A stretch of DNA of 64,000 nucleotides from NCBI GenBank assembly GCA_041178325.1, contig JBEGVN010000014.1, forward strand, positions 12,476 to 76,475, written 5' to 3'. Positions within the stretch are counted from its first letter, which is position 1, and the number at the start of each line of letters is the position of its first letter. Source of the DNA: Pseudomonadota bacterium. Lineage in GTDB: Bacteria; Pseudomonadota; Gammaproteobacteria; Methylococcales; Methylococcaceae. A program made the position numbers and the translations under genes. Positions 1-64,000 of this stretch are shown in pieces. Under the pieces are notes generated by a model, which saw nothing but the letters and a program-made list of their open reading frames with translations, did not search any database and was not told the DNA's origin.

Positions 1-1452
1 AAAATCCGCCAGGGTTTGTGTCGCGAGGGTCATGCGCATCCCGGCACCCCGGCCCTTGTTCAAGAGCTGGATGCACGGTTCGTTGATGACCTCGGCGGCT
101 TCGTCGATGAAGACATGCACCGCTTCATGGTGGGTTCCTGCGTTGTAGCGCTCACCGGCGACCGCAGTGAGATCAGACAGCAGGAGGGATCCGATCATGG
201 CAGCGGCGGGTCCATCCGAGAGGGCGTCAAGACCGAGGTAGGCGACCTGTTTCTTTTCGATGATCCGCCCGAAATCGGTGATGGGCCGAGGGTCGTCCCG
301 ATCATTGGGATCGGGTGAAAGCAGCTTTTCAAGGGGTCCTGTAGTGAGAAGATTCATTACCGGGAGGAGCGATGCCACCATTTTTCCAAAATGATTGCGA
401 TCATGCTCGAAAAGCGAAAGCACGCCTTCGAGTGCCAGCGCGGGGTGACGGGGGGCGATCTGGTCCCGATAGAACTGCGCCAGCGCGGTGATACTTGCTG
501 TTGGTGTTCGGCCACGGGAAGGCGATGGTACCCGAGTCCTCCAGCCGCTCCCGAGAACGGTTTTCAAGTGTTGCTCGAGCACCTCGAGGACCAGCGTTTC
601 CGGCCCCCCCTCCAGGATGCGGCGAACCTCGGTCAGACGCGGTCGCTGATTCAAGAACAGCAGGCCCTGGATGATCTGGTCCAGTGCTCTTTGCCCAAAG
701 GCCTTGAAAGGGTCCGAAGGGTTTGTGGCCGGAATGGCTCCGGCTATCCGACTTGAAAGTTCGGAGGGGCGGTTGAAGTTACGGAGAGGATCCAGACGCA
801 CACTCTGGTTGGGAAACGCGGGGTGAAAGATCACCAGATCCTTTTCCCGACCCTGGGTGACCAGCATGCGCCGCGCACATTCGCGAAGATCGTGATCCCC
901 CTTGGGATCGATAATAATGACAGCGTCTCTTCGGGCCACGGCCTGGGCAATCAGGAGGTCAAAGGTGCGTGTTTTGCCGGCGCCGGTAGTCCCGACGATC
1001 AGCGTATGGCCCTCGGTTTCACTCAGGGGTTGAAAAAGCGCTTCGTGCCGGAAGGACAGTTGATGGAGCCAGGCCGAGCCTTGATCTCGCTTGGGTCCTC
1101 CGGTTGCGGAGAGTTCATGGGCCCATTGGGCATGCTGAGGCTGCCAGGTAAAGCCATCGCCGAGATAACGCGCATCGGGATGGGTCTTGCCCAGGAGCGA
1201 TAATTCGGAGAGGCGCAAGGTACGAAGGGACTTACGGTTGAGGTGCCATTGAAGCCGCATTTCTCCGATGCTGCCCGGGATGCGCCTCAGCGCCAAAAGG
1301 CCCATCACAAGGATCCAGGCCTTGAGCACCCATCCCTTGAGCGAGAACAGCTCGATATAGAGGATTCCGATGAGTCCGATTCCGAACCAGACGCCAAGGG
1401 CCAGGCTCTCGTGGGGTGCGATTGATAGCGGGACATGTTTTGGGCCTTTCAC
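1..1452 (-). CDS. traD: Conjugative coupling protein TraD (SXT/TOL-like T4CP), N-terminal ~480 codons. The 3' end is off the left edge.
   Basis: Absent from the ORF track because there is no stop in the window. My minus-strand translation gives a GTG start at 1452-1450 (GTGA overlap with the traI stop). It shows two TM helices (LALGVWFGIGLIGILYIELF and WVLKAWILVMGLLAL), Walker A EGHTLIVGTTGAGKTR near nt 970-1015, then IIIDPKGD, and stays open to nt 1. Confidence 0.85.
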   Translation of the reverse strand, partial: MKGPKHVPLSIAPHESLALGVWFGIGLIGILYIELFSLKGWVLKAWILVMGLLALRRIPGSIGEMRLQWHLNRKSLRTLRLSELSLLGKTHPDARYLGDGFTWQPQHAQWAHELSATGGPKRDQGSAWLHQLSFRHEALFQPLSETEGHTLIVGTTGAGKTRTFDLLIAQAVARRDAVIIIDPKGDHDLRECARRMLVTQGREKDLVIFHPAFPNQSVRLDPLRNFNRPSELSSRIAGAIPATNPSDPFKAFGQRALDQIIQGLLFLNQRPRLTEVRRILEGGPETLVLEVLEQHLKTVLGSGWRTRVPSPSRGRTPTASITALAQFYRDQIAPRHPALALEGVLSLFEHDRNHFGKMVASLLPVMNLLTTGPLEKLLSPDPNDRDDPRPITDFGRIIEKKQVAYLGLDALSDGPAAAMIGSLLLSDLTAVAGERYNAGTHHEAVHVFIDEAAEVINEPCIQLLNKGRGAGMRMTLATQTLADF

Positions 1453-3041
1453 GCGCTCACTTCAAGCTTGCGCCGACTTTTCCGTTTCGGAACTTTCATC
1501 GCCTTTTGAAGTTCCTGGGAAACCATTCGGGTGAGAAGAAGCCCGCGGCGGCCCTCGATGACCCTGACCTTTCGGACATGGCCTGCACCGCCAGGCTCAA
1601 GCCAGTCCTGGGCATCAAGGGCTTCGATCAGTGCCAGGGGATCCATGCCGAGCGCCTTTGCGGTATCAGGATGGGGAATGAAAAGGTGATGATCGCGCAC
1701 TTGCCACTCGTATCGATCCGAGGCGTTTTGAAGATCCTGTTTCAACGAGGAAGGGGATACGGTCTCACCGAGGGGGATGTCGCTTTCGGCTGGGGTAGCA
1801 GCGATCGGTAACCCAAGGATGGCGCTCTTCTCCGAGGGATTCTCCGCGATGGGATTTTCGCCCCTCACGTCAGTCATGCCCTGAGTATCGGGCAACGGTT
1901 GGATCCTTATTTTTTGCGACTCGGGGAGAATTCCGTCAAAGAGCAGGCGGGGAGTTCGAAGTTGCAGCATCCTCAGGGGAGCAGCAAGCCCCTCGGGATG
2001 AATGGTCCTGAGGGGGGAAGGGATCTCGTCCTCACTCTCTCCCGGGGCGAGGAGTCCTCGATCCCTCATGAAGCCCATCAGTAGTTCAGCATCGAGGGGA
2101 ATCCCGCAGAAACGATCCTGATCAATGGCAGACTCAATATCGATCACGGCCCGAGGCCAGACAAGATAGAGTCCCTCATCGAGGATCCAGAGAGGGCTTC
2201 CGGGGCGGTTTGGAATCCAGATTCCGTCATGAACCAGGTGCCGCATGGCGTGAATCAGAATACGCTCGGGGGATGGACCGCCAAAATCAGTCTGTCGCCT
2301 TGGATCTCTGAGTGATCGCACCGTGCTTTCCTGATCGGCCCGCATTACCAGCTGGGAAGCGGGCTCGTCTTCGCCACCTTCCAGAGTCAAGGCCCTCAGC
2401 AGGGAGGACTCAAGTTCAGGCCCGACTTCACGCAGTCGATCAAAGAGTTCAGGTTCAACGACACTGCGGAGTATCAGCAGACTGAATCCCCGGTGACGCG
2501 CTCCCCGTCCTCTCAGCCATTGGAGGTGATAATGGGTCAGCTCGAGGGACAAGGCCCAGTCCATCAGGGAACTTCGGTAGGGATTCCAGGCGTGTTTTCC
2601 CGAGGCATCCAGAATCAGCAGATCAGCCACCGGTTTGCCAAGATCATGCAAAAGACCCGAAAGGGCCACCGCCAAAACAAATGTGCGTTCCTGACGACGT
2701 CGTTCCCATCCTGCGAGCGAGAGGTCACCAAGGCGCCCACGGGCGGATTCTGCAGCCCAAAGGGCGACTTCAAGACTGTGTTCCAGGAGGCCGCCGCGGT
2801 AGCTGTGGTGATGAGTTTCTGATGCGGGGAGCTGATGGACCCAGCGTGCAAACTGAGTCAGGGTCCGAACCAGTGCCTGATGAAGCAGAGGAGTTTCAGG
2901 GGCGATGCAATCGATCAGTCGGTCCAGGGTTTTATGATGGGAATCAAGCAGGACTTCGACCGGCGTCAGTTCAATGATCTCGCCACACAGGCGAGGGGGT
3001 GGATATCGCTTTTCGATGTGATCCGGTGTCATTCCTATCAC
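1449..3041 (-). CDS. traI: MOBH-family conjugative relaxase TraI with an HD domain
   Basis: 530-aa ORF with HD-domain signatures HHSYRGGLLEHSLEV and LLHDLGKP. It sits directly upstream of traD and is translationally coupled to it. Its start overlaps the upstream stop (GTGA at 3038-3041), with an alternative ATG at 3032. Confidence 0.8.
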   Translation of the reverse strand: MIGMTPDHIEKRYPPPRLCGEIIELTPVEVLLDSHHKTLDRLIDCIAPETPLLHQALVRTLTQFARWVHQLPASETHHHSYRGGLLEHSLEVALWAAESARGRLGDLSLAGWERRRQERTFVLAVALSGLLHDLGKPVADLLILDASGKHAWNPYRSSLMDWALSLELTHYHLQWLRGRGARHRGFSLLILRSVVEPELFDRLREVGPELESSLLRALTLEGGEDEPASQLVMRADQESTVRSLRDPRRQTDFGGPSPERILIHAMRHLVHDGIWIPNRPGSPLWILDEGLYLVWPRAVIDIESAIDQDRFCGIPLDAELLMGFMRDRGLLAPGESEDEIPSPLRTIHPEGLAAPLRMLQLRTPRLLFDGILPESQKIRIQPLPDTQGMTDVRGENPIAENPSEKSAILGLPIAATPAESDIPLGETVSPSSLKQDLQNASDRYEWQVRDHHLFIPHPDTAKALGMDPLALIEALDAQDWLEPGGAGHVRKVRVIEGRRGLLLTRMVSQELQKAMKVPKRKSRRKLEVSA

Positions 3042-3580
3042 ATAGTCGCCTTCGTGCCACCGGCCTGCGTGTCACGGGCCAGATATTGCGTCATCAGCTG
3101 TGATCCCGTGTGGCTCTGTCCTTTCTCGACCTTCATGAATTCACCGAGTGCATCGCGAATGCGGATCAGCCGTGTCTGCCGCATCCGGATCCGGGTCAGT
3201 TCCATTTCGATCTCGTTGACAAAGTCTGTCAGCCAGACCGGTTGTCTTCGCATCAAGGCCTTCAGTGAATAAGTGTCCTGATTGCGACCCTTGGTGATAT
3301 GTGCCCGCGCCACAGGCCTTTTGCTTCGTCCAAGGGTACCCATGAGATACCACTCCAGACTGAACGCGAGGTTCTCTCGAAGACGCATTCTCAGACCCAG
3401 TGTGGCGCGTGGCTGGTAGGGTCGACTGTTTTCCAGTTCCCTTAGGCCTTGCCAGTAGCGATTGACGATGTCGTGGCCATCATCGGCAAGGTCATGAAAG
3501 TGGTCGGTCATCCAGGCTAACAAGGGGTCGATGGTTTTCGCACTTGTCGGGTCTGACCACTCGGATCTTGGGGTATGCAT
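3038..3580 (-). CDS. Conserved ICE protein encoded immediately upstream of the relaxase (PFL_4669-like / MobI-like position), function unknown
   Basis: The ORF 3038-3631 begins with TTG. The ATG at 3580 has a GGAG 6 nt upstream. It is coupled to traI. Family assignment is from memory of ICE gene neighbourhoods only. Confidence 0.6.
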   Translation of the reverse strand: MHTPRSEWSDPTSAKTIDPLLAWMTDHFHDLADDGHDIVNRYWQGLRELENSRPYQPRATLGLRMRLRENLAFSLEWYLMGTLGRSKRPVARAHITKGRNQDTYSLKALMRRQPVWLTDFVNEIEMELTRIRMRQTRLIRIRDALGEFMKVEKGQSHTGSQLMTQYLARDTQAGGTKATM

Positions 3581-3614
3581 GAAAGTCTCCGTTGGATGAA
3601 AGGAAACCCATGAT

Positions 3615-3628
3615 GGCAATTTATTGCC
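3615..3628. promoter_or_regulatory. Perfect palindrome GGCAAT-TT-ATTGCC in the divergent promoter region
   Basis: Read directly at 3615-3628, between the relaxase-operon start (3580) and the response regulator start (3715). Confidence 0.4.
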
Positions 3629-3640
3629 CAAAATCTCGCT

Positions 3641-3670
3641 CTCAAGTTAAGCCCAACGGAAAACTTTGAG
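3641..3670. promoter_or_regulatory. Inverted repeat CTCAAG-ttaa-GCCCAACGG-aaaa-CTTTGAG, copy 1 of a shared element upstream of the tra operons
   Basis: Read directly. A near-identical architecture occurs at 14697-14732. Confidence 0.5.
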
Positions 3671-3714
3671 GGTATAGTGACAAGAACTCGACAGCGTGAA
3701 GGCCACTCTCCCGC

Positions 3715-4416
3715 ATGGATGTGCAGCAACCCCTGATTTTGATCATCGAAGACGAAGTTCCTTTTCGCGATTCGCTGGCTACGCTTTTAAGACTGGACGC
3801 CTATCGGGTGGAAGGGGTCAGCCTTGGACGCGAAGGCCTCCATGAGATTCGTGCCGGTCGGGCTGATCTGGTGCTTCTTGACGTCGGTCTACCCGATTGC
3901 AATGGATTCGCGCTGTTTCATGAAATTCGGGAAATCAGCAAGGTTCCCGTCATTTTCATGACCGCCCGGGGGGAGGTCGTTGATCGGGTGACCGGTCTTG
4001 AGCTTGGGGCCGATGATTATCTTCCCAAGCCCTTTGATTATCGCGAGCTGCTGGCGCGGGTTCGCGTTGCCTTGCGACGCGCCTCCAAAAATCCTGAACC
4101 GCCTGCAAGTTCTGCAGCGGGAACCACTCCCTTCCTGATCGAGCCCGAAAAAAGGCGTATCCGGATTCAGGACCAAATTCTGGATCTCACCCCCCTGGAA
4201 TATGGCATCCTGAAGACCCTGATCGAGCGTCCGGGCCATGTCTACAGTCGGGATTACCTGATGGACTCGCTGTGGAGCGGTCCCTTTACTTCGAGTGATC
4301 GGAGCATTGATCAGCACGTCAAGACGCTCCGCCGCAAGATTGGCCGCATCATGGGGGATGCTCCTGTCATCCTGACCCATCGGGGAACGGGCTATGCACT
4401 TCGGGATGACTGGTGA
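3715..4416 (+). CDS. OmpR/PhoB-family response regulator (receiver plus winged-helix), with no adjacent kinase
   Basis: Receiver motifs IIEDE, LVLLDVGLPD and DDYLPKPF. C-terminal LTPLEYGILKTL...RSIDQHVKTLRRKI...GTGYAL. Confidence 0.9.
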   Translation: MDVQQPLILIIEDEVPFRDSLATLLRLDAYRVEGVSLGREGLHEIRAGRADLVLLDVGLPDCNGFALFHEIREISKVPVIFMTARGEVVDRVTGLELGADDYLPKPFDYRELLARVRVALRRASKNPEPPASSAAGTTPFLIEPEKRRIRIQDQILDLTPLEYGILKTLIERPGHVYSRDYLMDSLWSGPFTSSDRSIDQHVKTLRRKIGRIMGDAPVILTHRGTGYALRDDW

Positions 4417-4433
4417 CTAAACGACCCGGACAG

Positions 4434-5378
4434 ATGAAGGCCGTGGCCTACCAGGGCATCCCCGGCTTCAAGTTGCCGCAGCTGGTGAGCCGCAGGGTGC
4501 CTGCACCCGGTCCCGGTCAAGTCCTCATTCAAACGGCTGCGAGTGCCTTGAATCCGATTGACTGGAAACTCCGCAAAGGGATTCTGGGTCTTCTGACCCC
4601 TTGCGCGCGACTCTCCGCGATCCCCGGATTTGATTTCGTCGGCAAGGTGGTGGCCCTGGGTGCGGGTGCCTCCCGCTTTGCGATAGGGGATCGGGTGTTC
4701 GGGATGCTGAATTTTCGAACCATGGGATCACTTTCCGATTTTCTGATTGCCGATGAAGCTGAACTTTCACGGGCGGGTGATCATCTGGATGATGCGACGC
4801 TCGCAGGGCTTCCCTTGGCCGGGATGACGGCACTTCAAGCCATTCGGGATCTGGGTCAACTCAAGCCCCTGAATCGGCTGTTAGTGGTCGGTGGGAGCGG
4901 CGGCGTTGGCCATTTGGGGGTCCAGATCGGAAAGGCGCTGGGCGCAAGGGTTACTGCGGTCACGGGCCCACGGAATGTGGATCATGTCAGGCAGCTTGGG
5001 GCCGATGAAGTCATAAATTACGCTGGGAACGCAGACCTTACCGGCCCATTCGACGTCATTCTCGATGCGGTCGTATCGAAGTCCTATCGCCACTGGGCGA
5101 AGCATCTGTCACCATCCGGGACCTATGTCTCTGCGCTTCCGTCGCTTGATCTTCTGATTCGGAGCAGACTTACTCGGCATGCCAAGGGGAAGAAAGTCCG
5201 AATTATCGGTGTGCACCCCTCTCATTTGGATCTCGAGTGGTTAAGGGGTCAGGCCGAACAGGGTACTGTCCGACTCATCGTGGATTCCCGCTATCGCCTC
5301 GAAACAGCCGATGAGGCGATCATGAGGAGCCAGTCGGGTCGGGCCCGCGGCAAGATTATCATCCTGAACACCCACTAG
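4434..5378 (+). CDS. Medium-chain dehydrogenase/reductase, NAD(P)H quinone oxidoreductase-like
   Basis: MKAVAY start at 4434 (the track ORF begins at a GTG at 4413). Rossmann motif VVGGSGGVGHLGVQIGKALGARV. Confidence 0.85.
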   Translation: MKAVAYQGIPGFKLPQLVSRRVPAPGPGQVLIQTAASALNPIDWKLRKGILGLLTPCARLSAIPGFDFVGKVVALGAGASRFAIGDRVFGMLNFRTMGSLSDFLIADEAELSRAGDHLDDATLAGLPLAGMTALQAIRDLGQLKPLNRLLVVGGSGGVGHLGVQIGKALGARVTAVTGPRNVDHVRQLGADEVINYAGNADLTGPFDVILDAVVSKSYRHWAKHLSPSGTYVSALPSLDLLIRSRLTRHAKGKKVRIIGVHPSHLDLEWLRGQAEQGTVRLIVDSRYRLETADEAIMRSQSGRARGKIIILNTH

Positions 5379-5488
5379 ATCGATACAAGTAAGGGGCGGG
5401 GTTGATACCTCACCCCCGTTCTACTCTGGGTTTAGATGACTTTTTTCCGATCACTCACAGAGTGATCTCGTTCCCATGGTGATGGATT

Positions 5489-5686
5489 TCAGCAGCCCTT
5501 GATGCTGGGATCGCCCTGACTACAGCCACTCGCCTTACCGGTCACGCGCAACTTTCCGCAACGCAGGAGTACAGGTCGCCCTTGCAGGATGACTTCCTCG
5601 ATATCCCGTGAGCGGCTTCGGATGATCCATGTGGCCATGCCGATCACCGCCAGGACGGCTAAAACACTCAATAAGATCCAGTTCAT
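5489..5686 (-). CDS. Small membrane protein (65 aa) with one N-terminal TM helix and a Cys-containing tail, hypothetical
   Basis: The internal ATG at 5686 is preceded by AGGAG. The product is MNWILLSVLAVLAVIGMATWII followed by RCGK...GCSQGDPSIKGC. No family recognised. Confidence 0.45.
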   Translation of the reverse strand: MNWILLSVLAVLAVIGMATWIIRSRSRDIEEVILQGRPVLLRCGKLRVTGKASGCSQGDPSIKGC

Positions 5687-5921
5687 CGTCAATCTCCTGG
5701 GCCTCTTGCCCGGTGGGACGTTCCTTTCTACTTCTTCACATTCGGATATGGGGTCTAAACCCTGGTTAACAAGGGTAAGACACGATAATCCCACATGAAT
5801 TCAACGGCTTTTTAACTTCGTTTTGTTACAGATATGCACACAGACATAAAAAAACAACAAACGCTTCCGAACCAGTGACTTAGGACACCCCACTGGCCGG
5901 TGCGGATGCGCATTTTAGGGG

Positions 5922-5939
5922 TCTACACGTGTTCTACAC
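5922..5939. promoter_or_regulatory. Direct repeat TCTACAC-gtgt-TCTACAC in the AT-rich region upstream of the FlhD-like gene
   Basis: Read directly, about 90 bp upstream of the ATG at 6031. Confidence 0.3.
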
Positions 5940-6030
5940 AAATTTCATTGGCATCACACAGAATCCACATCATTTCTCCACACAGGATGGAAATACTTGA
6001 GCCCGTTACCAACCTGATGGGAGAAACACC

Positions 6031-6369
6031 ATGCCATCCCCAAATGACATCACAACCCTCAATCGACTCTACCTCACCAAGGCTCGTGAACTGGCGCTTC
6101 AAGGAGAGGAAAGCCGTGCCACTTACCTTCTGGGTATTCCCATGGAAGCCCTCAGTGTCATCCGCAGAATGCCGCTCTCAGCCATCGAGGATCTGGCGGA
6201 GTCGGGTGTTCTGACCTTTGGATTTCGAACGGCGCTTCCGTGTCTCAAGGCCTTTGCCGCTGAAACACAAGATGGATCGCCTTCATCGGCCCATCTCAAG
6301 ATGCAACTTTTGGCCAGTCACAAGGTGGATGGCGTGAGGAGAGAGCCCCATGGCCGCCATCTCTCTTGA
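6031..6369 (+). CDS. FlhD-family transcriptional activator subunit (SetD/AcaD-like)
   Basis: Resembles FlhD in LNRLYLTKARELALQGEE...YLLGIPMEALSVIRRMPLSAIEDLAESGVLTFGFR. RBS GGGAGA. Overlaps the FlhC-like gene by 20 nt. Confidence 0.7.
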   Translation: MPSPNDITTLNRLYLTKARELALQGEESRATYLLGIPMEALSVIRRMPLSAIEDLAESGVLTFGFRTALPCLKAFAAETQDGSPSSAHLKMQLLASHKVDGVRREPHGRHLS

Positions 6370-6862
6370 GCGTCATCGCAGCGTTGATCTGGCCCTTGCG
6401 CTGGTGCAACGAAAACTAAGAACGAGTCCTGCGCATGTTCTGACCGGCCTCCCGGAAGCCGAGATCCGGAGTCTTTATCGCCTGGTCCATGGCCGCTCAC
6501 CGACGTCAGGGTCGATTCCTTCGACAGGACATCTGATGACCTCACGCCGCCGGCAGGCCAAGATATCGGTCTTCATTGCCGTTTATCTGGGTCTTGCCGG
6601 GGATGAAGGAGGGCGTCATGTGGATGCGCGGATGCTGATCCGAAGCCATGACCTCTTTCAGGAACTGATCGGGGTGCGTCAGGCCGAAGAGGTCGATTTG
6701 ACCGCGGCCTGGTCAGTGCTTCGGGAATATCAAAGCGGCATTTCGCGACGACCCTGCTGCAAGGACTGTGGCGCCTGCTACATCATTACGGATACGGCCG
6801 ATGTTCCTCCATCATGTCCCTTTTGCGCCCTTCGAAGGCGATGCGCGTCCCCGAGTGTCTGA
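6350..6862 (+). CDS. FlhC-family transcriptional activator subunit (SetC/AcaC-like)
   Basis: FlhC-like N-terminus (SLERHRSVDLALALV...EIRSLYRLVHGRSP) and a four-Cys zinc site CCKDCGACYIITDTADVPPSCPFC. Confidence 0.75.
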   Translation: MAAISLERHRSVDLALALVQRKLRTSPAHVLTGLPEAEIRSLYRLVHGRSPTSGSIPSTGHLMTSRRRQAKISVFIAVYLGLAGDEGGRHVDARMLIRSHDLFQELIGVRQAEEVDLTAAWSVLREYQSGISRRPCCKDCGACYIITDTADVPPSCPFCALRRRCASPSV

Positions 6863-6892
6863 TTGATTTGATTAGCATGGCACTCAGGCTTA

Positions 6893-9214
6893 ATGTATGG
6901 GCTCCCGAACCCCCACGAGAGCCCCTTCATGCAAGCTTCAGCCCGAATCCGGATTTCAGGTCGCGACATCGAAATCTCTCATCCAGAACCCTTTGGACCG
7001 GGCGATATCGATCGTCTTCTGCATCGCGCCTTTGCCCATGCGGATACCGATTCGGTGCACCTTGAGCCGTCGATCCGGCGGTTCAAGATCCGCCTTGGGA
7101 GTAGGAACACGGATACCAAGGCCTCGCTCGCACGGCTTGCCGATCTCATGGCACAGCCATCGGTACCTGAAGAATCCTTGCCAGAGGTCCCAGGACCAAG
7201 CCCTGTCACTTTTCAGCGTTGGCGGGGAATCGTGACTTCGCTGAACCTTCAGGATCAGGCTCTGGGACAAGTGCGCGTTGGGGTGCCGCGCAAGAGTTCT
7301 GGGCGGATCCAGCGGGAATCACTTCAAAATCTTCGCGGACTTCCTGGAGTGCATCAGGTCAGAACGCGCCGCTATCCGCGGCGCATCGTCATTGGATATG
7401 ACCCCAAGGTGGATCCGACGGTCTGGGTTCGGGCGCTAGAGCGTACGCTTTACCCTTCGGTCCATGCTCTTGTCACTCCGGAATCACCAAAGATCCCGGC
7501 GCTGATGGCCAATACCAATCTCGTCCTGTGTACCACGGGCCAGTTTTTTTATCCGCCGGTCATTCCTCTCGTTTCAGGCGTTCTGCTGCTCAGCCGTATC
7601 CCGCAGTTTGCGAAGGCTGCACGTGAACTTGGGCACGGCAAGATCGGTGCGCCTTTCTATGGCAGTGTCGTTGTGGCATGTTCTGTCGCTGCCATGGCGC
7701 CCTTTGCCTCGGCACTGGCCGAATGGTTGACCTGCGTATGGGAGCGACGGGTTGGACGTTTGATTACCCGTGAATCCAAGGTGCTGATTGCTGGACTTCC
7801 TCCGGTGACCAGGCTTCCGTCACCCGGGGAGAAGCGCAAGCCCCTCACGCTGGCGTCAGGTGACCTGGTGCCGTTTGACGGGATACTCGCAAAGGGCGAA
7901 CTCCTGGTTCGGGATGGTCTTTTTATGGACCCTGCATCCTCCCCCCTGATCCGAAAGCACCCGGGTGATGCATTGATCTCCGGCTTTCAGGTGATCGGCG
8001 GGCAAGGGACGATCAAGCCCTCCGAGGATGGTCATGAGGATCGTTTGCGTTCGGTTATTCAGGTGATTGCCGAACTTCCGGTTCGTCTGACGGAAGATGA
8101 CGCTCTCAAGGGCGAGGCACGTCGCATGGGTGATTTGAGCGTCTACCCCAATCTGGCCCTGGCGGGTGTGGCCTATTCGATGGGTGGGCTGCACATGGCT
8201 GGGGCGCTGATGCATCAGGACTGGATGGCCAGCCCGATGATTGCGGCCCCGACGGAATTTTTCCGTGACCTTCGGACGGGACTTGAACATGGCGCCCTGG
8301 TGCGCACCCCGGGTGCGCTCAAGGGACTTGCGCAGACCGATGTGCTGCTGATCGAGGCCAATTATCCGGGCCTATCCGATCTGAGACCTCGTGTCATCGA
8401 CATTGAATCGGATGATAAACCCGTCTCCAGAGCCAATGCCTGGGCCTCGATTCTGGCTGACTGGGTGGGCGACGCTCGCTCTGAGGCGCTAAGGGATCTT
8501 GCGCTGGTCAGCGATAGCGCCATCGTCGAATCGAGTTTTGTCCGCTTTGAAGACGGCCAGACAGAACTTCGCATCGAGGGCCTCAAGGTGGTCCTTGAAG
8601 ATCTCGATGTCGGGGGTGAGTGGCCCTCCCTTCGTATCGCCATCGAGGGGGAACCCGTCGAGACTCTAAGGTTTGGTGCAACGGACCTCGCACGACTGGC
8701 CCGAACCTTCCAGCGTCTGCGCGCCATGGGTATTGCCACTGCGGTCTATGGTCCAGGTGCCGCTACGGTGGGTGCCGTGGTGGGCGCGGATGCCACATAT
8801 CCTGATGTTGATGCCAACACGCTCGCCAAATTCCGCAGTGAACTCAATCTCAAGGGGTATGCCTCGAGTCTGGTGGCCTCCCGTCCCCTGGATCCCGCGC
8901 TGGTGGAGGATGCCCCGGTCGTGATTGGACCTTTGAACACGCTCAAGGGCATTGAGGTCCCCACCATCCAGTTGCTGGGTGATTCCCTCGATGGGCTCCC
9001 CGAACTGGTCCTCGCAGCACGTACCCTAAGGCTTCGGGTCGGACTGGCCAGTGCCCGAACCATTCCCACCAACCTCCTTTGCATCCTCGGTGCCTTTGCA
9101 GGCACCCTGAATGGCACCATGACAACTCTCATTGCACACAGCGGAGTGTTCGGAGTCTCACTGGTTCAAGGCCGACGCATCAAGAAGTCCAAACGCAAGG
9201 GTGAGATCCTCTAG
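6893..9214 (+). CDS. P1B-type (heavy-metal) ATPase homologue with all catalytic motifs degenerate, a putative pseudo-ATPase membrane protein
   Basis: Colinear with the CopA/ZntA layout. It has an HMA-like segment without CxxC and the A-domain GDLVPFDGILAKGELLV. TGES reads DPASS, CPC reads ASP, DKTGT reads EANYP (TDVLLIEANYPGLS), TGDN reads GPGA and GDGxNDxP reads SRPLDPA. The frame is intact. Alternative ATG at 6929. Confidence 0.7.
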   Translation: MYGLPNPHESPFMQASARIRISGRDIEISHPEPFGPGDIDRLLHRAFAHADTDSVHLEPSIRRFKIRLGSRNTDTKASLARLADLMAQPSVPEESLPEVPGPSPVTFQRWRGIVTSLNLQDQALGQVRVGVPRKSSGRIQRESLQNLRGLPGVHQVRTRRYPRRIVIGYDPKVDPTVWVRALERTLYPSVHALVTPESPKIPALMANTNLVLCTTGQFFYPPVIPLVSGVLLLSRIPQFAKAARELGHGKIGAPFYGSVVVACSVAAMAPFASALAEWLTCVWERRVGRLITRESKVLIAGLPPVTRLPSPGEKRKPLTLASGDLVPFDGILAKGELLVRDGLFMDPASSPLIRKHPGDALISGFQVIGGQGTIKPSEDGHEDRLRSVIQVIAELPVRLTEDDALKGEARRMGDLSVYPNLALAGVAYSMGGLHMAGALMHQDWMASPMIAAPTEFFRDLRTGLEHGALVRTPGALKGLAQTDVLLIEANYPGLSDLRPRVIDIESDDKPVSRANAWASILADWVGDARSEALRDLALVSDSAIVESSFVRFEDGQTELRIEGLKVVLEDLDVGGEWPSLRIAIEGEPVETLRFGATDLARLARTFQRLRAMGIATAVYGPGAATVGAVVGADATYPDVDANTLAKFRSELNLKGYASSLVASRPLDPALVEDAPVVIGPLNTLKGIEVPTIQLLGDSLDGLPELVLAARTLRLRVGLASARTIPTNLLCILGAFAGTLNGTMTTLIAHSGVFGVSLVQGRRIKKSKRKGEIL

Positions 9215-12200
9215 GTTCTCTCCCTCCGTCGTTGTCCGTTATAGCTTCGCAAAAGACCCAAAAGATCGTCTCTGCCACCGGCCGCAATTTTTCGGAGCAG
9301 GGCGGCGAGAACGGGGCCCTTGGTGCCGGCCTCCTGATCCAGGGCTTCGCGTGATGGCCCAAGATCGCCGAGGCTCTTTTGATAGTCTCCGGTCACTGGA
9401 TACCCTGCAAATGACTCCAGCAGTGCGGCCTTGTAATAACGCGCCTGTGCCGGAGTCAGATCTTTGCTGACTTTCAAAGTCTCGCCCTCGATCCACCGAT
9501 GCAACTCGCTCTCAACTGCAGATGGACTCTCCTTGATCAGCTTCCGGAGGGTTTCAGATGGCGAGTCACCCCGGGATTCAGCATCCTTCAGAATCTGCCC
9601 CAATACTTCAATTCCGCTTTCCCCGAGTACCTTGAGGCGGGCGTAACTGGCTCTCAGAAAGGCGCCGCTGAGGCTATCCAAGGATTCAGCCGCGGATGTG
9701 GCGCTGGAGGCTACATCGAGGCGCGGGGAGAGTTTCTCTTGACGGTCTTCGTCGAATCGCTGTTCACTCTGGTGCTGCTGTTGCTTCCGGGCATGAAAGG
9801 CCGCATCGGCGGATTCTGCAATCCGTGCATCTCCCTGATCATTCATGTCACTCGCCCGATGGATCTGTGCCATCGTATCTGCCGCGATGTTTTCCGGTTG
9901 TTCCATGGGGTGGTCCTTGAGTGCCCACTGGACCTTCGATTGAAGGATTTCACTGTCCACCGGCATGCGAAGTGCATGCGCAGTTCTCTCAGGGGCAAGA
10001 TCTGTTGCGACATAAGGCGCATGAAAGGCTTCTCCAAGGACAGTACGACCCAGCGTCCTTGCGAGAACCGATTCTTCTTCGGATAGTGGGTGGTAGACCG
10101 GGTGGGCATGCCCTGTCATCAGCGCGAGTCCCGCTGCGGCATAGGATTGGGTTGCATTCCCAATGAGGTTTTGATGATGCCATTCGTTACCGAGTCGCTC
10201 GGCATCTCCGCGCAATCCCACCTGATCGAGCGCATGATGCAATGCTTCCAGGGTTTCTGGTTGCTGGACAATCCGATGGCTGGCTTCAAGCGCCCCGATA
10301 CGCACATCGGAACCTGACCGGTAGCTGGTCTGGGTGGTCGTCTGATACGCCCTTTCGGCCTCTATGGCTGCTTGTGCAGTGTGTCCCAATTCTCCCAAGG
10401 CATCAGAGCGAAGTCCCAGCGTTGCACTCATCCTGTGCCCCTCAGCGGCATCTTTTGCGACCGATTGGGCCAGTTCATTCTGAAAGCCATGATCCTGGGT
10501 AATCTTTTTTGAAAGATCCGCGGCAATTTCGTGCGCCCGGCCCTCACCGAGGTGAAAGCGATCCTGAAGTTGACCCTGGAGGCCAAGAGCCAGGTTATCG
10601 GGAAGCAGGCCGCCCGATGGCACACCCTGAGAGGGCCCCTGATAGCGTCCTGTCACGGCGCCTCCAAGCAGCGTTGCAAAGTCATGACCGCTAAGCCCAC
10701 TTTCCCGATATCGCTCGGCAAGATCCTCACCCGTCGCTTCCATGAACCGGTCGGTGGCACTCGATTGCGAGGCCGTTCTTTGACTGATCAACCGGTTTTG
10801 GCTTCCTTCTTCCAGCAGCGCATGGCTCTTGGCACCCTGTACACGCAGGCCTTGCATGAATGTATCGTTGCTGCGTTCGCGTTGCGAGGCCTCAGAGGCC
10901 TCGGTGTGTGCTTGATCCTGGCTCAAGCTGAAGGTGGGGAGAATACGCTCTGCGCCGGACATCGAAAGTCCTGCCAAGGGGGTATGCCGGTGACTTGATT
11001 CCATTCCGATCAGGGCAGGGGACTGCAAAAGCGCGGGGCTTGCGACCTTTTCATCAACAAAGTCGCCGCCTTGCATGCGGCCCAGAAAATGTGTTGCCGT
11101 GACAGAACCCCCATAGACCAGCATCAAGGCAATGGCCGGTGTCGCACTGGCCAGCATTCCGCCTACGGCCAGCCAGTTCTGGAGTTCCATGTCCATCTGA
11201 TAAAGACCTGCAACGGAGTCCAGCGCAAAGCGTGCCTTCGACAAGGCGGCGAATCCGCCACGCGTTGCAAGGGTAATGTAGAGATTCCCGATCGCAAGTA
11301 TCGGCATCCAGAACTGGATCCAGATCAGCATCAGCGCGTACTGGCCGCAAAGACGAATACCGCGTGCACCCAGAAGGAGGGTGAACGCCATGATGGGTGT
11401 CACGGCGTAGCTGAATCCCTCAATCCAGGTCAGCATGGGACGCACCATGCGCGCAAAGAGAGATTGCTCGGCCGCCCACTGGGTATTGCGCTGCGCAATG
11501 GCGGTTTCAACCATCGCGGCCTGCGTGGCCTTGAGGCTGTCCTGCTGACGGCCAAGCACTCCCTGTTCAAAAAGGGGGACCAAGGCTGCTGCAAGGATAA
11601 AGCGGGAGGCCTCTTGTTGTCCCTGTGTCAGGGCATCGAGGGCCGCCTGAATGGTGCCTATGGGATCTTTTGCACCCGGCCCTGACATGAAAAATCCCAG
11701 CTGCTGGACCAGCAGGGGAAACGCCTGATCGGTCACCAGATGCCGCAGGCGAGGCCAGGCATCGGTGCATGTCACGAGCAGAGGAAGGCTGCCGTCCCGT
11801 ATCTCGGTGGCATAGATCTCGGAGTCATAACGTAGGGCATCGGGGAGTCCTCCCGTATTCAGTAGGGTCGTAGCGTCAATTGCGCCAAGATCAACTCCGG
11901 TCAACGTGCAGTCCTTCACGTACTGAGTGACACTGGTGGCCACATCGCTTGTAGGTGAGGGATCAAGAGCTTTCCCGAGTGAAAGGCGGGAGAGAAGATT
12001 CCTGCGGACCTGGGTCAAGGTTTCAAGGCTCCCTGCATAGCCTTGCTGCGTCAGGGTCGGGACTGAAAATGCGGTTTCGAAAAGTACCGTCAATCCATAG
12101 CCGAGCTCTGAAATGATGGCACCGGAAACGGCAGGTCCGAGGGGGACATGGTCAACAACCCTGATCTCGCCGGTATAGGCATCTTCAATGGAAAGGGAGG

Positions 12201-12432
12201 TGGTGGGTTGAAAGAGTGCCATCCACAGAATGACCGCGCCAATAAATTCACCATAGCGCAGGGTCGGTGGGCCTGTCTCAAGGAGTCCTCGCAAGGCTTG
12301 CATGAGGATGCCAACGAGGGCACCGATACCGGCAGCGGTCCTTACATCCTGTGTCCCAAAGACCATGGCAATACTGTTGAGGATCGCGGCCAGGAAAGCG
12401 CTGTCGCCTATGGCATGGAGGGTGAGAACCAT
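9211..12432 (-). CDS. traG: F-type conjugal transfer protein TraG (TraG_N mating-pair formation/stabilisation)
   Basis: 1073 aa with a multi-TM N-terminal half (TWIEGFSYAVTPIMAFTLLLG, MLIWIQFWMPILAIGNLYI) and a long Ala/Gln/Ser-rich C-terminal half. Follows traH. Confidence 0.85.
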   Translation of the reverse strand: MVLTLHAIGDSAFLAAILNSIAMVFGTQDVRTAAGIGALVGILMQALRGLLETGPPTLRYGEFIGAVILWMALFQPTTSLSIEDAYTGEIRVVDHVPLGPAVSGAIISELGYGLTVLFETAFSVPTLTQQGYAGSLETLTQVRRNLLSRLSLGKALDPSPTSDVATSVTQYVKDCTLTGVDLGAIDATTLLNTGGLPDALRYDSEIYATEIRDGSLPLLVTCTDAWPRLRHLVTDQAFPLLVQQLGFFMSGPGAKDPIGTIQAALDALTQGQQEASRFILAAALVPLFEQGVLGRQQDSLKATQAAMVETAIAQRNTQWAAEQSLFARMVRPMLTWIEGFSYAVTPIMAFTLLLGARGIRLCGQYALMLIWIQFWMPILAIGNLYITLATRGGFAALSKARFALDSVAGLYQMDMELQNWLAVGGMLASATPAIALMLVYGGSVTATHFLGRMQGGDFVDEKVASPALLQSPALIGMESSHRHTPLAGLSMSGAERILPTFSLSQDQAHTEASEASQRERSNDTFMQGLRVQGAKSHALLEEGSQNRLISQRTASQSSATDRFMEATGEDLAERYRESGLSGHDFATLLGGAVTGRYQGPSQGVPSGGLLPDNLALGLQGQLQDRFHLGEGRAHEIAADLSKKITQDHGFQNELAQSVAKDAAEGHRMSATLGLRSDALGELGHTAQAAIEAERAYQTTTQTSYRSGSDVRIGALEASHRIVQQPETLEALHHALDQVGLRGDAERLGNEWHHQNLIGNATQSYAAAGLALMTGHAHPVYHPLSEEESVLARTLGRTVLGEAFHAPYVATDLAPERTAHALRMPVDSEILQSKVQWALKDHPMEQPENIAADTMAQIHRASDMNDQGDARIAESADAAFHARKQQQHQSEQRFDEDRQEKLSPRLDVASSATSAAESLDSLSGAFLRASYARLKVLGESGIEVLGQILKDAESRGDSPSETLRKLIKESPSAVESELHRWIEGETLKVSKDLTPAQARYYKAALLESFAGYPVTGDYQKSLGDLGPSREALDQEAGTKGPVLAALLRKIAAGGRDDLLGLLRSYNGQRRRERT

Positions 12433-13856
12433 CAGTCGCCTCCGCGTGAGGTTCCCTGTGCCCAGGGTCCCTTGATCCCATAATCCCGGCTGCGTCCGGT
12501 TTGCATTAGGGTCTGGTAACGGGTGACGAGGCTTGCAATGGTTCCCCAGCGATTCTCAAGGCTTTTTCGCTCTTCTCGCAGTTTGGAGAGGGTCTGATCC
12601 AGAGCCTCATGAATGAGCCGCTGGTAGGGGTGATCATCCAATCGGCTACTTTCTCGGGTGGTTGCGATCATCTCTTCGATGAGATCGCCGGCCACTTCGA
12701 TCGCGAGAATCGGTGCGGCTTCCCCAGCAAAATGCTGAGCAAGCCCCGGGTCCTCGCGCGCAAGATTGCGCACCAAAGCGCTCAGCGCGTGGGGAGCCTG
12801 GTCCATGAATCTGAGTTCCTCCGGGGTGAAACGACCCTGACCAGTAGCAAACTTATGAAGGATGCCCGTGCTCCCGTCAGGCCCCCCGAGGAGGGTTTCG
12901 ATGCGGGAGATAAACCCCCGCATTTCAAAGGGAACGGTTCGTGGATGGAGGCATCCCTCGAGACTGTCCTCATCACACTGATACATCATGGCAAGGGTTC
13001 CTTTGTCTTGGGGCTCTCCTCCCTGGAGAAGCTCCCGGATACCGAGCAAGGGTGGAAGACTCTGGACCGGAAGCGTATGTCCCTTGTTGCGGATCCCTTC
13101 GGTAGGGCCCTGGATGATGACGGTTCCGGTGACGCTCATGAGGGCTTCGAACCAGGCTGTGTTGCCATCGGCGCCGAGGGTTCCCCCGGCATGCTGGTGA
13201 AGAGAGCGCCAGATCAGGTTTCCGGAAACGGTTTTTTGAAGGCCTGAAGGATCTGAGTTAACCGCCCGTTCCAGAGGATCCCCTTGGGCAAAGGTGAAAC
13301 TTTCAAAGGCGTCACCCAAGCCTTTGGCTAAAGACCATTGGGACACACGACTGCGCTGCTGTGCATCCATGGCGGATATACCGTCGTTGACGATCCCCTG
13401 AGCGAGCTGGCAACTGTTGGCCAAATGCTCATTGAGGGATTGGACCTTTTTTTGAAGATCACTCATGAGACTGCCGCAATCCGGGCACATGGCATTGATT
13501 CCGAGCTGAAAGGCATAGCCGCCGGCATTCGATGCAATACTCCGAAGCAGGCCTGTGAATTCCGATTGGTTAATGAAGGAAAACGAGCCGCCATAAAGAT
13601 CGATGCCGCCGCAGCCCCCACCAAAGCTGGGAGGTGTCAGGGTGACCGGACGGGCTTGCATGATCCTGTGACGCATGACGACACTGCCGCCACTCAGGAC
13701 GCCCCGACGCTGCCCCATCTGTGCGCTCGGTTGGGTGACATTACTCATGCCCTCAAACATGCGATCCAGATCATGATCGAGGGTTGCAATGCTCACAGGC
13801 GAAATTCCCATAAGAAATATTCCGTTTAAAACCCAGGATCTCAATCTCAATCTCAT
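12432..13856 (-). CDS. traH: F-type conjugal transfer pilus assembly protein TraH
   Basis: Signal peptide plus the hallmark GGGCGGIDLYGGSFSFINQSEF. ATGA overlap with the traF stop. Confidence 0.9.
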   Translation of the reverse strand: MRLRLRSWVLNGIFLMGISPVSIATLDHDLDRMFEGMSNVTQPSAQMGQRRGVLSGGSVVMRHRIMQARPVTLTPPSFGGGCGGIDLYGGSFSFINQSEFTGLLRSIASNAGGYAFQLGINAMCPDCGSLMSDLQKKVQSLNEHLANSCQLAQGIVNDGISAMDAQQRSRVSQWSLAKGLGDAFESFTFAQGDPLERAVNSDPSGLQKTVSGNLIWRSLHQHAGGTLGADGNTAWFEALMSVTGTVIIQGPTEGIRNKGHTLPVQSLPPLLGIRELLQGGEPQDKGTLAMMYQCDEDSLEGCLHPRTVPFEMRGFISRIETLLGGPDGSTGILHKFATGQGRFTPEELRFMDQAPHALSALVRNLAREDPGLAQHFAGEAAPILAIEVAGDLIEEMIATTRESSRLDDHPYQRLIHEALDQTLSKLREERKSLENRWGTIASLVTRYQTLMQTGRSRDYGIKGPWAQGTSRGGD

Positions 13857-14662
13857 TCGGAATGCTGGTGTGATGGGATCAGGCCGGAAGCCAAGCCGGT
13901 TTCATAAAGATGCGCTTCAAGCTCCAACGCCGAGGCTGAACCTTCAAGGACAGGAAAGAGACCTTTTTGTGGAACCATCAGCAAAAAAGCGGGGGTTGCT
14001 GTCAGATGCAGCGTCTGACCCAACCCGGGATCCTTGAACAGGGTTTCGGGCGGAAGGCCCGGAAGATCGCCGCCATCCAGGCTGACGGCATAAAGGCGCA
14101 TTCCGATCCTTTGGGAGAGCTCCCCAACCAGGGGGGCCATCAGATGGCAAAAGCGGCAATCGGAACGAAACACAAAGAGGAGTCCTGCTGCCTTTGCCAT
14201 CTGGGACAAGGCATTCAAACGCGCATGATTTTCGGCCTGGTGATTCAGCGCAAGGGCGAATGGTGTTGTGGGGCGCTGCGCACGTTCATCGAGATGCGGA
14301 TCTTGAAAAACCACCGAATGGGCCATCTCAGCAAAACGTTCGGCCTTGTCGAGCAATGCTTTCTGGAGCACAAAATAGCGCCGGACATTTTCCGCTGTCG
14401 GATCATCGAGAGCCTGATCCCGAATGGTCCCAAGATGGGCACGAAACCAGGCGCTGGTCAGGGGGGTGTCCTCGGGGGTGAGGGGTAATGGGGGCACGAC
14501 AGGGGCTTTCACCGTGGGCGGCGCCTGACGCAGCAGGGGTTCAGGCGTGGTCTCCTTCCAGAACCAGCCCTGGGCCTTTTCATCGTAAAAGGGATGAGGG
14601 ATTGGTGCTGCGTGCGTCGCCCAGGGCATTGAGGAAAGGAAGATAACTATCCAAGGTTGCAT
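13853..14662 (-). CDS. traF: F-type TraF, a thioredoxin-fold pilus assembly protein that retains a CxxC motif
   Basis: GWFWKE N-terminal motif, YFVLQKALLDKA, and thioredoxin-like LLFVFRSDCRFCHLMAPLV...AVSLDG. The ATG at 14662 gives the signal peptide MQPWIVIFLSSMPWATHA. The track ORF starts at a TTG at 14704. Confidence 0.85.
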   Translation of the reverse strand: MQPWIVIFLSSMPWATHAAPIPHPFYDEKAQGWFWKETTPEPLLRQAPPTVKAPVVPPLPLTPEDTPLTSAWFRAHLGTIRDQALDDPTAENVRRYFVLQKALLDKAERFAEMAHSVVFQDPHLDERAQRPTTPFALALNHQAENHARLNALSQMAKAAGLLFVFRSDCRFCHLMAPLVGELSQRIGMRLYAVSLDGGDLPGLPPETLFKDPGLGQTLHLTATPAFLLMVPQKGLFPVLEGSASALELEAHLYETGLASGLIPSHQHSE

Positions 14663-14696
14663 GGCTTCATTGTGGCCATCAACGCAAGCTATCGCC

Positions 14697-14732
14697 CCTT
14701 TCAAGATGAGGCGAACGGGTTACCTTGAAAGG
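14697..14732. promoter_or_regulatory. Inverted repeat CCTTTCAAG-atgagGCGAACGGgtta-CCTTGAAAGG, copy 2 of the shared element, abutting the srkA stop codon
   Basis: Perfect 9-bp arms read directly. It lies between the srkA stop (14733-14735) and the traF start (14662). Confidence 0.5.
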
Positions 14733-15734
14733 TCAGGGCAGAAGGGAGAGCGGGGGCTCCAGCATCCTTTCGACTTGATTTGAAAGCTCAACGGTTCTCT
14801 CAGTCCAGTACGCAGGTGTCCCAAAATCGGGGAAGGCCCTTGGAAAAGCAGGATCTTCGGTGCGCGCTGAAAGCCATTCGCTGTAATGAATCAATCGAAG
14901 GGTCCGTAAGGGCTCAATGAGTCGTAGTTCACGCAGGTCAAAACTTTCAAAAGTGTCATAGCCCTCAATCAGTGTCATCAGGGCCATGCGACGGTCGGCT
15001 TCGTCGCCCTGAGCGAGCATCCAGAGGTCCTGTACTCGAGGGCCGATGCGGGCATCATCAAAATCGAGCAGCAGGGGTCCCTCGGAGGTTGTCAGGATGT
15101 TTCCGGGATAAGCATCGGCATGGACCCGGATGGTTGAAACCGGTCCCGTTGACTCGAAAGCTGCATCAATGGCCGAAAGGGCGCTAACAAGGGCTTCCTC
15201 ATAAGGTTTGTGGAGAGAGGTCGGAATGAGTCCGCTTTCCAGAATCCGAAGGCCAGGACGATGCCCATAGGTCAGGGGATCAACGGTCGGGCGGTGATGA
15301 AAGGGGTGTAACTTTCCCACGGCATGAATCCGAGCAATCAGACGTCCCAGGGATTCAAGGGTGTCGAGATCCTCGGTTTCAGGGGGGCGCCCCCCGATCC
15401 TGGGCGAAAGGGAAAAGCGAAAATCAGCGAAGTGAAAAAGGCTTTTGCCTTCGGCGTCTTCAAGCATGGGGGCTACCGGGATTTCGGCGGCCTGAAGCTC
15501 TTTGAGGAATTCATGCTCCTCGAGTATGGCCTCATCAGTCCAGCGACCCGGCCGGTAGAATTTGGCAATGGCAAAGCTGCCCTCATCAAGGCCTACCTGA
15601 AAGACCCGATTTTCGTAACTATTGAGCGCCATGATGCGCCCATCCGGTTGCCATCCCGCTGATTCCAGGGCATCTCCGATCAGATCCGGTGTTAGCGTTT
15701 CAAAGGGATGTGGAGGTGTGGGGATCGGGTTCAT
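14733..15734 (-). CDS. srkA: Stress response serine/threonine kinase SrkA (YihE)
   Basis: Colinear with E. coli YihE: LNSYENRVFQ, KFYRPGRWT, HADAYPGNIL, DFDDARIGPRVQDLWML, IEPLRTLRLIHY. MNPIP start at 15734; the track ORF starts at a GTG at 15785. Confidence 0.9.
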   Translation of the reverse strand: MNPIPTPPHPFETLTPDLIGDALESAGWQPDGRIMALNSYENRVFQVGLDEGSFAIAKFYRPGRWTDEAILEEHEFLKELQAAEIPVAPMLEDAEGKSLFHFADFRFSLSPRIGGRPPETEDLDTLESLGRLIARIHAVGKLHPFHHRPTVDPLTYGHRPGLRILESGLIPTSLHKPYEEALVSALSAIDAAFESTGPVSTIRVHADAYPGNILTTSEGPLLLDFDDARIGPRVQDLWMLAQGDEADRRMALMTLIEGYDTFESFDLRELRLIEPLRTLRLIHYSEWLSARTEDPAFPRAFPDFGTPAYWTERTVELSNQVERMLEPPLSLLP

Positions 15735-15865
15735 AAGGGAGACAGCCGGTGAGGGGTACCCGAGGATACTCCTTTTGACCGCCACCAGTCCCTCGATCTT
15801 TTATTGAATTTGAGGGCTTCGTTTGTGATCGGCTCGTCGGGTGAGATACCCGTGCATCGTCCCGG

Positions 15866-18709
15866 GTGCTGGCATATCATCAGAGCCATGACGCAATCCC
15901 TGTTGGAGACCCCGTGACTTCATCGCATGCCCATGCTCTTTGCAGGCATCTGGGGACGGGTGAGCGCTTGATTTTCGTGATGGTTGCCTGCCTGACACTG
16001 ATCCTGTCGCGAACGGCATTGGGGCATGAAGGGATCGTAACGGACGGCTCGGTCGGTGCGGCACCCTACCTGGGATCTGTTCATACTCTCTCGCCACCTT
16101 CAGGACCGCAATCGGTCACGGTGAGCCAATCCATGGGGTCTACCCAAGGCCAAAATCTATTTCAGAGTTTTTCTCAATTCAATATCGCGCCTGGCCAGAC
16201 TGTCACCTTTACCGAGGACAAGGTCGGCTTTATTGAAAATATCATCGCAAGAGTCACTGGTCACGAGGCTTCCCAGATCAATGGAACCCTTCGGGTCACC
16301 CCGGAAGGAAGAGCCAATTTTTATCTTTTGAACCCCAACGGTGTGCTATTTGGTCAGGGCGCCCAAATCGATGTTCCGGGCGATTTTCATGTCACCACTG
16401 CGAGCTATGTGAAATTTCAGGATGGGGCACGATACGGTACTGATCCTGTGACCAGCAAGCTATCAAGTTCCGCACCGGTGGCCTTTGGATTTGTCGGTGC
16501 GAATCCGAGTAACAACGTACTGATTGATGTCAGTGATGGTGCGACGCTTGCCACCCAACACAGACATACAGCCATCGACCTTGTGGGTGCCAATCTTTCA
16601 ATCAGCAAGGGCGCATCGTTGGTCGCAGCTCAAGAAGGGTCTGAGATTCGGCTGGTTGCATCCAAGGGGAGGCATGAAGTCAGCGTGATGAAAGATGCTT
16701 CGGGATACCTCCCTTTGCCTTATACAAAGCCCAACCGGGAGAATGCAGGCGCCATCACGCTGGATTCCGGCGCGTCCTTACTCTCAAGGTCCCCGACCGG
16801 GGGGCGTATCGGGATTTGGGGGCAATCGCTTGACCTGAGTCAGGGCTCAACGATTGGCGTCTATCATAGCGGAGACAGTGATCCGGACTCCTCCCAGGGT
16901 ATCCATGCCACCTTGAACACCCTATCCATTCGGGATGAGGGCTCCGCTGTCAGCAGAATTTTCACAATGAACGATGCCAAGGGTCACGGGGCGGATATCC
17001 ATCTGTCCGTGGGTGACCGCATTGAAATCCACAACAATATTCATTCAGCGGATTTCAACGGGATTTACTCGATCAGTCAGGGCAGCGGAGATGGGGGGAA
17101 TATTCGCATCGAAGCCGGCTCCATGGCGATGTCAGGTGGAGCCCCGTTCGGAGCCACGGCCGAAATCACTGCCGAGGCCAGAGCCGGGGGGGCTAGTGGA
17201 AATGTCGACATTCGAACGCGAGGCAGTCTTCTCATGGCGAACGATGCCTCTATTTCGGCAAAGGCCCTTGGAGCTCCGCGTGCCGGTCACCTGAAGCTTG
17301 CGATCGGCGGTGACCTGACGATACGAAACCGCTCTCTGATTCAAGATCTGGCCTTACCCTTCGAGAGTAACCCCTCCAATGGGGAGGGTGAAACCGGCGA
17401 TATCCGGGTTACAGCAAACAACATCAAAATCATTGACTTAGGCCAAAATGCCAATCCCCACGATACCGGAATCTCAAGCCGGAATGAATTTGGTTACGGG
17501 GCCGTCGGGAATATAGATGTCATTTCGAGAGGGAATATCGACATCCGGGGTGGATATGGATATGTTGCGCCCAAACAAGACGGGTCCGATGATGCGAAGA
17601 TTGTCGGAATCTCTTCATACTCGAATACGTTGTCACCAAACGTTGGCCATCTGAACGTCTGGAGCCAGGGCAAGATCACACTGCATGGCTATGGTGAGGA
17701 TGAACCTCATGATGCTTCCGGTCTTTTCCGGTTTTTAAACCCCACCGTTGAAACCGGAATCAGTTCCCTGGTCCATGAGCCGTCTGATGCTCCCCCCCCG
17801 AGTGTGCATGTTCATGCAGGTGAGGGTATTTCATTAACCCAATCGATCATTCTGGTGGGAGGTAAATTAAATCAATCGGATCAGATGCCGACTGTGCGTG
17901 TCAGTTCCGAGGGGCCCATATCGCTTCAGAGGTCCGAAATCGCGAATGCGGTCAAGGTAATGTCTCAGGATTCAAAGAACTTTGGCACTGGAGTCAGCGT
18001 CTTGGGTGGCTCGTTACTCATGCAGGACAAAAGTAACCTTTACAGTAATGTCCCAGGTTATGGCATAGATGTTCGGTCGGATGCCGGCGTCTTCATCAGT
18101 TCCAAAACGGTGAATGTGCACTATCCTTACAATCAGGATCCCCTCTATCTCCCTGATGTGGCCATGTATTACTCAGGTGACTATGGCCTTGGCAATATTT
18201 CGATTTCAGCCAAGGATAACCTGATCATCTACAACGCAAGTATTGGTAGTGAAATTACTTCCAAAAGCATCATGAATGCCCGTTTGAATTTGTCATTATC
18301 GGCCGAAAACGTCCTGATCAGTGCTGCCTTGTTGGGTTTAGGGTCCAATCAAAGCCAGTTGAATTCTCAATCCTCCAGCATCGACCTGGATTCCCAGGGT
18401 GTATTTCCTCTATTCAACGTAATTAATAACAGCTTCTATACAGATGAAAGCGGATTGATTGCGAGCATTAGGCCCAACTATCCATCAGGCCTGAACAATC
18501 GCGTCATTAAGTCCTCTGGGAATCGGATAACGGATGATTTCACAGTCAGCGGATCTCTTTTTGGGATCAGCGGCGTCTTGCCGACTCTGAGTCTTCCGGA
18601 ATTTGGATCCGAGGGTGATCTTTTGTCCTGTCAAACCTTCAAGAAGGGTGAGCTTTCCTTAACAGGCAGAGGGAGACTGACAGGCGAAACGCCTTCAGGG
18701 CTGTATTGA
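15866..18709 (+). CDS. TPS-domain (filamentous haemagglutinin N-terminal domain) exoprotein, paralogue 1. Predicted beta-helical secreted protein.
   Basis: TPS motifs QNLFQSFSQFNI and NFYLLNPNGVLFG..DVPGDFHVTTA after a signal-like MVACLTLILSRTALG. The start is uncertain (GTG 15866, ATG 15980). Confidence 0.8.
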   Translation: MLAYHQSHDAIPVGDPVTSSHAHALCRHLGTGERLIFVMVACLTLILSRTALGHEGIVTDGSVGAAPYLGSVHTLSPPSGPQSVTVSQSMGSTQGQNLFQSFSQFNIAPGQTVTFTEDKVGFIENIIARVTGHEASQINGTLRVTPEGRANFYLLNPNGVLFGQGAQIDVPGDFHVTTASYVKFQDGARYGTDPVTSKLSSSAPVAFGFVGANPSNNVLIDVSDGATLATQHRHTAIDLVGANLSISKGASLVAAQEGSEIRLVASKGRHEVSVMKDASGYLPLPYTKPNRENAGAITLDSGASLLSRSPTGGRIGIWGQSLDLSQGSTIGVYHSGDSDPDSSQGIHATLNTLSIRDEGSAVSRIFTMNDAKGHGADIHLSVGDRIEIHNNIHSADFNGIYSISQGSGDGGNIRIEAGSMAMSGGAPFGATAEITAEARAGGASGNVDIRTRGSLLMANDASISAKALGAPRAGHLKLAIGGDLTIRNRSLIQDLALPFESNPSNGEGETGDIRVTANNIKIIDLGQNANPHDTGISSRNEFGYGAVGNIDVISRGNIDIRGGYGYVAPKQDGSDDAKIVGISSYSNTLSPNVGHLNVWSQGKITLHGYGEDEPHDASGLFRFLNPTVETGISSLVHEPSDAPPPSVHVHAGEGISLTQSIILVGGKLNQSDQMPTVRVSSEGPISLQRSEIANAVKVMSQDSKNFGTGVSVLGGSLLMQDKSNLYSNVPGYGIDVRSDAGVFISSKTVNVHYPYNQDPLYLPDVAMYYSGDYGLGNISISAKDNLIIYNASIGSEITSKSIMNARLNLSLSAENVLISAALLGLGSNQSQLNSQSSSIDLDSQGVFPLFNVINNSFYTDESGLIASIRPNYPSGLNNRVIKSSGNRITDDFTVSGSLFGISGVLPTLSLPEFGSEGDLLSCQTFKKGELSLTGRGRLTGETPSGLY

Positions 18710-18795
18710 ATCGGGCAGCGATCCTGAGGTTTATCAGGGAAACGATTGCCCGAAGGGTTTTGCTAGAATCCAATTCCACCCATTAAACCTTTGAT

Positions 18796-19644
18796 ATGCC
18801 CACATTGCTTCAATTGATCTACAGGATGCCCTTGTGGCTCACCTGTAGCACTCTGATTCTTCTCTATAGCGCTGTGGCGAGCGGCCTTTTCTATCTGCTG
18901 GCTCGAAGGATTCATATAAAATTCAGAATCTCAGATGACACGAACAACGTCATCAGTGGCGTTCTTTCCACCATGGGGATTCTCTATGGTCTCCTTTTGG
19001 GATTGGTTTCCGTTGATAACTGGGACAATTTCGACAAGGCCCGCAACCTGAGTGCGACAGAAGCTGCGGCCATTTCAGCTTTTTACCGGGACGTGGCCAT
19101 TGTTCATCACCCGAGGGGCCCTGCGCTGCAGCGGGATGTTCAAAGCTACCTTCGGAAAATTATCAAGGATGAATTTCCTGCCTATAACAACGGGGATGTC
19201 CCCGCGGGAAGTTATCATCTCCTGGATGCAATTCATCGCGACCTGGTCAGTTATAACCCCGAAGGTCCTGTAGAGCTCCAGTTCTACAAGGAGGCTGTGA
19301 GCCACTTCAACAGAATGGTAGAGTTTCGGGATCTTCGCATTGAGTCTGTGGCCCATGACGGGCTTCCCGTTGTGTTCTGGTACGCGATTGTTTTAGGTTC
19401 GCTTGCCATCATCATTGTCAGCTTCTTCTTTCATATGCCGTCCTATCAGGGGCATCTCTTTCTGGTGAACTGCATCACTTTTTTTACTGCAGTCATGGTC
19501 TTTTTGATTCTTGCGGTCGACAATCCTTGGCGCGGCACCATTTCTGTCAGTTCAGGGCCTTATGAAGAAGTGCTGAATCGCACCCTTCCAGCCCTGGTTG
19601 CACCAGAGGCTCCACCAAAATCCCCTCCCGCCTCTGAACCCTAG
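18796..19644 (+). CDS. Membrane protein with paired N- and C-terminal TM helices (DUF4239/bestrophin-like architecture, tentative)
   Basis: 282 aa. TM helices at both ends flank a soluble core (AAAISAFYRDV...). Family name is from memory only. Confidence 0.55.
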   Translation: MPTLLQLIYRMPLWLTCSTLILLYSAVASGLFYLLARRIHIKFRISDDTNNVISGVLSTMGILYGLLLGLVSVDNWDNFDKARNLSATEAAAISAFYRDVAIVHHPRGPALQRDVQSYLRKIIKDEFPAYNNGDVPAGSYHLLDAIHRDLVSYNPEGPVELQFYKEAVSHFNRMVEFRDLRIESVAHDGLPVVFWYAIVLGSLAIIIVSFFFHMPSYQGHLFLVNCITFFTAVMVFLILAVDNPWRGTISVSSGPYEEVLNRTLPALVAPEAPPKSPPASEP

Positions 19645-19781
19645 CATCAGATGACGTTCAAATTCTTTTAATCAAGACGTCACCCCATCCTCGATCAGGA
19701 TGTACCGCATCAAAGATGATGCGGTGCTCTGGCACCTGTCATATCATCCCGTTTAATACGTATTGATGAGACCATGAAGCC

Positions 19782-22583
19782 ATGGGGTTTTCTCGAGAAA
19801 GTGCCGACGTGCTCATCCGGAGAGTTCACTCAGTCTTGGTGGGTTTTTTTGCGCTGCTAACAGCGGGAGCGGCAGGGGCCAATGGTGGCATCGTCATGGA
19901 CGGAACCGTGGGCACCTCGGGTTTTTATGGTGCACCGCAAATCCCTTCGGTAGTGGGTGAAAACCCAACACACGTTACTGTGTCCCAGTCCATGGGAACA
20001 ACTGTTGGTGCAAACCTCTTTCACAGTTTCTCAGAGTTCAACATTGCACGGGGACAAACGGTCCTCTTTAGCGAAGACTCCAAGGGTTTTATCGATAACG
20101 TCATTGCACGGGTTACGGGCCACGATATCTCACAAATCAATGGAACGCTTCGGGTCACGCCGGGAGGTCATGCCAACTTTTACCTCCTCAACCCCAATGG
20201 GGTAATCTTCGGCAACGGAGCCCAGATCGATGTCCCTGGGGACTTTCACGTCACCACGGCGAGTTTCCTCAAATTCAAGGACGGAGCCCAGTATGGCGCT
20301 GATCCTGTGACCAGTCGGCTCTCCAGTACTGATCCTGCTGCCTTTGGCTTTGCGCATGGTGCGAGTCACAACAACGTGATGATTGCAGTAAGCGACGGTG
20401 CCCTGCTTGCGTCGAAGGATAAGGCCATCGATTTGGTTGGGGCAAACATCACAATCGAAAAAGGAACCAAAGATTTGCCCAATATTGTAAGTCCTGACAT
20501 TCGCTTGGTCGCAGCCAAATCAGGCCATGAAGTCAGCGTGACAAAAGAAGAAGGCAATTATTTGCCGCTTCCCCATCAAACCCCAACTCGTGCGACTGCG
20601 GGTGAAATAAACCTTCTGAATGGCGGGGTGGCTTTATCCGCATCAGATTCCGGGGGAAGAATAGGTGTCTGGGGTTCATCCGTTCATTTGATGAATGGGT
20701 CTGGGTTCGAAGCATATAACATAGGATCCGGAAATCCAGGTGTATATAATGGAATTAATATAGTTTCTCGAAGTTTGTCCCTTGTGGATGAGGGTTCGCT
20801 GCGAAGCGCTATATATTCTGGCGCCATTGCTGGAGGTAATGGCTCAGATATCAATATTGCTACGGTTGGGCGTATATTAATGAAAAATAATTTAATGAGC
20901 GCCGAGAGCTCTAATATAACAACTGGTTCGGAGGAAAAGGCAACAGGAAATGCTGGAAATTTATCAATAAAAGCCGGATCCTTAGTTATGGAGGGTGGTG
21001 GCGATCATGATAGATTGGCACTGGCTGGCTCATTTTCAAAAGGCGCGGGAGCGGCTGGTGATGTATGGATACGTGTGCGTGATGATGTGTTTCTTGATCG
21101 TTTTTCCTATATAGAATCTGTTGCTTTTGGCGCTCCTCGCTCTGGAAGCGTAAGATTAAATATCGGGGGCGATCTGACTATCCGCAATGGGTCGCTCATA
21201 TTATCTGAAGCGTTTAAGCCTTCGGATGGTTCTGTCTCTTCTGGAGAGACTGGCGACATTAAGGTGTCGGCTGCTAGTATAAATATTATTCAGAGAGGCA
21301 TTTTTGGATTTCCTTACCGCGTAGGATTTTTCAGTCATAATGAAAACGACTCTGGCCGGATTGGTGGCATTGAGTTGCTGGCTAAGCATGATATAAACAT
21401 TAGGGGGCCATACGCTGATTACTTAGACGCTAAATATAAGGGAATTGTCGGTGTGGTCTCAGAATCAGCGCTAAATACCGTGTCCACGAGTAACGGAGAG
21501 ATCACTTTAAGGGCGGGGGGCAATATATCATTGCGTGGTCACGGATCCGATATACCTAGGGAATCGCCAGGATACAATAGATTCGCAAATATCGGTTCCT
21601 ACACAGGAATCTATTCATTTCTTGCAGGTGACTCTGATTCATCGCCGCCTAGTATTGATATTTCATCGAATGGAAGTATTATAATGAATCAGTCGATAAT
21701 TAGCACCTACGGCGTCATGAAAGACCCTGAAAAGGTTCCCAGTGTAAGCATTAATGCTTTAGGCCGAATATCGCTTCACCGATCGGAGATATCAGACGCC
21801 ATCTTAATTAATGAGTCTTCCAGACTAATTCCGGGTGTTGGTGTCTCGTTATCAGGGGGGTCGATATTTGTTAACGACAGAAGCACTATATTTTCAAATA
21901 TCCCGGGCCAAGGCATTAGTCTGGATGCATATAGGGATATATTTATAAGCTCGAAAACGGTTAACTCTAATTACGGCAGCAAAGAGGACGCACTCTATTC
22001 GCCTGATATTGTTCTTAATTATAATGGCACCCTTGGTTCCGGAAAGATATCGATTAACGCGGGTCAGAATTTAACTTTTTTTAATGTCTCCGCGGGGGCA
22101 ATTAATGCTTTTAAAGGCTCCATGGAAGGTCAGGGCGCTGTTAAAGATAGTGCTTCATTGCGTCTGGACGCTTCCGCCGAGAGTATATTGTTGTCTCGAA
22201 CTGATTTTGCTCTTGCTGTAAAAGGGAATGCGAGGGACTTGTCTAGTACTGATGTTACATTTAGCTCCCATGGGCTGCTTCCGCTTTTTAATGTGCTAAA
22301 GGGTCGATTCTATACAATGGAGGGTGGTCTTGACCCCAATATAATTCCAAAGGTCCCGCATGGTTTTGATAATAAAATTACCATACAGAAGAATGGTAAA
22401 AATGACGAAAATGTATCCCTTAGCGGAACTCTTTTTGGTATCAGCGGAATGTTGGCGGAACTCAGGAAGCCGGCTTTTGGTTCTCGTATTGACTACGGGG
22501 CCTGCCAGACGCTAAGTAATGGTCAGCTATCCCTCTCAGGCAAGGGCGGACTTAGGGGTGACATGGGTTACTTATTGCATTAA
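19782..22583 (+). CDS. TPS-domain exoprotein, paralogue 2. The 3' two-thirds is markedly AT-rich.
   Basis: ANLFHSFSEFNI and NFYLLNPNGVIFG..DVPGDFHVTTA. Colinear with paralogue 1 over its whole length, including the C-terminal motif. Confidence 0.85.
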   Translation: MGFSRESADVLIRRVHSVLVGFFALLTAGAAGANGGIVMDGTVGTSGFYGAPQIPSVVGENPTHVTVSQSMGTTVGANLFHSFSEFNIARGQTVLFSEDSKGFIDNVIARVTGHDISQINGTLRVTPGGHANFYLLNPNGVIFGNGAQIDVPGDFHVTTASFLKFKDGAQYGADPVTSRLSSTDPAAFGFAHGASHNNVMIAVSDGALLASKDKAIDLVGANITIEKGTKDLPNIVSPDIRLVAAKSGHEVSVTKEEGNYLPLPHQTPTRATAGEINLLNGGVALSASDSGGRIGVWGSSVHLMNGSGFEAYNIGSGNPGVYNGINIVSRSLSLVDEGSLRSAIYSGAIAGGNGSDINIATVGRILMKNNLMSAESSNITTGSEEKATGNAGNLSIKAGSLVMEGGGDHDRLALAGSFSKGAGAAGDVWIRVRDDVFLDRFSYIESVAFGAPRSGSVRLNIGGDLTIRNGSLILSEAFKPSDGSVSSGETGDIKVSAASINIIQRGIFGFPYRVGFFSHNENDSGRIGGIELLAKHDINIRGPYADYLDAKYKGIVGVVSESALNTVSTSNGEITLRAGGNISLRGHGSDIPRESPGYNRFANIGSYTGIYSFLAGDSDSSPPSIDISSNGSIIMNQSIISTYGVMKDPEKVPSVSINALGRISLHRSEISDAILINESSRLIPGVGVSLSGGSIFVNDRSTIFSNIPGQGISLDAYRDIFISSKTVNSNYGSKEDALYSPDIVLNYNGTLGSGKISINAGQNLTFFNVSAGAINAFKGSMEGQGAVKDSASLRLDASAESILLSRTDFALAVKGNARDLSSTDVTFSSHGLLPLFNVLKGRFYTMEGGLDPNIIPKVPHGFDNKITIQKNGKNDENVSLSGTLFGISGMLAELRKPAFGSRIDYGACQTLSNGQLSLSGKGGLRGDMGYLLH

Positions 22584-22678
22584 CCCTACGCTATACAACA
22601 TTCCCAAAATCGCTGAGGCGCTCACCTCCTCAACTAAGGCAAGACCCTTCTGAAACGGTGTCGTATACCGTTGCAATC

Positions 22679-23689
22679 TCAGCTAGCCGACAACAAGTTT
22701 TCTCGTAGTTTTCGGATCACGGCTTCGATAAAACCTTGCGGCAACTCCGCATCGACCGGAAGAAACCAGTCGTCCTCCCGCGCAAATGCCATGCACTTCA
22801 CGGCATCCTTTTCGGTCATCAGAAGGGGTTTACCTTTTGCAAAGGCCAAGTCCTTTGCTGTGTAGACATGATGGTCCGGAAAGGGGTGAGCCTCGATCTC
22901 AAGCCCGGCGGCTTCCAGTTGACGGAAAAACCGATCTGGATTGCCAATGCCGGCCATCGCATGGATCTTCTGCCCCTTGAAGTGCTCCAGCGATCGTTTC
23001 ATGCAATATTGGCGAAGATTGGTCAGTCTTGAACCCCTGAGGCTCATGCGAACCCCCTCATCGGTCTCGCCGCCGTTATAGACGACGAAGTCCACTTGAT
23101 CGAGTCGCTCGATGGGTTCTCTCAAGGGGCCCGCCGGGAGAAGATGGCCATTGCCAAACCCCCTGGTACCATCGACGACCGCAATCTCAAGATCTCGTTC
23201 CAGCTCATGGTGCTGAAGTCCATCATCGGCGATCAGGATATCGACGCCATGGCGTGCGATGAGAGCATGTCCTGCATCGACTCGCTTGGGGAAAATAAAG
23301 ACCGGGCATCCGGTTTTTCGCGCCATCATGACCGGTTCATCGCCTGCGATTCTCGGCGAGGTATTGATGGTGACCTCCATGGGGCGACGCGGTGTGATGC
23401 CTCCATATCCGCGACTGAGAATGCCCGGTCGGTAGCCGCGCTCCTTGAGTCGCTGAGCCAGCCAGATCGTCAAGGGAGTTTTGCCGGTGCCACCCACCGT
23501 GATATTGCCGACGACGATGACAGGGACAGGGAGCGCACGCGATGCGATGCGACCAGTTTCATAGGCTTCCCGGACCAAACCGACGCCCTGACCATAGGCT
23601 TTGCCGAAAGGAATCAGGAGCGGATTGGGTTGATCGCGTTCGTACCAGAGGTGCTGGGTCAGTCGTTGTACCCATTGGTGGACGTACAT
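22679..23689 (-). CDS. lpxK: Tetraacyldisaccharide 4'-kinase
   Basis: VPVIVVGNITVGGTGKTPLTIWLA, GILSRGYGG, DDGLQH. Confidence 0.9.
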   Translation of the reverse strand: MYVHQWVQRLTQHLWYERDQPNPLLIPFGKAYGQGVGLVREAYETGRIASRALPVPVIVVGNITVGGTGKTPLTIWLAQRLKERGYRPGILSRGYGGITPRRPMEVTINTSPRIAGDEPVMMARKTGCPVFIFPKRVDAGHALIARHGVDILIADDGLQHHELERDLEIAVVDGTRGFGNGHLLPAGPLREPIERLDQVDFVVYNGGETDEGVRMSLRGSRLTNLRQYCMKRSLEHFKGQKIHAMAGIGNPDRFFRQLEAAGLEIEAHPFPDHHVYTAKDLAFAKGKPLLMTEKDAVKCMAFAREDDWFLPVDAELPQGFIEAVIRKLRENLLSAS

Positions 23690-23778
23690 GGGGTAATTGC
23701 CTCTACAATGTTTTCAGAACACCGCCTCCGGCGGTTGCTGATTGGGACCGGATCCCCATCTTCCTCATGGAGTGCTGG

Positions 23779-24390
23779 ATGAAACTCTACTATACCCCTG
23801 GCGCCTGTTCCATGGCGGCCCATATCGTCGCTGAAGAAGAAGGCATTACGCTTGACTGCGTGAAGGTTGATCTTGCGACCCATCTCACCGAGGCCGGCGA
23901 AGATTTTCGACACATCAATCCCAAGGGCTATGTACCGGCCCTGGAACTCGATGATGGCGGCATCCTGACGGAGAATGTGGCGATTCTTCTTTACCTTGCT
24001 CACAAGAAACCGCGTGCCGGAATAGCACCGCCCATGGGTGATCCCGCCTGGTTCCGGGCTGTTGAGTGGTTGACCTATGTGGCGACCGAAATGCATCAGG
24101 GGTTTGCCCCCCTGTGGACCCGCAACCTCCCGGATGCTTCACGAAAGGTTTTGGTTGAAAAGCTCAGCAAGAAACTGGATTTTCTGGAGACCCACCTACG
24201 GGAGAATCCTTATCTTTTGCCTGGAGGCTATTCGGTGGCCGATGCCTATCTTTTTGTGGTCCTGAACTGGGCTGAGATGGTGCGTTTTGACCTTAATCCC
24301 TGGCCCTCGGTGCGAAGCTACCGCGCTATCGTCGGTGACCGACCCGCGGTTCGTCAGGTCTTGAGGGCCGAGGGGCTCAGGGGCGCCTGA
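23779..24390 (+). CDS. gstA: Glutathione S-transferase (beta class, GstA-like)
   Basis: MKLYYTPGACSMAAHI..INPKGYVPAL, colinear with E. coli GstA. ATG at 23779 inside the longer track ORF. Confidence 0.85.
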   Translation: MKLYYTPGACSMAAHIVAEEEGITLDCVKVDLATHLTEAGEDFRHINPKGYVPALELDDGGILTENVAILLYLAHKKPRAGIAPPMGDPAWFRAVEWLTYVATEMHQGFAPLWTRNLPDASRKVLVEKLSKKLDFLETHLRENPYLLPGGYSVADAYLFVVLNWAEMVRFDLNPWPSVRSYRAIVGDRPAVRQVLRAEGLRGA

Positions 24391-26594
24391 AGTTCTTTTG
24401 ATCCAGAGGATCGCGTGCTGCTGTCGATGAGCTGACGAATCGTCAACAAGGCGCGAACATGCTTGCGTTCAAGATCAAGGAGGGCGTCGATATAGCGTCT
24501 TTCCTCCTTACTGACGTGTTTGAAGGCTTCAAGGGCCTCAAAACGCATGGTGAGGTGGGATAGTTGATCCTCAAGATCAATGACGCAAGCCGTGGGCTGC
24601 TTGAGGTTCAGGGCCTTTAGCTGAGCGTCATACTCTTCTGCATACGCTCTTTTAAGAGGGGTTTGCACTTCAGCCAGCACGGTTTTTCCGATCGAGGTCC
24701 GGCGCTCGAGAAATAGCCGGTGTCGACTTTCAATGATCTTCGAGAGATAGGTCATCGCCTGGATCAGGGCACTGGTATCGCTGACGATCTGCCGGGCCTT
24801 GGGCTGGCTGGATCCAGGTTCCATCCGGGCGAAATCCAGAAAATAGACCGCATCCTTGAGGTTGCTGTCCATCATGCGAAGTGTGCTGACGGAAAGCTCG
24901 AGATTAAGATCAGATACTTCGGGATTCTTTCTGAGATTGTCCCGAATCTGGGTCAGTGTCTGAATCACCCGAAGACGTGCCATATCAACAGATTTGGCGG
25001 GCCAGAGAAAATAATCCACCACGCCCATGACGGAAATCCCAAGCAGTATCCCGAGCACCCGATACCACCCGGTTCCAAGGTAAGTCCCCGGCTCAAACTC
25101 TGCAAAGACAATCATGGAGAAGGCAAGACCGATCTGAAGTCCGGCATAACTGAGCCTTGGGCTGGATGCCGCGGCCCAGGCACAGATCAGGAAGAAGGGG
25201 GCGAGCGTCACCAAAAGTCCGGCAATCGTATCGGACAGGGGTTGACCCAAAATCAGCCAAAGGTAACCCAGCAAGGCACCGAGAAGGGCGCCGAGGATGC
25301 GCATGATCGATTTTCGAAGATCCGCCCCGAGGGTGGTGTCTGCCACAATGATTGTGGTGAGGATTGCGGTATCCACCTCGCCAGCATTCATGCTGATGAC
25401 CAGTAGCGTCACGATGGCGCAAGCAATGGCCACCTTGAGGGACCAAAGCAGTATGGGGCGATTCTCGTTCCAGTAGGCATTGGCGCACCAAAAGGGCCAG
25501 AGGCCCTCGTTTTCAGTGGGAGCGACCGGAGCAAGGGGCAGGGGATCCCCCTCATAGACGCAGATCAGGCTATCCAGGAGCCGATCGACGGATAAATAGA
25601 GCCGAACCAAGAGGGGGTTCATTTCGGTGGAAGCGATAACCGATGGGGGATCGATGGGACCTTTGGGTCGATGTTTCCCGTGGCTTTCAAAAATCAACTG
25701 GATAGATTCAAGTCGGGCCTTGATGGTCACTATCAGCGCTAACTCATCTGCTTTAAATGGCTCAGGCGGGTCAGCATCGATCCAAAGTCTTTGAAGATCC
25801 GTCAGGCCACTCGCGAGATTGTCGAGCTCCATCACGGCTTCCACCCAATACCCCTTGCGCTCTTTGAATCTGGGATGATCCCGGATGGTATCGTCGAGAT
25901 GCTTCAAGGTGTCGGCGGTCCAGCCTGCGGTATGCCTGGCTTTCTGAATGCGAGGGTTGGGAAGGCTCCCCGGGTCAAGACGAGAGAGGGCTTCGAGCAG
26001 CGTCAAGGTTTCCCCAAGTCGCGAACGGATCCGTTCCCTGAAGACGTCCAGCGCCGATTGTGGCCATAGCACATAGGCTATCAGTGAGGTAGCCAGCACG
26101 ATGGCTCCGCCCATGATCAGGAGGGTCCATAAGGCATTATCCACAGCGCCGACTGGATTCCCGGTGTTGTAGAGCACCAGGCTGCCAAAAAAAATGGGGA
26201 CAATATTCGGAAGGCGCGACTTTCTGGCATGGAACATCATCAGAACGATGAGACTGATGGCAAAGGGATAACGAAACCATCCCTGATCCTGGCAGAGGAG
26301 AATCGTGGCAAGACTCGTGATGACGGCCACCACAACCAGCTGACTCATCAGCTTCATGGCGTCGAAGGCCATGCGCGAGGTCAGGATCATCTGAGGCAGC
26401 AAGATGGCCAGAAAGAATGCGATGACTCGGGTCGAGGGCATCCGGGTCGAAACGTCCAGAATGGCAAAGAGGAACAGGATGACGAAGATGCGCTGGGCCG
26501 TGCGTCGTTGGAGGGGGTTAAGGGTCAGTTCCTGACGAAGGAATTCCGACGGCCTCATGCCGTAGCAGAGGTTCTCAATGAGGTTTGAGAACAT
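24354..26594 (-). CDS. FUSC-family (AaeB/fusaric-acid-resistance-like) inner membrane efflux protein
   Basis: 746 aa with two multi-TM blocks separated by a cytoplasmic region. Adjacent to HlyD-type and DUF1656-type genes. Confidence 0.75.
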   Translation of the reverse strand: MFSNLIENLCYGMRPSEFLRQELTLNPLQRRTAQRIFVILFLFAILDVSTRMPSTRVIAFFLAILLPQMILTSRMAFDAMKLMSQLVVVAVITSLATILLCQDQGWFRYPFAISLIVLMMFHARKSRLPNIVPIFFGSLVLYNTGNPVGAVDNALWTLLIMGGAIVLATSLIAYVLWPQSALDVFRERIRSRLGETLTLLEALSRLDPGSLPNPRIQKARHTAGWTADTLKHLDDTIRDHPRFKERKGYWVEAVMELDNLASGLTDLQRLWIDADPPEPFKADELALIVTIKARLESIQLIFESHGKHRPKGPIDPPSVIASTEMNPLLVRLYLSVDRLLDSLICVYEGDPLPLAPVAPTENEGLWPFWCANAYWNENRPILLWSLKVAIACAIVTLLVISMNAGEVDTAILTTIIVADTTLGADLRKSIMRILGALLGALLGYLWLILGQPLSDTIAGLLVTLAPFFLICAWAAASSPRLSYAGLQIGLAFSMIVFAEFEPGTYLGTGWYRVLGILLGISVMGVVDYFLWPAKSVDMARLRVIQTLTQIRDNLRKNPEVSDLNLELSVSTLRMMDSNLKDAVYFLDFARMEPGSSQPKARQIVSDTSALIQAMTYLSKIIESRHRLFLERRTSIGKTVLAEVQTPLKRAYAEEYDAQLKALNLKQPTACVIDLEDQLSHLTMRFEALEAFKHVSKEERRYIDALLDLERKHVRALLTIRQLIDSSTRSSGSKELQAPLSPSALKT

Positions 26595-26615
26595 GATCGA
26601 AGCTGACCTTGTCTG

Positions 26616-27740
26616 CTAGCGTGGAGGCACAATGCCGATGGTGGTAAAGGCGCTCATGCCCATCCGGAAGGGATGCTCGGGATCCCGGTCGATCAGCTTG
26701 ATCCGGACCGGAAATCGTGCGGCCAGCATAACCCAGTTCAAGGTCCGCTGGACCTCCTGCAGGCCATCTTTGACTTTCACGTTGTCAGGGTAATTTGCCC
26801 AGGAAATTCCCTGTACCTCCCCTTTGAAATGCCGCCCGGGATAAGCTGCCAGAAAGACATCGACGGGGAACCCAGGCTGAATGTAGCGAAGATAGGTTTC
26901 CTTGTAATCGGCCATGACATACCAGGTGGTATCGTCCACCAGCGCAAAGAGTTTTTGGCCCTCCGCCACATACTGGCCGACCTGGGTATTGAGGTTGGTG
27001 ACCCAGCCATCAAAAGGCGCCTTGACCGTACAGTACTCCACATTGAGCTGGGCCTGACGCAGCTTGGCTTGTGCTGACTCGATCCGCGCATAGGCATTTC
27101 CGGTCTGGGCAAGTTTGGCGACGGCGGTATTGCGGGACTGGTTGGAGACTTCGAGGGTCTCGCGGGCTGCAGCAACCTTGGCCTGAGCATCACGCACAGA
27201 AGCTTCGGCCGATTTCCAGTCGGCTTCTGCCTGGCGCACCTGATTGTGGGTGACGAAGGCCTCCGCTTCGAGCGGCTGGATTCGCTTGAGGTAGGAGAGG
27301 GCATACTCAGCCTTCGCCGATAGACGGGTCACTTCAGCCTCCTGGGCTGCAAGATTGTTCTGGGTTTCGCGAATATGCGCTTCCGCTCCCCGTACCCCGG
27401 CAATCTGTCCCGTGACTTCCTGTTCTGCAAGATGCAATTCGGCTTCAGCCTGTTGCATGGCCGCTTCATAGGGCCTTGCATCGATGGCATAAAGAAGATC
27501 CCCCTGATGGACAAACTGGTTGTCCTGAATGGCAAGTGTTGCGATTCGCCCTGAGACGTGCTGGATCACAATATCCACCGTATTGGCGCGGACCATGGCA
27601 TCGTTGGTTCGGGGATGGACCAGGTTAAGCCGCCAAACGCCGGCACCGACGACGAGCGCTAGGGCAATGATCCCGCGGCTAACCCAAAGGCCGGCCTTTT
27701 GAGGATTTTGGCGAATCCGATCGCGAAGCATCTCAAGCAT
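26616..27740 (-). CDS. HlyD/EmrA/AaeA-family membrane fusion protein
   Basis: N-terminal TM helix, long coiled-coil (AEAELHLAEQEV...), and a beta-barrel C-terminus. Confidence 0.85.
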   Translation of the reverse strand: MLEMLRDRIRQNPQKAGLWVSRGIIALALVVGAGVWRLNLVHPRTNDAMVRANTVDIVIQHVSGRIATLAIQDNQFVHQGDLLYAIDARPYEAAMQQAEAELHLAEQEVTGQIAGVRGAEAHIRETQNNLAAQEAEVTRLSAKAEYALSYLKRIQPLEAEAFVTHNQVRQAEADWKSAEASVRDAQAKVAAARETLEVSNQSRNTAVAKLAQTGNAYARIESAQAKLRQAQLNVEYCTVKAPFDGWVTNLNTQVGQYVAEGQKLFALVDDTTWYVMADYKETYLRYIQPGFPVDVFLAAYPGRHFKGEVQGISWANYPDNVKVKDGLQEVQRTLNWVMLAARFPVRIKLIDRDPEHPFRMGMSAFTTIGIVPPR

Positions 27741-27746
27741 CCTTCG

Positions 27747-28022
27747 TTACCATGGAAAGGCGGTAAGCCACGCTATGAAGGTGATGAGGGCCCAAAGTGC
27801 CGGATAGACCACGATTGTGGGCTGTAGGCTTTCTGAAAGACCCAGCCATTTGAAAAAGACCTGAGCCATCACCGTTAGAGGAAGTGCTGCGACCATGACA
27901 ATGATCCAGGGCGGCCAGAACGAGCCTTGAAGCGAAACGAGGGGATCACAGCCTGACAAGGGCAGTGCAAGGAGGCTGGTCAAAGACCATCGCCAATGAG
28001 AGAGGGTTTGCAGATTCGACAT
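27747..28022 (-). CDS. DUF1656/AaeX-like small membrane protein
   Basis: Small two-TM protein directly upstream of the MFP gene, as in aaeXAB. The start is uncertain. Confidence 0.55.
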   Translation of the reverse strand: MSNLQTLSHWRWSLTSLLALPLSGCDPLVSLQGSFWPPWIIVMVAALPLTVMAQVFFKWLGLSESLQPTIVVYPALWALITFIAWLTAFPW

Positions 28023-28149
28023 GGGTCAGTCATCGATCAAGTTGCCTACAATATACCGGAGTTCGCTCCTACTGAACTTTGCGTATAAGGATTGGCGGGG
28101 CCTTCGCTGATGTTTTTTTGCGCCTTGCCTGTGTGACGATCACCAGTCC

Positions 28150-29712
28150 ATGCTATTTTTCAAATTTTGCCCCATTGCCCGATCCATGCTGCCCCCTCAC
28201 TATCGAATGTATCTGGCCACCTTAATGGGTATTCTGCTGGCCGGTTGCATGACGAAAGGCGACTCGCCAAGGATCGACGAAACCTACGACCCGATGAGGC
28301 AGGTTCCGGTCAATCATTTCGAGAACTGGAAGCCTTCGACAGAGACGGTATCCGGAGCAGCCGATATCCGGACCTCTTCGGTCATTCCAGCCGCGCCCGC
28401 GGGCTTCACCCGGGGTAAAGTCCACGACCTTGTGGAACTTGTTGATCTTGGCCTTCGATCCAATCCTACGACCAAAAAAAGCTGGGAAGAGGCACGGTCC
28501 GCAGCTTCTGGGCTCGGGATTGCTGAAAGTGCCTGGTTGCCGGCGCTGACGGCACAGTTCACCGGCGGTTACTGGAGGTACCCCTTTCCGGCCCCTGCGA
28601 CCGCGATCGGCCTCGCTGGGAATTCGGTGAATCCCAACCTCCATTTGAGCTGGACCTTGTTTGACCGCACCCGCCCGGCCGAAATTGATCGGGCGACCCA
28701 GCAGCTGCTGGCCATGAATCTCTCCTTGAATCGCAATCACCAGGAGGTGATGTATCAGATTCAGCAGAGCTTTTATGGACTGATTGCAGCGAGGGCTAAA
28801 GTGATTGCGGCTGAAGCCACCTTAAAGCAGAGCACCCGGAATGCAGATTCTGTCCGGGCCCAGCTTGAGAAGGGCTTGGCCACGCAACCTGAATATCTCA
28901 TGGCCGTCCAGGATCAGGCGAAAGCTGCCTACGAACTTCAGACGACGCGCGGGTCGGTCATGGAAAAAGAGGCAGAACTCGCTGAGCATCTGGGGATGCG
29001 TCCCGATCAGAATCTTGACACTGTGACGCTGGATTCACAGGACCTGCCAGCTGATTCGGAGCGATCAGCCGATGAAATCATTGATGCGGCGCTTGAAAAT
29101 CGTCCAGATTTGGGCGCGAAGCTAGCGTCTTTACGTGCCCGGGATGCCGAAATCAGAAAAGCTGAGGCCAATTATTGGCCACAACTGCTGGTGGCCGGTG
29201 ATGCCGGGATGAAGCTTTGGAACTATTACAACGCGGAACAGAATGTTGCTCAGGTTGGCTATCAGCCGGTCCACACCACGCAGCCGGTTGTTGACGGTTA
29301 TCTCCAGATGAACTGGAATCTGTTTCAGGGGTTTTCCGGCGTCAATGCGGTCGGGGAAGCTGAAGCCAAGCGTAACGCGGCGCAGGCAGAGTATGAGATG
29401 CTTCAACTCAAGATCATGAAAGAGATCTGGAAGGCCTACGCTGAATTCAAGACCTCGGTGCGCAAGCGTGAATTTGCCGTCGCGATGCTGAAAGCTTCGG
29501 AAAAGGCCTACGAGGGCGCCCAAAAATCCTACGAACAGGGAGTCATTACCGTGATTTCGCTGATTCTGGCAGAACGGAATCTCGCCCAGGCGCGCTATAC
29601 CGAAATCGACAGCAAATCCTCATTGCTGATTGCGGCTGCATCGCTGGTCTACGCCAGCGGATCAGACGGTCAGGCCACAATGGCCCCTTCAAACACCGGG
29701 GTTTCCCGCTAG
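28150..29712 (+). CDS. Outer membrane efflux lipoprotein (TolC/NodT family)
   Basis: Lipobox LLAGC near the N-terminus and two OEP-like repeats. Divergent from the FUSC operon. Alternative start at 28186. Confidence 0.85.
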   Translation: MLFFKFCPIARSMLPPHYRMYLATLMGILLAGCMTKGDSPRIDETYDPMRQVPVNHFENWKPSTETVSGAADIRTSSVIPAAPAGFTRGKVHDLVELVDLGLRSNPTTKKSWEEARSAASGLGIAESAWLPALTAQFTGGYWRYPFPAPATAIGLAGNSVNPNLHLSWTLFDRTRPAEIDRATQQLLAMNLSLNRNHQEVMYQIQQSFYGLIAARAKVIAAEATLKQSTRNADSVRAQLEKGLATQPEYLMAVQDQAKAAYELQTTRGSVMEKEAELAEHLGMRPDQNLDTVTLDSQDLPADSERSADEIIDAALENRPDLGAKLASLRARDAEIRKAEANYWPQLLVAGDAGMKLWNYYNAEQNVAQVGYQPVHTTQPVVDGYLQMNWNLFQGFSGVNAVGEAEAKRNAAQAEYEMLQLKIMKEIWKAYAEFKTSVRKREFAVAMLKASEKAYEGAQKSYEQGVITVISLILAERNLAQARYTEIDSKSSLLIAAASLVYASGSDGQATMAPSNTGVSR

Positions 29713-29759
29713 TTGGCGGGAAAGGCCGGAGCCAAGGCTCCGACCTTTATCCGCAAGTT

Positions 29760-29864
29760 TCAGGCGAGAACGAGACCGGCCAGGCCAAAGGCCAGAATCC
29801 AACCAAACGCCATCGAAAAGCCCCAGAGGAGCCCATCCAAGAGGTTACCGAACGTGCGTGACAT
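29760..29864 (-). CDS. Possible 34-aa single-TM small protein (below the ORF-track cutoff)
   Basis: My translation gives MSRTFGNLLDGLLWGFSMAFGWILAFGLAGLVLA. An AGGAG lies 6 nt upstream of the ATG at 29864. It is 72 nt downstream of the TlpA-like gene. Confidence 0.3.
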   Translation of the reverse strand: MSRTFGNLLDGLLWGFSMAFGWILAFGLAGLVLA

Positions 29865-29936
29865 CGTGTTCTCCTGTCAGTAAAAGGAGTTTCCACTATG
29901 GTCAAGCGGTACAGCCCTGTCAAACAGAAGAGAGGT

Positions 29937-30437
29937 TCAGGGTTTTTCTTTCAGGAGCCCATCTATGGCCTTGCTGAGTTCCTGGCGGTCAGAATTGCTG
30001 AAGCCACGGTGCACCTCCCGAAGGTTTCCTTTGCGATCAATCAGGTAGCTGGTCGGCATGGTTTCAAGACCATAGGCCTTAGGGCAATCCCCATTGGGAT
30101 CATGCACCACCGTGAAGTTGGTCGGATGGGTGCTCAGAAAGGCTTCAGCCTCCTCACGGGACTCATCGACGCTCACAGCCACCAGCTCCAGGCCTTCGTC
30201 CTTATGCTTTTTGGCCACTTCCGTCATGTAGGGAAAGGAGAGGGCACAGGGGCCGCACCATGAAGCCCAAAAATCGAGATACACCACCTTTCCCTTGAGG
30301 CTTTCGAGGGAAAGGCTCTTGCCCTCCTTCAGGGTTTTCAAGGGACAGGTCATGGCGGGGCCATTGATGGATTCAAGGGCATGGGCCCCGTGGGGCGTGA
30401 GCGCATAAATAACAAGGAAGACAAATGTACGGTACAT
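29937..30437 (-). CDS. TlpA/ResA-like periplasmic thiol:disulfide oxidoreductase (redoxin)
   Basis: Signal peptide and FWASWCGPC active site. Confidence 0.9.
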   Translation of the reverse strand: MYRTFVFLVIYALTPHGAHALESINGPAMTCPLKTLKEGKSLSLESLKGKVVYLDFWASWCGPCALSFPYMTEVAKKHKDEGLELVAVSVDESREEAEAFLSTHPTNFTVVHDPNGDCPKAYGLETMPTSYLIDRKGNLREVHRGFSNSDRQELSKAIDGLLKEKP

Positions 30438-30445
30438 AAATAACC

Positions 30446-32290
30446 CTAAGGCTGAGTATTTCTAGGCTGAAGCCCGAGCGCTGCCATGACATGCCGCGTG
30501 AAGGGCGCAGGCTCCATGTAGCCGACGATTCTGCGCTGACGAACTTCCTGGCTCCCGGATTTGAAAAAGAGCGTGGCCGGGGGGCCAATGAGATTGAATC
30601 GCCTCAGAAGAGCAAGATCTGCCTCGGTCTGATCCGTGACATCCGCCTTGAGCAGGACCACATCCTTCAACGTGTTTTGAACCATGGGGTCAGAGAAGGT
30701 TTCAGACTCCATCTCCTGGCAGGCCGTGCACCAGTCGGCGTAGAAGTCGAGCATGACCGGCTTATTGTTGCGTTCGGCGTCACGGATGTGGTCATCGAGT
30801 TCGGCAAGGGATGTCACCGGCATGAAGGCCAGTCGTGGACCCTCACTGAATTTTCCTTGGGCCTGGCCAAGTCTGAGGTTTTGCAGAGGATGCATGGGGT
30901 CGTCGCCATCGCTCGCGGCACCGATCAGGAGAAGAACCCCGTAGGAAAGGAGAATGACCCCTGCTCCCTTGGCAAACCGCGGAATAAGACCTGAAGGGCG
31001 GGGCAAGGCTTCGAGTGCACCAAGCGAAATGGCTGAAAGGATCAGAAGACCACCCCAGAGAAACAGCATGAGATCACCCGGCAAGATGCGGGAGAGCAGC
31101 CATAACGCCACGCCAAGAAGTCCAAATCCGAATAAGGTTTTGACAGCATCCATCCAGGCGCCGGCCTTCGGAAGCAGTGTTCCGGCGGAGGTCCCGATGA
31201 CAAGCAAGGGAAGCCCCATGCCCATCCCCAGTGAGAAAAGAGCGAACCCTCCGAGGATTGCATCACCTGTCTCGCCAATATAGATCAGGGCGCCTGCAAG
31301 GGGCGCGGCAACGCAGGGACCTACGATCAGCGCCGAAAGAAAGCCCATGGTGGCGCTGCCCAGAAGCGTTCCCTGCTGTTGCCGATGGCTGAGAGCGGTC
31401 AGATGGTTTTGCAGAGTGCCCGGAACCTGAAGTGAAAAGGCGCCAAACATCGAGAGGGCCAAAAGAATAAACAAAGCGCTGAATACCGCAATGACTGTCG
31501 GATTCTGGAGCGTCGCCTGAAGGTTATGCCCAAAAAGACCGGCAAGCACTCCAAAGAGGGTGTAGGCAAGTGACGAGGCAAGGACATAGGCCAGAGACAG
31601 GGTAAAAGCCCGCCGCGGGTTGATTTTGCTGCCATGTCCTGCAATCAGTCCCGAAAGGATCGGAATCATGGGAAAAATGCAGGGGGTAAAGGCGAGCAAA
31701 ATACCCATTCCAAGAAAGCTGAGTCCTGTTGAAATCAGATTTTCACTTTTCAGTGCGTCGACTATTTGACACTGCTCTGACCGCGCCCCGGATTCATCCG
31801 CAAAACTTTGAGCGTCACATTCCGAACCTTGGGTTTTAACGAGGGAAGGGGAAAGGCCGGCACCTTGGAGTGAAATGATTTCCCGCTGCGGCGGATAACA
31901 GGATCCTGCGTCCTGGCATCCCTGATAGGAGACCTTGAGCGTTCCTGCATCCGGCGGCCTGGGGAGCGAGAGAAGCGGAATCTGGATGTCCTGATGGCCA
32001 CGTGCAACACGGGTATGCCCCATGGTGGGATCCACCACGATTTCACCTTCCGGCATGGTGATGGCACCGAGAACAACTGCATCACTTCCAGGCTGGATTT
32101 TCAGCCGCTCGAGGTAGAGGTGATAGCCCTTTTCGATATCAAAACTGATCTTGACGCCATCCGGTCCGACGCTGCTTTTAAAGCCGAATGCCTGGGCCGC
32201 AGGCAAGGGGGTCTCCCGTGCGGGGATGTTATCGGCAAAGCCCCCTAAGATCAGGGTGATAGAGAAAAAGATAAGGCGGGACAAAGCCAT
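30446..32290 (-). CDS. dsbD: Thiol:disulfide interchange protein DsbD
   Basis: N-terminal periplasmic domain, TM core with FTPCIFPMIPILS, and a C-terminal thioredoxin with FYADWCTACQE. Confidence 0.9.
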   Translation of the reverse strand: MALSRLIFFSITLILGGFADNIPARETPLPAAQAFGFKSSVGPDGVKISFDIEKGYHLYLERLKIQPGSDAVVLGAITMPEGEIVVDPTMGHTRVARGHQDIQIPLLSLPRPPDAGTLKVSYQGCQDAGSCYPPQREIISLQGAGLSPSLVKTQGSECDAQSFADESGARSEQCQIVDALKSENLISTGLSFLGMGILLAFTPCIFPMIPILSGLIAGHGSKINPRRAFTLSLAYVLASSLAYTLFGVLAGLFGHNLQATLQNPTVIAVFSALFILLALSMFGAFSLQVPGTLQNHLTALSHRQQQGTLLGSATMGFLSALIVGPCVAAPLAGALIYIGETGDAILGGFALFSLGMGMGLPLLVIGTSAGTLLPKAGAWMDAVKTLFGFGLLGVALWLLSRILPGDLMLFLWGGLLILSAISLGALEALPRPSGLIPRFAKGAGVILLSYGVLLLIGAASDGDDPMHPLQNLRLGQAQGKFSEGPRLAFMPVTSLAELDDHIRDAERNNKPVMLDFYADWCTACQEMESETFSDPMVQNTLKDVVLLKADVTDQTEADLALLRRFNLIGPPATLFFKSGSQEVRQRRIVGYMEPAPFTRHVMAALGLQPRNTQP

Positions 32291-32354
32291 GAAAATCGAT
32301 CAATGGGTGGACGAAGCGCCGCGATTATAAGGCGTCATCCAAGGCCCGTGTCGT

Positions 32355-33713
32355 TTATCGTGCGGATTGCTTGCTCGAACGTGATGATTTGGACTCCTGA
32401 GCGTCACTTTCAAGGAACCGATGCATGACATCTTCCCCCAGAGCCATCATGAGGTCCGCGTAGGCTATGGCCTCATCGGTCCTTGAGGCATAGTAGTCCA
32501 CCATCAGTTTGGTGTAGGTCCGTTCGGCGTCCAGAAGATCAATCAGACCAATGGCGCCCTGGTTATAGGCAAATTCCTGTGCATTTCGCACTTTTTCAAT
32601 GCGCTCGCGGGACTCGGTTTCAAAACGGGTGACGATAGCGCGGGTTGCCATCATTCGTGCATGAGAGGCAATCACATCGGCCCTGATGCTGTTTCTAATC
32701 TGTTCAAGTTCAAGCCGCGAGGCATTGAGTTCGGCAGCTGTCTTTCCGACTTCACCCTGAAACTGATACCAGGTAGGGATCGGAGCGTTGATGCTGAAGG
32801 TTCCCGTATACGGACGGACGTTGCCAGAGTCCTGAATGAAGCCACCGGAAACGGTGACATCCGGAACGACCAGCCTTCGAGCGAGCTCAAGCTCGGTCTC
32901 CATCTTTTCGGTACGAAGCTCCTGTGCCCTGTAGTCCGGTCGTGACTCATAGGCCTCTTCGATCAAAGGATCAAGATTCGATTTCAAAAGTGCCGAAGGC
33001 ACATCCGGCCAACGTTCGGTCACGCGGAGTGTGTTGCTGATTTGAGGCCAATTCAAAAGGGCAGCGAGTTCACTTCTGGCGCTTTTGATAGCCGCATGCG
33101 CCCTGTCTACATCTGCCCTTATCTTGAGCTCTTCGATCTCAACGCGAACGAGATCCGATTCGGCAATGTCCCCCGCATTGAGACGCGTACGACTGGCTTC
33201 CACAATTTGAAGATAGTTGCGGTCATTGGTCTCGAGGAATTCAAGATTCTTTTGGGCCAAAAGCAACTGGTAGTGGGCTTTTCTGAGGGTGTTGGCGAGG
33301 ACACGAATCAGATTGCGAAAGTCGGTTTCAACCGCTTCCCGTTCGTATTGGCTGCTTTCGGTTCGAAGCTGCCTTTTGCCATTGGTCTGGATCAGTTGGG
33401 TAACGATGACGCTCATGCCAAGCGCATTGCTATCGGAAACGTTATGAGTTTTTGGAAAAAAACGCGAGGTTTTGGAGGTGAGTTCATTGAACCCGAGGCT
33501 TAACAGGGGATTGGGGATCGCACTGGCAATGAGCGTCTGCGCTTCTGCCCGGTCGATGTTGTAGTGGCCTGAAATGAGATCCAGATTACGCTCGAAGAAT
33601 AGTGCCAGTGTTTCCTGCTCATTCAGTGACGTGACATCTTCGGCATGAAGGGGCGAGGAAAGGACCAGATGTAACAGCAACAGACCGAGTGCCCTGTGCA
33701 TCCAGTACATCAT
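32355..33713 (-). CDS. TolC/CzcC-family outer membrane efflux protein with no adjacent pump genes
   Basis: Signal peptide MHRALGLLLLHLVLSSPLHA and OEP repeats. The track ORF extends to a GTG at 33803. Confidence 0.8.
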   Translation of the reverse strand: MMYWMHRALGLLLLHLVLSSPLHAEDVTSLNEQETLALFFERNLDLISGHYNIDRAEAQTLIASAIPNPLLSLGFNELTSKTSRFFPKTHNVSDSNALGMSVIVTQLIQTNGKRQLRTESSQYEREAVETDFRNLIRVLANTLRKAHYQLLLAQKNLEFLETNDRNYLQIVEASRTRLNAGDIAESDLVRVEIEELKIRADVDRAHAAIKSARSELAALLNWPQISNTLRVTERWPDVPSALLKSNLDPLIEEAYESRPDYRAQELRTEKMETELELARRLVVPDVTVSGGFIQDSGNVRPYTGTFSINAPIPTWYQFQGEVGKTAAELNASRLELEQIRNSIRADVIASHARMMATRAIVTRFETESRERIEKVRNAQEFAYNQGAIGLIDLLDAERTYTKLMVDYYASRTDEAIAYADLMMALGEDVMHRFLESDAQESKSSRSSKQSAR

Positions 33714-34024
33714 GTCAGCCCCGCCAGAAGCCAGCATCAATAAGAGTGGACGGGCATTCGATGGCATGCGATTTGACTGAGGTCGTGCAAGACAATGGGG
33801 CACAGCGGCAGGATCATGTGGGCTATTTTAGGTGAAATAATTGATGCGAATGCATGGACATTCTGTCATCGAACGGTGACTGTAAAGCCAGTGAATTGCT
33901 CTATATCTTCACGGTCTGGACATATTATTCTGGGATAATCCTTGATGAATCATTGAGATACCCTAGAGTTGATCGCTGTGCCCTTGCCGGGCTCGTTGAT
34001 CCTTTGCAGTAAACGTGCTCCCTC

Positions 34025-35530
34025 ATGCCAGCCTTGAAGACCCTCCAGCCGCTTCACCTTCTTCACACCTTTGCGTGTGAATGGGTACGCGTGTGTTGCG
34101 TGCTTCTTTTGGCATTTTCGGCATCTGTAGCCATGGCTGAATCGGCAGAGCCCGATGGCCGTGAACCCGACGAATTCGACTTCATGAATGTCCTTTCGGA
34201 CGAGGGGCTGCATGACCTGACCGATGAGCGCTGGAATGCCTATGGTCAGGCAACCTACATCTATAGCTGGAAACCCCGATTTCCTGCGCTCTACACCAAT
34301 TTGAACGGTACCCCGAACTCTTTGCTGCCGCAGGCTGAAACCAGCTTTACCGCGACGGCTACGGGTTTTTTTGGACTCAAGGCTTGGGATGGCGGGGAAA
34401 TCTACGCCGTGCCTGAGATGATTTCCGAGCGTGCGCTCTCCGATCTCAAGGGTTTGGGCAGTACGATTCAGAACTTCGAACTGCAGAAAACGGGGGGTGT
34501 GCAGCCCGTCATTTATCTCTCGCGTGTCTATTTTCGCCAGACCATTGGTCTTGGAGGCGACCGTTTGCCAGTGGAATCCGATCCGATGCAGCTCGGCACT
34601 ACCGTCGACAGCCGAAGACTGGTTTTCAATGTGGGCAATTTCAGCGCACTCGATATCTTTGACAAGAACAGCTTTTCGGGAGACCTGCGTCGCCAGTTCC
34701 TGAACATGGCCTTTCTGACCTATGCCGCCTACGATTTTGGTGCTGATGCCCGGGGATACAGCTGGGGTGGAACCGTTCAGTACATTCATGACGACTGGGC
34801 CATTCGTGCCGGACGTGTGATCGTTCCCTATCATCCGAATCAGTTGACCCTCGATTGGGATATTACGGAGTACTACAGTGACTCCTATGAGATCGAACAT
34901 TCCCATCTCATCGGTGATCAGCCCGGTGTTATCCGGATTCTCGGCTTTCGTAACCGGGAAAACATGGGTAACTTTCAGGATGCAGTGGCCTTGTACCAAC
35001 TCAATCCGGCGAAATACAACGCGACCACATGTACCTCCTGGAATTATGGAAATCCCAATCCCACCGCGCCGGACCTTTGCTGGGTCAGAAAGCCCAACAT
35101 CAAGATCGGTGTCGGGATCAACTTCGAGCAGCAGGTGATGGACGGCGTCGGGGTTTTCCTTCGCGGCATGTGGAACGATGGGGCGACGGAAGTCTATTCC
35201 TTTACCTCGACCGATCGCTCGTTGTCGCTGGGTACTCTGGTGAATGGCTGGCATTGGGGTCGTGAACGGGATCTCGCAGGTCTTGGCTACGGTCAGGGCT
35301 GGATTTCAAAGTCCCATGCAACCTACTTGGGGCTTGGCGGTATTGATGGATTTATCGGTGACGGTGCCATCAAATGGCGCTCAGAACACGTTGTCGATCT
35401 TTTCTACAGCCTCAATATCCTGAATCCGATGTGGGTGACGGCGGATTATCAGTACATTGCCAATCCGGCCTACAACCAGGATCGGGGACCTGTAAATATC
35501 TATTCACTCCGATTTCACACGGAGTTCTAG
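34025..35530 (+). CDS. OprB-family carbohydrate-selective porin
   Basis: Signal peptide, a beta-barrel pattern, and a C-terminal ...YSLRFHTEF. Confidence 0.8.
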   Translation: MPALKTLQPLHLLHTFACEWVRVCCVLLLAFSASVAMAESAEPDGREPDEFDFMNVLSDEGLHDLTDERWNAYGQATYIYSWKPRFPALYTNLNGTPNSLLPQAETSFTATATGFFGLKAWDGGEIYAVPEMISERALSDLKGLGSTIQNFELQKTGGVQPVIYLSRVYFRQTIGLGGDRLPVESDPMQLGTTVDSRRLVFNVGNFSALDIFDKNSFSGDLRRQFLNMAFLTYAAYDFGADARGYSWGGTVQYIHDDWAIRAGRVIVPYHPNQLTLDWDITEYYSDSYEIEHSHLIGDQPGVIRILGFRNRENMGNFQDAVALYQLNPAKYNATTCTSWNYGNPNPTAPDLCWVRKPNIKIGVGINFEQQVMDGVGVFLRGMWNDGATEVYSFTSTDRSLSLGTLVNGWHWGRERDLAGLGYGQGWISKSHATYLGLGGIDGFIGDGAIKWRSEHVVDLFYSLNILNPMWVTADYQYIANPAYNQDRGPVNIYSLRFHTEF

Positions 35531-35756
35531 CGATAAAAAACTGGCAGCATCCCCTTCGCCATGAGACTGAGGGAGCACAGAGCCTTAGGGATGTCGCCAG
35601 CGAAATGCGTCAGGTCTGGACGCCTGACGCATGAAGACTGACGCAGTTCTTGTGCCAATTTGACCCGCACGGCATGGGCGCCCTGCGGGCGAAGGAGGTG
35701 CTTCCTTGGCGTTTATGCACCAAAGCCACAACCAAAAAGGCTCATTTGAACCGCGA

Positions 35757-36224
35757 TCAGCGGTTGCAGCCAACGGGTTCGACGCTGGTCCCACCCAGTA
35801 CCGTGACACTCTTGTTGGAAGGGTCTCCTCCCATCACCGTCAATCCGTTGCTGGCAGCCGCAAGATGCGCCTTGCAGTGAGCCTTGATGGTCAAGCTGCC
35901 CATGACGTTGACGTTGGAGTTAAAGCAGTACCAGCCATTCGGGTTGAGTAGCTGCAGGGTCGATCCCCCCATGATGTTTACGCCCGTATCAATCAGGACG
36001 AGATCCGGCCCCTTGGTGACAGCGGTGTCATCGGTACTTTGACCAATACCGAAAACCTTGACCGAGGAGGAGAGCACACGATACTTGGGTTTACTGCCAA
36101 AGGGGTGTTCACCCCATGCCTTGAGGCAATTAGTAACCGCACCGTCATAGGTATCGGCATTGGCTACTGGCTGAAGGCTTCCCAGAACAAGAACCGTCAG
36201 AATGGAGAGTAGTGATTTAGGCAT
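35757..36224 (-). CDS. Exported hypothetical protein (signal peptide, several Cys, repeated V-x-V-MGG strands)
   Basis: MPKSLLSILTVLVLGSLQPVANA signal. No family recognised. Confidence 0.5.
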   Translation of the reverse strand: MPKSLLSILTVLVLGSLQPVANADTYDGAVTNCLKAWGEHPFGSKPKYRVLSSSVKVFGIGQSTDDTAVTKGPDLVLIDTGVNIMGGSTLQLLNPNGWYCFNSNVNVMGSLTIKAHCKAHLAAASNGLTVMGGDPSNKSVTVLGGTSVEPVGCNR

Positions 36225-36343
36225 CCGAAAAACTCGAAGAATGATGAACTGATCCGCTGAGCGTCCCTGGAGTTTGTCACAGGTCTTCCTGACCTTGAGT
36301 GAATTCCATTCTAGCGGGAAACGGGAGTGCAGCGGCTTGGCGT

Positions 36344-37012
36344 TCAGAAGGGTGCAGGGACATGAAGATCATGCCAAAGGTCATCCAAAGGATGCTGGAA
36401 ACCCAGCGTTTCAGCATGGAGCTTAAGCCGTTCACCCGGATCCTTGCCATAGATAGGATCCCCTAGGAGCGGGTGTCCGATAGCCTGAAGATGGGCTCGA
36501 AGCTGATGGGAGCGCCCGGTGATCGGCACCAGCTGCACGCGCGTGTGGGTTGATTCAGTTGCAAGAGCATGCCAGAGGGTCACGGCAATGCGTCCTTCCG
36601 GATGCGCTGCATACTGGGGAGGCTGATTTGCGATGCGCGCCAGGGGACAGACAATCGAACCGGAAAGACCTGAAAGCTGTCCAGAACACAGCCCAATGTA
36701 GTTTTTTTCAACCCGCCGGTTGGCAAAAGCCAGGCTCATGGCACGATGCATTTCAGGATTTAAGGCAAGCATCAGGAGGCCTGAGGTATCGCGATCCAGT
36801 CGATGGACCAACTCGGCCCAGGGATAGACCGCTCTGACCCGGGTCAATACCGAATCGGACAGGTTCGGGCCTTTACCTGGCTGACTGAGGAGGCCTGATG
36901 GTTTGTCGACGACCAGAATGCCAGCGTCTTCGAAAATCGATCGGATGCCCTTGAGGGTCTTCACCTTGGAACCCCCGAAGCCTAAGGCCCCGTCCTTTTT
37001 ATCGGGCTCCAT
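36344..37012 (-). CDS. RluA-family pseudouridine synthase
   Basis: VVDKPSGLLS, catalytic HRLDRDTSGLLMLA, GRSHQLRAH. Confidence 0.85.
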   Translation of the reverse strand: MEPDKKDGALGFGGSKVKTLKGIRSIFEDAGILVVDKPSGLLSQPGKGPNLSDSVLTRVRAVYPWAELVHRLDRDTSGLLMLALNPEMHRAMSLAFANRRVEKNYIGLCSGQLSGLSGSIVCPLARIANQPPQYAAHPEGRIAVTLWHALATESTHTRVQLVPITGRSHQLRAHLQAIGHPLLGDPIYGKDPGERLKLHAETLGFQHPLDDLWHDLHVPAPF

Positions 37013-37047
37013 GTAAAATCTTCCATTTGCGATCAAAGAGGGAGTTG

Positions 37048-37530
37048 ATGCTTGTGAATGCCATTCAAGATGCTTTGTCCTGGCTCAAGATTGTCGGTCG
37101 CGATGCACTTCGCCGCAAGACCGTCAGGTCGCTGCTGATTGTTATCGGCGTGGTTGTTACGAGCAGCGGTTTCATTCTCGCGCTAGTGGATCCTGGAATC
37201 CATTCTCCCCTGGCGGGCATCTGGTATTCCCTGGTTACGCTCGCGCATGTCGGCTACGGGGATATTGTTGCAACCTCTTTCATCGGCCGCGTTATTTCAG
37301 CTCTGCTGATTCTCTTTGGCATAGGTCTTTTTGCTTTGGCTGCCGGCATCTTTGCTTCTATCCTGGTGGTCCATGACCTTCGGGGCGAATCACATGAAGA
37401 AGGCCTGCTCGAGGAGGATCACGAAACGGCGGAACGCAAGATTCTTCTGGAACTCAGGTCCCTTAACCAGAAGATTGCAGGATTGGAAGCACAGCTGGGC
37501 AACGCCTCACGACGAACAGCCAAGAAATAG
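37048..37530 (+). CDS. Two-TM potassium channel family protein
   Basis: Selectivity filter TLAHVGYGD between two TM helices. The ATG at 37048 has a GAGGGA RBS. The track ORF starts at a TTG at 37027. Confidence 0.8.
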   Translation: MLVNAIQDALSWLKIVGRDALRRKTVRSLLIVIGVVVTSSGFILALVDPGIHSPLAGIWYSLVTLAHVGYGDIVATSFIGRVISALLILFGIGLFALAAGIFASILVVHDLRGESHEEGLLEEDHETAERKILLELRSLNQKIAGLEAQLGNASRRTAKK

Positions 37531-38115
37531 TTACCGAGGTGGCAGCGGAAGATTCTCTTGTCTTCCGTTGGTGTTGGTCTTGGAAGGGGGCAGTGGTATG
37601 CCTGTATTCGATGGTGGCAACGGAATACCGTTCGTCTCTGAAGCACCCGTAATCTCGCGAGGTGTTTGTGAAGAAGGGCGCGCAATCACACCTTGGACCG
37701 GGACTTGGTGACCGTGGCCATACATGCACTGGATGTAAGCATGATCGTAGCGTTGCTGGGCGGCATAACCTGCCTGATAACCCATTCCTGTGCCGATGGC
37801 GCTGCCGCCGATAAGGCCCGCACCCGCGCCAACGGCGGCGCCATATCCCCCTCCGATTGCGGCCCCTGAAGCCGCCCCCACTGCTGTTCCAACGACGGCT
37901 GCACCGGCCCCTGTCTCGACTGCGCTCGCCTGTGGTGTCGCCCCTGCCACCTGGGCCAGGGCATATTGACGGCAGAACCCATCATCCCGTGTAAAACGCG
38001 AAAAGTCCTGATGGGCTCCCGGAAGGACCAGGACGCTTGGACCGGTTGGAACGCCGCTGCAGCCGGACATCATCAAGCCTAAAGGGAGCAGCAAGGCAGT
38101 CTTTTTTTTCATCAT
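37531..38115 (-). CDS. Glycine-zipper lipoprotein
   Basis: MMKKKTALLLPLGLMMSGC lipobox and Gly-zipper GAAVVGTAVGAASGAAIGGGYGAAVGAGAGLIGGSAIG. ATGA overlap with the upstream stop. Confidence 0.75.
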   Translation of the reverse strand: MMKKKTALLLPLGLMMSGCSGVPTGPSVLVLPGAHQDFSRFTRDDGFCRQYALAQVAGATPQASAVETGAGAAVVGTAVGAASGAAIGGGYGAAVGAGAGLIGGSAIGTGMGYQAGYAAQQRYDHAYIQCMYGHGHQVPVQGVIARPSSQTPREITGASETNGIPLPPSNTGIPLPPSKTNTNGRQENLPLPPR

Positions 38116-38777
38116 TGCGATTTTTGTTGGCCAATCTCGGGTGTGACCTTTTCCCATGCTGTATCACAATGACGGACATAGGGGTAATACCCTTCGGGGG
38201 TATGGCATAAATACCAGCTGCCTTCCGTCTGTCCTTCGGGTGTCTGTGGAATCTCGGTCCAGCCGGAGGGACATAGCTTGACCGTCGGGTAGTAGCCATT
38301 GCTTTGAGGGCAAAAATGCCAGACCTTGGGGTATTGCCGAGTGGCCAATTCCTGAGGATTCCCCTCGGTTGGGTTCCCGGCGAGGGAAGGGTCCGAGTAG
38401 TAGGTTGAGGGTATGACCTCTTGAACTGCGGTATACCCATAATTCATGCCGTACCCGTACCATGGATAGCCCAGTCCGAAGCCGGGGACATAGCCGTAGG
38501 CGAAACCGGGATAGCCCACACCAAAGCCGACACCGTAGCCGTAGTAGGGCCATCCCCAGCCCCAGCCACCGCCCCAGTAGCCGCCACGCCAGCCGTAACC
38601 TCCCCAGTAGCCATGGTGACCACCCCAGCCTTGATGATGGCCCCAGCCGGGATGCCCGCCCCCCCAGTGCCCACCATGTCCGTAGCCTCCGTGTCCGCCA
38701 CGTGCGAAAGCCGCGGTCGGAATCAGCAGCAGGAGGCAAAGAACCGACAGGAATGCAGGCGATATCGATGTTTGCAT
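38112..38777 (-). CDS. Secreted protein with a ~90-aa Gly/His/Trp/Tyr-rich low-complexity tract and two C-terminal W-x-x-C..GYYP.V..C..W motifs
   Basis: Signal peptide ...IPTAAFA, then RGGHGGYGHGGHWGGGHPGWGHHQGWGGHHGYWGGYGWRGGYWGGGWGWGW.... C-terminal VWHFCPQSNGYYPTVKLCPSGW and SWYLCHTPEGYYPYVRHCDTAW. Confidence 0.7.
   Translation of the reverse strand: MQTSISPAFLSVLCLLLLIPTAAFARGGHGGYGHGGHWGGGHPGWGHHQGWGGHHGYWGGYGWRGGYWGGGWGWGWPYYGYGVGFGVGYPGFAYGYVPGFGLGYPWYGYGMNYGYTAVQEVIPSTYYSDPSLAGNPTEGNPQELATRQYPKVWHFCPQSNGYYPTVKLCPSGWTEIPQTPEGQTEGSWYLCHTPEGYYPYVRHCDTAWEKVTPEIGQQKSQ
38424..38699 (-). repeat. Low-complexity coding tract (G/H/W/Y/P/F only) with reiterated CCCCAGCC-like units on the plus strand
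   Basis: Read directly in the sequence and in the translation. Confidence 0.7.
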
Positions 38778-38786
38778 GCGATTACA

Positions 38787-39005
38787 TTACGTCTCGGATG
38801 AGGAAGTTCGGGCTGCGGCTGCTTCCGCATGGAAGCCTTCGATGATTTCGGCAACGTCACTCTCACAGCCCGCACAGCCCGAACAAACGCCCGTTGCATC
38901 GGAGAGGGCTTCAAGTGTCGTCAGTCCATCGCTGAATCGTTGCCGAAGTTTGGAAAGTCGAGTTCCGCTACACGGGCAAACGATGTCATTTTCCAGAAAG
39001 TCCAT
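38787..39005 (-). CDS. Bfd-like [2Fe-2S]-binding protein
   Basis: The Cys pattern VCPC ... GVCSGCAGC matches the BFD-like 2Fe-2S domain spacing. 72 aa. Confidence 0.7.
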   Translation of the reverse strand: MDFLENDIVCPCSGTRLSKLRQRFSDGLTTLEALSDATGVCSGCAGCESDVAEIIEGFHAEAAAARTSSSET

Positions 39006-39056
39006 GGCGATATTGAGAGAGGTATTGTCAGGATTTAAGCATCGACCAGTCAGGGT

Positions 39057-42000
39057 TCAATCACTGAAATATTCAACGCGAATGGGAACCGGACTTTTAT
39101 CACTCTGGAATTCGGCTTGTCGCAAGTAAATCGAGCCATCGTCGATATCGTAATCATGAACCAGGCGGTCGCGTATGGATTCTGCACGATCTTCAGCAAG
39201 GTCGAGCAGAAGATCGGGGCTGGTCCGCCACTCTTCAAGTGCATGTTGCCAGGCCCTATCAAAGGCAGGGGAGTCAGTTCTGTCCTCTTTTTCTTCGAGC
39301 GGCATCATTTCTTGCTTGTCGGGATGATGTTCCATGAAATACCGGGTGAATTGGCGCCGGATATCCTGTTCCGACAACTGGAGATCTTCCCGTGAAATGA
39401 CCGGTTTGCCGGCCAGTCGCATGTCATGGACATAAGCTTCCTTGAGTTCAAGCTTCAGTGCGTCATCGGCGAGCGCCATGCCATCGGTCTTTGGATTGGC
39501 ACTGGGCGTGATTTCAATGACGCCGCCGTCCTGATCCTTGAAGACGTCAATGACGCGTGCAAGGTTGCTCATGAACTTGGGATTGACCTCTCTTTGTCCA
39601 GGTTCAAAGGGAATCGACTTCTCTTCATGGGTGGTTGGAATCAGATCCTGAACCAGAGTTGCCGGAGTAGTGAATACCTTGCCAAAGAACTGGACCAGAG
39701 CTTCAGCATACAGAGTCCCAAGTTCATAGCTCGGGTTCTCGAGATCCCCGTAAATGGGAAGGTCGATGTCGAGGTTTCCCCGATTGTCTTTCAGCATCCA
39801 AAGGGCAAGGTCAACCAGAAGATGATGCGCATCTTCAATCTTTTCACCCAGTGTCAGTCGGTCAATGACCGCTCGGTTCTCCACTTCAATAGTCGATTGA
39901 TGGATCTGATAGTGAAGATCAAGATTCAGCTTGCCCCGGTTTACCCGATAGCCAGAGAAACGGCCTGCGTACTGCGGGAAGCTGGTCATGTTGAGACCGG
40001 TGAAGTCGAGGAGAAGATCGGTGTGATCCTGGTAATCCATGGGTTCCAGATCGCCGGATAGCCTGACTGGCGAGTTGCGGTTGATCTTCCCTGAAAGACT
40101 GACCTCGGCTTTGCCATCATGACGTGACGTAAGCCCTCGAAGGGTGCCGCTCAACTCCCTGACGGACGTTGATAGCTGAGGCTTGAAACCAAGATCACTG
40201 TAATCCACCCGACTGCCATGAAAACGCACCAGCCCAATGGCTGCATGGGGAGGCTCATGGTAGGGAGAGGGATCAAAATGCATGGCTTTGATTTCCGTCG
40301 GGACGATGGCCGGATCTTCAATTCGGAAGAGTTCGGCCAGATTGAGGTGGTGATCTGCCTTGAGGACCAAATGCAGATAGGCCTCCTCGAAGTCCATGAC
40401 GCGGGTAAAAAATCGTTTCGGATCACTGCTGATGGCCACATCATCCAGAGTGAGCTTCTTGACACTGATGATGTTTCGACCTGAGATCGGATCCCGCGTT
40501 TCTAGTTCATCGATATGGCCGTCGCCTTCAAATTCGAAGTGATGATGCTCACCTGGAATGATCCGAAGTTCCCCGGTGAAATTGGCATAGCCGCGCTTGA
40601 GGGCCAAGCGGCTTACGGCGTTCCAGTAGGGCGCAAGAATCGGCAGACGAAATCGTTGAAGGTCAATCCGAAAGACAGCGCTCAGAGGGCTGCGTGCCAT
40701 TCGACCGGAAATAGCAACACTGCCGCGTGATCCGATACGGGCGTTCGCAATGATGTCCGTATCATCATGGGCCCGGCTATCCAGGTCATCGGCACTGACA
40801 TTGAGATCCTTGAAATTGACTTGTGTCGGAGGTGTTGTCCCAAGATCCGTGAGATGGGCCCCGGAATGGGTGAGGGAGATGGCCTCGATCTCATAGGTCC
40901 AATGTTTTTTAGGGGCGGAAGAGGCACCCGATGTTCCCTGTTTTCCAAGACCCAAAGTCAGTCCTTTGAGCTCAAAGTGATTATCAGGATGGACGATCCA
41001 GTCCATTTTTGCACCCTCGACATGGACCTGATTGGCCCACCAATGGGTGCGGAGTGCATCGCTGTGATAGCCGTAAAGATTCAGTTCGTGGACCGCAATG
41101 GCAGGATGGCCGTCTTCCTTCACTTCCCCCTGACGACCGGTCAAACGTTTCATGTGTAATCGTTTGGTCAGGGTTTCAAAGTGGGCCTCCTCCGCATCAA
41201 GTTGTTCCATCGTGACTGCGGCCATCCTGGAATGATCGAGATGGGTGTGCTTTACACTGATGTCGTGATTCAACCGATCCCATTCGATTCCTTCGGCCCT
41301 GCCGCCAAGGGTTGTAAAAGTCTTGGTATGACTCTCCCCAAATGTGAGCTGTTCGAGTGCAATGCAATCATCCGATAGGGTGAGTCTGATGTTGAGGGCC
41401 TTGATATCGGTCAGGGTGCCAAACGCGCCGGAAAGTTCTTTTCCATGCCCCAGGGCCGCTGTCACCGTCCGCTCATGGGGATCAAAAACCACATCATCGA
41501 TGTGTATCATCGGCGCATTCATGCGAGGACCACTGATGCCATGAATGATGAGGTTGTCCAGACGGAATAGGTCATCCTCCCCTCGGGGGTGAAGCCCTTC
41601 GAGGATCAATTCGGCAACCTGCGTCTCGACGTAACTGAGCCCTGTGATCTGAATCGGATCAATGTCGTGGACTTTTGCCGTGTATTCACTGTCATAGGCG
41701 GGCGCGATAAGACGCTTGAGGTGCGCCTTGGGCGATGAAAGATCCAGGATTTCGATGGCTTCTGCGCGATAGTGATGCCGAGCTGGCTCTGCAGATAGGT
41801 GGCGACCGCTCAGCAAGGCCATGGTGAACTCGGTGGAGATTTCAGTCTGATGCCGCAGGCGAACCTCAGTTGCCTTGAAATGCTCAAGTGCTAACCGTGT
41901 GGGTTTGGTCATCCCCGGTTCAAACGCCATTTTGATGTGACCTGTGAATACCCCGGAAAGAGGCTGCCAGGGCAGCGTGCTCGGATAAAGATCCTTCCAG

Positions 42001-42653
42001 GCGGCCAACTGGGCATCCTCAAGATTCAAAGCAAGTTCTAGGGGGCTTGTGGCATCGTCGCGGTGAACCTGAAGACCATAGGATCCGTCTGAAGGATGTT
42101 GCCATCGAAGGTCGAGGTTCAATTCGCCTTTTCGGGGCCCACGTTCGAAGTGTCCCTTGATCGCATCCAGTTCGACCAGCACCTTGCCGGCATCGAGTTC
42201 ATGGATGACGCGCACATTCCCACCCGTAAAGCTTACTTTTCGTGGCAGGGGAAAAGAATGCTGCGGCGAATTCTCCGGGGGTAATACGATTTTCCCCAAA
42301 CGATAGCGACCATCAGCACCCTGCGTCATCCGAATGGAGGGCTTGACCAGTTCAACCCGGTACCGAGGTGCCCACCAGTGTTCATCACTCTGGCCTTCAT
42401 AGTGAACCTCGAGGCTTTCAGCGGATAGCGCAGTGCCAAGGTCATCACGCAGTCGAATCTTATAGATGATTGCCGCGTGGCGAAGGGGGTCGATGTGCCA
42501 GTGATCAAGATGGGCCGAAACACCCATGATATTTCCTACCGACCTTAGGATGAATTGCTCGCTTGCAATGGAGATACGGCTCCACAGCATCACGGCGGTG
42601 ATAAGGCCGATGATGATGACACCAACGAAATGCCATCTTTTCAGTGACCTCAC
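39057..42653 (-). CDS. Large envelope protein, DUF748/AsmA-like
   Basis: 1198 aa with a single N-terminal TM helix (HFVGVIIIGLITAVMLW) and a long repetitive beta-rich body. The GTG start overlaps the Rieske stop (GTGA). Family is from memory. Confidence 0.6.
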   Translation of the reverse strand: MRSLKRWHFVGVIIIGLITAVMLWSRISIASEQFILRSVGNIMGVSAHLDHWHIDPLRHAAIIYKIRLRDDLGTALSAESLEVHYEGQSDEHWWAPRYRVELVKPSIRMTQGADGRYRLGKIVLPPENSPQHSFPLPRKVSFTGGNVRVIHELDAGKVLVELDAIKGHFERGPRKGELNLDLRWQHPSDGSYGLQVHRDDATSPLELALNLEDAQLAAWKDLYPSTLPWQPLSGVFTGHIKMAFEPGMTKPTRLALEHFKATEVRLRHQTEISTEFTMALLSGRHLSAEPARHHYRAEAIEILDLSSPKAHLKRLIAPAYDSEYTAKVHDIDPIQITGLSYVETQVAELILEGLHPRGEDDLFRLDNLIIHGISGPRMNAPMIHIDDVVFDPHERTVTAALGHGKELSGAFGTLTDIKALNIRLTLSDDCIALEQLTFGESHTKTFTTLGGRAEGIEWDRLNHDISVKHTHLDHSRMAAVTMEQLDAEEAHFETLTKRLHMKRLTGRQGEVKEDGHPAIAVHELNLYGYHSDALRTHWWANQVHVEGAKMDWIVHPDNHFELKGLTLGLGKQGTSGASSAPKKHWTYEIEAISLTHSGAHLTDLGTTPPTQVNFKDLNVSADDLDSRAHDDTDIIANARIGSRGSVAISGRMARSPLSAVFRIDLQRFRLPILAPYWNAVSRLALKRGYANFTGELRIIPGEHHHFEFEGDGHIDELETRDPISGRNIISVKKLTLDDVAISSDPKRFFTRVMDFEEAYLHLVLKADHHLNLAELFRIEDPAIVPTEIKAMHFDPSPYHEPPHAAIGLVRFHGSRVDYSDLGFKPQLSTSVRELSGTLRGLTSRHDGKAEVSLSGKINRNSPVRLSGDLEPMDYQDHTDLLLDFTGLNMTSFPQYAGRFSGYRVNRGKLNLDLHYQIHQSTIEVENRAVIDRLTLGEKIEDAHHLLVDLALWMLKDNRGNLDIDLPIYGDLENPSYELGTLYAEALVQFFGKVFTTPATLVQDLIPTTHEEKSIPFEPGQREVNPKFMSNLARVIDVFKDQDGGVIEITPSANPKTDGMALADDALKLELKEAYVHDMRLAGKPVISREDLQLSEQDIRRQFTRYFMEHHPDKQEMMPLEEKEDRTDSPAFDRAWQHALEEWRTSPDLLLDLAEDRAESIRDRLVHDYDIDDGSIYLRQAEFQSDKSPVPIRVEYFSD

Positions 42654-43645
42654 GGTTTGCCCCCTTCGGTCGATGCTTCAAGGCGACGCCGCCACATTTT
42701 TCGGAATTGAACGATCGCGCGATCCGATGCAATGAGAATGTCCTCATGCGCATCGAGACTGCTTGGGGGAAGGATGGAGCGCACAACCCTCTCGTCTTCC
42801 CGGAGGATCCATCGATTGCTGATGGCGAGAAGGTGGCTGTAAAGGGCACCCAGAAAGGGTATGCGCACCTGATGGCAAGAGCGGATGTAAAACCGCGTTT
42901 TTCGGGGATTGACGGGAACGAACGCTACAAGAAGCCTGAGCTTTGGATGAATGCGCAATTGCCAGAGGCCTGGAAAGCGGTATTCGAGGTTGGGCGCCTG
43001 TCTTTCTGCAAGATCTTTCAACATATCAAGGGTTTTGGGAGGGTGGCCATCCTCTTTCCGATTGGTGACCCAGACCCGGATGGCCTCCGCATCGGACTCT
43101 ACATAAGGTCCATCCACCCGGGTTCGCCCGCCCGCCCCAATGCTGTTGCGATGGACGAAGGGAAGATGTGCCACATCCAGTTGATTTTCAATGGCTCGGG
43201 TCATGTGGACGTCCCAGTCACTTGAAATGTCGGATCCGCGCCACCTCTGATCCATGTCATTGAAGAGGGGTACCGGCGTTTCGTCAGGCGATGCATTGCC
43301 CCACCAGCCCCAAATCCAGCCCTGAACCTCCCTGAGCGGAATCGTTCTGAGCTTGAGCTTTGAGGCGATCTTGCCGCTTGGGCCCAAGGCCGGAATATGG
43401 GTGCAGTCCCCTTGCTCATTGAAGCAAAAGCCGTGGAAAGGGCATTGGACTTGACCATTACGGATCGATCCACTGGAGAGGGAGGCCCCAAGATGTGGGC
43501 AGCGATCGCTCGTCATCAACAAAGTGCCATCCGGCAGGCGACAGACCATCCAGATCTCTCCGAATCGCTCAAAGCGTTGTGGCCTCTTCGTGATTTCGCG
43601 GGTCAGAAAAAGGGGGTACCAAAGATTCCGGGGAAATTCGCTCAT
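42650..43645 (-). CDS. Rieske [2Fe-2S] non-haem-iron oxygenase (ring-hydroxylating alpha-subunit / PaO-like)
   Basis: Rieske CPHLGASL...CPFHGFCF and mononuclear iron motif DVAHLPFVH. MSEFPRNLWYP start at 43645. Confidence 0.85.
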   Translation of the reverse strand: MSEFPRNLWYPLFLTREITKRPQRFERFGEIWMVCRLPDGTLLMTSDRCPHLGASLSSGSIRNGQVQCPFHGFCFNEQGDCTHIPALGPSGKIASKLKLRTIPLREVQGWIWGWWGNASPDETPVPLFNDMDQRWRGSDISSDWDVHMTRAIENQLDVAHLPFVHRNSIGAGGRTRVDGPYVESDAEAIRVWVTNRKEDGHPPKTLDMLKDLAERQAPNLEYRFPGLWQLRIHPKLRLLVAFVPVNPRKTRFYIRSCHQVRIPFLGALYSHLLAISNRWILREDERVVRSILPPSSLDAHEDILIASDRAIVQFRKMWRRRLEASTEGGKP

Positions 43646-43682
43646 GGGCAATGGAGTTCGCCGTGGGATGTCTGTTTTTGAC

Positions 43683-46600
43683 CTAACGCGTGGCGACGGC
43701 CTCACGCCAGTGCGCTATTTTTAACCGGAATCGCTCCATGGCGAGATAGACCACCGGCGTACTGTACAGGGTAATGATCTGACTCAGAAGCAGGCCGCCG
43801 ATGATACTGATTCCAAGCGGTTGCCGAATCTCAAATCCGGGACCGCGACCGAATGCCAGCGGAATGGCACCGAAGATGGCTGCAAGCGTGGTCATCATGA
43901 TGGGTCGAAAGCGCAAAAGACACGCCTGGATGATCGCCTCCTTGGGGTCGAGTCCTTCATGCTGCTCAAGATGAAGTGCAAAATCGATCATCATGATCGC
44001 GTTTTTCTTGACGATCCCGATCAGCAGAATGATGCCAATGAGGCCGATGACGTTGAGTTCGATCTTGAACATCATCAATCCCAAAAGGGCGCCGACACCG
44101 GCAGAGGGGATCGTTGAGAGAATGGTGATGGGATGCAGGGTATTCTCGTACAGCATGCCGAGAACGATGTAGACGGAGATGAGCGCTGCCAGAACCAGAT
44201 AGGGCTGACTTTTGAGAGACGACTGAAATGCGAGTGCGGCGCCCTGGAACTTTCCCTTGATCCCGTCAGGGAGATCGATGCGGGCTTCGACAGCCTTGAT
44301 GTCCTTGATGGCGTCGCTCAACGAATACCCGGGTATCAGATTGAAGGAATAGGTGGTGGAGGGAAACTGCTCGCTGTGATTCACCTGAAGGGGAACGTTT
44401 TCCAATCGAAATTGCGCCAACTGACGTAATGGAATCTGCTTTCCAGTGCGATTGGCAACATAAAGGTTTTCAAGCGCACCGGCGTGTCTTGCGGCATCAA
44501 GCGGAACGCTCATGACCACATGGGATTGGTTCAGTGGACCGTAGAGGGTTGAGATCTGGCGTTGCCCGAAAGCGTCATAAAGGGTGTCGTCGATCGCCTG
44601 AATGGTTACCCCAAGTCGCATGGCGGTTTCCCGGTCGATTTCAACGATGGCGCTGATCCCTGCATTTTGGTGATCCATGCTGAGATCGGTGATGGCCGGA
44701 ATCGTCCGGAGTGCATCAAGAACGCGGGGAGACCAATCCCGAAGTTCATCGAGGGTGCCGGCTTTAAGGCTGTACTGCCACTGGGTTGCGCTGACTTTTC
44801 CTCCGATGCGAAGATCCTGAGGCGGCTGGAGAAAAAGCTGGCCGCCCGGCACCTTGAGCATTTTGCCTCGAAGTCGCGCGATGACGCCGTCTGCGGAGAT
44901 CTTTCGCTCTTCAAGCGGCTTTAAGGCCCCAAATACGCGTGCGGTATTGACAGCGCTGCCGCCGCCGGGGCCTGATCCACCCGCAAATCCCACAACGACT
45001 TGTATCGCAGGGTCGTCACCCATGATTCTGATGTACTGGTGAAGCCTCGCAACCATGGCTTGATAAGAGGTTTGTTGATCTGCGATCACCTGGCCCATCA
45101 GGCGGCCCGTATCCTGCTGCGGAAAAAAGCCCTTGGGTATGGTCTTGTAGAGATAGCCTGTTGCAAAGACAGTGAGCGAGGTGATCAGAAGCATCAGGAT
45201 TTGGTGGTCCACGACCCAGCGAATACCGCGGCCATAACCGGACTCGATTCGTTGTTGAAAGGCTTCTGTCAGACGTCTGAATCGACCCTTGTGGCGGACT
45301 TCCAGGGATTCAGGGCGCAGAAAGAGACTGCAGAGCATCGGTGTGGTGATCAGCGAGATCAGCATCGAGATGAGAACGGCAGCGGCCAACGTCACCGAGA
45401 ATTCTCGAAAGAGCCGGCCGATCATGCCTTCCATGAGGAGCAGGGGAAGAAAGACGGCAACCAGCGAAATGCTGATGGAAAGTACCGTGAACCCGATCTC
45501 CTGAGAGCCCTTGATTGCAGCAGCACGCGCAGACAAGCCGCGTTGAAGATGGCGCGTGATGTTTTCCGTCACCACGATGGCATCGTCCACCACAAATCCT
45601 GTCGCAATGGTCAATGCCATCAGGGTGAGGTTATTGAGGCTGTAGTGAAGGGCGTACATCACGCCATAGGTGCCAAGGATCGATACCGGAATGGCTATGA
45701 CCGGAATAAGTGTGGTCCTTAAGTTACCAAGGAAAAGATAGACCACAAAGACCACGAGCAGGATCGAGACGACGAGGCTGAGCTCGATGTCATGGACAGA
45801 TGCCCGTATGGTGAGTGTCCGGTCAATGACCTTGGTCAGCGACATTCCGGCAGGAATGGAGGCCTGAAGTTCGGGAAGCATCGCGATGACCCGATCTGCA
45901 GCTTCGATGATGTTGGCGCCGGGCTGGCGATTGACGAGAAGTATCACGCAGGGCTGATCACCATTGAACCCAATAGCGCGGGCATCCTCGGCAGCCTCGG
46001 TAATGGTTGCAAGATCCCCGAGGCGCACTGTCGTTCCGTTGGCATTAGCCACGATCAGGTTCTGATACTCCTCGACCTTCACCAGTTGATCGAAGGGGCG
46101 GAGGATCCAGGTCAGATCATGGTTTTCGATGATTCCGACAGGTCTTCGGACGTTCTGACCCTGTATGACTTTTCGAATGTCTTCAAGGCCAAGACCGTAG
46201 TTATTGAGATAGGCGGGATCCAGCTCGATCCTGATGCCAGGCAGCGAGCTCCCCCCGATGACCACCTGACCGACCCCAGGAGTTTGACTGAGTTTTTGTT
46301 GCAGGATTGATGAAGCAACGTTGTAGACCTCGGTCATTCGATAGAGATCGGATGACAGGGCGAGAATGATGACCGGGCTATCCGCCGGATTGACCTTGCG
46401 GTAATTGGGTAGCGTCGGAAGGTTCGGCGGAAGAAAACTGCGCGCGGCGTTGATTGCCGATTGCACATCCCTTGAGGCAGCATCGATATCGCGATCCAGA
46501 TCAAACTGGAGGACGATTGAGGTGCTGCCGAGGGTTGAGGTGGAACTCATCTCGGTGACACCGGCAATCCGTCCAAATTGCCGCTCTAGCGGTGTTGCTA

Positions 46601-46793
46601 CGGTGCTGGCAAGGGTTTCCGGACTACCTCCAGGGAGGACGGCATTGACCTGAATGGCGGGAAATTCGATCTGGGGCAGGGGAGCTACCGGCAATCGGGT
46701 CATGGCTAAAAGACCCACGAGACCGATGGCCAAGGTCAACAGCGTGGTCGCAACCGGACGACGGATGAAAAACGCAGAAGGGTTCAGAGCCAT
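43683..46793 (-). CDS. mdtC: RND multidrug efflux transporter, MdtC-like
   Basis: MALNPSAFFIRRPVATTLL N-terminus, 12-TM RND layout, second RND gene of an mdtABC-like operon. Confidence 0.8.
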   Translation of the reverse strand: MALNPSAFFIRRPVATTLLTLAIGLVGLLAMTRLPVAPLPQIEFPAIQVNAVLPGGSPETLASTVATPLERQFGRIAGVTEMSSTSTLGSTSIVLQFDLDRDIDAASRDVQSAINAARSFLPPNLPTLPNYRKVNPADSPVIILALSSDLYRMTEVYNVASSILQQKLSQTPGVGQVVIGGSSLPGIRIELDPAYLNNYGLGLEDIRKVIQGQNVRRPVGIIENHDLTWILRPFDQLVKVEEYQNLIVANANGTTVRLGDLATITEAAEDARAIGFNGDQPCVILLVNRQPGANIIEAADRVIAMLPELQASIPAGMSLTKVIDRTLTIRASVHDIELSLVVSILLVVFVVYLFLGNLRTTLIPVIAIPVSILGTYGVMYALHYSLNNLTLMALTIATGFVVDDAIVVTENITRHLQRGLSARAAAIKGSQEIGFTVLSISISLVAVFLPLLLMEGMIGRLFREFSVTLAAAVLISMLISLITTPMLCSLFLRPESLEVRHKGRFRRLTEAFQQRIESGYGRGIRWVVDHQILMLLITSLTVFATGYLYKTIPKGFFPQQDTGRLMGQVIADQQTSYQAMVARLHQYIRIMGDDPAIQVVVGFAGGSGPGGGSAVNTARVFGALKPLEERKISADGVIARLRGKMLKVPGGQLFLQPPQDLRIGGKVSATQWQYSLKAGTLDELRDWSPRVLDALRTIPAITDLSMDHQNAGISAIVEIDRETAMRLGVTIQAIDDTLYDAFGQRQISTLYGPLNQSHVVMSVPLDAARHAGALENLYVANRTGKQIPLRQLAQFRLENVPLQVNHSEQFPSTTYSFNLIPGYSLSDAIKDIKAVEARIDLPDGIKGKFQGAALAFQSSLKSQPYLVLAALISVYIVLGMLYENTLHPITILSTIPSAGVGALLGLMMFKIELNVIGLIGIILLIGIVKKNAIMMIDFALHLEQHEGLDPKEAIIQACLLRFRPIMMTTLAAIFGAIPLAFGRGPGFEIRQPLGISIIGGLLLSQIITLYSTPVVYLAMERFRLKIAHWREAVATR

Positions 46794-46818
46794 GGCCAAA
46801 ACACAAGGCAAGAACGTT

Positions 46819-49800
46819 TCACGGGTCTTTGGCCATCATGGTGTCGTCTGACGGTGAGCTGAAGTGTCGCCGCAGTCGTTTGGCCAGGGCATCAAATCCA
46901 AGATAGATGCAGGGGGTGGTATAGAGGGTCATGATCTGGCTGAAGATCAGCCCACCCATAATCACGACCCCGAGGGGACGACGCATTTCCTCGCCCATTC
47001 CGCTTCCAAGGGCCAGAGGAACTCCGGCCAGAAGTGCGGCCATGGTGGTCATCAAAATAGGGCGAAGCCGTAACAGGGAAGCCTTCTGAATTGCTTCTCG
47101 AGCCGTCAGACCTTCCTCTCGTTGGGCGCTGATGGCGAAATCGATCATCATGATGGCGTTTTTGGCGACTATCCCGATCAGAAGAACGATGCCGATCAAT
47201 GACACGATATCGAGATCAATCCCGAGCAGGACCAACATCAGCAGAGCGCCGACGGCAGCCGAGGGGAGGGTTGAGAGAATGGTGATGGGATGAATGTAGC
47301 TTTCGTAGAGCATCCCAAGAAGGATATAGACCGAGATCACTGCGGCGAGCAGCAGGGGCAACTGATTTTCAAGTGCACCTTGGAACGCCTGAGCGGTACC
47401 CTGAAAATCAATGCGCAGGCTTTTAGGCAGATTGAGTGCTAGAAGAGCCTGATTGACTGCGCTGACCGCATCGCCGAGTGACGCATGGGGCCCTAAGTTG
47501 AAGGAATAGGTGGCCGCAGGAAATTGTCCCTGCCGATGAATGACGGATCGACCGAACGTTTCCTCTTCATGCAACAGCCCAGCAAGGGGGATGGTACGTC
47601 CCCCTGCACCCGGTATATATAGGTTACGGATGCTTTCGGGGTCCGACTGGAATCGCCCATCCACTTCGAGAATAACCCGATACTGATTGATCTGGCTGTA
47701 GCGAGTAATGATCTGCCGTTGTCCAAAGGCATCGTAGAGTGTTTGGGAGATGGCTTCTGTCGAGACCCCGAGCCGTGATGCCGTGTCGCGATCAATCTTG
47801 AGTTCAAGGGTACGGGAAGTCGCGGCAAAATTACTGTGGACGTCCTTGATTTCTGGATGCGATGACAGTTGGTCAAGGATTCTAGAATTCCAGCTTTCGA
47901 GAAGCCCTGATTCCGGCGCCTCAATAGTGAACTGATATTGAGCCTGGCTGATCCGGTCCTCGATGGTCAGATCCTGTACGGGCTGGAGGTGCACGCGGAT
48001 CCCTTCCATGGGGGCCAAGGCCGCATTTAGTCGAGCAATGACTTTTGTGGCAACATCACGCGACTCATAAGGTTTAAGCGTGATCAACAGCCGTCCTTCG
48101 TTCAAGGTCGTATTCGTGCCATCAATACCGACATGGGACGTCAAAGATTCCACGGCAGGGTCATCTAGAACACGGGCAGCCAGTGCTTGTTGGCGTTCCT
48201 GCATTGACTCAAACCCAATCGATGGATCCGCCTCGGTGATCCCTACCAAGAGGCCCACGTCCTGAACCGGGAAGAACCCCTTCGGCACAATCAACATCAG
48301 GGCAAAGGTCAGGACCAAAAGACCAACAGCCATCAAAATTACAGAGCGACTCTGGTCAAGGGCGTAGCCCAGCGTTTTCTCGTAAAACACATGGATCTTT
48401 CGCATCAAGAGCCAGGGCTCCTCTTGCTGGCCCACCAGACGGGCCTTTGGCAGAAAGGCTGCGAGCATCGGAGTCAGCGTCAGGGAAACCAGCGCGGAAA
48501 CCAAGATGGCCAGCGTCAGGGTCATGGCGAATTCGCGGAATAACCGCCCCAGCACATCACCCATAAACAAAAGAGGAATCAGGACGGCGATCAGGGATGC
48601 GGTTAAGGAAAGAATGGTAAACCCGATCTCACCCGAACCGAGGATGGCGGCTCTTCGGGGGGACTCCCCCTTTTCGATGTATCGCATGATGTTTTCCAGC
48701 ATCACGATTGCATCGTCCACCACAAATCCGGTAGCGATGGTCAACGCCATCAGCGTCAGATTATTGAGGCTGTAACCCAGGCCATACATCGCGGCAAAGG
48801 TTCCGGCCAGAGACAGAGGAACCGATAGGCTCGGGATCAGGGTTGCAGGAATATTGCGGAGGAAAAGGTAGATCACCATGACCACAAGGGCAATCGTGGT
48901 CAAAAGCTCGTGTTCGACCTTGCCTATGGAGGCGCGCGTGGTCATCGTGCGGTCGGTCACCTCCTGAATGTCGATATCTCCTGGGAGACCGGCTTCAAGT
49001 TCTGGAAGGATCGCCTTGATGCTGTCGACCACCTGGATGGTATTGGCGCCGGGTTGACGATGAATGGCAAGGATCACCGCCGGCTGATCATTGAACATGC
49101 TGGCCTGCCTGCGATTTTCCGGTGCTTCAGTGACCTCGGCAATATCGCTCACCCTGACGGGACCCTGATTGCGATAGACCACAATCTGATTCTTGAAATC
49201 TTCAAGGGTCATGATCTGATCGTTAGCCAGAATCGTCATGGCGATTGCGGGCCCGTCAAAGCTCCCTTTGGCCTGGTTGACTGTCGAGAGGGTCAGACTG
49301 TTTCTGAGATCTTCAAGGCTGATGCCATAGGCGGCAAGGCTGGTGGGATTGGCCTTGATATGAATTGCAGGCTTGAGGCCGCCATTGAGATTGACGAGAC
49401 CAACGCCAGCAAGTTGTGAGATTTTCTGTGCGAGGCGGGTATCGGCAAGGTCATGAACGGCGATCAGGGGCAGACTGTCAGAGGTCAGTGCGAGTGTCAT
49501 GACCGGTGCGTCAGCCGGGTTGCTCTTACTGTAGACCGGAGGGGTGGGAAGGTCCTTCGGGAGGTAGCTATAGGCGGTATTAATGGCGGCCTGAACCTGT
49601 TGTTCGGCGACATCGATATCCAGATCCAGATTGAATTGGAGTGTAATGGTCGAGACCCCATAGGCACTGGATGAGGACATCTGGGTGAGACCTGAGATCT
49701 GCCCCAACTGTTTCTCCAAAGGGGCCGTGATCGTTGATTCAATGACTTCAGGTCCCCCCCCGGGATAAAAGGTACGGATCTGTATGGTGGGGTATTCCAC

Positions 49801-49917
49801 TTCTGGAAGAGCAGAGACTGGCAGTCTCATGAAGCCGACGATGCCTATCAGGAGCAGGGCAAGCATCAACAGGGATGTTGCCACGGGTCTCTGGATAAAG
49901 GGCGACGAAACCTTCAT
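46819..49917 (-). CDS. mdtB: RND multidrug efflux transporter, MdtB-like
   Basis: MKVSSPFIQRPVATSLLML N-terminus. 1032 aa. Follows the MFP gene. Confidence 0.8.
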   Translation of the reverse strand: MKVSSPFIQRPVATSLLMLALLLIGIVGFMRLPVSALPEVEYPTIQIRTFYPGGGPEVIESTITAPLEKQLGQISGLTQMSSSSAYGVSTITLQFNLDLDIDVAEQQVQAAINTAYSYLPKDLPTPPVYSKSNPADAPVMTLALTSDSLPLIAVHDLADTRLAQKISQLAGVGLVNLNGGLKPAIHIKANPTSLAAYGISLEDLRNSLTLSTVNQAKGSFDGPAIAMTILANDQIMTLEDFKNQIVVYRNQGPVRVSDIAEVTEAPENRRQASMFNDQPAVILAIHRQPGANTIQVVDSIKAILPELEAGLPGDIDIQEVTDRTMTTRASIGKVEHELLTTIALVVMVIYLFLRNIPATLIPSLSVPLSLAGTFAAMYGLGYSLNNLTLMALTIATGFVVDDAIVMLENIMRYIEKGESPRRAAILGSGEIGFTILSLTASLIAVLIPLLFMGDVLGRLFREFAMTLTLAILVSALVSLTLTPMLAAFLPKARLVGQQEEPWLLMRKIHVFYEKTLGYALDQSRSVILMAVGLLVLTFALMLIVPKGFFPVQDVGLLVGITEADPSIGFESMQERQQALAARVLDDPAVESLTSHVGIDGTNTTLNEGRLLITLKPYESRDVATKVIARLNAALAPMEGIRVHLQPVQDLTIEDRISQAQYQFTIEAPESGLLESWNSRILDQLSSHPEIKDVHSNFAATSRTLELKIDRDTASRLGVSTEAISQTLYDAFGQRQIITRYSQINQYRVILEVDGRFQSDPESIRNLYIPGAGGRTIPLAGLLHEEETFGRSVIHRQGQFPAATYSFNLGPHASLGDAVSAVNQALLALNLPKSLRIDFQGTAQAFQGALENQLPLLLAAVISVYILLGMLYESYIHPITILSTLPSAAVGALLMLVLLGIDLDIVSLIGIVLLIGIVAKNAIMMIDFAISAQREEGLTAREAIQKASLLRLRPILMTTMAALLAGVPLALGSGMGEEMRRPLGVVIMGGLIFSQIMTLYTTPCIYLGFDALAKRLRRHFSSPSDDTMMAKDP

Positions 49918-49922
49918 TCGCC

Positions 49923-51095
49923 TCAGGGCGATGGCGGAGTTGGGCGGGATACTTCAGCAGGACCGGTATCGCCAGGGGCGACCTTGATGCCGTCCCGAAG
50001 CTTGTCGAGGCCTTCTGTGACCACGGCTTGTCCTGCCTCCAGGCCTGATTCGATGATGACGGCTTCATCTTCCGAGGCCCCAAGGGTCACAGGAATCGTC
50101 CGAATGGTGTTATCAGGATTGATACCAAAAACATGGTAACCCTTGGGGCCCTGCTGCACCGCGCGTCGCGGCGCAATGACCTGGTCAGGGAGTACATCCA
50201 GCAATAACCGCACATTCACAAACTGGTTGGGGTAAAGCGCCAGATCCTGATTTTCAAATCGCGCCTTGATCTTAAGGGTACCGGTACTCAAGTCGATCAG
50301 ATTATCCGCGCTGGCAACGCGGCCGACGGCCAGGAGGTGACGGCCATCCCGGTCGTAGGCTTCGATCGGAAGATCAGGAACCTGGGCCATGCGTTCCTGT
50401 AGGCGTTTGTTGTAATCCTGCGGAATGCTGAAGATCACCGAGAGGGGTTGCATCTGTGTGATGACAACCACCGGATCCATGACATTTAGAATATTCCCAA
50501 GGTCCACCATTTTTAGGCCGACGCGTCCAGAAAGGGGGGCCGTGATCTTGCAGAAAGAGAGTTGTACCCTCGCAGCGTCGATCTGACCCTGGTCGGTCGC
50601 GATGATGCCTTTGAGCTGGTTGACCGTAGCGCTTTGGGTTTGCAATTGTGAAAGCGCGATATAGCCTTCCTTGATCAAATGCTCGTCTCGGGCAAGCTCC
50701 GCCTCGGCGAACTGGAGCTGCGCACGATCACCAGTGATCTTTCCGACCGCCTGATCGAGCTGACTTTGGTAAATCCTGGGGTCCACCTCGGCAAGAAGAT
50801 CCCCGGCCTTGACATATTGACCCTCGGTGAAATGGATGCGGAGGAGTTCGCCGGTGACCCGCGCCTTCACAAGTGTCGTGTTGAAGGCGGTTACCGTTCC
50901 GAGTGCATTGAGATGAATCTCGAAATCACCCGTGCGAACCTTTTCGGTCCTGACGCTGATGGGAACTGATTTTCCGGCTGCACCCTTGTCGCTGTCGTTC
51001 GGCGCTGGGGTTCGGTTCAAAACAACAACCGCGATGAGCGTCGCCAAAGAGACACCGATAAGCCAGGGTCGAGAAATACCTTCAATCCATTTCAT
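49923..51095 (-). CDS. mdtA: RND membrane fusion protein, MdtA-like
   Basis: TM anchor, then lipoyl/coiled-coil/beta-barrel pattern (GQYVKAGDLLAEVDPRIYQ). The start is ambiguous (ATG 51095 or 51197, TTG 51227). Confidence 0.8.
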   Translation of the reverse strand: MKWIEGISRPWLIGVSLATLIAVVVLNRTPAPNDSDKGAAGKSVPISVRTEKVRTGDFEIHLNALGTVTAFNTTLVKARVTGELLRIHFTEGQYVKAGDLLAEVDPRIYQSQLDQAVGKITGDRAQLQFAEAELARDEHLIKEGYIALSQLQTQSATVNQLKGIIATDQGQIDAARVQLSFCKITAPLSGRVGLKMVDLGNILNVMDPVVVITQMQPLSVIFSIPQDYNKRLQERMAQVPDLPIEAYDRDGRHLLAVGRVASADNLIDLSTGTLKIKARFENQDLALYPNQFVNVRLLLDVLPDQVIAPRRAVQQGPKGYHVFGINPDNTIRTIPVTLGASEDEAVIIESGLEAGQAVVTEGLDKLRDGIKVAPGDTGPAEVSRPTPPSP

Positions 51096-51363
51096 GGAAC
51101 TAACTGTGCCCCGAGCGAAATACCCGGAGTGAAATAGGGTCTTGCGCTTTCTCGAATTATCCAGAAAGGGCAGAGACGGTTGGAATTCTGTCTCCATTGT
51201 AGACGGAATAAGCGGGTACTGGTTCAAAGTTCTAGCCGGGCCATTGCCTAGTTTCGCCCCACTTTGGAACTGCTAGTATCGGTCTGAATCAAACGAACGA
51301 GCCTTAGAACTGCTCAACGTTCCCCAATAATGCATTCTTACGCATTCCCAATGGAGCTATGCC

Positions 51364-51858
51364 ATGAGTGAACTCATCGTGATCGGTTACGACGACCCTT
51401 TCAAGGCGGAGGAAATTCGCCTCCAACTTCTGAAGATGCAGCGCGATTATCTGGTTGATCTTGAGGATGCCGTCGTGGCGATCAAGAACAAGGACGGTAA
51501 AGTCAGGCTCAATCAAGCCTTTCCTTTGACTGCGATGGGTGCAACCGGAGGAGGATTCTGGGGTGCGTTGATTGGGTTACTGTTCATGAACCCTCTTTTG
51601 GGCGTGGTCGTTGGGGCCAGTGCGGGGGCAGTTTCTGGTGCTTTGAGTGATATCGGAATCAATGATCGGTTCATGAAGGACTTGGCTTCGGAATTTAAAC
51701 CGAATACATCGGCCCTTTTTGTCCTGGTCAGGAAGGTGACTGCGGATAAGGTACTTGAGGAGTTTCGTGGCACCGGCGGAAAAATTCTTCAGTCATCTCT
51801 CTCTCATGACGATGAAGCCAAGCTTCAGGCGGCCCTTGATGCAGGGCGTCAGTTCTGA
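51364..51858 (+). CDS. DUF1269-family membrane protein
   Basis: MSELIVIGYDDPFKAEE.., a central Gly-rich TM region, and a C-terminal ..ALFVLV...HDDEAKLQAAL. Confidence 0.7.
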   Translation: MSELIVIGYDDPFKAEEIRLQLLKMQRDYLVDLEDAVVAIKNKDGKVRLNQAFPLTAMGATGGGFWGALIGLLFMNPLLGVVVGASAGAVSGALSDIGINDRFMKDLASEFKPNTSALFVLVRKVTADKVLEEFRGTGGKILQSSLSHDDEAKLQAALDAGRQF

Positions 51859-51870
51859 AGTCATCGGCAA

Positions 51871-52653
51871 CTAGCCGTGCTCTTGGCCCAAGAGCAAGAA
51901 GACCAGAAAGCCTGCAAAAAAGAGCACTGTGGAGATGTGAGTGTCGACTTCCCGGTGGGATTCGACCAATAGTTCCTCGGTAACGAGAAAAAGGAGGGCG
52001 GCTAGTCCAAAGGACAGCACAAGATCAAGAGCGCTGTCTGGTAAATAAGGCAGTCCGATCATGCCAACCAAAGTGCCAATCGCCAGCATCGAAAAAACGC
52101 TCAGGTTCAGCAAAAAGATGAACAACCTTGAGCGCTTCATCTTGCGGAGGCTCCCCGTCATGGTCAAGCCGACAGACAGCAGTTCCACGGCAAGTGCCAT
52201 TGAGAGCAAGCGTCCTGCACTGCTCAAGGTGTGAATGGTGAGCGCCAGAATCAAGCCATCCAGAAAGACATCCACGGCTATGCCTGCAATGAGTGCCATG
52301 GGCAGGGGGCGGTTCATCCCGACGTTTGCGTCTTCCTCCCCATGGGATGACAGGTGCGCCAAAACCAGCATGAAGGCGACACCGGTACTGAATCCCACGG
52401 TCAGAAGGGTCGGGTTTTGTCGATGAATGACGTCCGGGAGAATTTCAACGGAAACCACCGAAAAGATGATCCCTGCAGCCAGATGCTGAAGGTGACTCAG
52501 TCCCTTGGGTCCGATCCGATAAAAGGATCCAATCAGGGTTCCCACCATCGCCGCGATAACCGGAAGTCCGGCATAACGGCCCAGAGCATCCAGCGCGCTG
52601 GGACCTGTTTCGGTCAGTGCTCTCATGACGTTCGATGTGCTTTCAATGGGCAT
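51871..52653 (-). CDS. ZIP-family divalent metal transporter
   Basis: Multi-TM with HLAAGIIFSVVSVEILPD and a His/Glu-rich loop HLSSHGEED. Confidence 0.7.
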   Translation of the reverse strand: MPIESTSNVMRALTETGPSALDALGRYAGLPVIAAMVGTLIGSFYRIGPKGLSHLQHLAAGIIFSVVSVEILPDVIHRQNPTLLTVGFSTGVAFMLVLAHLSSHGEEDANVGMNRPLPMALIAGIAVDVFLDGLILALTIHTLSSAGRLLSMALAVELLSVGLTMTGSLRKMKRSRLFIFLLNLSVFSMLAIGTLVGMIGLPYLPDSALDLVLSFGLAALLFLVTEELLVESHREVDTHISTVLFFAGFLVFLLLGQEHG

Positions 52654-52774
52654 GGTGCGGGGGTTTTAATGTGAACCGTGTCGGGTCTTGGGAAAGATTT
52701 AGTTTTTCGGGTTTAAAGGGCAAAATAACACACGAATACACCATCGTTTTTTATCCTCTCACCCGGATCCTCTT

Positions 52775-53290
52775 GTGTCTTCTCTCGAGCAGATCGAAAA
52801 CCGGATTGATGCACTGATTCAAAATATTCGCACGTCCTATCCTGATTGGCTCTGCCGTCGGGGTTGCGATGAGTGTTGCCGCCGTCTCGCGTCTCTACCG
52901 TTGATGACACGGGCTGAATGGATCCGCCTCAAGGAAGGCCTGCTTCTTATCCCCTCATCCGATCGTGAAGACCTGATTTCTCACATTCATGCACTTTCTG
53001 GTGTGACAGGGTTTGTGGTTTGCCCAATGCTGGACCCTTCTGACGGTGCTTGCCGGGTCTACGCTCACCGACCGCTGGCCTGCAGAACCTATGGGTATTA
53101 CACGCAAAAGGGGGTGGGACTTCACTGCAAGCAAATCGAACATCAGATCGATCAGGGGTTACTCGGCCAGGTGGTCTGGGGTAACCAGGATGCCTTGGAA
53201 AAGGATCTTCGGGCCGAGGGATCGCAAAGATCACTCGCGGAATGGATAGCCTGCCCAAGGGATGGAATGGATCCACGTGCGACGTCTTAA
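52775..53290 (+). CDS. YkgJ-family Cys-cluster (zinc/iron-chelating) protein
   Basis: CRRGCDECCRRL motif plus downstream Cys residues. GTG start. Confidence 0.7.
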   Translation: MSSLEQIENRIDALIQNIRTSYPDWLCRRGCDECCRRLASLPLMTRAEWIRLKEGLLLIPSSDREDLISHIHALSGVTGFVVCPMLDPSDGACRVYAHRPLACRTYGYYTQKGVGLHCKQIEHQIDQGLLGQVVWGNQDALEKDLRAEGSQRSLAEWIACPRDGMDPRATS

Positions 53291-54713
53291 GACCTTATCC
53301 TTGCGGCCCATTCAATGGGTCTATGGACTGATCCTAATCACCGTATTGAGTTTTTTGGGCTTTGCCTGGCATTCAATCCAGGCCTTTGATGACAAGGTCT
53401 ACTCCCTCAGAGAGGGATACCTTAACGAAATCACCCATGCCTTGGCAGGCCCACTGGCTGTGCTTGAAGACATCGGGATGAATGATCAAGCGTCATTAGG
53501 CCGTGTCTTCGCCCCCTTTTCAAACCTTCGAACCCCTGAACTTTATGACGTTGAAGCCAATCGTCAGCGGGTACTCCACCTTCTTGTCACCAACCGGCAG
53601 GGGCAAGTCATTTTTGACTCCACGGGGGAGGAATTGGGTTTGAATATCGCAGATCGCCCCGAAGTTCTGGCTGCTTTGTCAGGAAACGTACAGCGTCGTG
53701 ATGAAGATCTGGGACGCGGCATATACCGCATGTATGTCGGTATCCCGATCAGACATGGCGATACGCTTCACGGTGCCCTGATTGCTTCAAAAAGCAATAT
53801 TCTTCTCAAGCCGCTGGTCGACGCTGTCGAGCAAGGCATGCTTTTTATCTTGCTGGCCTTTGCAGCAATCGTCCTGTTGATGCTGCTTACCGCGTACTTA
53901 CTGCTGTATCGCCCAATTGAGCTCTGGCTGGGTCGTCTGGATCTCGCTCGAGGGGGGACGCCGGTCCTCAGGCCCAATTTACGGAGGAGGCGATTCGGAC
54001 GAATCGGGATCTTGCTGGATCGGGTGCATGAGACCATTTCTGAAAAGCGGCATATGGAGCAAATGGTCGCTTGTCTCGCACATGAAATGAAGAACCCGAT
54101 CAATGCGGTTCGCATTCATGCGGAGCTTTTGGGGCGGGTCGATAAGGCAACCGACCGGCAGCGGCTGATCCTTGAAATCAAGTCCTGTTGTGATCGAATG
54201 ACCAATGTCACTGAACGGCTTCTTGTCATCGCTGCTATTGAGCGTCGGGAGTCACTGGAGGCGCTTTTACCCATTCGTATTGGGGATCTGCTTGAAAATG
54301 TTCTCAGTACACTGCGTGATACGGCCGACCGACAGGGGATCTCGCTCCATACCGTGGGGGTCCTTGATCGATCGGTCCGGTGTGAGCCGGTGCTGATTGA
54401 GCTTGCGATTGGCAATCTCATTCAAAACGCCATCGACCATTCACCCTCCGGGCGTGATGTCGTCATTTCGGTGATGGAGCAGGGAGGAACGGTCGCCTTT
54501 GAGGTTCGTGATCAGGGCAACGGCATCCCGGACCATGCGATACATCAGGTCTTTGACAAGTATTTCACACTGCCCAAAGCGTCAACAGGTCGCAAGGGTA
54601 CGGGAATTGGACTCAATGTGGTCCAGCATGTTGCAGATCTCCATTGTGGCGAAATTACCCTGAAAAACCATCCTGAGGGGGGTGTTCTTGCCATTTTCAC
54701 CCTTCCAATCTGA
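53262..54713 (+). CDS. CreC-like sensor histidine kinase with no adjacent response regulator
   Basis: Two TM helices flank a periplasmic domain. H-box LAHEMKNPINAV, N-box GNLIQNAIDHS, G-boxes DQGNGIP and GTGIGL, and a tail GEITLKNHPEGGVLAIF. Confidence 0.85.
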   Translation: MEWIHVRRLKTLSLRPIQWVYGLILITVLSFLGFAWHSIQAFDDKVYSLREGYLNEITHALAGPLAVLEDIGMNDQASLGRVFAPFSNLRTPELYDVEANRQRVLHLLVTNRQGQVIFDSTGEELGLNIADRPEVLAALSGNVQRRDEDLGRGIYRMYVGIPIRHGDTLHGALIASKSNILLKPLVDAVEQGMLFILLAFAAIVLLMLLTAYLLLYRPIELWLGRLDLARGGTPVLRPNLRRRRFGRIGILLDRVHETISEKRHMEQMVACLAHEMKNPINAVRIHAELLGRVDKATDRQRLILEIKSCCDRMTNVTERLLVIAAIERRESLEALLPIRIGDLLENVLSTLRDTADRQGISLHTVGVLDRSVRCEPVLIELAIGNLIQNAIDHSPSGRDVVISVMEQGGTVAFEVRDQGNGIPDHAIHQVFDKYFTLPKASTGRKGTGIGLNVVQHVADLHCGEITLKNHPEGGVLAIFTLPI

Positions 54714-54739
54714 AGCGGCATTAGGCGCCAATAAAATAT

Positions 54740-54766
54740 AAAAGGCCCTCCGGAAGAGGGCCTTTT
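54740..54766. terminator. Bidirectional rho-independent terminator AAAAGGCCCTC-cggaa-GAGGGCCTTTT
   Basis: Perfect 11-bp stem including A/T runs, between the convergent kinase and NlpE-like genes. Confidence 0.8.
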
Positions 54767-54791
54767 CATGAGGGCTGTGATTCGTTCGTCC

Positions 54792-55331
54792 TTAGTGGAT
54801 ATGCATCTCGCGATTGCCCGCAAGGTCACTGCGCTCCATCAGGTAAGGCTTCTCGCTACCCGGATAGGGACGACCGTCGGAATTCACGTAGAGGAGTGCA
54901 CCATCCTCCTTGATCTGAAGTTTACGAACCGGTGCCTCTTTGTTCGGGGTCAGAACAACCGTCCGATTGGCTTCATCCCAGGTGTACTTCCCTTTTTCAA
55001 ACGATTCGCGGTTTAAAAGCTTGGCGGGTTGAATCACCAGAAGGTAGTTGTCCTTCGCATTCAACGACAGCGTCATCTTGATCCCGTTGCAGTCGGGTTC
55101 GTTGCAGGGCAGGTACCCATAGAAGACCCCGCGATACTTGCCTTTGTCTCCTGGAAGGGCATGCTGGGAGTGATCCATATCACCTCCTTGCCTGAACATC
55201 TCACGCTGCTTGATGGCTTTTTCGGCGAGTTCTTTGTCCGACTCGGCGTATCCTGGGCTCATGAAGCCCAGCGATGCACAAAAAACTCCCATAAGCATTC
55301 CGGCCTTGGCCGCTCGCGTCGATACGTTCAT
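54792..55331 (-). CDS. NlpE/CutF N-terminal-domain-like copper-resistance protein
   Basis: YRGVFYGYLPCNEPDCNGIKMTLSLNAKDNYLL matches the NlpE_N pattern. Signal peptide present. Confidence 0.7.
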   Translation of the reverse strand: MNVSTRAAKAGMLMGVFCASLGFMSPGYAESDKELAEKAIKQREMFRQGGDMDHSQHALPGDKGKYRGVFYGYLPCNEPDCNGIKMTLSLNAKDNYLLVIQPAKLLNRESFEKGKYTWDEANRTVVLTPNKEAPVRKLQIKEDGALLYVNSDGRPYPGSEKPYLMERSDLAGNREMHIH

Positions 55332-55509
55332 TCAGCAGATCCTCCCAAAGTTCGCAGTTAAGGCCCAGGAGCGAGCCCCGTTTTTATGAAATTTTACAAA
55401 TTCACTGGAAAGGGAATTTGATCGGGTTTCACTTTCCTGAAACTACGACAATAGAAAGTGCAGAGGAGTTCCTTGTTACGTGTGAAAGAAGGGTGAAGGT
55501 ATCAGCGCG

Positions 55510-56346
55510 CTACTTTATGCGGTATTTACTGACATTGTTAATGCTGAAGTTGGAGACATAGAGATTTCCCTCGCCATCAAAATCGACACCCGTAGGGTAT
55601 CTGACGCCGGATTTAACGACACTAAGAGGCCTTCCCTTTTTATTGAACTGGACGATGGATGACGTATTGTAGTTGGCAACCCAGGGATTACCCAGACGAT
55701 CGATGGCCAGCGCATGGGGTGCTGTATTGTTGGGTAATTTGAAGCTGACCCCCAGAGAAGGGCAGTAAATAGCATTGTCCTGGGTATCGGCGATCCACAA
55801 CCTATCGTCAGGGCCTATGGCAAGCGAAAACAAATTCATGCTGACCTTCAGATAGCCTAAAAACTTTCCTGTACTGGAATATTTGCTGATCACCTGAGTC
55901 GCGCGGTTCGCGATCAGGACATTATCCTGACTGTCTACGGCGACGGACGTTGGGGTATTAATCAGTTGCAGATTAGGGTCACTCAGAACGATGTCCACGC
56001 CGCCACTTGTGGCGTTGATGTGTTGGACATTGTTTCCTCCAAGATTAGCCACCCAGGCATTGCCCTTGGAGTCGACCGCAATTCCGGCGGGTGAGGCGAA
56101 TCCGGTATAGGTCTTTGTCCCTTTTGGGGTAACCAGAATGACGGAGGCATTGGTTGTACAACCCGACAGGCCGAGTTGGTAGCAGTCTCCCTGGTTGGTG
56201 ACCCACACATCACCGCTCGGCGTAACAGCAACACCCGCCGGGCGAACCACATGGTAGGTGATCACGTCGGTCCTTTTTGCCGCAGCATGGCCCTCGGGAA
56301 TTATCATCTGGCTCATGAGCCAAACGAGAGCCATAAACCGTTTCAT
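55510..56346 (-). CDS. Exported NHL-repeat beta-propeller protein
   Basis: Signal peptide MKRFMALVWLMSQ.., and reiterated G(I/V)AVD..GN.WV(A/T)N units. Confidence 0.7.
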   Translation of the reverse strand: MKRFMALVWLMSQMIIPEGHAAAKRTDVITYHVVRPAGVAVTPSGDVWVTNQGDCYQLGLSGCTTNASVILVTPKGTKTYTGFASPAGIAVDSKGNAWVANLGGNNVQHINATSGGVDIVLSDPNLQLINTPTSVAVDSQDNVLIANRATQVISKYSSTGKFLGYLKVSMNLFSLAIGPDDRLWIADTQDNAIYCPSLGVSFKLPNNTAPHALAIDRLGNPWVANYNTSSIVQFNKKGRPLSVVKSGVRYPTGVDFDGEGNLYVSNFSINNVSKYRIK

Positions 56347-56398
56347 CGGGACGGAGGTAAGCTTGAAAGTATCCTTGATGGATCGCATCGGTGATCTA

Positions 56399-56953
56399 TT
56401 AGACGTCTGAAGAGTGAATGTAAGTGACAGGGTCATTCGAAGCCCCACGTTGCAGGGCAGAGGCCATGAGGTCGAGGTCGATGATCAAAAACGCCAAGGA
56501 CCAGATCAGTCCATCATAGGCATTGAAGTAGGCTCCTTCCATCATCCAGGTAACGATCACGCCCACCATGCCCAGAATGAGACTCAGGCTGGCGAACCGG
56601 AACAGTTTTGGATGGGCCACAACTTCGTTCTTGTACCGGCTTTCAAGCTCAAACAAGGCCACAACCAGAAGCCAAAGAAACGAATATACCCCATCCAACC
56701 AGGCACCCTCGAGCAGATAAGAGCTTTCTGCGAGGATAACCACCATCACGGCCATATTTCGGATCAAGGGGAGTCTTTGATTCAGTTTCAGTAACCACGG
56801 AAGCTTGCCCGTTTCGATTTCGTAAAGAACCATCAGCACGATCCAGGCCATCGAATCAAAACTATCGTTGTATTCACCGCGAATCAAAAAAACGATGGCA
56901 TTGGCCAAGAGCAGGAGGAAGAGCCCTGTTTTAAGTTGCAATGGCCGCATCAT
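56399..56953 (-). CDS. Six-TM membrane protein built from three ~45-aa two-TM repeats, hypothetical
   Basis: Repeat loops GEYNDSFDSMAW, EGAWLDGVYSFLW and EGAYFNAYDGLIW, each followed by a TM helix ending in an acidic pair (YEIE, FELE, IDLD). ATGA overlap with the U32 stop. Confidence 0.6.
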   Translation of the reverse strand: MMRPLQLKTGLFLLLLANAIVFLIRGEYNDSFDSMAWIVLMVLYEIETGKLPWLLKLNQRLPLIRNMAVMVVILAESSYLLEGAWLDGVYSFLWLLVVALFELESRYKNEVVAHPKLFRFASLSLILGMVGVIVTWMMEGAYFNAYDGLIWSLAFLIIDLDLMASALQRGASNDPVTYIHSSDV

Positions 56954-58935
56954 GGACTCGGGACCCCGACCTTGGGTCGTGTTTTGTAGAACTGGATAGG
57001 TTCGGCGGGTATCGCTTTGAGCACATGGCGTTTAATTTTTCCAACGACATGCATTTCGCATGGTTTGCAGTCGAATCGTAGCGTCAGCTTTTCATTGCCA
57101 TTGATCAGTTGTAGAGGTTCTGCCTTTACGGTGCCTTGAACACCAAGAACGCCTTTGGTCTGTTTGGGGCACAGTGAGAGGGAGAAACGGATGCAATGCT
57201 TCGTGATCATCAGGCTGACCTCGCCCGTTTCCTCATGACTTTCATAGGCGGCATCGACGATCTTGACACCATGCGCCAGATAGAATCGCTGCGCTTCCTG
57301 ATTGTAGACATTGGCAAGGTAGCTCAGGGTGTCATCGGGGTAGACCGGCGGTGGTGTGGTTTCAGGGTGACGCACAAGGCGCGTGAATTGGGATTCGCGC
57401 TTTCGGTCCAGAGCATCAATGGCGTCGCGCCGTAATGCGTTTAAAAGCGATGCAGGTCTGAACCCCATCTGCGAGGGCGCGAGGGTTTCGATGGCGATAG
57501 ACCGGACTGTGTAGGGTGTACCCCCAAGCTTTCCCAAGGCCTCGCGAATCGCTTCTTTCTGCTTTTCAAGATCACGGGCTTCTTGCCATTCCACAGCGCG
57601 ATCCAAAACGACTTCATGGCCATCATCATCCTTAAGATGAAGGGATAGACCCGTGGCTGTCTCCTTAAAGTTCATCGTAATACCAATCTTGCGGTCAGCC
57701 GTCCGATCGCTTTCCATCAAGCGCTCCCACGCCATGTCGCGGCTGCGGTGGAGTTCCACTTCCTTTCGAAGATCCTTGAACTGGGTCATGGGCTCATTGG
57801 GATAGGCCCTAAACCGACGCGTACCCAAGGCCTCGGCGACATTGACCCTGAATCCCTTGAGTTCCTTTTGAAGATCAAAATAGGTGATGGTGTCGCCGTT
57901 ATTCAGATCTGCGACCCCATCGTTCAACTGGATATCCAGATGATCGGAACCTACGCGGATGACCCAGCCCAGGGGAAGACCTTGGGGTTTTGGGGTATCA
58001 AAGGCCCCTATGTCCTGCTGTCGTCCATGCACAAAATAGTCGGTCGAGCCCCGATTAAAGCTTCGCTCGGGTTCTGGCGTGAAATGGAGGGACGTGGTTC
58101 CACTGGAAGCCCGGCCAAGTTCAGGGTTTCCCTCGAGGATGACGTCCAGAAGCTGACGGTAGTGCGCGGTTGTGTTCTTGACGTAAGCCAGATCCTTGTA
58201 TCGACCTTCAATCTTGAAACTGCGAACGCCGGCATCGATCAATGCCGAAAGATTGGCGCTTTGATCGTTGTCCTTGACTGAAAGGACATGTTTTTGATGA
58301 GCAATGATCCGGCCTTGATCATCACGGACTTCATAGGGTAGCCGGCAGGCCTGGGAACAGTCGCCACGATTAGCGCTCCGTCCGGTTTGAGCGTGGCTGA
58401 TGAAGCATTGACCGCTGTAGGCGACACAGAGCGCGCCGTGGATGAAATATTCAAGGATGGCCATATCAAGGACACTGGCCATGGCCTTGAGATCCGGCAA
58501 TGACAGTTCGCGGGCCGCGACGACCTGGGAGAAGCCAGCGTCTTGCAGGAAGCGGGCTTTTTCCGGGGATCGAATATCGCATTGTGTGCTGGCATGCAGC
58601 TGAATAGGGGGGAGGTCCAGCATCAACAACCCCATATCCTGAATGATCAGGGCATCGACCCCGCAGTCGTATGCGGATTGAATCAGTGCTTGTGCCTTCG
58701 GTAGTTCATCATCCCTCAATATCGTGTTCAGCGTCAGAAATATACGGGCGTTGAAACGATGGGCGTGCCTGACCAGTCGTTCGATATCGCGCAAATCATT
58801 TCCGGCATTGTGCCGTGCACCAAAAGAGGGACCACCGATATAAACGGCATCAGCGCCATGGTTTATCGCGGCAATTCCAATCTCAGCGGTTTTGGCTGGG
58901 GAAAGGAGCTCGATGCGTGTAGGGGAAGCGCTCAT
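56950..58935 (-). CDS. U32-family peptidase-like protein (long form with C-terminal extension)
   Basis: N-terminal ELLSPAKTAEIGIAAINHGADAVYIGG and U32 core ...E..IHGALCVAYSGQC. 661 aa. Confidence 0.8.
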   Translation of the reverse strand: MSASPTRIELLSPAKTAEIGIAAINHGADAVYIGGPSFGARHNAGNDLRDIERLVRHAHRFNARIFLTLNTILRDDELPKAQALIQSAYDCGVDALIIQDMGLLMLDLPPIQLHASTQCDIRSPEKARFLQDAGFSQVVAARELSLPDLKAMASVLDMAILEYFIHGALCVAYSGQCFISHAQTGRSANRGDCSQACRLPYEVRDDQGRIIAHQKHVLSVKDNDQSANLSALIDAGVRSFKIEGRYKDLAYVKNTTAHYRQLLDVILEGNPELGRASSGTTSLHFTPEPERSFNRGSTDYFVHGRQQDIGAFDTPKPQGLPLGWVIRVGSDHLDIQLNDGVADLNNGDTITYFDLQKELKGFRVNVAEALGTRRFRAYPNEPMTQFKDLRKEVELHRSRDMAWERLMESDRTADRKIGITMNFKETATGLSLHLKDDDGHEVVLDRAVEWQEARDLEKQKEAIREALGKLGGTPYTVRSIAIETLAPSQMGFRPASLLNALRRDAIDALDRKRESQFTRLVRHPETTPPPVYPDDTLSYLANVYNQEAQRFYLAHGVKIVDAAYESHEETGEVSLMITKHCIRFSLSLCPKQTKGVLGVQGTVKAEPLQLINGNEKLTLRFDCKPCEMHVVGKIKRHVLKAIPAEPIQFYKTRPKVGVPSP

Positions 58936-59071
58936 TAGGGGAACTCAGGGGTGAATCGGGGTAGGACTTCCCGATACCCCGTCATTTTAGCGATTTCCTG
59001 CGTTGAAGCGCGTGGTTTAATCTCAAGGGTCATCCATATCCCCCAGTCTCTTTTTCTCCTGCGAGGCCTAC

Positions 59072-60115
59072 ATGTCCTATAAAGCCTATGGCGCAACGAG
59101 CCCCCAGTCGAAGCTGGCTCCACTCACAATCCCGCGTCGCGCACTCAACCGCGATGATGTACAGATCCAGATTCTTTTCTGCGGGGTCTGTCATTCGGAT
59201 CTTCACACAGCCCGCAATGAATGGCAGGGGACCCAGTATCCCTGCGTGCCCGGCCATGAAATTGTGGGTCGTGTTGCCTCTGTAGGAGCCGATGTCGCGG
59301 ATATTAAGCCGGGTGACTTTGCTGCAGTAGGGTGTATGGTCGACAGTTGTGGCTGCTGTGCTTCCTGCGCTGAAGGGGAAGAGCAATATTGCGAAGCCGG
59401 ATTTACCGGTACTTATAACGGGCCCATCTATGGGGGAGCGAATACCTTCGGTGGATATTCTGAATCAATCACAGTAAAGCGATCTTTTGTCCTCAAGGTC
59501 AATCATCCTGAATCCGACCTGCCGCGTGTTGCGCCTCTCCTTTGTGCCGGAATTACCTTGTATTCCCCGCTGTGCCACTTTGGAGCAGGGCCCGAGAAAA
59601 AGGTCGGCATTGTCGGTCTTGGGGGGCTTGGACACATGGGTGTGAAGCTGGCGCGGGCCATGGGCGCTGAAGTGACGCTGTTTACGACCTCGCGGAGCAA
59701 GATTGAGGATGGGCTTCGAATGGGGGCGCATCGCGTGATCGTCTCAAATGATCCGGAGTCGATGGCGGCGCTTTCAGGCCAGTTGGATCTGGTTGTAGAT
59801 ACCGTCGCGTTCAGTCATGACCTTATGCCCTATCTCGACCTCCTTGCAAAAAATGGCCAACTGGTGCTGGTCGGAGCCCCCGAACAACCACACCCGGAAT
59901 TTCAGCCCTTTTCACTTATTTTCAAGCGTCGAGCGATCGCGGGGTCTCTGATAGGAGGGATTTCCGAAACACAGGAGATGCTGGATTTCTGTGCTCAGCA
60001 TCAGGTCCTCAGCGACATCGAACTGATTTCGATCTCCGAGATCAATGATGCTTATGAGCGCATGCTACGAAGTGATGTTCGGTATCGTTTTGTCATCGAC
60101 ATGGCATCACTGTGA
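59072..60115 (+). CDS. Zn-dependent NADP alcohol/aldehyde reductase (YahK/cinnamyl-ADH-like)
   Basis: GVCHSDLHTARNEW..PCVPGHEIVGRV and GLGGLGHMGVKLA. Colinear with E. coli YahK. Confidence 0.9.
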   Translation: MSYKAYGATSPQSKLAPLTIPRRALNRDDVQIQILFCGVCHSDLHTARNEWQGTQYPCVPGHEIVGRVASVGADVADIKPGDFAAVGCMVDSCGCCASCAEGEEQYCEAGFTGTYNGPIYGGANTFGGYSESITVKRSFVLKVNHPESDLPRVAPLLCAGITLYSPLCHFGAGPEKKVGIVGLGGLGHMGVKLARAMGAEVTLFTTSRSKIEDGLRMGAHRVIVSNDPESMAALSGQLDLVVDTVAFSHDLMPYLDLLAKNGQLVLVGAPEQPHPEFQPFSLIFKRRAIAGSLIGGISETQEMLDFCAQHQVLSDIELISISEINDAYERMLRSDVRYRFVIDMASL

Positions 60116-60489
60116 TGTTTTAGGCGATCAGTTACTGTTATTTACCTTATAAATCCCATTCTGTTTTTATGGTAAATGATGATTTTAGTTGTGTATTTCA
60201 AAGGATTAGGACTAGTATCTTTCGCAACTTCATGACGGCCGCATTTCATCCTTTTCGAGCGTGCCGTAAGGTGTGTTCCTGAACAGATTGCCTGTGGCCG
60301 TCTGATCGCATACCACTCTTTTAAGACCGCGTGAACTTGGGAGCACTTTGATCGCGCTCCCTCACGTCGATGTATCGAGGCGAACAATGCCTTGATCGTT
60401 TTGTTTGCCACAACAGATGCCTTTCGGCACCTGTTGTTAAAAGCCATCCCGTAATTGGGTCAGGTCAACCTTAAAGAGTGAGAGGACAC

Positions 60490-62145
60490 ATGTCACAGCC
60501 TGATGATCTTCCCGTTTGGAATACCCTTAAATCCCATCAGAAAGTCATGGAACAGCTGCATATGCGCGATTTGTTCCGTGATGATCCCACGCGATTTGAG
60601 CGCTATTCCATCCAATTCGGTGACATCCTTTTTGACTATTCCAAAAATCGCATTACCGATGAGACTCTTGGCCTTCTTTTGAAGCTTGCCGAGGGGGCCA
60701 AGGTCGCGGAAAAGCGTGAAGCGATGTTTGAGGGGCGGAGAATCAATCTCACTGAAAATCGCGCAGTTCTCCATACCGCACTTCGCAATCGATCAAATCA
60801 TCCCGTATTGCTGGATGGCAAGGACGTGATGCCTGACATCAATCGTGTGCTCAATGGCATGCGAGAATTTTCTGAAAAGATCCGTTCAGGAAGTTGGAAA
60901 GGCTGGACCGGTAAATCGATCACGGATGTCGTCAATATCGGCATTGGCGGTTCAGATTTGGGACCGCGCATGGTTGTTAAGGCCTTGACGCCCTACCATC
61001 AGCCAGGTCTTGCGGTTCATTTTGTTTCCAATGTGGATGAAGCGGATCTGGTTGAAAATCTGAAAGGTCTGGATCCTGAAACGACCCTGTTCCTCGTGGC
61101 CTCAAAGACCTTTACGACGCTTGAGACCATGACCAACGCTAATACGGCCAAGCAGTGGTTGTTGGACAAACTCAAGGACCCCAAGGCTATTGCAAAGCAT
61201 TTCGCAGCCATCTCTACCAATGCTGAGAAGGTTCAGGCTTTCGGTATTGATACTGCGAACATGTTCGAATTCTGGGACTGGGTTGGTGGTCGCTATTCGA
61301 TTTGGTCTTCCATCGGCTTGCCGATTGCCATCGCTGTCGGTATGGACCGTTTCGAGAGCCTCCTGATGGGCGCTCACAAAGCCGATCAACACTTCAGAAC
61401 CGCCCCCATGGAGCAGAATATCCCGGTCATTATGGGGCTGCTTGGCGTCTGGTATGACAACTTCTTCTCGGCCGAAGCCTATGCGATTCTCCCTTACGAT
61501 CAATATCTAGAGTATTTGACCGCCTATCTTCAGCAGGGAGATATGGAGAGCAACGGAAAAAGTATCGACCTTGACGGCGATCCAGTGGATTACAGCACTG
61601 GCCCGATCATTTTCGGTCAGCCGGGAACCAATGGACAGCATGCCTTCTATCAGCTGATGCATCAGGGAACGACACTGATTCCTTCAGATTTTCTGGCTGC
61701 CGTAGAAAGCCACAACGGCAATGATGCTCATCATGACCTTCTGATTTCGAACTTCATCGCTCAAACTGAGGCCTTGATGGTGGGTAAGACGCCGGAGGCT
61801 GCCAAGGCGGAGCTTTTGGCTTCCGGTTGCACACTGGAGGGCGAGGAACTCAAGGATCTGGCTGCCGCTAAGTCATTCAGCGGGAATCGGCCTTCCAATT
61901 CACTGCTGTATCAAAAGCTGACCCCGGAAACCTTGGGTAGCCTTATTGCGCTCTATGAACACAAGATTTTCGTTCAGGGTGTGATCTGGCATATCAATTC
62001 CTTTGATCAGATGGGCGTCGAACTGGGTAAGCAGCTCGCGAGCAAAGTGCAAAAGGAAATTGAAGCCAAGGTTCCGGTCAATCACCACGACGTATCCACA
62101 AACGGACTCATCAATGCCTACGTGAGCCGAAAGCCAAAGCGCTGA
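60490..62145 (+). CDS. pgi: Glucose-6-phosphate isomerase
   Basis: [29 protein letters not shown]-type region ([10 protein letters not shown]). ATG at 60490 with a GAGAGG RBS. Confidence 0.95.
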
Positions 62146-62235
62146 ATCCTGCATTGTGGGTGACCCCTTTTAATGGTCGGTTTCTAATAACGAGAAGACT
62201 GGACCAAGCCCTAAGGCCTGGCAGTCAGTAAAAAC

Positions 62236-63666
62236 ATGTCAGAGGTAAGTATGAGTGGATGTGATATTGGTCTGATTGGCCTTGCCGTCATGGGCGAGAA
62301 TCTTGTCCTCAACATGGAATCGAAAGGCTTCCATGTTGCCGTCTATAACCGCACAACCGAGGTGACCGACAAGTTTGCCGAGGGTCGTGCCAAAGGAAAG
62401 CGCATTACCCCCTGCAAGACGCTGGAGTCTTTTGTCGGCGCCTTGGCCAAGCCAAGGAAAATGCAGATCATGGTTAAGGCTGGTGGACCGGTCGATGCAG
62501 TGATCGATCAACTGATTCCCTTGCTTGAACCCGGTGACATCATCATCGATGGGGGTAACTCCCTTTGGACCGATACCCAACGCCGTGAAAAACGGCTGAA
62601 GGAAATTGGCATTCACTTCTTCGGCGTCGGTGTTTCCGGGGGAGAGGAGGGTGCACTGAAAGGGCCGTCCATCATGCCGGGTGGTTCGGCAGAAGGCTGG
62701 AAGGCGATTGCCCCCATTTATACCAAGATCGCGGCCGTAGCCGAGGGCGAAGCTTGCTGTAGACACATGGGCACCGATGGCGCGGGTCATTACGTGAAAA
62801 TGGTCCATAACGGCATCGAATACGGGGACATGCAATTAATTTGCGAGGCCTATGCCATTCTGAAGGCCGTTTTGAATCCAACTGCCGAGGAGTTTGCCCA
62901 GATCTTTAATGATTGGAATAAGGGCGATCTTGACTCCTTCCTGATTGATATCACAGCCAAGATTTTCACCCATAAGGATCCTGAAACTGGAACGCCTCTG
63001 GTTGATGTCATTGTCGATAAGGCGGGGCAAAAGGGCACCGGCAAATGGACGGTGGGTCATGCAACCGAGATGGGTGTTCCTTTGTCCGTGATTGCGAGCG
63101 CTGTTGAAGGCCGAATCTTGAGTTCCCTTCGGGCCGAGCGCCTCGAGGCCTCCAAGGTTCTTCCCGGTCCAACCCCTGGGGCTTACAGCGGGGATCGTCA
63201 GGCGCTTATCACGGCCGTTCGTGATGCCCTCTACGCCAGCAAGATCATCAGTTATGCCCAAGGCTTCGTTCAGCTCGGCGCCGCCTCTGAACTTTATGGC
63301 TGGAAGCTTAACTTTGGCGATATTTCATCAATCTGGCGTGGTGGCTGCATCATTCGTGCACGTTTCTTGAATCGGATCACCGATGCTTATCGGAAGGATC
63401 CAGGACTCAAGAATCTGATCCTTGATCCCTATTTCAGGGATATCATTGTCAATACGCAGGCAAATTGGCGGAAGGTCGCGCAGGTGGCTGTTGAATATGG
63501 GGTTGCGACTCCGGCGTTTTCATCAGCGCTTTCCTACTACGACAGCTATCGAACTGCACGGCTACCGCAGAATCTTCTTCAAGCCCAGCGTGACTTCTTT
63601 GGTGCACATACCTTTGAGCGGCTGGACAAACCCGAAGGTCAGTTCTTTCACAACGATTGGTTCTGA
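62236..63666 (+). CDS. gnd: 6-phosphogluconate dehydrogenase (decarboxylating)
   Basis: IGLIGLAVMGENL, GVSGGEEGA, HNGIEYGDMQLI, FFGAHTFER. Confidence 0.95.
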   Translation: MSEVSMSGCDIGLIGLAVMGENLVLNMESKGFHVAVYNRTTEVTDKFAEGRAKGKRITPCKTLESFVGALAKPRKMQIMVKAGGPVDAVIDQLIPLLEPGDIIIDGGNSLWTDTQRREKRLKEIGIHFFGVGVSGGEEGALKGPSIMPGGSAEGWKAIAPIYTKIAAVAEGEACCRHMGTDGAGHYVKMVHNGIEYGDMQLICEAYAILKAVLNPTAEEFAQIFNDWNKGDLDSFLIDITAKIFTHKDPETGTPLVDVIVDKAGQKGTGKWTVGHATEMGVPLSVIASAVEGRILSSLRAERLEASKVLPGPTPGAYSGDRQALITAVRDALYASKIISYAQGFVQLGAASELYGWKLNFGDISSIWRGGCIIRARFLNRITDAYRKDPGLKNLILDPYFRDIIVNTQANWRKVAQVAVEYGVATPAFSSALSYYDSYRTARLPQNLLQAQRDFFGAHTFERLDKPEGQFFHNDWF

Positions 63667-63677
63667 TCCACTCTGTA

Positions 63678-63716
63678 AAGGGGGGGGCACCATTAGGGCT
63701 GCCCCCCCTTTTTTTA
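63678..63716. terminator. Rho-independent terminator GGGGGGGC-loop-GCCCCCCC followed by a T-run
   Basis: Read directly after the gnd stop. A-run upstream and T-run downstream could serve both convergent genes. Confidence 0.8.
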
Positions 63717-63726
63717 GTTGGAATCT

Positions 63727-64000
63727 TCAGTCGTCGCGTCCCCAGCGAACTCGGACTTCATAAGCCGCCGTTTGATAGTCGATATCCAGATGGCCGTCGT
63801 ATGCACGTTTTAATTGATCTCCAAATTGCACGGCCAGATGGGGTTCCGTAAAGGTCAAAAGCCATGTGCCATCAGGATTCTTGACTCGACCCATCAAACG
63901 CTTGAGGGGATGTTCGCATTTTTCGCGTTCAAGAAGGTGTGTCATCATTTGATCGATTTCAATGATGTGTTTTTGATAAAAACTGCCATGAATGGTGAGA
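63727..64000 (-). CDS. Hypothetical protein, C-terminal part. The frame stays open to the right edge.
   Basis: The 73-aa track ORF has no stop upstream of its Met in the remaining 52 nt (LTIHGSFYQKHIIEIDQMM...). Confidence 0.4.
   Translation of the reverse strand, partial: LTIHGSFYQKHIIEIDQMMTHLLEREKCEHPLKRLMGRVKNPDGTWLLTFTEPHLAVQFGDQLKRAYDGHLDIDYQTAAYEVRVRWGRDD

What the first reader, a model, noticed from the sequence alone, without database searches (positions are those of the whole stretch)
6893..9214. Intact but catalytically dead P1B-type ATPase homologue in the FlhDC-like operon of a conjugative element
The 773-aa product follows the heavy-metal P-type ATPase layout region by region. 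It has an HMA-like beta-alpha-beta segment (LRGLPGVHQVRTRRYPRRIVIGYDPKVDPTVWVRALE) lacking CxxC, then TM helices, then the A-domain GDLVPFDGILAKGELLV...HPGDALISGFQVIGG. Every catalytic signature is replaced: TGES reads DPASS, the TM6 CPC reads ASP, DKTGT reads EANYP, TGDN reads GPGA and GDGxNDxP reads SRPLDPA. The frame is nevertheless uninterrupted over 2.3 kb, and the gene sits 30 nt after the FlhC-like gene. That pattern argues for a maintained pseudo-enzyme (scaffold, sensor, anti-activator or exclusion factor) rather than a decaying pump. I know of no described role for such a protein in MOBH/F-type elements.
Basis: partly seen in the sequence, partly recalled or inferred. Interest (0 to 1): 0.75.

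Follow-up and report, generated by a model that had tools for sequence, protein, structure and literature searches.

The report
Dead metal-pump look-alike in conjugative element
A mobile DNA element of methane-oxidising bacteria carries, next to its master switch genes, a well-preserved protein that has the full shape of a metal-pumping ATPase but has lost every residue needed to burn ATP; it belongs to a large, apparently undescribed class of such "dead pumps", so it probably works by binding rather than pumping.

Summary
Window 6893..9214 (+) is an intact 773-aa ORF, 30 nt after a FlhC-like gene and convergent with traG; the two stop codons overlap. A profile of 19 homologues hits P1B copper pumps at E=2e-21, and an AlphaFold model (pLDDT 85) matches ATP7B, LpCopA and ZntA at E about 1e-20 to 1e-23. 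Aligned to E. coli CopA, every catalytic motif is replaced: TGE, CPC, DKTGT, HP, TGD, GDGxND. The gene is not decaying. Only 1 of 39 genome copies is frameshifted, dN/dS is about 0.08, and the FlhD-FlhC-gene/TraG order holds down to 36% identity.

New here: the gene belongs to a Methylococcaceae-specific 'HQDW' branch. Its sister clade is chromosomal and always follows a catalytically intact paralogue (live ATPase - small protein - dead ATPase). About 140 of the 150 best representatives in a 1.84-billion-protein search are likewise motif-less, and the live/dead module recurs in four distant loci. Live and dead forms share a membrane Asp (M4) and Asn (M5).

Best reading: a non-catalytic, ion/ligand-binding membrane adaptor co-expressed with the transfer activator. 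Entry exclusion and mimicry of the host pump's dead subunit remain live rivals. Function is inferred, not shown.

The parts
6893..9214 (+). Pseudo-P1B-ATPase gene (773 aa; alternative start at 6929 would give 761 aa, as in most homologues)
   Evidence: ORF; family profile vs PDB P1B pumps E=2e-21; AF2 pLDDT 85 and Foldseek top hits ATP7B, LpCopA, ZntA; dN/dS about 0.08
6932..7462 (+). Two N-terminal cytoplasmic beta-alpha-beta domains (residues ~14-95 HMA_2-like, ~100-190 HMA-like), no cysteines
   Evidence: Weak HMA alignments; one family member hits PF19991 HMA_2 and two hit PF00403; secondary structure of the model; sequence has no Cys before residue 213
7502..7795 (+). Membrane helices MA/MB/M1/M2 (residues ~204-301), highly conserved ('APFASALAEW')
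   Evidence: Alignment A1 invariants; dN/dS 0.03-0.07; 52% identity at the deepest ICE-clade split
7805..8044 (+). Actuator (A) domain (residues ~305-384); the dephosphorylation loop TGE reads D-P-A
   Evidence: Pfam/PDB alignments to E1-E2_ATPase and CopA A-domains; motif table
8045..8287 (+). Membrane helices M3-M4 (residues ~385-465) with invariant H-Q442-D443-W444...P448 where pumps have CPC; codon D443 = 8219..8221
   Evidence: The Asp is 97% conserved in the dead superfamily and 100% in live partners. Lowest dN/dS of the protein, 0.02-0.03
8288..9004 (+). Degenerate P/N headpiece (residues ~466-704). E488 (8354..8356) replaces the phosphorylated Asp of DKTGT; G526-D527-A-R529 replaces SEHP; GPGA replaces TGDN; ASRPLDP replaces GDGxNDxP
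   Evidence: hmmsearch alignment to LpCopA; MAFFT with E. coli CopA and the live partner; residue counts
9005..9187 (+). Membrane helices M5-M6 (residues ~705-765) with invariant N727 (9071..9073) and C730, equivalent to the M5 'YN' Asn of copper pumps
   Evidence: dN/dS about 0-0.06
6031..6369 (+). FlhD-like (SetD/AcaD-type) activator subunit gene, upstream in the same apparent operon
   Evidence: Pfam PF05247 E=1.8e-4, below the gathering score; conserved synteny
6350..6862 (+). FlhC-like (SetC/AcaC-type) activator subunit gene; ends 30 nt before the ATG at 6893
   Evidence: Pfam PF05280 E=1.4e-13; no promoter- or terminator-like site in the gap; sequence
9211..12432 (-). Convergent traG (TraG_N, 1073 aa); its stop codon overlaps the stop codon of the pseudo-ATPase gene (CTAG at 9211-9214)
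   Evidence: Pfam 7.9e-90; junction sequence; same 4-bp overlap in L002
3715..4416 (+). OmpR-type response regulator conserved upstream of the flhDC-like genes in all element copies; followed by a histidine kinase in the P0023 lineage and by an ADH here
   Evidence: Pfam; synteny

Best explanation
What it is.
- The gene encodes a full-length inner-membrane protein with the complete fold of a P1B-type (heavy-metal) P-type ATPase. It cannot run the ATP-driven pump cycle: the phosphorylation motif, the dephosphorylation loop, the nucleotide-binding HP motif and the Mg2+-binding motifs are all replaced.
- It is a maintained pseudo-pump, not a relic.
- It descends from a widespread and apparently undescribed class of 'dead' P-type ATPase paralogues. 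These are normally encoded just downstream of a catalytically intact paralogue (live ATPase - small proteins - dead ATPase).
- A Methylococcaceae branch of that class, with signature HQDW in helix M4, was captured as a solitary gene at the end of the FlhDC-type master-activator operon of a MOBH/F-type integrative conjugative element.

How it most likely works (inferred).
- The membrane core keeps the Asp(M4)/Asn(M5) site that live relatives presumably use to bind the transported ion.
- The protein would bind an ion or small ligand in the membrane and pass the resulting conformational state to a partner through its still-constrained cytoplasmic headpiece. That would make it a transporter-derived sensor or adaptor.
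- Because it is made together with the FlhDC-like activator, downstream of a response regulator, its likeliest job is to couple or limit activation of transfer according to membrane or ionic status.

Shown versus inferred.
- Shown: fold, loss of all catalytic motifs, purifying selection, synteny, family relationships.
- Inferred: co-transcription, ligand binding, the identity of the partner, and the regulatory output.
For: - Fold and homology: family profile vs P1B pumps E=2e-21 to 1e-9, colinear. AF2 pLDDT 85 and Foldseek E=5e-23 to ATP7B, LpCopA and ZntA.
- Catalytic death: all six motifs are replaced in all 12 ICE-type and 20 chromosomal dead copies, while the adjacent live paralogue keeps TGES, DKTGT, HP, SGD and GDGIND. 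The phospho-Asp position flips between D and E (11 vs 8 of 19). TIGR01525 scores: live 399.5, chromosomal dead 102.6, window 15.3 bits, cutoff 346.
- Maintenance: 37 of 39 genome copies have no disruption, although several of these are cut off by contig ends. omega = 0.08-0.09 for unsaturated pairs and below 0.32 in every domain; lowest in M3-M4 (0.02-0.03) and M5-M6 (about 0). Membrane helices are 49-58% identical at the deepest ICE split, against 23-37% for soluble domains.
- Retained membrane site: D443, N727, C730 and P419 are conserved in 79-99% of 109 dead and 89-100% of 9 live superfamily members.
- New conserved motifs at former catalytic positions (D527-x-R529 for HP; [DE]xx[YL]PxL for DKTGT) argue for a changed function rather than none.
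- Operon and regulatory context: 30-nt gap after flhC with no promoter- or terminator-like site. The order RR-(HK)-FlhD-FlhC-gene is conserved to 36% identity.
- Origin: NJ tree gives (CopA,(live,(chromosomal dead, ICE-type))). The live/dead module is seen in M. capsulatus and in three distant metagenomic loci.
Against: - No experiment or expression data; co-transcription with flhDC is inferred from spacing only.
- Intact solitary copies of the ICE-type gene exist without flhDC or tra genes: L006, L008, L010/L011, L016/L039. The protein can therefore function without a cis-linked activator, which weakens a role tied strictly to FlhDC.
- The closest annotated relatives of the element, the Methylomonas MOBH plasmids, have FlhD-FlhC convergent with TraG and no such gene. 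It is therefore not essential to this type of conjugation system.
- Ligand binding at the Asp/Asn site is an inference from conservation.
- No partner has been identified.
- Position next to traG fits an exclusion factor equally well.
Confidence: 0.42

Rival explanations
1. Entry-exclusion factor. The protein sits in the recipient's inner membrane and blocks DNA entry from donors carrying a cognate TraG. It would be functionally analogous to Eex of SXT/R391, EexC of IncA/C or TraS of F, although unrelated in sequence and five times larger.
For: - The gene occupies the slot directly beside traG, between traG and the FlhDC-type activator genes. In IncC pVCR94, eexC is vcrx145 and directly follows traG: a deletion 'vcrx087-traG' joins sfx (vcrx085) to eexC (PMC11493245).
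- TraG/Eex pairs co-evolve in SXT/R391 (PMC2791158).
- It is an inner-membrane protein.
- No other gene lies between flhC and traG.
- Intact solitary copies in islands outside any element would make sense as immunity against entry.
Against: - Known Eex/TraS proteins are small (from my own knowledge; sizes not checked here). In SXT/R391, eex is among the most polymorphic core genes (PMC2791158).
- This protein is 773 aa, under strong purifying selection (omega about 0.08), with nearly invariant membrane helices.
- It diverges in step with the other element genes and shows no exclusion-group-like split.
- Placement in the activator operon suggests induction together with transfer. In IncC, sfx was shown to be expressed independently of AcaCD; the eexC result was not seen in the passages read.
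- The Methylomonas relatives have no gene in this slot.
Confidence: 0.2
2. Host-pump mimic. The element-borne dead paralogue binds the host's chromosomal live ATPase (MCA1915-type) in place of, or alongside, the chromosomal dead partner. This would modulate or hijack that transport module for the element's benefit.
For: - The sister clade is the chromosomal dead partner, always encoded as live ATPase - p172 - dead ATPase.
- The element-type and chromosomal dead proteins share the HQDW / PNLLC / NG membrane signatures.
- All HQDW-type genes found among 185,579 species genomes are in Methylococcaceae.
- 10 of 11 assemblies with an element-type or solitary copy also carry the chromosomal module.
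- Binding a live paralogue is a common mode of action of pseudoenzymes (reviews PMC5106787 and PMC10211241, seen only as abstracts).
Against: - That the live and dead chromosomal proteins form a complex is itself only inferred from gene adjacency.
- The element clade is sister to the chromosomal clade, not nested in it, and has drifted much further from P-type ATPase profiles (15 vs 103 bits). Identity to the chromosomal dead protein is only 21-39% per domain, so a shared interface is not evident.
- Co-occurrence may simply reflect host range.
- The genome scan used HQDW/FASALAEW patterns, so the taxonomic restriction is partly built in.
Confidence: 0.2
3. Still a transporter. The protein moves an ion passively, or with non-canonical energy coupling, through the retained membrane pathway, as a channel- or uniporter-like derivative of a pump.
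For: - The most conserved parts are the membrane helices. They carry invariant polar residues at the canonical ion site: D443, N727, N740, Q442.
- Former catalytic positions carry new conserved residues rather than random ones.
Against: - No known P-type ATPase transports without the phosphorylation cycle (established knowledge of the Post-Albers mechanism).
- The cytoplasmic headpiece is retained under selection, which a mere channel would not need.
- The acidic residue at the phospho-site flips between D and E. From general knowledge of P-type ATPases, a Glu there is not expected to form the phosphoenzyme.
Confidence: 0.07
4. Decaying cargo. The gene is a pump gene that lost function and is drifting towards loss.
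For: All catalytic motifs are gone. One MAG copy is frameshifted and one has an internal deletion.
Against: - The 2.3-kb frame is intact in 37 of 39 genome copies and in 24 database clusters spanning 99% to 30% identity.
- omega is about 0.08 in unsaturated comparisons.
- Gene order is conserved across lineages whose proteins are only 36% identical.
Confidence: 0.02

Closest known systems
P1B-type heavy-metal P-type ATPases (CopA, ZntA, ATP7B, HMA4; TIGR01525)
   Same: Same overall architecture and fold: N-terminal ferredoxin-like domain(s), MA/MB plus M1-M6 helices, and A, P and N domains in the same order. The M5 Asn of the 'YN' motif is kept.
   Different: No CxxC. TGE, CPC, DKTGT, HP, TGD and GDGxNDxP are all replaced. 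It scores 15.3 bits against a 346-bit cutoff. It cannot be a pump by the known mechanism.
Chromosomal 'dead' partner of the live/dead P-type ATPase module (M. capsulatus MCA1911-type, next to MCA1915-type live ATPase); not described in the literature I could search
   Same: Sister clade. Same HQDW (M4), NLLC (M5) and NG (M6) signatures, the same G-D-x-R replacement of HP, and the same loss of catalytic motifs.
   Different: The window gene is solitary: no live ATPase, p172 or EcsC gene beside it. It is embedded in a conjugative-element regulatory operon. It is more degenerate: it has lost the Gly of TGE and the Ser of TGD, and half its clade has Glu at the phospho-site.
Eex / EexC / TraS entry-exclusion proteins of SXT/R391, IncA/C and F elements
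   Same: Inner-membrane protein encoded immediately beside traG, on the side facing the FlhDC-type activator genes (for IncC; here).
   Different: No sequence or fold relationship. 773 aa compared with small proteins (sizes from my own knowledge). Slowly evolving rather than polymorphic. Apparently operonic with the activator.
Transporter-derived sensors ('transceptors') such as UhpC, Snf3/Rgt2, Ssy1 (analogy from my own knowledge, not tested)
   Same: A transporter fold that keeps its substrate site but no longer transports, and is encoded with regulatory genes. Here these are a response regulator and the FlhDC-like activator.
   Different: Those are MFS or APC-family proteins. No P-type ATPase-derived sensor is known to me, and no signalling has been shown here.

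Membership tests
P1B-type P-type ATPase (functional pump) | Overall P-type ATPase fold with A, P and N domains and 8 TM helices | tested here: met
   Foldseek E=5e-23 to 1e-18 against ATP7B, LpCopA, ZntA, AfCopA and KdpB over ~630-900 aligned columns. Profile vs PDB E=2e-21.
P1B-type P-type ATPase (functional pump) | DKTGT phosphorylation motif | tested here: not met
   Aligned columns read E-A-N-Y-P. Across the family the pattern is [DE]-x-x-[YL]-P. No DKTGT anywhere in any of the 39 genome homologues.
P1B-type P-type ATPase (functional pump) | TGE(S/P) dephosphorylation loop in the A-domain | tested here: not met
   Aligned columns read D-P-A. In the 12 ICE-type sequences aligned, the Thr column is D in 10 of 12, the Gly column is G in only 1 of 12, and the Glu column is never E.
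P1B-type P-type ATPase (functional pump) | CPx metal-binding motif in M4 | tested here: not met
   Aligned columns read W-M-A, preceded by an invariant H-Q-D.
P1B-type P-type ATPase (functional pump) | N-domain HP nucleotide-binding motif, plus TGD and GDGxNDxP of the P-domain | tested here: not met
   HP reads G-D-A-R; TGDN reads G-P-G-A; GDGxNDxP reads A-S-R-P-L-D-P.
P1B-type P-type ATPase (functional pump) | Score above the curated family cutoff (TIGR01525, 346.25 bits; Pfam E1-E2_ATPase, 28.1 bits) | tested here: not met
   15.3 bits and 12.8 bits respectively. The live neighbour in M. capsulatus scores 399.5.
P1B-type P-type ATPase (functional pump) | N-terminal HMA domain with CxxC | tested here: not met
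   A ferredoxin-like fold is present, but there is no cysteine in residues 1-212.
Dead partner class of the live/dead P-type ATPase module (undescribed) | Sequence signatures: M4 x-x-D-[YW], M5 P/T-N-L-x-C, D-x-R in place of HP, [DE]..P.L in place of DKTGT | tested here: met
   Full-length profile matches at E=1e-60 to 1e-135 to motif-less proteins outside the element clade.
Dead partner class of the live/dead P-type ATPase module (undescribed) | Encoded just downstream of a catalytically intact paralogue and small ORFs | tested here: not met
   In the window, and in all element copies, the neighbours are FlhC and TraG. The module layout is seen for L017-L043, L045, L047 and L048.
Entry-exclusion proteins (Eex/EexC/TraS) | Inner-membrane protein encoded adjacent to traG | tested here: met
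   Convergent with traG, with overlapping stop codons. Membrane protein by model and homology.
Entry-exclusion proteins (Eex/EexC/TraS) | Small size and rapid, group-specific divergence co-varying with TraG | tested here: not met
   773 aa; omega about 0.08. Divergence scales with all the other element genes and shows no bifurcation.
Entry-exclusion proteins (Eex/EexC/TraS) | Reduces entry of the cognate element when expressed in a recipient | not testable with these tools
   Requires mating assays.
SXT/R391-IncA/C-like MOBH, F-type conjugative elements (context) | TraI_2 (MOBH) relaxase, MobI, FlhDC-type activator, TraF/H/G | tested here: met
   The further tra genes TraD, TraL, TraE, TraK and TraB are present in the homologous locus L002.

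The most novel reading that the evidence does not exclude
The window gene is the mobile-element representative of a previously unrecognised branch of the P-type ATPase superfamily: non-catalytic 'pseudo-pumps'. These keep the intramembrane ion site and work as partners or sensors. On chromosomes, a dead subunit would be paired with a live pump; that would be the first pseudo-subunit architecture in this superfamily. In this element, the protein would be a new kind of conjugation control or exclusion protein that ties DNA transfer to the cell's ionic or membrane state.
Probability: 0.3. Interest if true: 0.85.

Novelty: new variant of a known kind. Interest (0 to 1): 0.7.

Why it matters
P-type ATPases are among the best-understood membrane machines, and every described member works through an aspartyl-phosphate cycle.

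This work points to a conserved class that keeps the whole fold and the membrane ion site but has lost all catalytic residues. It is large: roughly 140 of the 150 best representative clusters, out of 230 at E<=1e-30. Public databases label these proteins 'cation transport ATPase' or 'Cu2+-exporting ATPase', so they are being mis-annotated wholesale. The class also offers a natural system for asking what a pump fold can do without pumping.

For mobile-element biology, a 773-aa pseudo-pump has been fixed in the master-activator operon of a MOBH/F-type element, convergent with traG. That suggests an unknown input into the decision to transfer, or a new kind of exclusion. The hosts are methanotrophs of environmental and biotechnological interest.

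The hypotheses are directly testable by gene deletion, exclusion assays and interaction mapping.

Tried and rejected
- tblastn of the protein against 72,556 plasmids found only a genuine Deinococcus heavy-metal ATPase at 22% identity. No annotated plasmid carries this gene.
- PADLOC defence models: no hit for the protein or its small neighbours.
- Promoter and terminator consensus scan of 5300..9600: no promoter-like site, and terminator-like sites at the chance level. It is uninformative beyond 'nothing obvious between flhC and the gene'.
- tRNA scan of the window: none, so no tRNA-type attachment site is visible here.
- I tried to read an IncC plasmid (NC_009141) to confirm the position of eexC, but the record is not in the collection. 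I used the text of PMC11493245 instead.
- Literature searches for dead or pseudo P-type ATPases and for the FUPA families found nothing relevant. The Saier-lab FUPA classification (Chan et al. 2010, recalled from memory) could not be consulted, so an earlier description there is not excluded.
- My first automated ORF extraction wrongly suggested truncation of L009 and L024. Per-frame tblastn showed both are intact, and that only L042 is frameshifted.
- Kyte-Doolittle hydropathy under-called the membrane helices. Helix positions in the report come from the AF2 model and the alignment to LpCopA.
- A mirror-tree type comparison with TraG was considered but rejected. All element genes diverge in parallel across the few available loci, so it cannot discriminate.
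- Decay was rejected on intactness and dN/dS.


Full report
OBSERVATION. Upstream lie a FlhD-like gene (6031..6369; Pfam PF05247 E=1.8e-4, below the gathering score) and a FlhC-like gene (6350..6862; PF05280 E=1.4e-13). Downstream and convergent lie traG (9211..12432, TraG_N 7.9e-90) and traH. Further left are a TraI_2/MOBH relaxase, MobI and an OmpR-type response regulator; traF follows traH. The gap after flhC is 30 nt. Most homologues start at the second Met (window 6929), so the start is uncertain by 12 codons. The stop codon of the gene (TAG, 9212-9214) overlaps that of traG (CTA, 9211-9213). By gene coordinates, L002 has the same 4-bp overlap.

IS IT A P-TYPE ATPASE HOMOLOGUE? On its own the sequence is nearly invisible to curated models: E1-E2_ATPase E=0.086, and TIGR01525 15.3 bits against a 346-bit cutoff. 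It is weak against PDB, with HMA4 at E=1e-4, although three colinear segments already appear there. A search of 5.8 billion proteins returned 24 relatives from 99% to 30% identity, nearly all 756-779 aa (one 544-aa fragment, one of 822 aa). A profile of 19 of them hits HMA4 (2e-21), LpCopA (2e-17), ATP7B, AfCopA and KdpB. The matches run in pump order: HMA, A-domain, M4-P-N-P, M5. An AlphaFold2 model built on that alignment is confident (mean pLDDT 85, pTM 0.79). Foldseek against the PDB returns only P-type ATPases, with P1B pumps on top (E=5e-23 to 1e-20, about 630-900 aligned columns). TM-scores are modest (0.3-0.48), as expected when mobile domains sit in different relative orientations. 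Homology and fold are therefore established.

ARE THE CATALYTIC MOTIFS REALLY GONE? I aligned 32 family members with E. coli CopA (taken from NC_000913) and with a catalytically intact relative described below. I cross-checked with the HMMER alignment to LpCopA.

| Canonical motif | Window residues at the aligned columns |
|---|---|
| TGE | D-P-A |
| A-CPC | D443-W-M-A |
| DKTGT | E488-A-N-Y-P |
| S-HP | G-D-A-R |
| TGDN | G-P-G-A |
| GDGIND | A-S-R-P-L-D |
| M5 'YN' | T-N727 |

No DKTGT, CPC or GDGxND occurs anywhere in any of the 39 genome-derived homologues. The former phospho-acceptor position is D in 11 and E in 8 of the 19 aligned proteins; a position that must be phosphorylated would not tolerate that. 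The first 212 residues contain no cysteine, so the two N-terminal ferredoxin-like domains in the model cannot bind metal in the CxxC manner.

DECAY OR MAINTENANCE? Three lines of evidence point to maintenance.
- Intactness. Of the 39 loci recovered from 185,579 species genomes, one (L042, a MAG) is frameshifted and one (L016) has an in-frame internal deletion. The apparent truncations are contig ends.
- Selection. Nei-Gojobori dN/dS is 0.079-0.092 for pairs with unsaturated dS (0.28-0.65) and 0.175 for the closest pair (dS 0.095). It is below 0.32 in every domain. It is lowest in M3-M4 (0.02-0.03) and M5-M6 (about 0), but the soluble A, N and P domains are also constrained (about 0.04-0.12 in these pairs).
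- Synteny. Gene order is conserved: MobI-TraI-TraD on one side, then RR-(HK)-FlhD-FlhC-gene, convergent with TraG-TraH-TraF. This holds in loci whose copies are 81%, 79%, 60% and 36-37% identical.

This is a maintained gene.

WHERE DOES IT COME FROM? This is the main new result. All 39 genome hits are Methylococcaceae. One caveat: the scan patterns, HQDW and FASALAEW, were derived from this family, so the result describes the HQDW subclass. The loci fall into two context classes.
- Element-type copies (36-81% identity) are flanked by FlhDC and TraG.
- A 24-29% identity tier includes the isolates M. capsulatus Texas, Methylolobus aquaticus and Methylotetracoccus oryzae. Wherever enough upstream sequence is held, these copies follow another P-type ATPase (67-84% identical to the M. 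capsulatus one) and a protein of about 172 aa with no Pfam match. In several loci an EcsC gene follows.

That upstream ATPase is intact: LTGES, FDKTGT, HHP, SGDH, VGDGINDS. It passes the TIGR01525 cutoff at 399.5 bits, whereas its dead neighbour scores 102.6. A neighbour-joining tree gives (CopA,(live,(chromosomal dead, element-type))). In M. capsulatus Bath these genes are MCA1915 (live), MCA1913 (small) and MCA1911 (dead). The genome paper merely lists MCA1911 and MCA1915 as part of 'a cation membrane transport system' (PMC517821). Public names are 'cation-transporting ATPase', 'P-type ATPase' or 'hypothetical protein'.

HOW BIG IS THE CLASS? An exhaustive HMMER search of 1.84 billion representatives with the family profile gave 230 clusters at E<=1e-30. 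Of the 150 listed, about 10 have DKTGT, TGE and GDGxND together; about 140 lack them. Aligned, the two classes look like this:

| Position | Live class | Dead class |
|---|---|---|
| M4 | N-x-D-[FLY]-G-T-G-I-R | R-P-D-Y-A-T-G-P-G (H-Q-D-W in Methylococcaceae) |
| DKTGT | intact | D-D-H-P-A-L |
| HP | intact | D-x-R-A |
| M5 | P-N | P-N-L-x-C |

Three distant dead members sit in the same layout: live ATPase, small ORFs, dead ATPase, then EcsC or a Na/Ca exchanger (L045, L047, L048). Named relatives come from Acidobacteriota (Terracidiphilus) and Alphaproteobacteria (Stellaceae) and carry generic annotations. Across 109 dead and 9 live sequences the shared near-invariants are the M4 Asp (window D443; 97% and 100%), the M5 Asn (N727; 99% and 100%), the M5 Cys (C730) and P419. 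I found no paper describing motif-less P-type ATPases. The TCDB 'FUPA' literature could not be consulted.

THE ELEMENT CONTEXT.
- The closest annotated TraG relatives are on Methylomonas megaplasmids (38% identity; typed MOBH). There SLT-FlhD-FlhC meets convergent traG across about 270 bp with no ATPase-like gene. The gene is therefore an acquisition of the Methylococcus-type lineage and is not essential to this kind of transfer system.
- Intact solitary copies from the element-type clade occur away from any tra gene. One is beside an integrase and what looks like a tRNA 3' end (L006; not confirmed with the tRNA tool). One is beside an IS200 transposase (L008). One is on short contigs (L010/L011). 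The more distant solitary copies L016 and L039, which were not included in the tree, lie in a conserved DUF6765 - DPBB context.
- Ten of the eleven assemblies with an element-type or solitary copy also have the chromosomal live/dead module.
- To the right of traF, the window and L002 share the same chromosomal flank (APH, bestrophin-like, LpxK, FUSC). These genes are 53-75% identical, comparable to the element genes at 45-71%. The element is therefore either strictly site-specific or a long-term resident at this locus.

MECHANISM. Shown: the protein has the pump fold, cannot use the pump chemistry, keeps the membrane Asp/Asn site of its live relatives, and is constrained in all domains. Inferred: it acts by binding.

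I favour (0.42) a transporter-derived sensor or adaptor that is made with the FlhDC-type activator, reads an ion or ligand in the membrane, and signals through its headpiece. The reasons are:
- The tight spacing after flhC suggests an operon, and no promoter- or terminator-like site lies in the gap.
- The conserved response regulator, and in some lineages a kinase, sits upstream.
- Conservation is concentrated on the ion-site helices.
- New conserved residues occupy the former catalytic positions.

Two rivals remain serious.
- Entry exclusion (0.2) fits the slot beside traG, which is where eexC sits in IncC (PMC11493245) and where Eex/TraG pairs co-evolve in SXT/R391 (PMC2791158). It also fits the solitary copies. 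It fits poorly with the protein's size, its slow evolution and its apparent co-expression with the activator.
- Mimicry of the host pump's dead subunit (0.2) fits the ancestry and the host range. It rests on an unproven live-dead complex and on only 21-39% identity per domain to the chromosomal dead protein.
- Non-canonical transport (0.07) and decay (0.02) are unlikely.

VERDICT. The gene is a new variant within the P-type ATPase superfamily: a member of an apparently undescribed non-catalytic class, here recruited by a conjugative element. Its function is unknown experimentally, and the competing mechanisms are directly testable.

Noticed in passing
L035:4506-11203 (M. capsulatus Texas); same layout in L017, L018, L021-L025, L031-L038, L043: Chromosomal operon-like module: a catalytically intact P-type ATPase of 874 aa (M4 reads N-S-D-L-G-T-G instead of CPC; HMA_2-like N-terminus), then a 172-aa protein with no Pfam match, then a dead 786-aa paralogue, then EcsC. 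A Na/Ca-exchanger gene lies nearby. It corresponds to MCA1915, MCA1913 and MCA1911 in strain Bath. No functional study was found.
   Followed up: partly
P0068-P0213; loci L045, L047, L048: About 140 of the 150 best representative clusters matching the family profile lack DKTGT, TGE and GDGxND. They form a broad 'dead' class (M4 RPDYATGPG; D-DHPAL; D-x-R-A). It occurs in distant bacteria (Acidobacteriota and Alphaproteobacteria are named; one further locus has planctomycete-type PSD/PSCyt neighbour genes), again downstream of a live paralogue. Databases label them cation or Cu2+ ATPases.
   Followed up: partly
window 5489..5686 (-): Conserved single-pass membrane protein of about 65 aa with a Cys-rich tail (MNWILLSVLAVLAVIG...RCGKLRVTGKASGCS), encoded divergently between the response-regulator/ADH genes and flhD. 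It is 55% identical to the 63-aa gene at L002:8656-8847 (E=2e-19). No Pfam or PADLOC match. It is a possible regulator or exclusion candidate of the element.
   Followed up: partly
window 9211..9214: The stop codons of the pseudo-ATPase gene and of convergent traG overlap (CTAG). L002 has the same 4-bp overlap. There is no room for a terminator, so transcripts from the activator operon and the traFHG operon should collide or overlap as antisense.
   Followed up: no
window 14705..26594 vs L002:17816-22289: The same chromosomal junction follows traF in the window and L002: APH kinase-like, bestrophin-like, LpxK, FUSC. In the P0023 contig, APH and LpxK follow traF after two inserted genes. Flank genes (53-75% identity) have diverged about as much as the element genes (45-71%). 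This suggests a strictly site-specific or long-resident element. No tRNA was found in the window.
   Followed up: partly
window 15866..18709 and 19782..22583 (+): Two large TPS-domain (two-partner-secretion exoprotein-like) genes flank the bestrophin-like gene. They are absent from the otherwise syntenic flank in L002. The region has lower GC (0.46-0.49) than the rest of the window, which suggests a separate insertion.
   Followed up: no
window 3715..5378; L004:6084-8167: In the window, and in L009, the response regulator upstream of flhDC is followed by a zinc-type alcohol dehydrogenase. In the P0023 lineage it is followed by a histidine kinase and an SLT transglycosylase. The sensory input module of the element therefore differs between lineages.
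   Followed up: no
L006:4509-10292; L008:97-2974; L016:762-6221; L039:4450-8916: Solitary copies of the gene lie outside any tra context, intact except for L016. L006 is next to a tyrosine integrase and an apparent tRNA 3' end. L008 is next to an IS200-like transposase. L016 and L039 share a conserved DUF6765 - RlpA-like DPBB context. L016 carries an in-frame deletion of roughly residues 490-650 (most of the N-domain).
   Followed up: partly
L044 (Methylomonas sp. DH-1 plasmid NZ_CP014361, 144663-165911): The closest annotated relative of the transfer genes has SLT-FlhD-FlhC convergent with traG and no ATPase-like gene. The FlhC gene is not in the PLSDB gene table, but tblastn detects it at L044:12944-13432.
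   Followed up: yes
P0036 (AAU92110.1, M. capsulatus Bath): The original Bath annotation fuses the dead ATPase and the downstream EcsC gene into a single 1068-aa 'cation-transporting ATPase, E1-E2 family'. In strain Texas the two ORFs overlap (7998-10358 and 10217-11203). This looks like an annotation artefact or a frame difference worth checking.
   Followed up: no

Follow-up and report, generated by a model that had tools for sequence, protein, structure and literature searches.

Two paralogous TpsA-type exoproteins without a neighbouring exporter gene in a freshwater Methylococcaceae-like bacterium

We show herein that TPS1 and TPS2, two paralogous exoproteins encoded in a 64-kb stretch of DNA (the window), are members of a large TpsA subfamily with a beta-helix and a disordered C-terminal module of 75 amino acids (aa). 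They stand without a neighbouring exporter gene because their species lost a four-gene exporter/protease block that sister species carry at this position. The most likely mechanism would be export by a TpsB whose gene lies at another place in the genome. Membership of a CHAT-linked subfamily, loss of the block, an extra TPS copy and export by a TpsB encoded elsewhere together form the explanation that we favor, and we regard this combination as reasonably probable.

TPS1 (15866..18709, forward strand) encodes 947 aa from the farthest GTG, with its TPS domain at aa 83-284, and TPS2 (19782..22583, forward strand) encodes 933 aa, with a signal peptide at about aa 1-35 and its TPS domain at aa 58-287. 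Both proteins match PF05860 (TPS1, E 5e-32, 112 bits; TPS2, E 1e-34, 121 bits; curated cut-off, 33.5 bits) as well as TIGR01901 (79 bits and an E of 2e-22 for TPS1, 76 bits for TPS2; cut-off, 29.1). The original prediction had described two colinear paralogues at these coordinates, and this description was borne out, both frames being intact: the TPS motifs read NLFQSFSQFNI and LLNPNGVLFG in TPS1 and NLFHSFSEFNI and LLNPNGVIFG in TPS2, and a BLASTP alignment of the two runs to their C-termini with 45% identity over 902 residues. The likelier start of TPS1 is the GTG at 15914, from which an extended signal peptide would end in ...SRTALG/HEG. Judged by reading the sequence, a Sec signal peptide is present in TPS1 if translation starts there, and that of TPS2 lies at the start of the protein (MGFSRESADVLIRRVHSVLVGFFALLTAGAAGANG/GIV), where the structural model has a helix at residues 7-27.

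The locus is anchored on the left by an APH-family kinase gene (14733..15785, reverse strand; PF01636, E 1e-32) and on the right by lpxK (22679..23689, reverse strand; PF02606, E 6e-109). As had been noted from the sequence, the only gene between TPS1 and TPS2 encodes a four-transmembrane (TM) inner-membrane protein with four hydrophobic segments (18796..19644, forward strand). It is Bestrophin-like (PF14023, formerly DUF4239; E 6e-51), scoring 174 bits against a cut-off of 32 and covering profile positions 2-231 of 232. Promoter and terminator scans of the region gave sites no commoner than in shuffled sequence, and no flanking repeats or recombination sites were found around the genes beyond the homology of the paralogues themselves. 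The locus is transcribed in several rivers and lakes, as judged from assembled metatranscriptome contigs, which can contain DNA. At identities of at least 95%, such contigs cover TPS1 (15913-16563 and 17750-18500), the Bestrophin-like gene and the 5' end of TPS2, and one of them (18637-18872) spans the stop of TPS1 and the start of the Bestrophin-like gene.

A structure prediction had been proposed as a check for a beta-helix, and its outcome points to one. The AlphaFold2 model of TPS2 (pLDDT 84, pTM 0.85) is all-beta over residues 37-875 and contains the right-handed beta-helical passenger typical of a TpsA; its best Foldseek matches in the PDB are all TpsA proteins, namely HxuA, EtpA, HMW1, HpmA and FHA. 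The size of about 940 aa, which the original prediction had noted as shorter than that of FHA/CdiA-type TpsA proteins, proved to be normal: HxuA, a TpsA protein, has a size of 96 kDa (PMC5422565), and members of the TPS1/TPS2 subfamily range from 627 to 2133 aa. Its remark that a toxin/immunity part cannot be recognized holds, in that TPS is the sole Pfam match in both proteins.

Both proteins end in a conserved module of about 75 aa with an invariant Cys and G-[RK]-G-G. It lies at 18485..18706 (forward strand) in TPS1, where the motif is C-QTFKKGELSLT-G-R-G-R-L (alignment A4), and at 22359..22580 (forward strand) in TPS2, where Cys908, G920 and G922 are invariant (alignments A1/A4). The Cys of the module is the single Cys in each mature protein, and residues 886-933 of TPS2 are disordered in the model, with a pLDDT below 50. 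In 10,119 cluster representatives, a profile of the module found a match, which invariably lay close to the C-terminus; by this profile, about 10,000 protein clusters share the module seen in TPS1 and TPS2. No Pfam family covers it, and the PDB gave no sequence match to it.

The subfamily normally travels with its own machinery. Of the 26 subfamily genome loci flanked by 7 kb or more on each side, a TpsB gene is present in 20 and a CHAT gene in 23, and only 2 have neither. In the clade closest to TPS1 and TPS2 (L099-L103), the genes form a co-directional operon of the order TpsB-CHAT-CHASE2-X-TPS. The ancestral gene set of the subfamily comprises a TpsB, a secreted CHAT protease and a TpsA, and the closest clade has in addition a CHASE2 membrane protein and a secreted protein of about 295 aa. 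Pfam and NCBIfam scans gave only generic domain matches, with no curated family for the C-terminal module or for the four-gene set, and a full-text literature search found no paper on a CHAT-linked TPS module, which appears to be undescribed. In the window, both the adjacent ShlB/FhaC-type TpsB and the adjacent secreted CHAT protease are missing. Pfam scans of 33 ORFs of the window, most of those of at least 300 aa, found no ShlB, POTRA or Omp85 gene; a 62-sequence TpsB HMM matched none of the ORFs of at least 70 aa; and HMMs of CHAT, CHASE2 and X295 were likewise without a match in this set. The absence of tpsB from the 64 kb, as originally reported, is thus upheld by both kinds of scan.

Sister species reveal what is missing. 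A tpsB-CHAT-CHASE2-X295 block of about 6.5 kb occupies the same site in two types of relatives, one with a TPS gene (L001/L105) and one without (L089-L096, L106, L107, L112). The block lies between the TPS/Bestrophin-like genes and lpxK, at a place that corresponds in the window to the 95-bp spacer from the stop of TPS2 to the stop of lpxK (22584..22678), in which no remnants of the block are recognizable. LpxK of the window is 89.8-89.9% identical to its counterparts in two sister species, and identities among the three lineages range from 88.8 to 89.9%. On the left-hand side, the APH neighbour is common to L089-L093 and L008, and no TPS1 is present between APH and the Bestrophin-like gene in the sister species (L089, L008). 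In the TPS-domain tree, P0001, P0006 and P0002/P0005 fall into one clade (96/90). The ancestor of these freshwater bacteria carried APH, then the Bestrophin-like and TPS genes running rightward, and then, running in the opposite direction, X295-CHASE2-CHAT-TpsB-lpxK. In the window's species, this site lost the block of four genes, and upstream of the Bestrophin-like gene a second copy of TPS was gained. The oddity of a TpsA without tpsB, as originally described, is therefore real as an arrangement, and it is largely explained by the block that sister species carry at the site. An adjacent tpsB in other strains combined with a recent deletion had been named beforehand as a refutation, which in substance applies: such a tpsB does exist in the sister species. 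The loss is not recent at the strain level because none of the assemblies of the window's species (more than 15 independent ones) has the block at this position.

Selection acts differently along TPS2. Relative to the conspecific L002 and L004, aa 1-250 show a dS of 0.10 and a dN/dS of 0.20, and the last 36 aa a dN/dS of 0.08. The part between them, about aa 251-900 (20532..22481, forward strand), is a strain-variable passenger cassette of low G+C (0.38-0.51), with 32-62% identity and a saturated dS of 1.6 in the same comparison. In run X4, depth drops from about 14 to about 5 over this cassette only. Both conserved ends are under purifying selection. Strains swap the middle of TPS2 with one another, which is what one would expect of a surface protein that is exposed. 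TPS1 shares 96% identity with its counterpart in a conspecific MAG, at a dN/dS of 0.38-0.47, and this value of about 0.4 is relaxed relative to neighbouring genes (0.02-0.03). An apparent frameshift of TPS1 in the MAG L004 turned out to be a scaffold gap of N.

Orphan TpsA proteins are a known situation, which by itself calls for no new secretion route. TPS genes mostly, though not always, share an operon (PMC5422565), and TpsA proteins can be secreted by a distant TpsB, as are FhaB, FhaL and FhaS by Bordetella FhaC and the clients of meningococcal TpsB2 (PMC10449530). The orphan TpsAs of Bordetella (FhaC), Neisseria meningitidis (TpsB2, with cognate, non-cognate and orphan partners) and Burkholderia (promiscuity of BcpB; PMC10449530) resemble TPS1 and TPS2 in having an intact TPS domain without an adjacent tpsB, and in that several TpsA paralogues with similar TPS domains occur per organism. 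They differ in that the transporter acting in trans on TPS1 and TPS2 is one that we infer, and in that the present subfamily adds the C-terminal module and normally a CHAT protease. In the mechanism that we propose, each TPS protein would be exported by Sec, and its TPS domain would then dock on a ShlB-type TpsB, at the POTRA domains of this transporter, whose gene would lie at another place in the genome. The passenger would thread outward and fold into its beta-helix on the cell surface. The disordered module that holds the sole invariant Cys and G-[RK]-G-G would be the last part to emerge. The module probably stays periplasmic and may serve as an anchor, as a CHAT cleavage site, or as both, comparable to the anchors of HMW1 and HxuA and to the cleavage of CdrA by LapG; C-terminal periplasmic anchors and this cleavage have been described (PMC5422565).

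Two lineages keep an intact TpsB-CHAT-CHASE2-X block without a neighbouring TPS gene (the L089 type and the L114 type, the latter with none by tblastn). Unlinked arrangements of TpsB block and TPS are thus viable in the clade. A candidate partner is the L114-type block, which was found in the same run series as the window's haplotype and in 4 of the samples containing that haplotype. Its TpsB and CHAT are 80% and 57% identical to those of the sister blocks, which are mutually 89% and 78% identical, so that its divergence from the sister blocks is roughly double their mutual divergence. Moreover, its tetranucleotide correlation is 0.84, compared with 0.91-0.96 for equally sized pieces of the window, and its flank has a G+C of 0.51, against 0.55 for the window. 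The L114-type block may belong to a co-occurring relative. A third TpsB cluster at about 89% identity, as expected for an orthologue in the window's species, was not seen in the TpsB homologue search. A metagenome scan with the TpsB alignment yielded 8 loci, 0 of them from window-bearing samples; it also missed the known L114 contig of sample 3300043449, which is evidently outside the collection, and this negative therefore carries no weight.

These observations bear on the possibility that TPS1 and TPS2 are true orphans, that is, that no compatible TpsB is left and that the proteins are transcribed but unexported, either as slowly decaying leftovers or with a periplasmic role. The absence of the block from the site in all assemblies of the species, the lack of a TpsB cluster at orthologue-level identity, the poor fit of the sole candidate block to the composition of the window and the relaxed dN/dS of TPS1 all speak in its favor. 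However, both frames of about 940 codons are intact in more than 15 assemblies, constraint is strongest at the ends that would contact partner proteins, strains actively exchange the middle of TPS2, and the genes are transcribed at several places. On balance, we consider true orphans rather unlikely, and export by a TpsB encoded elsewhere remains the reading that we prefer.

A role of the Bestrophin-like protein, either in a TpsB-independent export route or as a dedicated partner (e.g. in immunity or signalling), appears very improbable. Its gene adjoins the TPS genes in all lineages of the group, its junction with TPS1 is spanned by a single RNA contig, and two other PF14023 paralogues, very distant at 19-28% identity, have as neighbours another TPS gene (L005) and the L114-type block (L115, L116). 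However, a four-TM inner-membrane protein cannot stand in for an outer-membrane Omp85 barrel, and the gene does not replace TpsB, since it is equally present alongside the full block (L105, L089). Sister species have it at this same position whether or not TPS genes are there. The closest five-gene operons lack a PF14023 gene altogether, and the co-occurrence of DUF4239-like genes with this TpsA subtype, which had been suggested for analysis, is rare (3 of 80 subfamily genome loci, from two MAGs). Between strains that differ in TPS2, the Bestrophin-like gene is 99.6-100% identical, with a dN/dS of at most 0.03. An allele-specific immunity protein was rejected because the Bestrophin-like protein is invariant while TPS2 varies: it is 100% identical where the TPS2 passengers are only about 40% identical. 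Our literature search found nothing relevant on the function of DUF4239/PF14023.

An assembly or binning artefact, in which a chimeric contig joins the TpsA genes to lpxK and hides a tpsB block, can practically be dismissed, even though the window comes from a metagenome-derived assembly and block-bearing relatives exist, because the order TPS1-Bestrophin-like gene-TPS2-lpxK or its junctions, including that of TPS2 with lpxK, recur in over 15 assemblies made independently from many samples (L002-L004, L084-L086, L088, L121-L130), single contigs of even depth cross the region in the DNA runs X1 and X2 without joints or loose ends at the junctions, and DNA of block-bearing organisms is merely 72-81% identical.

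Several known systems resemble parts of the one described here. HxuA of the HxuA/HxuB system of Haemophilus influenzae comes first in the structural comparison (Foldseek E 6e-8) and provides the sole sequence match in the PDB (E 1e-11, via the TPS domain), at an identity of 12%. It likewise has about 900 aa, a beta-helix and an unordered C-terminal tail that is thought to be a periplasmic anchor (PMC5422565). However, the anchors of HxuA and of HMW1 (HMW1/HMW1B, H. influenzae) use an intramolecular disulfide between two Cys, while the TPS1/TPS2 family has one invariant Cys. The closest analogy for a TpsA with a secreted CHAT and a CHASE2 protein is CdrA/CdrB with LapG of Pseudomonas aeruginosa, where a TpsA adhesin is tethered by its periplasmic C-terminal tail and released by a regulated periplasmic cysteine protease (PMC5422565). 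LapG differs in being transglutaminase-like and controlled by LapD/c-di-GMP, whereas CHAT is caspase-like; the window has no protease gene, and cleavage in the TPS1/TPS2 family would be hypothetical. Strong strain polymorphism by recombination inside tpsA is shared with CdiA/CdiB and with meningococcal TpsA proteins that have exchangeable 3' ends (PMC3848433). In contrast, what varies in CDI systems is the toxin at the C-terminus, to which an immunity gene is linked, while in TPS2 it is the central beta-helix, the C-terminus being conserved. For TPS1 and TPS2, neither a toxin domain nor a VENN-type boundary nor an immunity gene turned up; in the model of TPS2, beta structure extends to about residue 875, beyond which comes only a short conserved tail that is disordered, and the neighbouring Bestrophin-like gene does not co-vary with the polymorphic part.

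The CHAT-linked gene set might represent an undescribed, very widespread form of regulated surface display, in which the module tethers the TpsA, CHAT cuts it and a CHASE2 sensor is in control, a suggestion that we put forward only tentatively. The invariant Cys and G-[RK]-G-G would then be the tether and the CHAT cut site, and the whole would be a release switch like LapG/LapD, by analogy, built from different parts. The window's species would be a natural split, with passengers at one locus and the machinery elsewhere or lost. An additional component may be the distant Bestrophin-like paralogues, which recur next to three different module loci. The value of TPS1 and TPS2 thus lies in their context, a widespread module that normally stands beside a CHAT protease and a TpsB. 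The exchange of the exposed beta-helix at strain level suggests that phages, grazers or neighbours exert selection on these abundant methanotrophs of freshwater. Finally, the locus is complete in one of the three sister lineages, lacks the passenger in another and lacks the machinery in the third, which offers a ready-made comparison for the role of each part.

Two TpsA-type genes, TPS1 (15866-18709, + strand, 947 aa) and TPS2 (19782-22583, + strand, 933 aa), flank a Bestrophin-like gene (Best; 18796-19644). Both proteins match PF05860 (E 5e-32 and 1e-34, respectively) and TIGR01901, with TPS secretion-domain scores far over the curated cut-offs, and they are colinear up to their ends, sharing 45% identity across 902 aligned residues. 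Best belongs to PF14023, formerly DUF4239 (E 6e-51), and contains four hydrophobic segments. Pfam revealed no toxin domain in either TPS protein, and no ShlB/POTRA/Omp85 gene was found across the 64 kb by Pfam on 33 ORFs (most of those of at least 300 aa) or by a TpsB HMM, built from 62 sequences, on all ORFs of at least 70 aa. These results bear out the original prediction of two colinear TPS-domain paralogues with no recognisable toxin, a four-TM, DUF4239-like protein between them and no TpsB gene in the 64 kb.

To the left of TPS1 lie an APH-family kinase gene (14733-15785, - strand) and F-type/MOBH conjugation genes (TraF, TraH, TraG_N, FlhC-like, MobI, TraI_2 and a TraD-type coupling protein); to the right of TPS2 lie lpxK (22679-23689, - strand), a GST gene and efflux genes. 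A 773-aa ORF inside the conjugative element (6893-9214) had no Pfam match at E 1e-3. TraF/TraH sit by the APH gene both in the window (1-14704) and in locus L089 of a sister species, lineage B (18444-21011), at a DNA identity of just 72-76%, so the element's edge here is old or has been targeted repeatedly, as opposed to being recently inserted. A similar short motif, CTGGCA...CATATCATC, occurs at, or immediately before, the beginning of each TPS gene (15868-15881 and 19730-19750) and may be a shared regulatory site; since it falls within the longest TPS1 reading frame, a later TPS1 start codon is favored. Among public genomes, the nearest is the MAG of an uncultured "Methylococcus sp.", and the runs containing this stretch are all freshwater or river metagenomes.

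Among 80 genome loci of relatives, an ShlB-type TpsB was present in 44 and a CHAT protein in 52 inside the fetched flanks. Where at least 7 kb was available on both sides, TpsB was found in 20 of the 26 loci, CHAT in 23 and neither in two. In the closest clade (L099-L103; N-terminal part 47% identical), the genes form a co-directional operon, TpsB-CHAT-CHASE2-X-TPS. Read directly from the sequences, CHAT starts with a signal-peptide-like segment and has the His/Cys motifs HIASHG and LSACHT, CHASE2 is a stand-alone protein with C-terminal membrane segments, and X (~295 aa; X295) has a signal peptide; X has no match in Pfam or NCBIfam. A full-text literature search returned no paper on this gene set. 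Genes for CHAT, CHASE2 and X295 were not found in the window with matching HMMs on all ORFs of at least 70 aa.

The history of the locus, the central result, can be read from three lineages whose LpxK proteins are ~89-90% identical and whose gene content differs at exactly the TPS-lpxK site. In lineage A (L001 and L105, contigs that stop inside or just upstream of Best), Best and a TPS gene (956 aa) face a convergent X295-CHASE2-CHAT-TpsB-lpxK. Lineage B (L089-L096, L106, L107 and L112) has TraH-TraF-APH, then Best facing the same convergent block and lpxK, and no TPS gene. The window's species, represented by the window and more than 15 assemblies, has APH, TPS1, Best and TPS2 facing lpxK, with no block; in runs X1 and X2 this arrangement lies on single contigs, evenly covered and free of joints. 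In a TPS-domain tree, TPS1, the lineage-A protein and TPS2 form one clade (96/90), with TPS2 closest to the syntenic A protein. The simplest reading is that the ancestor had the lineage-A arrangement, that the block, 6.5 kb long, was lost in the window's species, where an additional TPS copy stands between APH and Best, and that most of lineage B lost the TPS gene. The original prediction had set against itself an adjacent tpsB elsewhere with a recent deletion here; in substance this is what is seen, tpsB occupying the same site in both sister lineages, although its loss is fixed in the window's species and is not recent. A B-like MAG contig, L008 (APH 98.5% and Best 96.8% identical to those of B), carries a TPS gene after Best. 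Its background (1060-2645) is near-identical to that of L089 (16600-18390), which lacks that gene, so the TPS gene has been gained or lost even inside one lineage. The cluster of the lineage-A TpsB (P0142) also includes two partial proteins of 130 and 287 aa (P0412 and P0413; DCY52_08160 and DCY52_08150) from one 16.4-kb contig of an NCBI Methylococcaceae MAG, which may reflect a broken tpsB or an effect of scaffold gaps.

An AlphaFold2 model of TPS2 (44-sequence alignment; pLDDT 84, pTM 0.85) is all-beta over residues 37-875, and its top PDB matches are all TpsA proteins, full-length HxuA first, followed by EtpA, HMW1, HpmA and FHA; by sequence, HxuA was the sole PDB match, via the TPS domain. 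The final ~48 residues are predicted to be disordered, yet no other part beyond the TPS domain is as well conserved. They are included in a ~75-aa module with the terminal pattern C-x(n)-S-[LF]-x(2,3)-G-[RK]-G-G-[LV], located 9-90 residues before the C-terminal end in all members irrespective of protein length (627-1909 aa), and its Cys is the sole cysteine of the 700-1000-aa mature protein in 28 of 44 family members. A profile search of 1.84 billion proteins retrieved 10,119 cluster representatives at E <=1e-3 (4,395 at 1e-10), nearly all matching at the C-terminal end. Seven of nine long matches have an N-terminal TPS domain, and no Pfam family covers the module in these nine; no PDB relatives of it were found. 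One polypeptide, P0377 (1314 aa), combines a TPS domain (23-268), the module (637-709), POTRA_2 (809-886) and a ShlB barrel (952-1273); it represents a real TpsA-TpsB fusion or else two genes merged during gene calling.

Best and lpxK differ between conspecific assemblies by dS of 0.05 and 0.07, respectively (dN/dS <=0.03 in both), and dN/dS of TPS1 was 0.38-0.47. TPS2 is constrained at residues 1-250 (dS 0.10, dN/dS 0.20) and in its final 36 residues (dN/dS 0.08), while residues 251-900, encoded at low G+C, share just 32-62% identity and have a saturated dS. The ends are thus conserved handles, and the exposed beta-helix that they enclose is swapped by recombination. In run X4, only ~40% of the depth carried the window's TPS2 allele. 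Metatranscriptome contigs, which may include DNA, matched TPS1 in part, its junction with Best (18637-18872), the Best gene and the 5' end of TPS2 at 95-100% identity, at depths similar to that of lpxK.

Best was rejected both as a replacement for the outer-membrane transporter, being found with and without the block, and as an allele-specific partner of TPS2, being invariant while TPS2 varies. Three mutually distant PF14023 paralogues adjoin three TPS-module loci of the group: the window type, L005 (12373-13164, by another TPS gene) and L115/L116 (498-1286 and 82-870, by the TpsB block of a further population, termed L114-type). Identity is 19-28% between the latter two types and between either of them and Best. 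A looser functional link of Best is therefore possible; outside the group the association is absent, a PF14023 gene occurring in only 3 of 80 relatives' loci.

Where, then, could a TpsB be encoded? A search for TpsB homologues gave the clusters of lineages B (100%) and A (89%), followed by one at 80%, the L114-type (L104 and L114-L120), a single population with 99.5-99.9% DNA identity across eight samples. Its gene order is abhydrolase, a 114-aa ORF, TpsB-CHAT-CHASE2-X, then LysR, carbonic anhydrase and PEP carboxylase, with a distant Bestrophin-like gene upstream and no TPS gene. It is present in the same run series as the window's haplotype, the two occurring together in four samples (3300043449, SRR36525688, SRR29999170 and SRR29492090); lineages A and B are from different samples. 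Such a passenger-less block would complement the block-less passengers of the window's species. However, its divergence from A and B is twice that between A and B, and its tetranucleotide correlation with the window is 0.84, as against 0.91-0.96 for equal-sized window pieces and 0.92-0.96 for A and B sequences. Both observations disfavor its residence in the window's genome, which we regard as doubtful. The main rival, that TPS1 and TPS2 are true orphans without any transporter, appears unlikely. Two lineages with intact blocks and no adjacent TPS gene indicate that unlinked arrangements persist in the clade, and orphan TpsA proteins exported via a distant TpsB are documented (PMC10449530; PMC5422565). 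Export of TPS1 and TPS2 through a TpsB encoded elsewhere is, in our judgment, somewhat probable.

On this preferred reading of export through a distant TpsB, TPS1 and TPS2 would leave the cytoplasm by Sec export, the TPS domain would dock on the TpsB, and the passenger would thread outward and fold as a beta-helix, while the C-terminal module would be held back on the periplasmic side, where it would anchor the protein and probably be cut by the CHAT protease. Cleavage after Arg or Lys, as by other caspase-like proteases, would suit the G-[RK]-G-G motif. In addition to their catalytic Cys, at about residue 670-673, the CHAT proteins of L105, L089 and L114 all keep a second Cys at 376/377, which could, speculatively, be the pairing partner of the one invariant Cys in the TpsA tail. 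The HMW1/HxuA anchors provide a model for the proposed periplasmic anchoring, as does CdrA cleavage by LapG for the proposed CHAT cut at the module (PMC5422565). The passenger may be an adhesin or surface layer, both being candidate roles only.

The feature is real, an orphaned TpsA gene pair that arose by loss of the adjacent machinery, and is a known kind of arrangement. The system to which the pair belongs, a CHAT-linked variant of two-partner secretion, is widespread and apparently undescribed.

Follow-up and report, generated by a model that had tools for sequence, protein, structure and literature searches.

What is an exported protein for when most of its mature N-terminal half consists of glycine, tyrosine, tryptophan and histidine and its C-terminus carries two copies of a motif bracketed by cysteines? 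The question is raised by an open reading frame, here called gene A, in a 64,000-nucleotide stretch of Methylococcaceae DNA (the window). A second frame, gene B, follows on the same strand and encodes a lipoprotein. The features of the locus are collected in Table 1.

Table 1. Features of the A-B locus (positions are those of the window; residue numbers are those of the gene A product).
Feature	Position	Strand	Basis
Gene A (P0001), 221 aa	38112..38777	-	ORF and translation; purifying selection in frame; family searches
Predicted Sec signal peptide, residues 1-25	38703..38777	-	By inspection; A-F-A cleavage site before Arg26
Gly/His-rich head, residues 26-62	38592..38702	-	8 His, two H-G-G units, interspersed W/Y; pLDDT <50
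W/G run (63-77), then alternating aromatic-Gly segment (78-116)	38430..38591	-	Composition; pLDDT <50
Linker, residues 117-152	38322..38429	-	Alignment A1; pLDDT 48-56
Cys module 1, residues 153-173, WHFCPQSNGYYPTVKLCPSGW	38259..38321	-	Regex match to W-x-x-C-x4-GYYP-x-V-x2-C-x3-W; pLDDT 91-92
Cys module 2, residues 188-208, WYLCHTPEGYYPYVRHCDTAW	38154..38216	-	Same W-x-x-C-x4-GYYP-x-V-x2-C-x3-W motif; pLDDT 88-93
Gene B, lipoprotein, 194 aa	37531..38115	-	MMKKK...LMMSGC lipobox; sub-threshold Pfam Gly-zipper matches; AF2 model
Bfd-like [2Fe-2S] protein, 72 aa	38787..39005	-	Pfam PF04324, E 5.7e-10; stop 9 nt before gene A start

Coding status and layout of gene A

Gene A, carried by a methane-oxidising bacterium, is a genuine gene and its product is exported. 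Comparison with three Methylococcaceae homologues gave pS values of 0.75-0.88, which are saturated, and pN values of 0.07-0.20, in the tract and in the C-terminal part alike; for the low-complexity tract itself, pN against the same three homologues was 0.07-0.13. Since synonymous sites are saturated while the amino acids are conserved against three relatives, the frame is translated. A spurious or decaying frame, produced as a low-complexity artefact of GC-rich repetitive DNA, would be in keeping with the many overlapping ORFs found in other frames of the same stretch, but the conservation pattern already rules it out effectively. In the frame of gene A, pN lies far under the saturated pS, thousands of homologues keep the invariant motif positions, AF2 models both Cys modules confidently, and the ATGA coupling to the conserved partner gene B is itself kept. 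The probability that we leave to an artefact is thus negligible. A promoter and terminator scan around gene A returned no promoter-like site.

The initial annotation had described a signal peptide followed by about 90 residues of almost only G, H, W, Y, P and F. This description is borne out: residues 26-116 contain 39 G, 15 Y, 10 W, 8 H, 5 P and 3 F, that is, 80 of 91 residues. The junction of A-x-A with the RGGHGG that follows the cleavage site is common to three close homologues (L003-L005), and the AF2 model places a helix at residues 7-16 of the product. When the genome's 4,982 ORFs of 80 aa or more were scanned with a 90-residue sliding window, the tract of gene A gave the genome maximum, with 72 G/H/W/Y residues; the next-best ORF reached 49, and the mean was 14.9 (sd 5.3). 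The tract is predicted to be disordered: nearly all of residues 30-116 have an AF2 pLDDT under 50. At the DNA level it contains no regular tandem repeat, only weak 6/12/18-nt arrays of 2-5 copies. The linker that leads to the Cys modules has a diverged I-P-S-T-Y-Y-S-D-P in place of the P-P-V-Y-I-E-Q segment of the family.

The His-rich head is a family trait. At least four His are found in approximately the first 45 mature residues of 58% of 237 members, and in some members the count reaches 16. The head is missing from others, such as a Paraburkholderia member, and both the length and the composition of the tract vary greatly across the family.

The module family and its Cys motif

Gene A is not part of a known system; it belongs to a very large, undescribed family, without name or study. 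An exhaustive HMMER search gave 217 clusters at 50% identity, and a profile search gave at least 2,661 module-family clusters at 90% identity. The source names among the matches listed are all 'hypothetical protein', and no member contains a Pfam domain. Gene A itself matched no family at E values up to 1 in a 2025 copy of Pfam-A and in NCBIfam 20.0, and 34 family members compared with Pfam-A and NCBIfam gave isolated chance matches only (E 0.012 or worse). The earlier remark that the Cys-bracketed motif recurs in unannotated proteobacterial envelope proteins of no assigned function agrees with both cluster counts and with the Pfam and NCBIfam results. A full-text literature search found no paper with the motif strings GYYPYV or YYPYV. 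Five multi-repeat phmmer matches (P0023, P0040, P0075, P0103 and P0127) were discarded as repeat-inflated false positives without the Cys motif.

Members were recognised by one to three C-terminal copies of W-x-x-C-x4-[GA]-Y-Y-P-x-V-x2-C-x3-W, in proteins that begin with a signal peptide and a low-complexity Gly/His/aromatic/Pro region. This architecture is common to the members of two alignments, of 34 and 47 sequences. Gene A contains two copies, whose scores against profile A3 (29 positions) are 53 and 50 bits and which share 38% identity over 24 aa (pairwise E 7e-8). The duplication proposed initially was recovered by regular expression, whereas the spacing had to be corrected, from C-x5-GYYP to C-x4-GYYP. 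A consensus built from 345 distinct modules spans about 29 residues and reads x-x-W-Y-Y-C-x-x-P-x-G-Y-Y-P-Y-V-x-x-C-P-x-G-W-x-x-V-P. Loss of the motif among homologues, which the initial annotation had named as an outcome that would speak against it, is the reverse of what is seen: in both alignments the invariant positions are W153, C156, P164, C169 and W173 in module 1, and W188, C191, Y198, P199, C204 and W208 in module 2.

Residues 150-210 are modelled by AF2 with pLDDT values of 88-93, as strands at 152-156, 174-177, 188-192, 195-197 and 209-211. The two invariant Cys of each module are most likely joined in a disulfide, which would staple a small beta unit. Neither sequence nor structure comparison found a relative. 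The module profile gave only chance antibody CDR3 matches among PDB sequences, and a Foldseek search with the gene A model returned nothing at E <=0.001 in the PDB and BFVD. The Cys module is a candidate new small disulfide fold.

The family was found in 14 of the 401 Pseudomonadota genomes sampled. Among sampled Methylococcales it occurs in 26 of 121 genomes and in 14 of 39 genera, about six times the frequency in Pseudomonadota, a ratio that ignores phylogeny.

The A-B cassette and the lipoprotein gene B

The most informative feature of the locus, which the initial annotation overlooked because it considered gene A by itself, is the adjacency of A and B, a conserved two-gene cassette. The TGA of gene A overlaps the ATG of gene B (ATGA at 38112-38115). 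Of the 401 sampled genomes, the module occurs in 14, B in 18 and both in 12 (Fisher's test, p = 5e-17, which ignores phylogeny), and in 12 of the 14 module-positive genomes B lies directly downstream of the module gene on the same strand. The pairing is also seen in Zoogloea and in one further lineage. Starting from B, the upstream gene encodes a module protein in three of three loci, which come from Paraburkholderia tagetis, from a metagenome contig with a protein that NCBI assigns to Cupriavidus basilensis and from a third metagenome contig. Neither gene strictly needs its partner, because B is found without the module in 6 of the 18 B-positive sampled genomes (about a third) and module genes without an adjacent B occur at three loci (L020-L022). 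The pair is present in two of the nine genomes of the window's own genus; since it is patchy even there, it is accessory.

Tandem A-B-A-B arrays also occur (genome G159). One protein, P0100, was considered as a natural B::A fusion, which would have been Rosetta-stone evidence for the pair, and was rejected as a chimera within a tandem array, A-(B::A)-B; because it is most likely a recombination product, it counts as weak evidence. Elsewhere in the genome that carries the window, a second cassette is found, where a paralogue of B follows a Gly/Tyr-rich lipoprotein that lacks the Cys module.

The genes that flank the pair are of narrower distribution. The Bfd-like gene is a lineage-specific neighbour outside the conserved A-B pair: it keeps its place beside the pair solely in the Methylococcaceae loci L003-L005, and it is absent in L007 and L009-L013. 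In the window, a co-directional cluster places the pair directly downstream of a DUF748 (AsmA-like) gene that encodes 1,198 aa; this adjacency is limited to close Methylococcaceae relatives and was seen at none of the other A-B loci examined. As partners for the whole family, the Bfd, DUF748 and Rieske neighbours were accordingly ruled out, synteny being limited to close Methylococcaceae relatives.

From N- to C-terminus, the product of gene B comprises a helix that contains Cys48, a hairpin formed by the glycine zipper, a second helix with Cys130 and a tail rich in Pro. The Cys of its L-M-M-S-G-C lipobox (C19) is invariant in 54 homologues. The pair C48 and C130 is invariant as well, and the helices that flank the zipper are modelled by AF2 with pLDDT values of 83-91. 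The scores of gene B, 20 bits for PF13441 and 17.3 bits for PF13436, lie below the respective Pfam cut-offs of 28.9 and 27; many homologues of B have precomputed matches to PF13436 or PF13441 and are named YMGG-like, SlyB or YcfJ. The NCBI name for its relatives, of which there are at least 6,344 clusters at 90% identity, is 'YMGG-like glycine zipper-containing protein'. The gene B profile found nothing significant among PDB sequences, and Foldseek with the gene B model returned nothing at E <=0.001 in the PDB; SlyB (7ojf_A) appeared at rank 33, with 44 aligned columns, 30% identity, an rmsd of 3.0 and a non-significant E of 7.3.

In its layout, with a small Gly-rich secreted protein encoded before a small membrane-associated one to which it is translationally coupled, the pair recalls a bacteriocin and its immunity gene. 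Under that reading A would be the precursor of a Gly/His-rich antimicrobial peptide and B the immunity lipoprotein, an arrangement with which the tandem A-B-A-B arrays and the patchy, accessory distribution within the genus are consistent. The hallmarks of such systems, namely a dedicated leader, exporter or processing genes and a diversifying toxin, were however not found for A-B. The signal peptide of A is an ordinary Sec signal peptide with no double-glycine leader, and in eight loci no dedicated exporter, lysis or processing gene adjoins the pair. Strong purifying selection, with residues invariant across classes, is unlike the diversification of toxin-immunity pairs, and the chromosomal position is syntenic in related genomes. 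We therefore consider a bacteriocin very improbable. Together, A and B probably work as a cell-envelope pair.

Proposed role of the pair and its likeness to known systems

The arrangement that we favour, still tentatively, is one in which A is docked on the SlyB-like lipoprotein B under the outer membrane and its tract provides a metal- or pH-responsive layer. Gene A is co-translated with gene B. Once its product has been exported and oxidised in the periplasm, the folded modules at its C-terminus may dock onto a periplasmic 'clasp' of B, formed by the conserved N- and C-terminal helices of B and held by its conserved Cys pair. The disordered His/Trp/Tyr/Gly tract of A would thereby be tethered beneath the outer membrane and could form there a self-associating layer, responsive to metal or pH, that serves as an envelope scaffold or buffer.

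Two properties of the tract, its histidines and its alternating aromatic residues, each suggest a narrower function. The initial annotation had suggested metal binding, redox chemistry or self-assembly for the His/Trp/Tyr tract; these are readings of its composition, which the results neither support nor contradict. Metal binding by A, possibly of copper, is plausible from its composition. If metal handling in the periplasm were the function proper, B would be only an anchor, and A would use the imidazoles of its His and the backbone amides of the Gly that follow them to bind Cu(II) (or Zn(II)/Ni(II)), buffering or storing copper for the copper-dependent methane monooxygenase. The eight His in residues 26-62, with the two H-G-G units flanked by Trp/Tyr, are the elements on which this rests. 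In the prion octarepeat, Cu(II) is bound by comparable elements, a His together with the amide nitrogens of the two Gly that come after it, and at low occupancy a single Cu can be shared by several His (PMC6721516). The frequency of His-rich heads in the family and its excess in Methylococcales, a comparison that ignores phylogeny, are in line with such a function. However, the tract has no regular octapeptide periodicity. Instead of tandem His followed by Gly-Gly-Gly-Trp, it contains only two H-G-G units, with Y or H as the next residue. An ATCUN site is lacking as well, because His occupies position 4, not position 3, of the predicted mature N-terminus R-G-G-H (cleavage by inspection). The tract gave no match among PDB sequences, and thus none to a solved metal-binding protein. 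No copper genes adjoin the A-B pair at any locus inspected, and the pair is absent from seven of the nine genomes of the same methanotroph genus. Moreover, a metal role cannot be universal, because some members, such as the Paraburkholderia one, lack the His-rich head and some are entirely without His. A full-text literature search found nothing relevant on a His-rich or Gly-rich periplasmic copper protein in methanotrophs. Metal handling as the primary function is in our view unlikely.

Alternatively, A could be a structural, self-assembling material: its aromatic-Gly and Gly-His-Tyr segments would condense in response to pH or assemble into beta-rich structures, giving a matrix in the periplasm or at the surface for which metal is not needed. 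The tract, as the extreme G/H/W/Y outlier of its genome, is predicted to be disordered and yet conserved at the amino-acid level (pN as given above), and residues 78-116 alternate aromatic residues with Gly. Peptides of the GHG-x-Y type phase-separate through hydrogen bonds between His and Tyr and through aromatic stacking (PMC6884462). The Gly/Tyr-rich lipoprotein encoded before the B paralogue in the second cassette also fits a material of this kind. On the other hand, where squid-beak proteins contain multiple G-H-G-x-Y units, gene A has a single exact one (G-H-G-G-Y, residues 28-32). Since members of the family differ greatly in how long the tract is and what it is made of, a generic sticky spacer is a better fit than a defined material, and no assembly or export machinery is encoded nearby. 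A dedicated structural material thus seems quite unlikely.

The two properties can also be combined. A and B would then constitute a disordered metal sponge tethered to the outer membrane, which binds Cu(II) in the manner of the prion octarepeat and condenses upon a change in metal or pH, with the Cys-stapled module as a new small fold for docking specifically on glycine-zipper lipoproteins. This composite is a long shot; if true, it would provide methanotrophs and other carriers with a periplasmic copper reservoir or buffer under the outer membrane. Binding of copper by the His/Trp head would in itself add a new element to the periplasmic copper handling of methane oxidisers. If copper is not bound, the pair would still be among the few candidates for conserved bacterial periplasmic disordered proteins with a defined anchor. 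The docked, metal- or pH-responsive layer that we favour can be pursued on A-B as a concrete two-gene unit with cultivable carriers, among them Paraburkholderia, Cupriavidus, Zoogloea and cultured methanotrophs.

Four known systems resemble parts of this locus. Envelope operons of the E. coli ydbH-ynbE-ydbL type combine an AsmA-like protein, a small lipoprotein and a small periplasmic protein. The likeness lies in the AsmA-like DUF748 gene that stands beside the A-B pair in the lineage of the window; to our knowledge, A and B have no sequence similarity to YnbE or YdbL.

Like the head of A, the Cu(II)/Zn(II)-binding octapeptide region of the mammalian prion protein is a disordered, Gly/His/Trp-rich N-terminal region of an exported protein, with His-Gly-Gly near Trp. 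In contrast to it, A has no eight-residue period and no homology to the prion protein, and belongs to a different organism and cell compartment. Squid-beak histidine-rich proteins and glycine/tyrosine-rich structural proteins are likewise disordered and dominated by Gly, His and Tyr, and in the histidine-rich ones His-Tyr and aromatic contacts give pH-switchable self-association (PMC6884462). A resembles them in composition only; it differs in its bacterial periplasmic setting, its added folded Cys module and its lipoprotein partner.

The fourth likeness is that of gene B to outer-membrane glycine-zipper lipoproteins of the SlyB/Pcp, YfgH, OsmB and YMGG types, with which it shares the lipobox Cys and a long GxxxG/AxxxG zipper. 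In E. coli, SlyB and YfgH oligomerise around lipids and outer-membrane proteins and stabilise the outer membrane under stress, and the roles of glycine-zipper lipoproteins outside E. coli are described as largely unexplored (bioRxiv 10.64898/2025.12.22.696046). A full-text literature search found no paper that joins these lipoproteins with methanotrophs. Gene A is unrelated to the group, and no described member of it has an obligate, translationally coupled, disordered partner. Gene B differs from the SlyB/YMGG proteins in that its zipper is bracketed by two conserved helices with the invariant C48/C130 pair and is followed by a Pro-rich tail. SlyB- and YfgH-type lipoproteins are only now recognised as stabilisers of the stressed outer membrane, and the A-B cassette adds that a major branch of glycine-zipper lipoproteins usually travels with a dedicated exported partner, one that combines a module without sequence or fold relatives with a predicted disordered His/aromatic tract under purifying selection.

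Gene A and its low-complexity tract

The predicted cleavage junction of P0001, the exported product of gene A (A-x-A followed by RGGHGG), is also present in three close homologues. Downstream of it, 80 of the 91 residues from 26 to 116 are G, H, W, Y, P or F (39 G, 15 Y, 10 W, 8 H, 5 P and 3 F), in agreement with the extreme Gly/His/Trp/Tyr tract described in the initial annotation. With 72 G/H/W/Y in its best 90-residue window, this tract is the extreme of its own 2.5-Mb genome; the runner-up reaches 49 and the background mean is 14.9 (sd 5.3, n = 4,982 ORFs). No regular tandem repeat was found in the DNA of the tract, just weak arrays with periods of 6, 12 and 18 nt in 2–5 copies. In an AlphaFold2 model of P0001 built from a 47-sequence alignment, pLDDT is below 50 across nearly all of residues 30–116. 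No solved relative of the tract was found.

Features of gene A, gene B and their neighbours (nucleotide positions in the window, residues in P0001)
Feature	Position	Strand	Description
Gene A (P0001)	38112-38777	-	221 aa; ORF and translation
Predicted signal peptide (Sec)	residues 1-25		MQTSISPAFLSVLCLLLLIPTAAFA; A-x-A cleavage site, read from sequence
Tract part 1	residues 26-62		Gly/His head, 8 His
Tract part 2	residues 63-77		Trp/Gly run
Tract part 3	residues 78-116		alternating aromatic-Gly segment
Module copy 1	residues 153-173		C-x4-GYYP-x-V-x2-C-x3-W
Module copy 2	residues 188-208		C-x4-GYYP-x-V-x2-C-x3-W
Gene B	37531-38115	-	194-aa lipoprotein: lipobox, Cys48 helix, long glycine zipper, Cys130 helix, Pro-rich tail
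B lipobox			L-M-M-S-G-C
B second helix, with Cys130			R-Y-D-x-A-Y-x-Q-C-M-Y
155-aa exported protein	35757-36224	-	no Pfam or NCBIfam match
Bfd-like [2Fe-2S] protein	38787-39005	-	between 1,198-aa DUF748 (AsmA-like) gene and gene A
Block upstream of Bfd-like gene	39057-43705	-	includes 1,198-aa DUF748 gene; Rieske/VanA-type oxygenase coupled upstream

Gene A was aligned by codons with its homologues at L003, L004 and L005, three loci from Methylococcaceae genome bins. Synonymous sites are saturated (pS 0.75–0.88) and non-synonymous change is low (pN 0.07–0.20), both in the C-terminal part and in the tract taken alone (pN 0.07–0.13). This pattern indicates that the frame is translated and under purifying selection, "junk"-looking tract included; it contradicts, and excludes, the reading of gene A as a spurious ORF.

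Other exported low-complexity proteins are encoded outside the window in the same genome (contigs C96:33277-33678, C16:8895-9869 and C102). One is a Gly/Tyr/Pro-rich lipoprotein of 133 aa, another, of 324 aa, has an H-G-G-F-G-G-G head, and others are rich in Met and Gly. One of these Met/Gly-rich proteins sits within a 634-aa ORF that ends in H-L-H-G, a motif typical of multicopper oxidases.

The Cys-bracketed module and its family

The two module copies of P0001 are 38% identical (pairwise E 7e-8). The initial annotation had recognized the duplication, with a spacing, C-x5-GYYP, that is one residue too long. The consensus of 345 distinct copies reads x-x-W-Y-Y-C-x-x-P-x-G-Y-Y-P-Y-V-x-x-C-P-x-G-W-x-x-V-P, and in two-module members W153, C156, P164, C169, W173, W188, C191, Y198, P199, C204 and W208 are invariant. 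The homologues therefore clearly keep the motif, whose loss the initial annotation would have taken as a refutation. Residues 150–210 are modelled with pLDDT 88–93 and contain short strands at 152–156, 174–177, 188–192, 195–197 and 209–211. The module profile found no solved relative, its sole matches, to antibody CDR3, being dismissed as chance, and Foldseek found no fold match for the P0001 model in the PDB or BFVD. Together, the strands and these null searches indicate that the module is a small beta unit without a detectable known relative. In each module two Cys are invariant and lie 12 residues apart, which for an exported protein argues for a disulfide.

Searched with exhaustive phmmer against 1.84 billion cluster representatives, the C-terminal 87 residues of P0001 matched 217 clusters at E ≤0.001 (including a few false positives, which are long repeat proteins), and a profile of 34 members matched at least 2,661 clusters at 90% identity. 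The profile matches listed are all named "hypothetical protein" and none carries a Pfam domain, which bears out the earlier remark that the motif is recurrent and unannotated. Neither Pfam-A nor NCBIfam has a model that P0001 matched, even with E relaxed to 1; 34 diverse relatives likewise fall in no family of either library, and a literature search found no paper mentioning the motif. Neither sequence nor fold places gene A in a described family.

Named sources include Zoogloea, Methyloterricola oryzae, Nitrosomonadaceae, Burkholderiales and a Dissulfurispiraceae bin. Members share a layout that opens with a signal peptide and often a Gly/His head, continues with an aromatic/Pro/Gly-rich stretch and a P-P-V-Y-I-E-Q-like segment, and closes with one to three modules (one in 154, two in 85 and three in 10 of the module-bearing proteins collected). 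At least 4 His occur in the first ~45 mature residues of 58% of 237 members, and some have 16; for a member, P0001 is unusually rich in Trp and His. The distribution is that of an accessory family: 26 of 121 sampled Methylococcales genomes carry it (14 of 39 genera), but only 2 of 9 from the window's own genus and 14 of 401 phylum-wide. Its enrichment in Methylococcales (odds ratio 7.6, confounded by phylogeny) is suggestive.

Conservation and pairing of genes A and B

Genes A and B overlap at ATGA (38112-38115), which holds the TGA stop of the first and the ATG of the second. The B family comprises at least 6,344 clusters at 90% identity, named "YMGG-like glycine zipper-containing protein" by NCBI and, for some, SlyB or YcfJ by JGI; the Pfam Gly-zipper matches of B itself fall under the cut-offs. 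Across 54 homologues there is no variation in the lipid Cys, in either internal Cys or in the zipper glycines. The two flanking helices are the best-modelled part (AF2 pLDDT 83–91), and the only fold link is a non-significant 44-column match to SlyB (7ojf_A). B is a distinct branch of known glycine-zipper lipoproteins, with a "clasp" of conserved terminal helices bearing Cys48 and Cys130. A third, solitary B paralogue of 127 aa (contig C88:28714-29097, in the same genome outside the window) follows a UbiH-like FAD monooxygenase gene and clears the Pfam Gly-zipper_OmpA cut-off (27.9 vs 27 bits).

The order Rieske-DUF748-Bfd-A-B-(K channel)-RluA-155-aa protein is syntenic in L003–L005, the only loci where the Rieske/DUF748/Bfd arrangement is conserved; outside the Methylococcaceae lineage A-B alone is kept, for example in Zoogloea (4-nt overlap) and on one other contig. 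The 155-aa protein is 87–95% identical in the three related loci, a conservation above that of its neighbours. No bacterioferritin gene was found near the Bfd-like gene among the annotated ORFs of about 30–51 kb of the window.

Of 401 sampled Pseudomonadota genomes, 14 carry the module, 18 carry B and 12 carry both (Fisher p = 5e-17, phylogeny uncorrected), and in all 12 B lies directly downstream of A on the same strand. Approached from the B side, a module protein was directly upstream in 3 of 3 loci (Paraburkholderia tagetis, a metagenome contig with a protein that NCBI assigns to Cupriavidus basilensis, and a third metagenome contig). The exceptions are six B-positive genomes without the module and a few solitary module genes. 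A-B is a glycine-zipper lipoprotein system with an undescribed disordered partner. Such a pair could also be a bacteriocin and its immunity protein, which is unlikely given the Sec signal of A, the lack of an exporter encoded nearby, the strongly purifying selection on A and the synteny of the pair.

Several variant arrangements were observed. Two pairs in direct succession (A-B-A-B) occur in one of the sampled genomes, of the same class (G159:C1:250682-252397). Two soil metagenome contigs (L023:3-1135 and L024), from independent assemblies, carry A, a chimera and B in tandem. In the 110-aa chimera (P0100), the N-terminal ~52 residues of B, reaching from the signal peptide and lipobox to C-R-Q-F-A, are followed by A's Tyr/Pro stretch and Cys module; the chimera looks like a product of unequal recombination. 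A B homologue (L016:11-589, minus strand), from a genome (G352) without a module gene, has a Tyr/Pro-rich C-terminal tail of its own (…VYYAPPPPVYYAPPRPVYYAPYPYY), as if an aromatic-rich stretch had been fused to B.

A second, degenerate cassette lies outside the window in the same genome (contig C2:12569-13188). It encodes an 86-aa lipoprotein, almost all G/Y/W/R/F, without a Cys module and, 30 nt further on, a 109-aa B paralogue that has lost the zipper and keeps V-P-S-G-P...C-R-T-F-A (N-terminal) and Y-L-Q-C-M-Y (C-terminal); neither protein has a Pfam match. Since the Cys-bearing end segments persist where module and zipper are missing, this cassette hints that the association is between the Gly/aromatic disordered protein and the clasp of B.

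Proposed mechanism and comparison with known systems

We infer a mechanism that, taken whole, we hold tentatively, at slightly less than even confidence. A would be exported by Sec, its modules would be oxidised in the periplasm and would dock on B, and the disordered His/Trp/Tyr/Gly tract would form a self-associating layer beneath the outer membrane, responsive to metals or pH. The glycine-zipper lipoproteins SlyB and YfgH form oligomers and, under stress, stabilise the outer membrane (bioRxiv 10.64898/2025.12.22.696046). Observation covers the anatomy, the conservation and the pairing of A and B; the disulfides, the A-B contact, the location and the ligand belong to the inference.

Two sub-hypotheses for the tract come from analogy. 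The prion octarepeat binds Cu(II) via His followed by two Gly, with Trp nearby (PMC6721516). The tract contains these elements and might bind metal likewise; unlike the octarepeat, however, it lacks a regular repeat, P0001 has no ATCUN site, no copper gene adjoins, and some family members have no His. Alternatively, the tract may undergo pH-switchable condensation through His-Tyr and aromatic contacts, as do the histidine-rich peptides of squid beak (PMC6884462), which it resembles in composition only.
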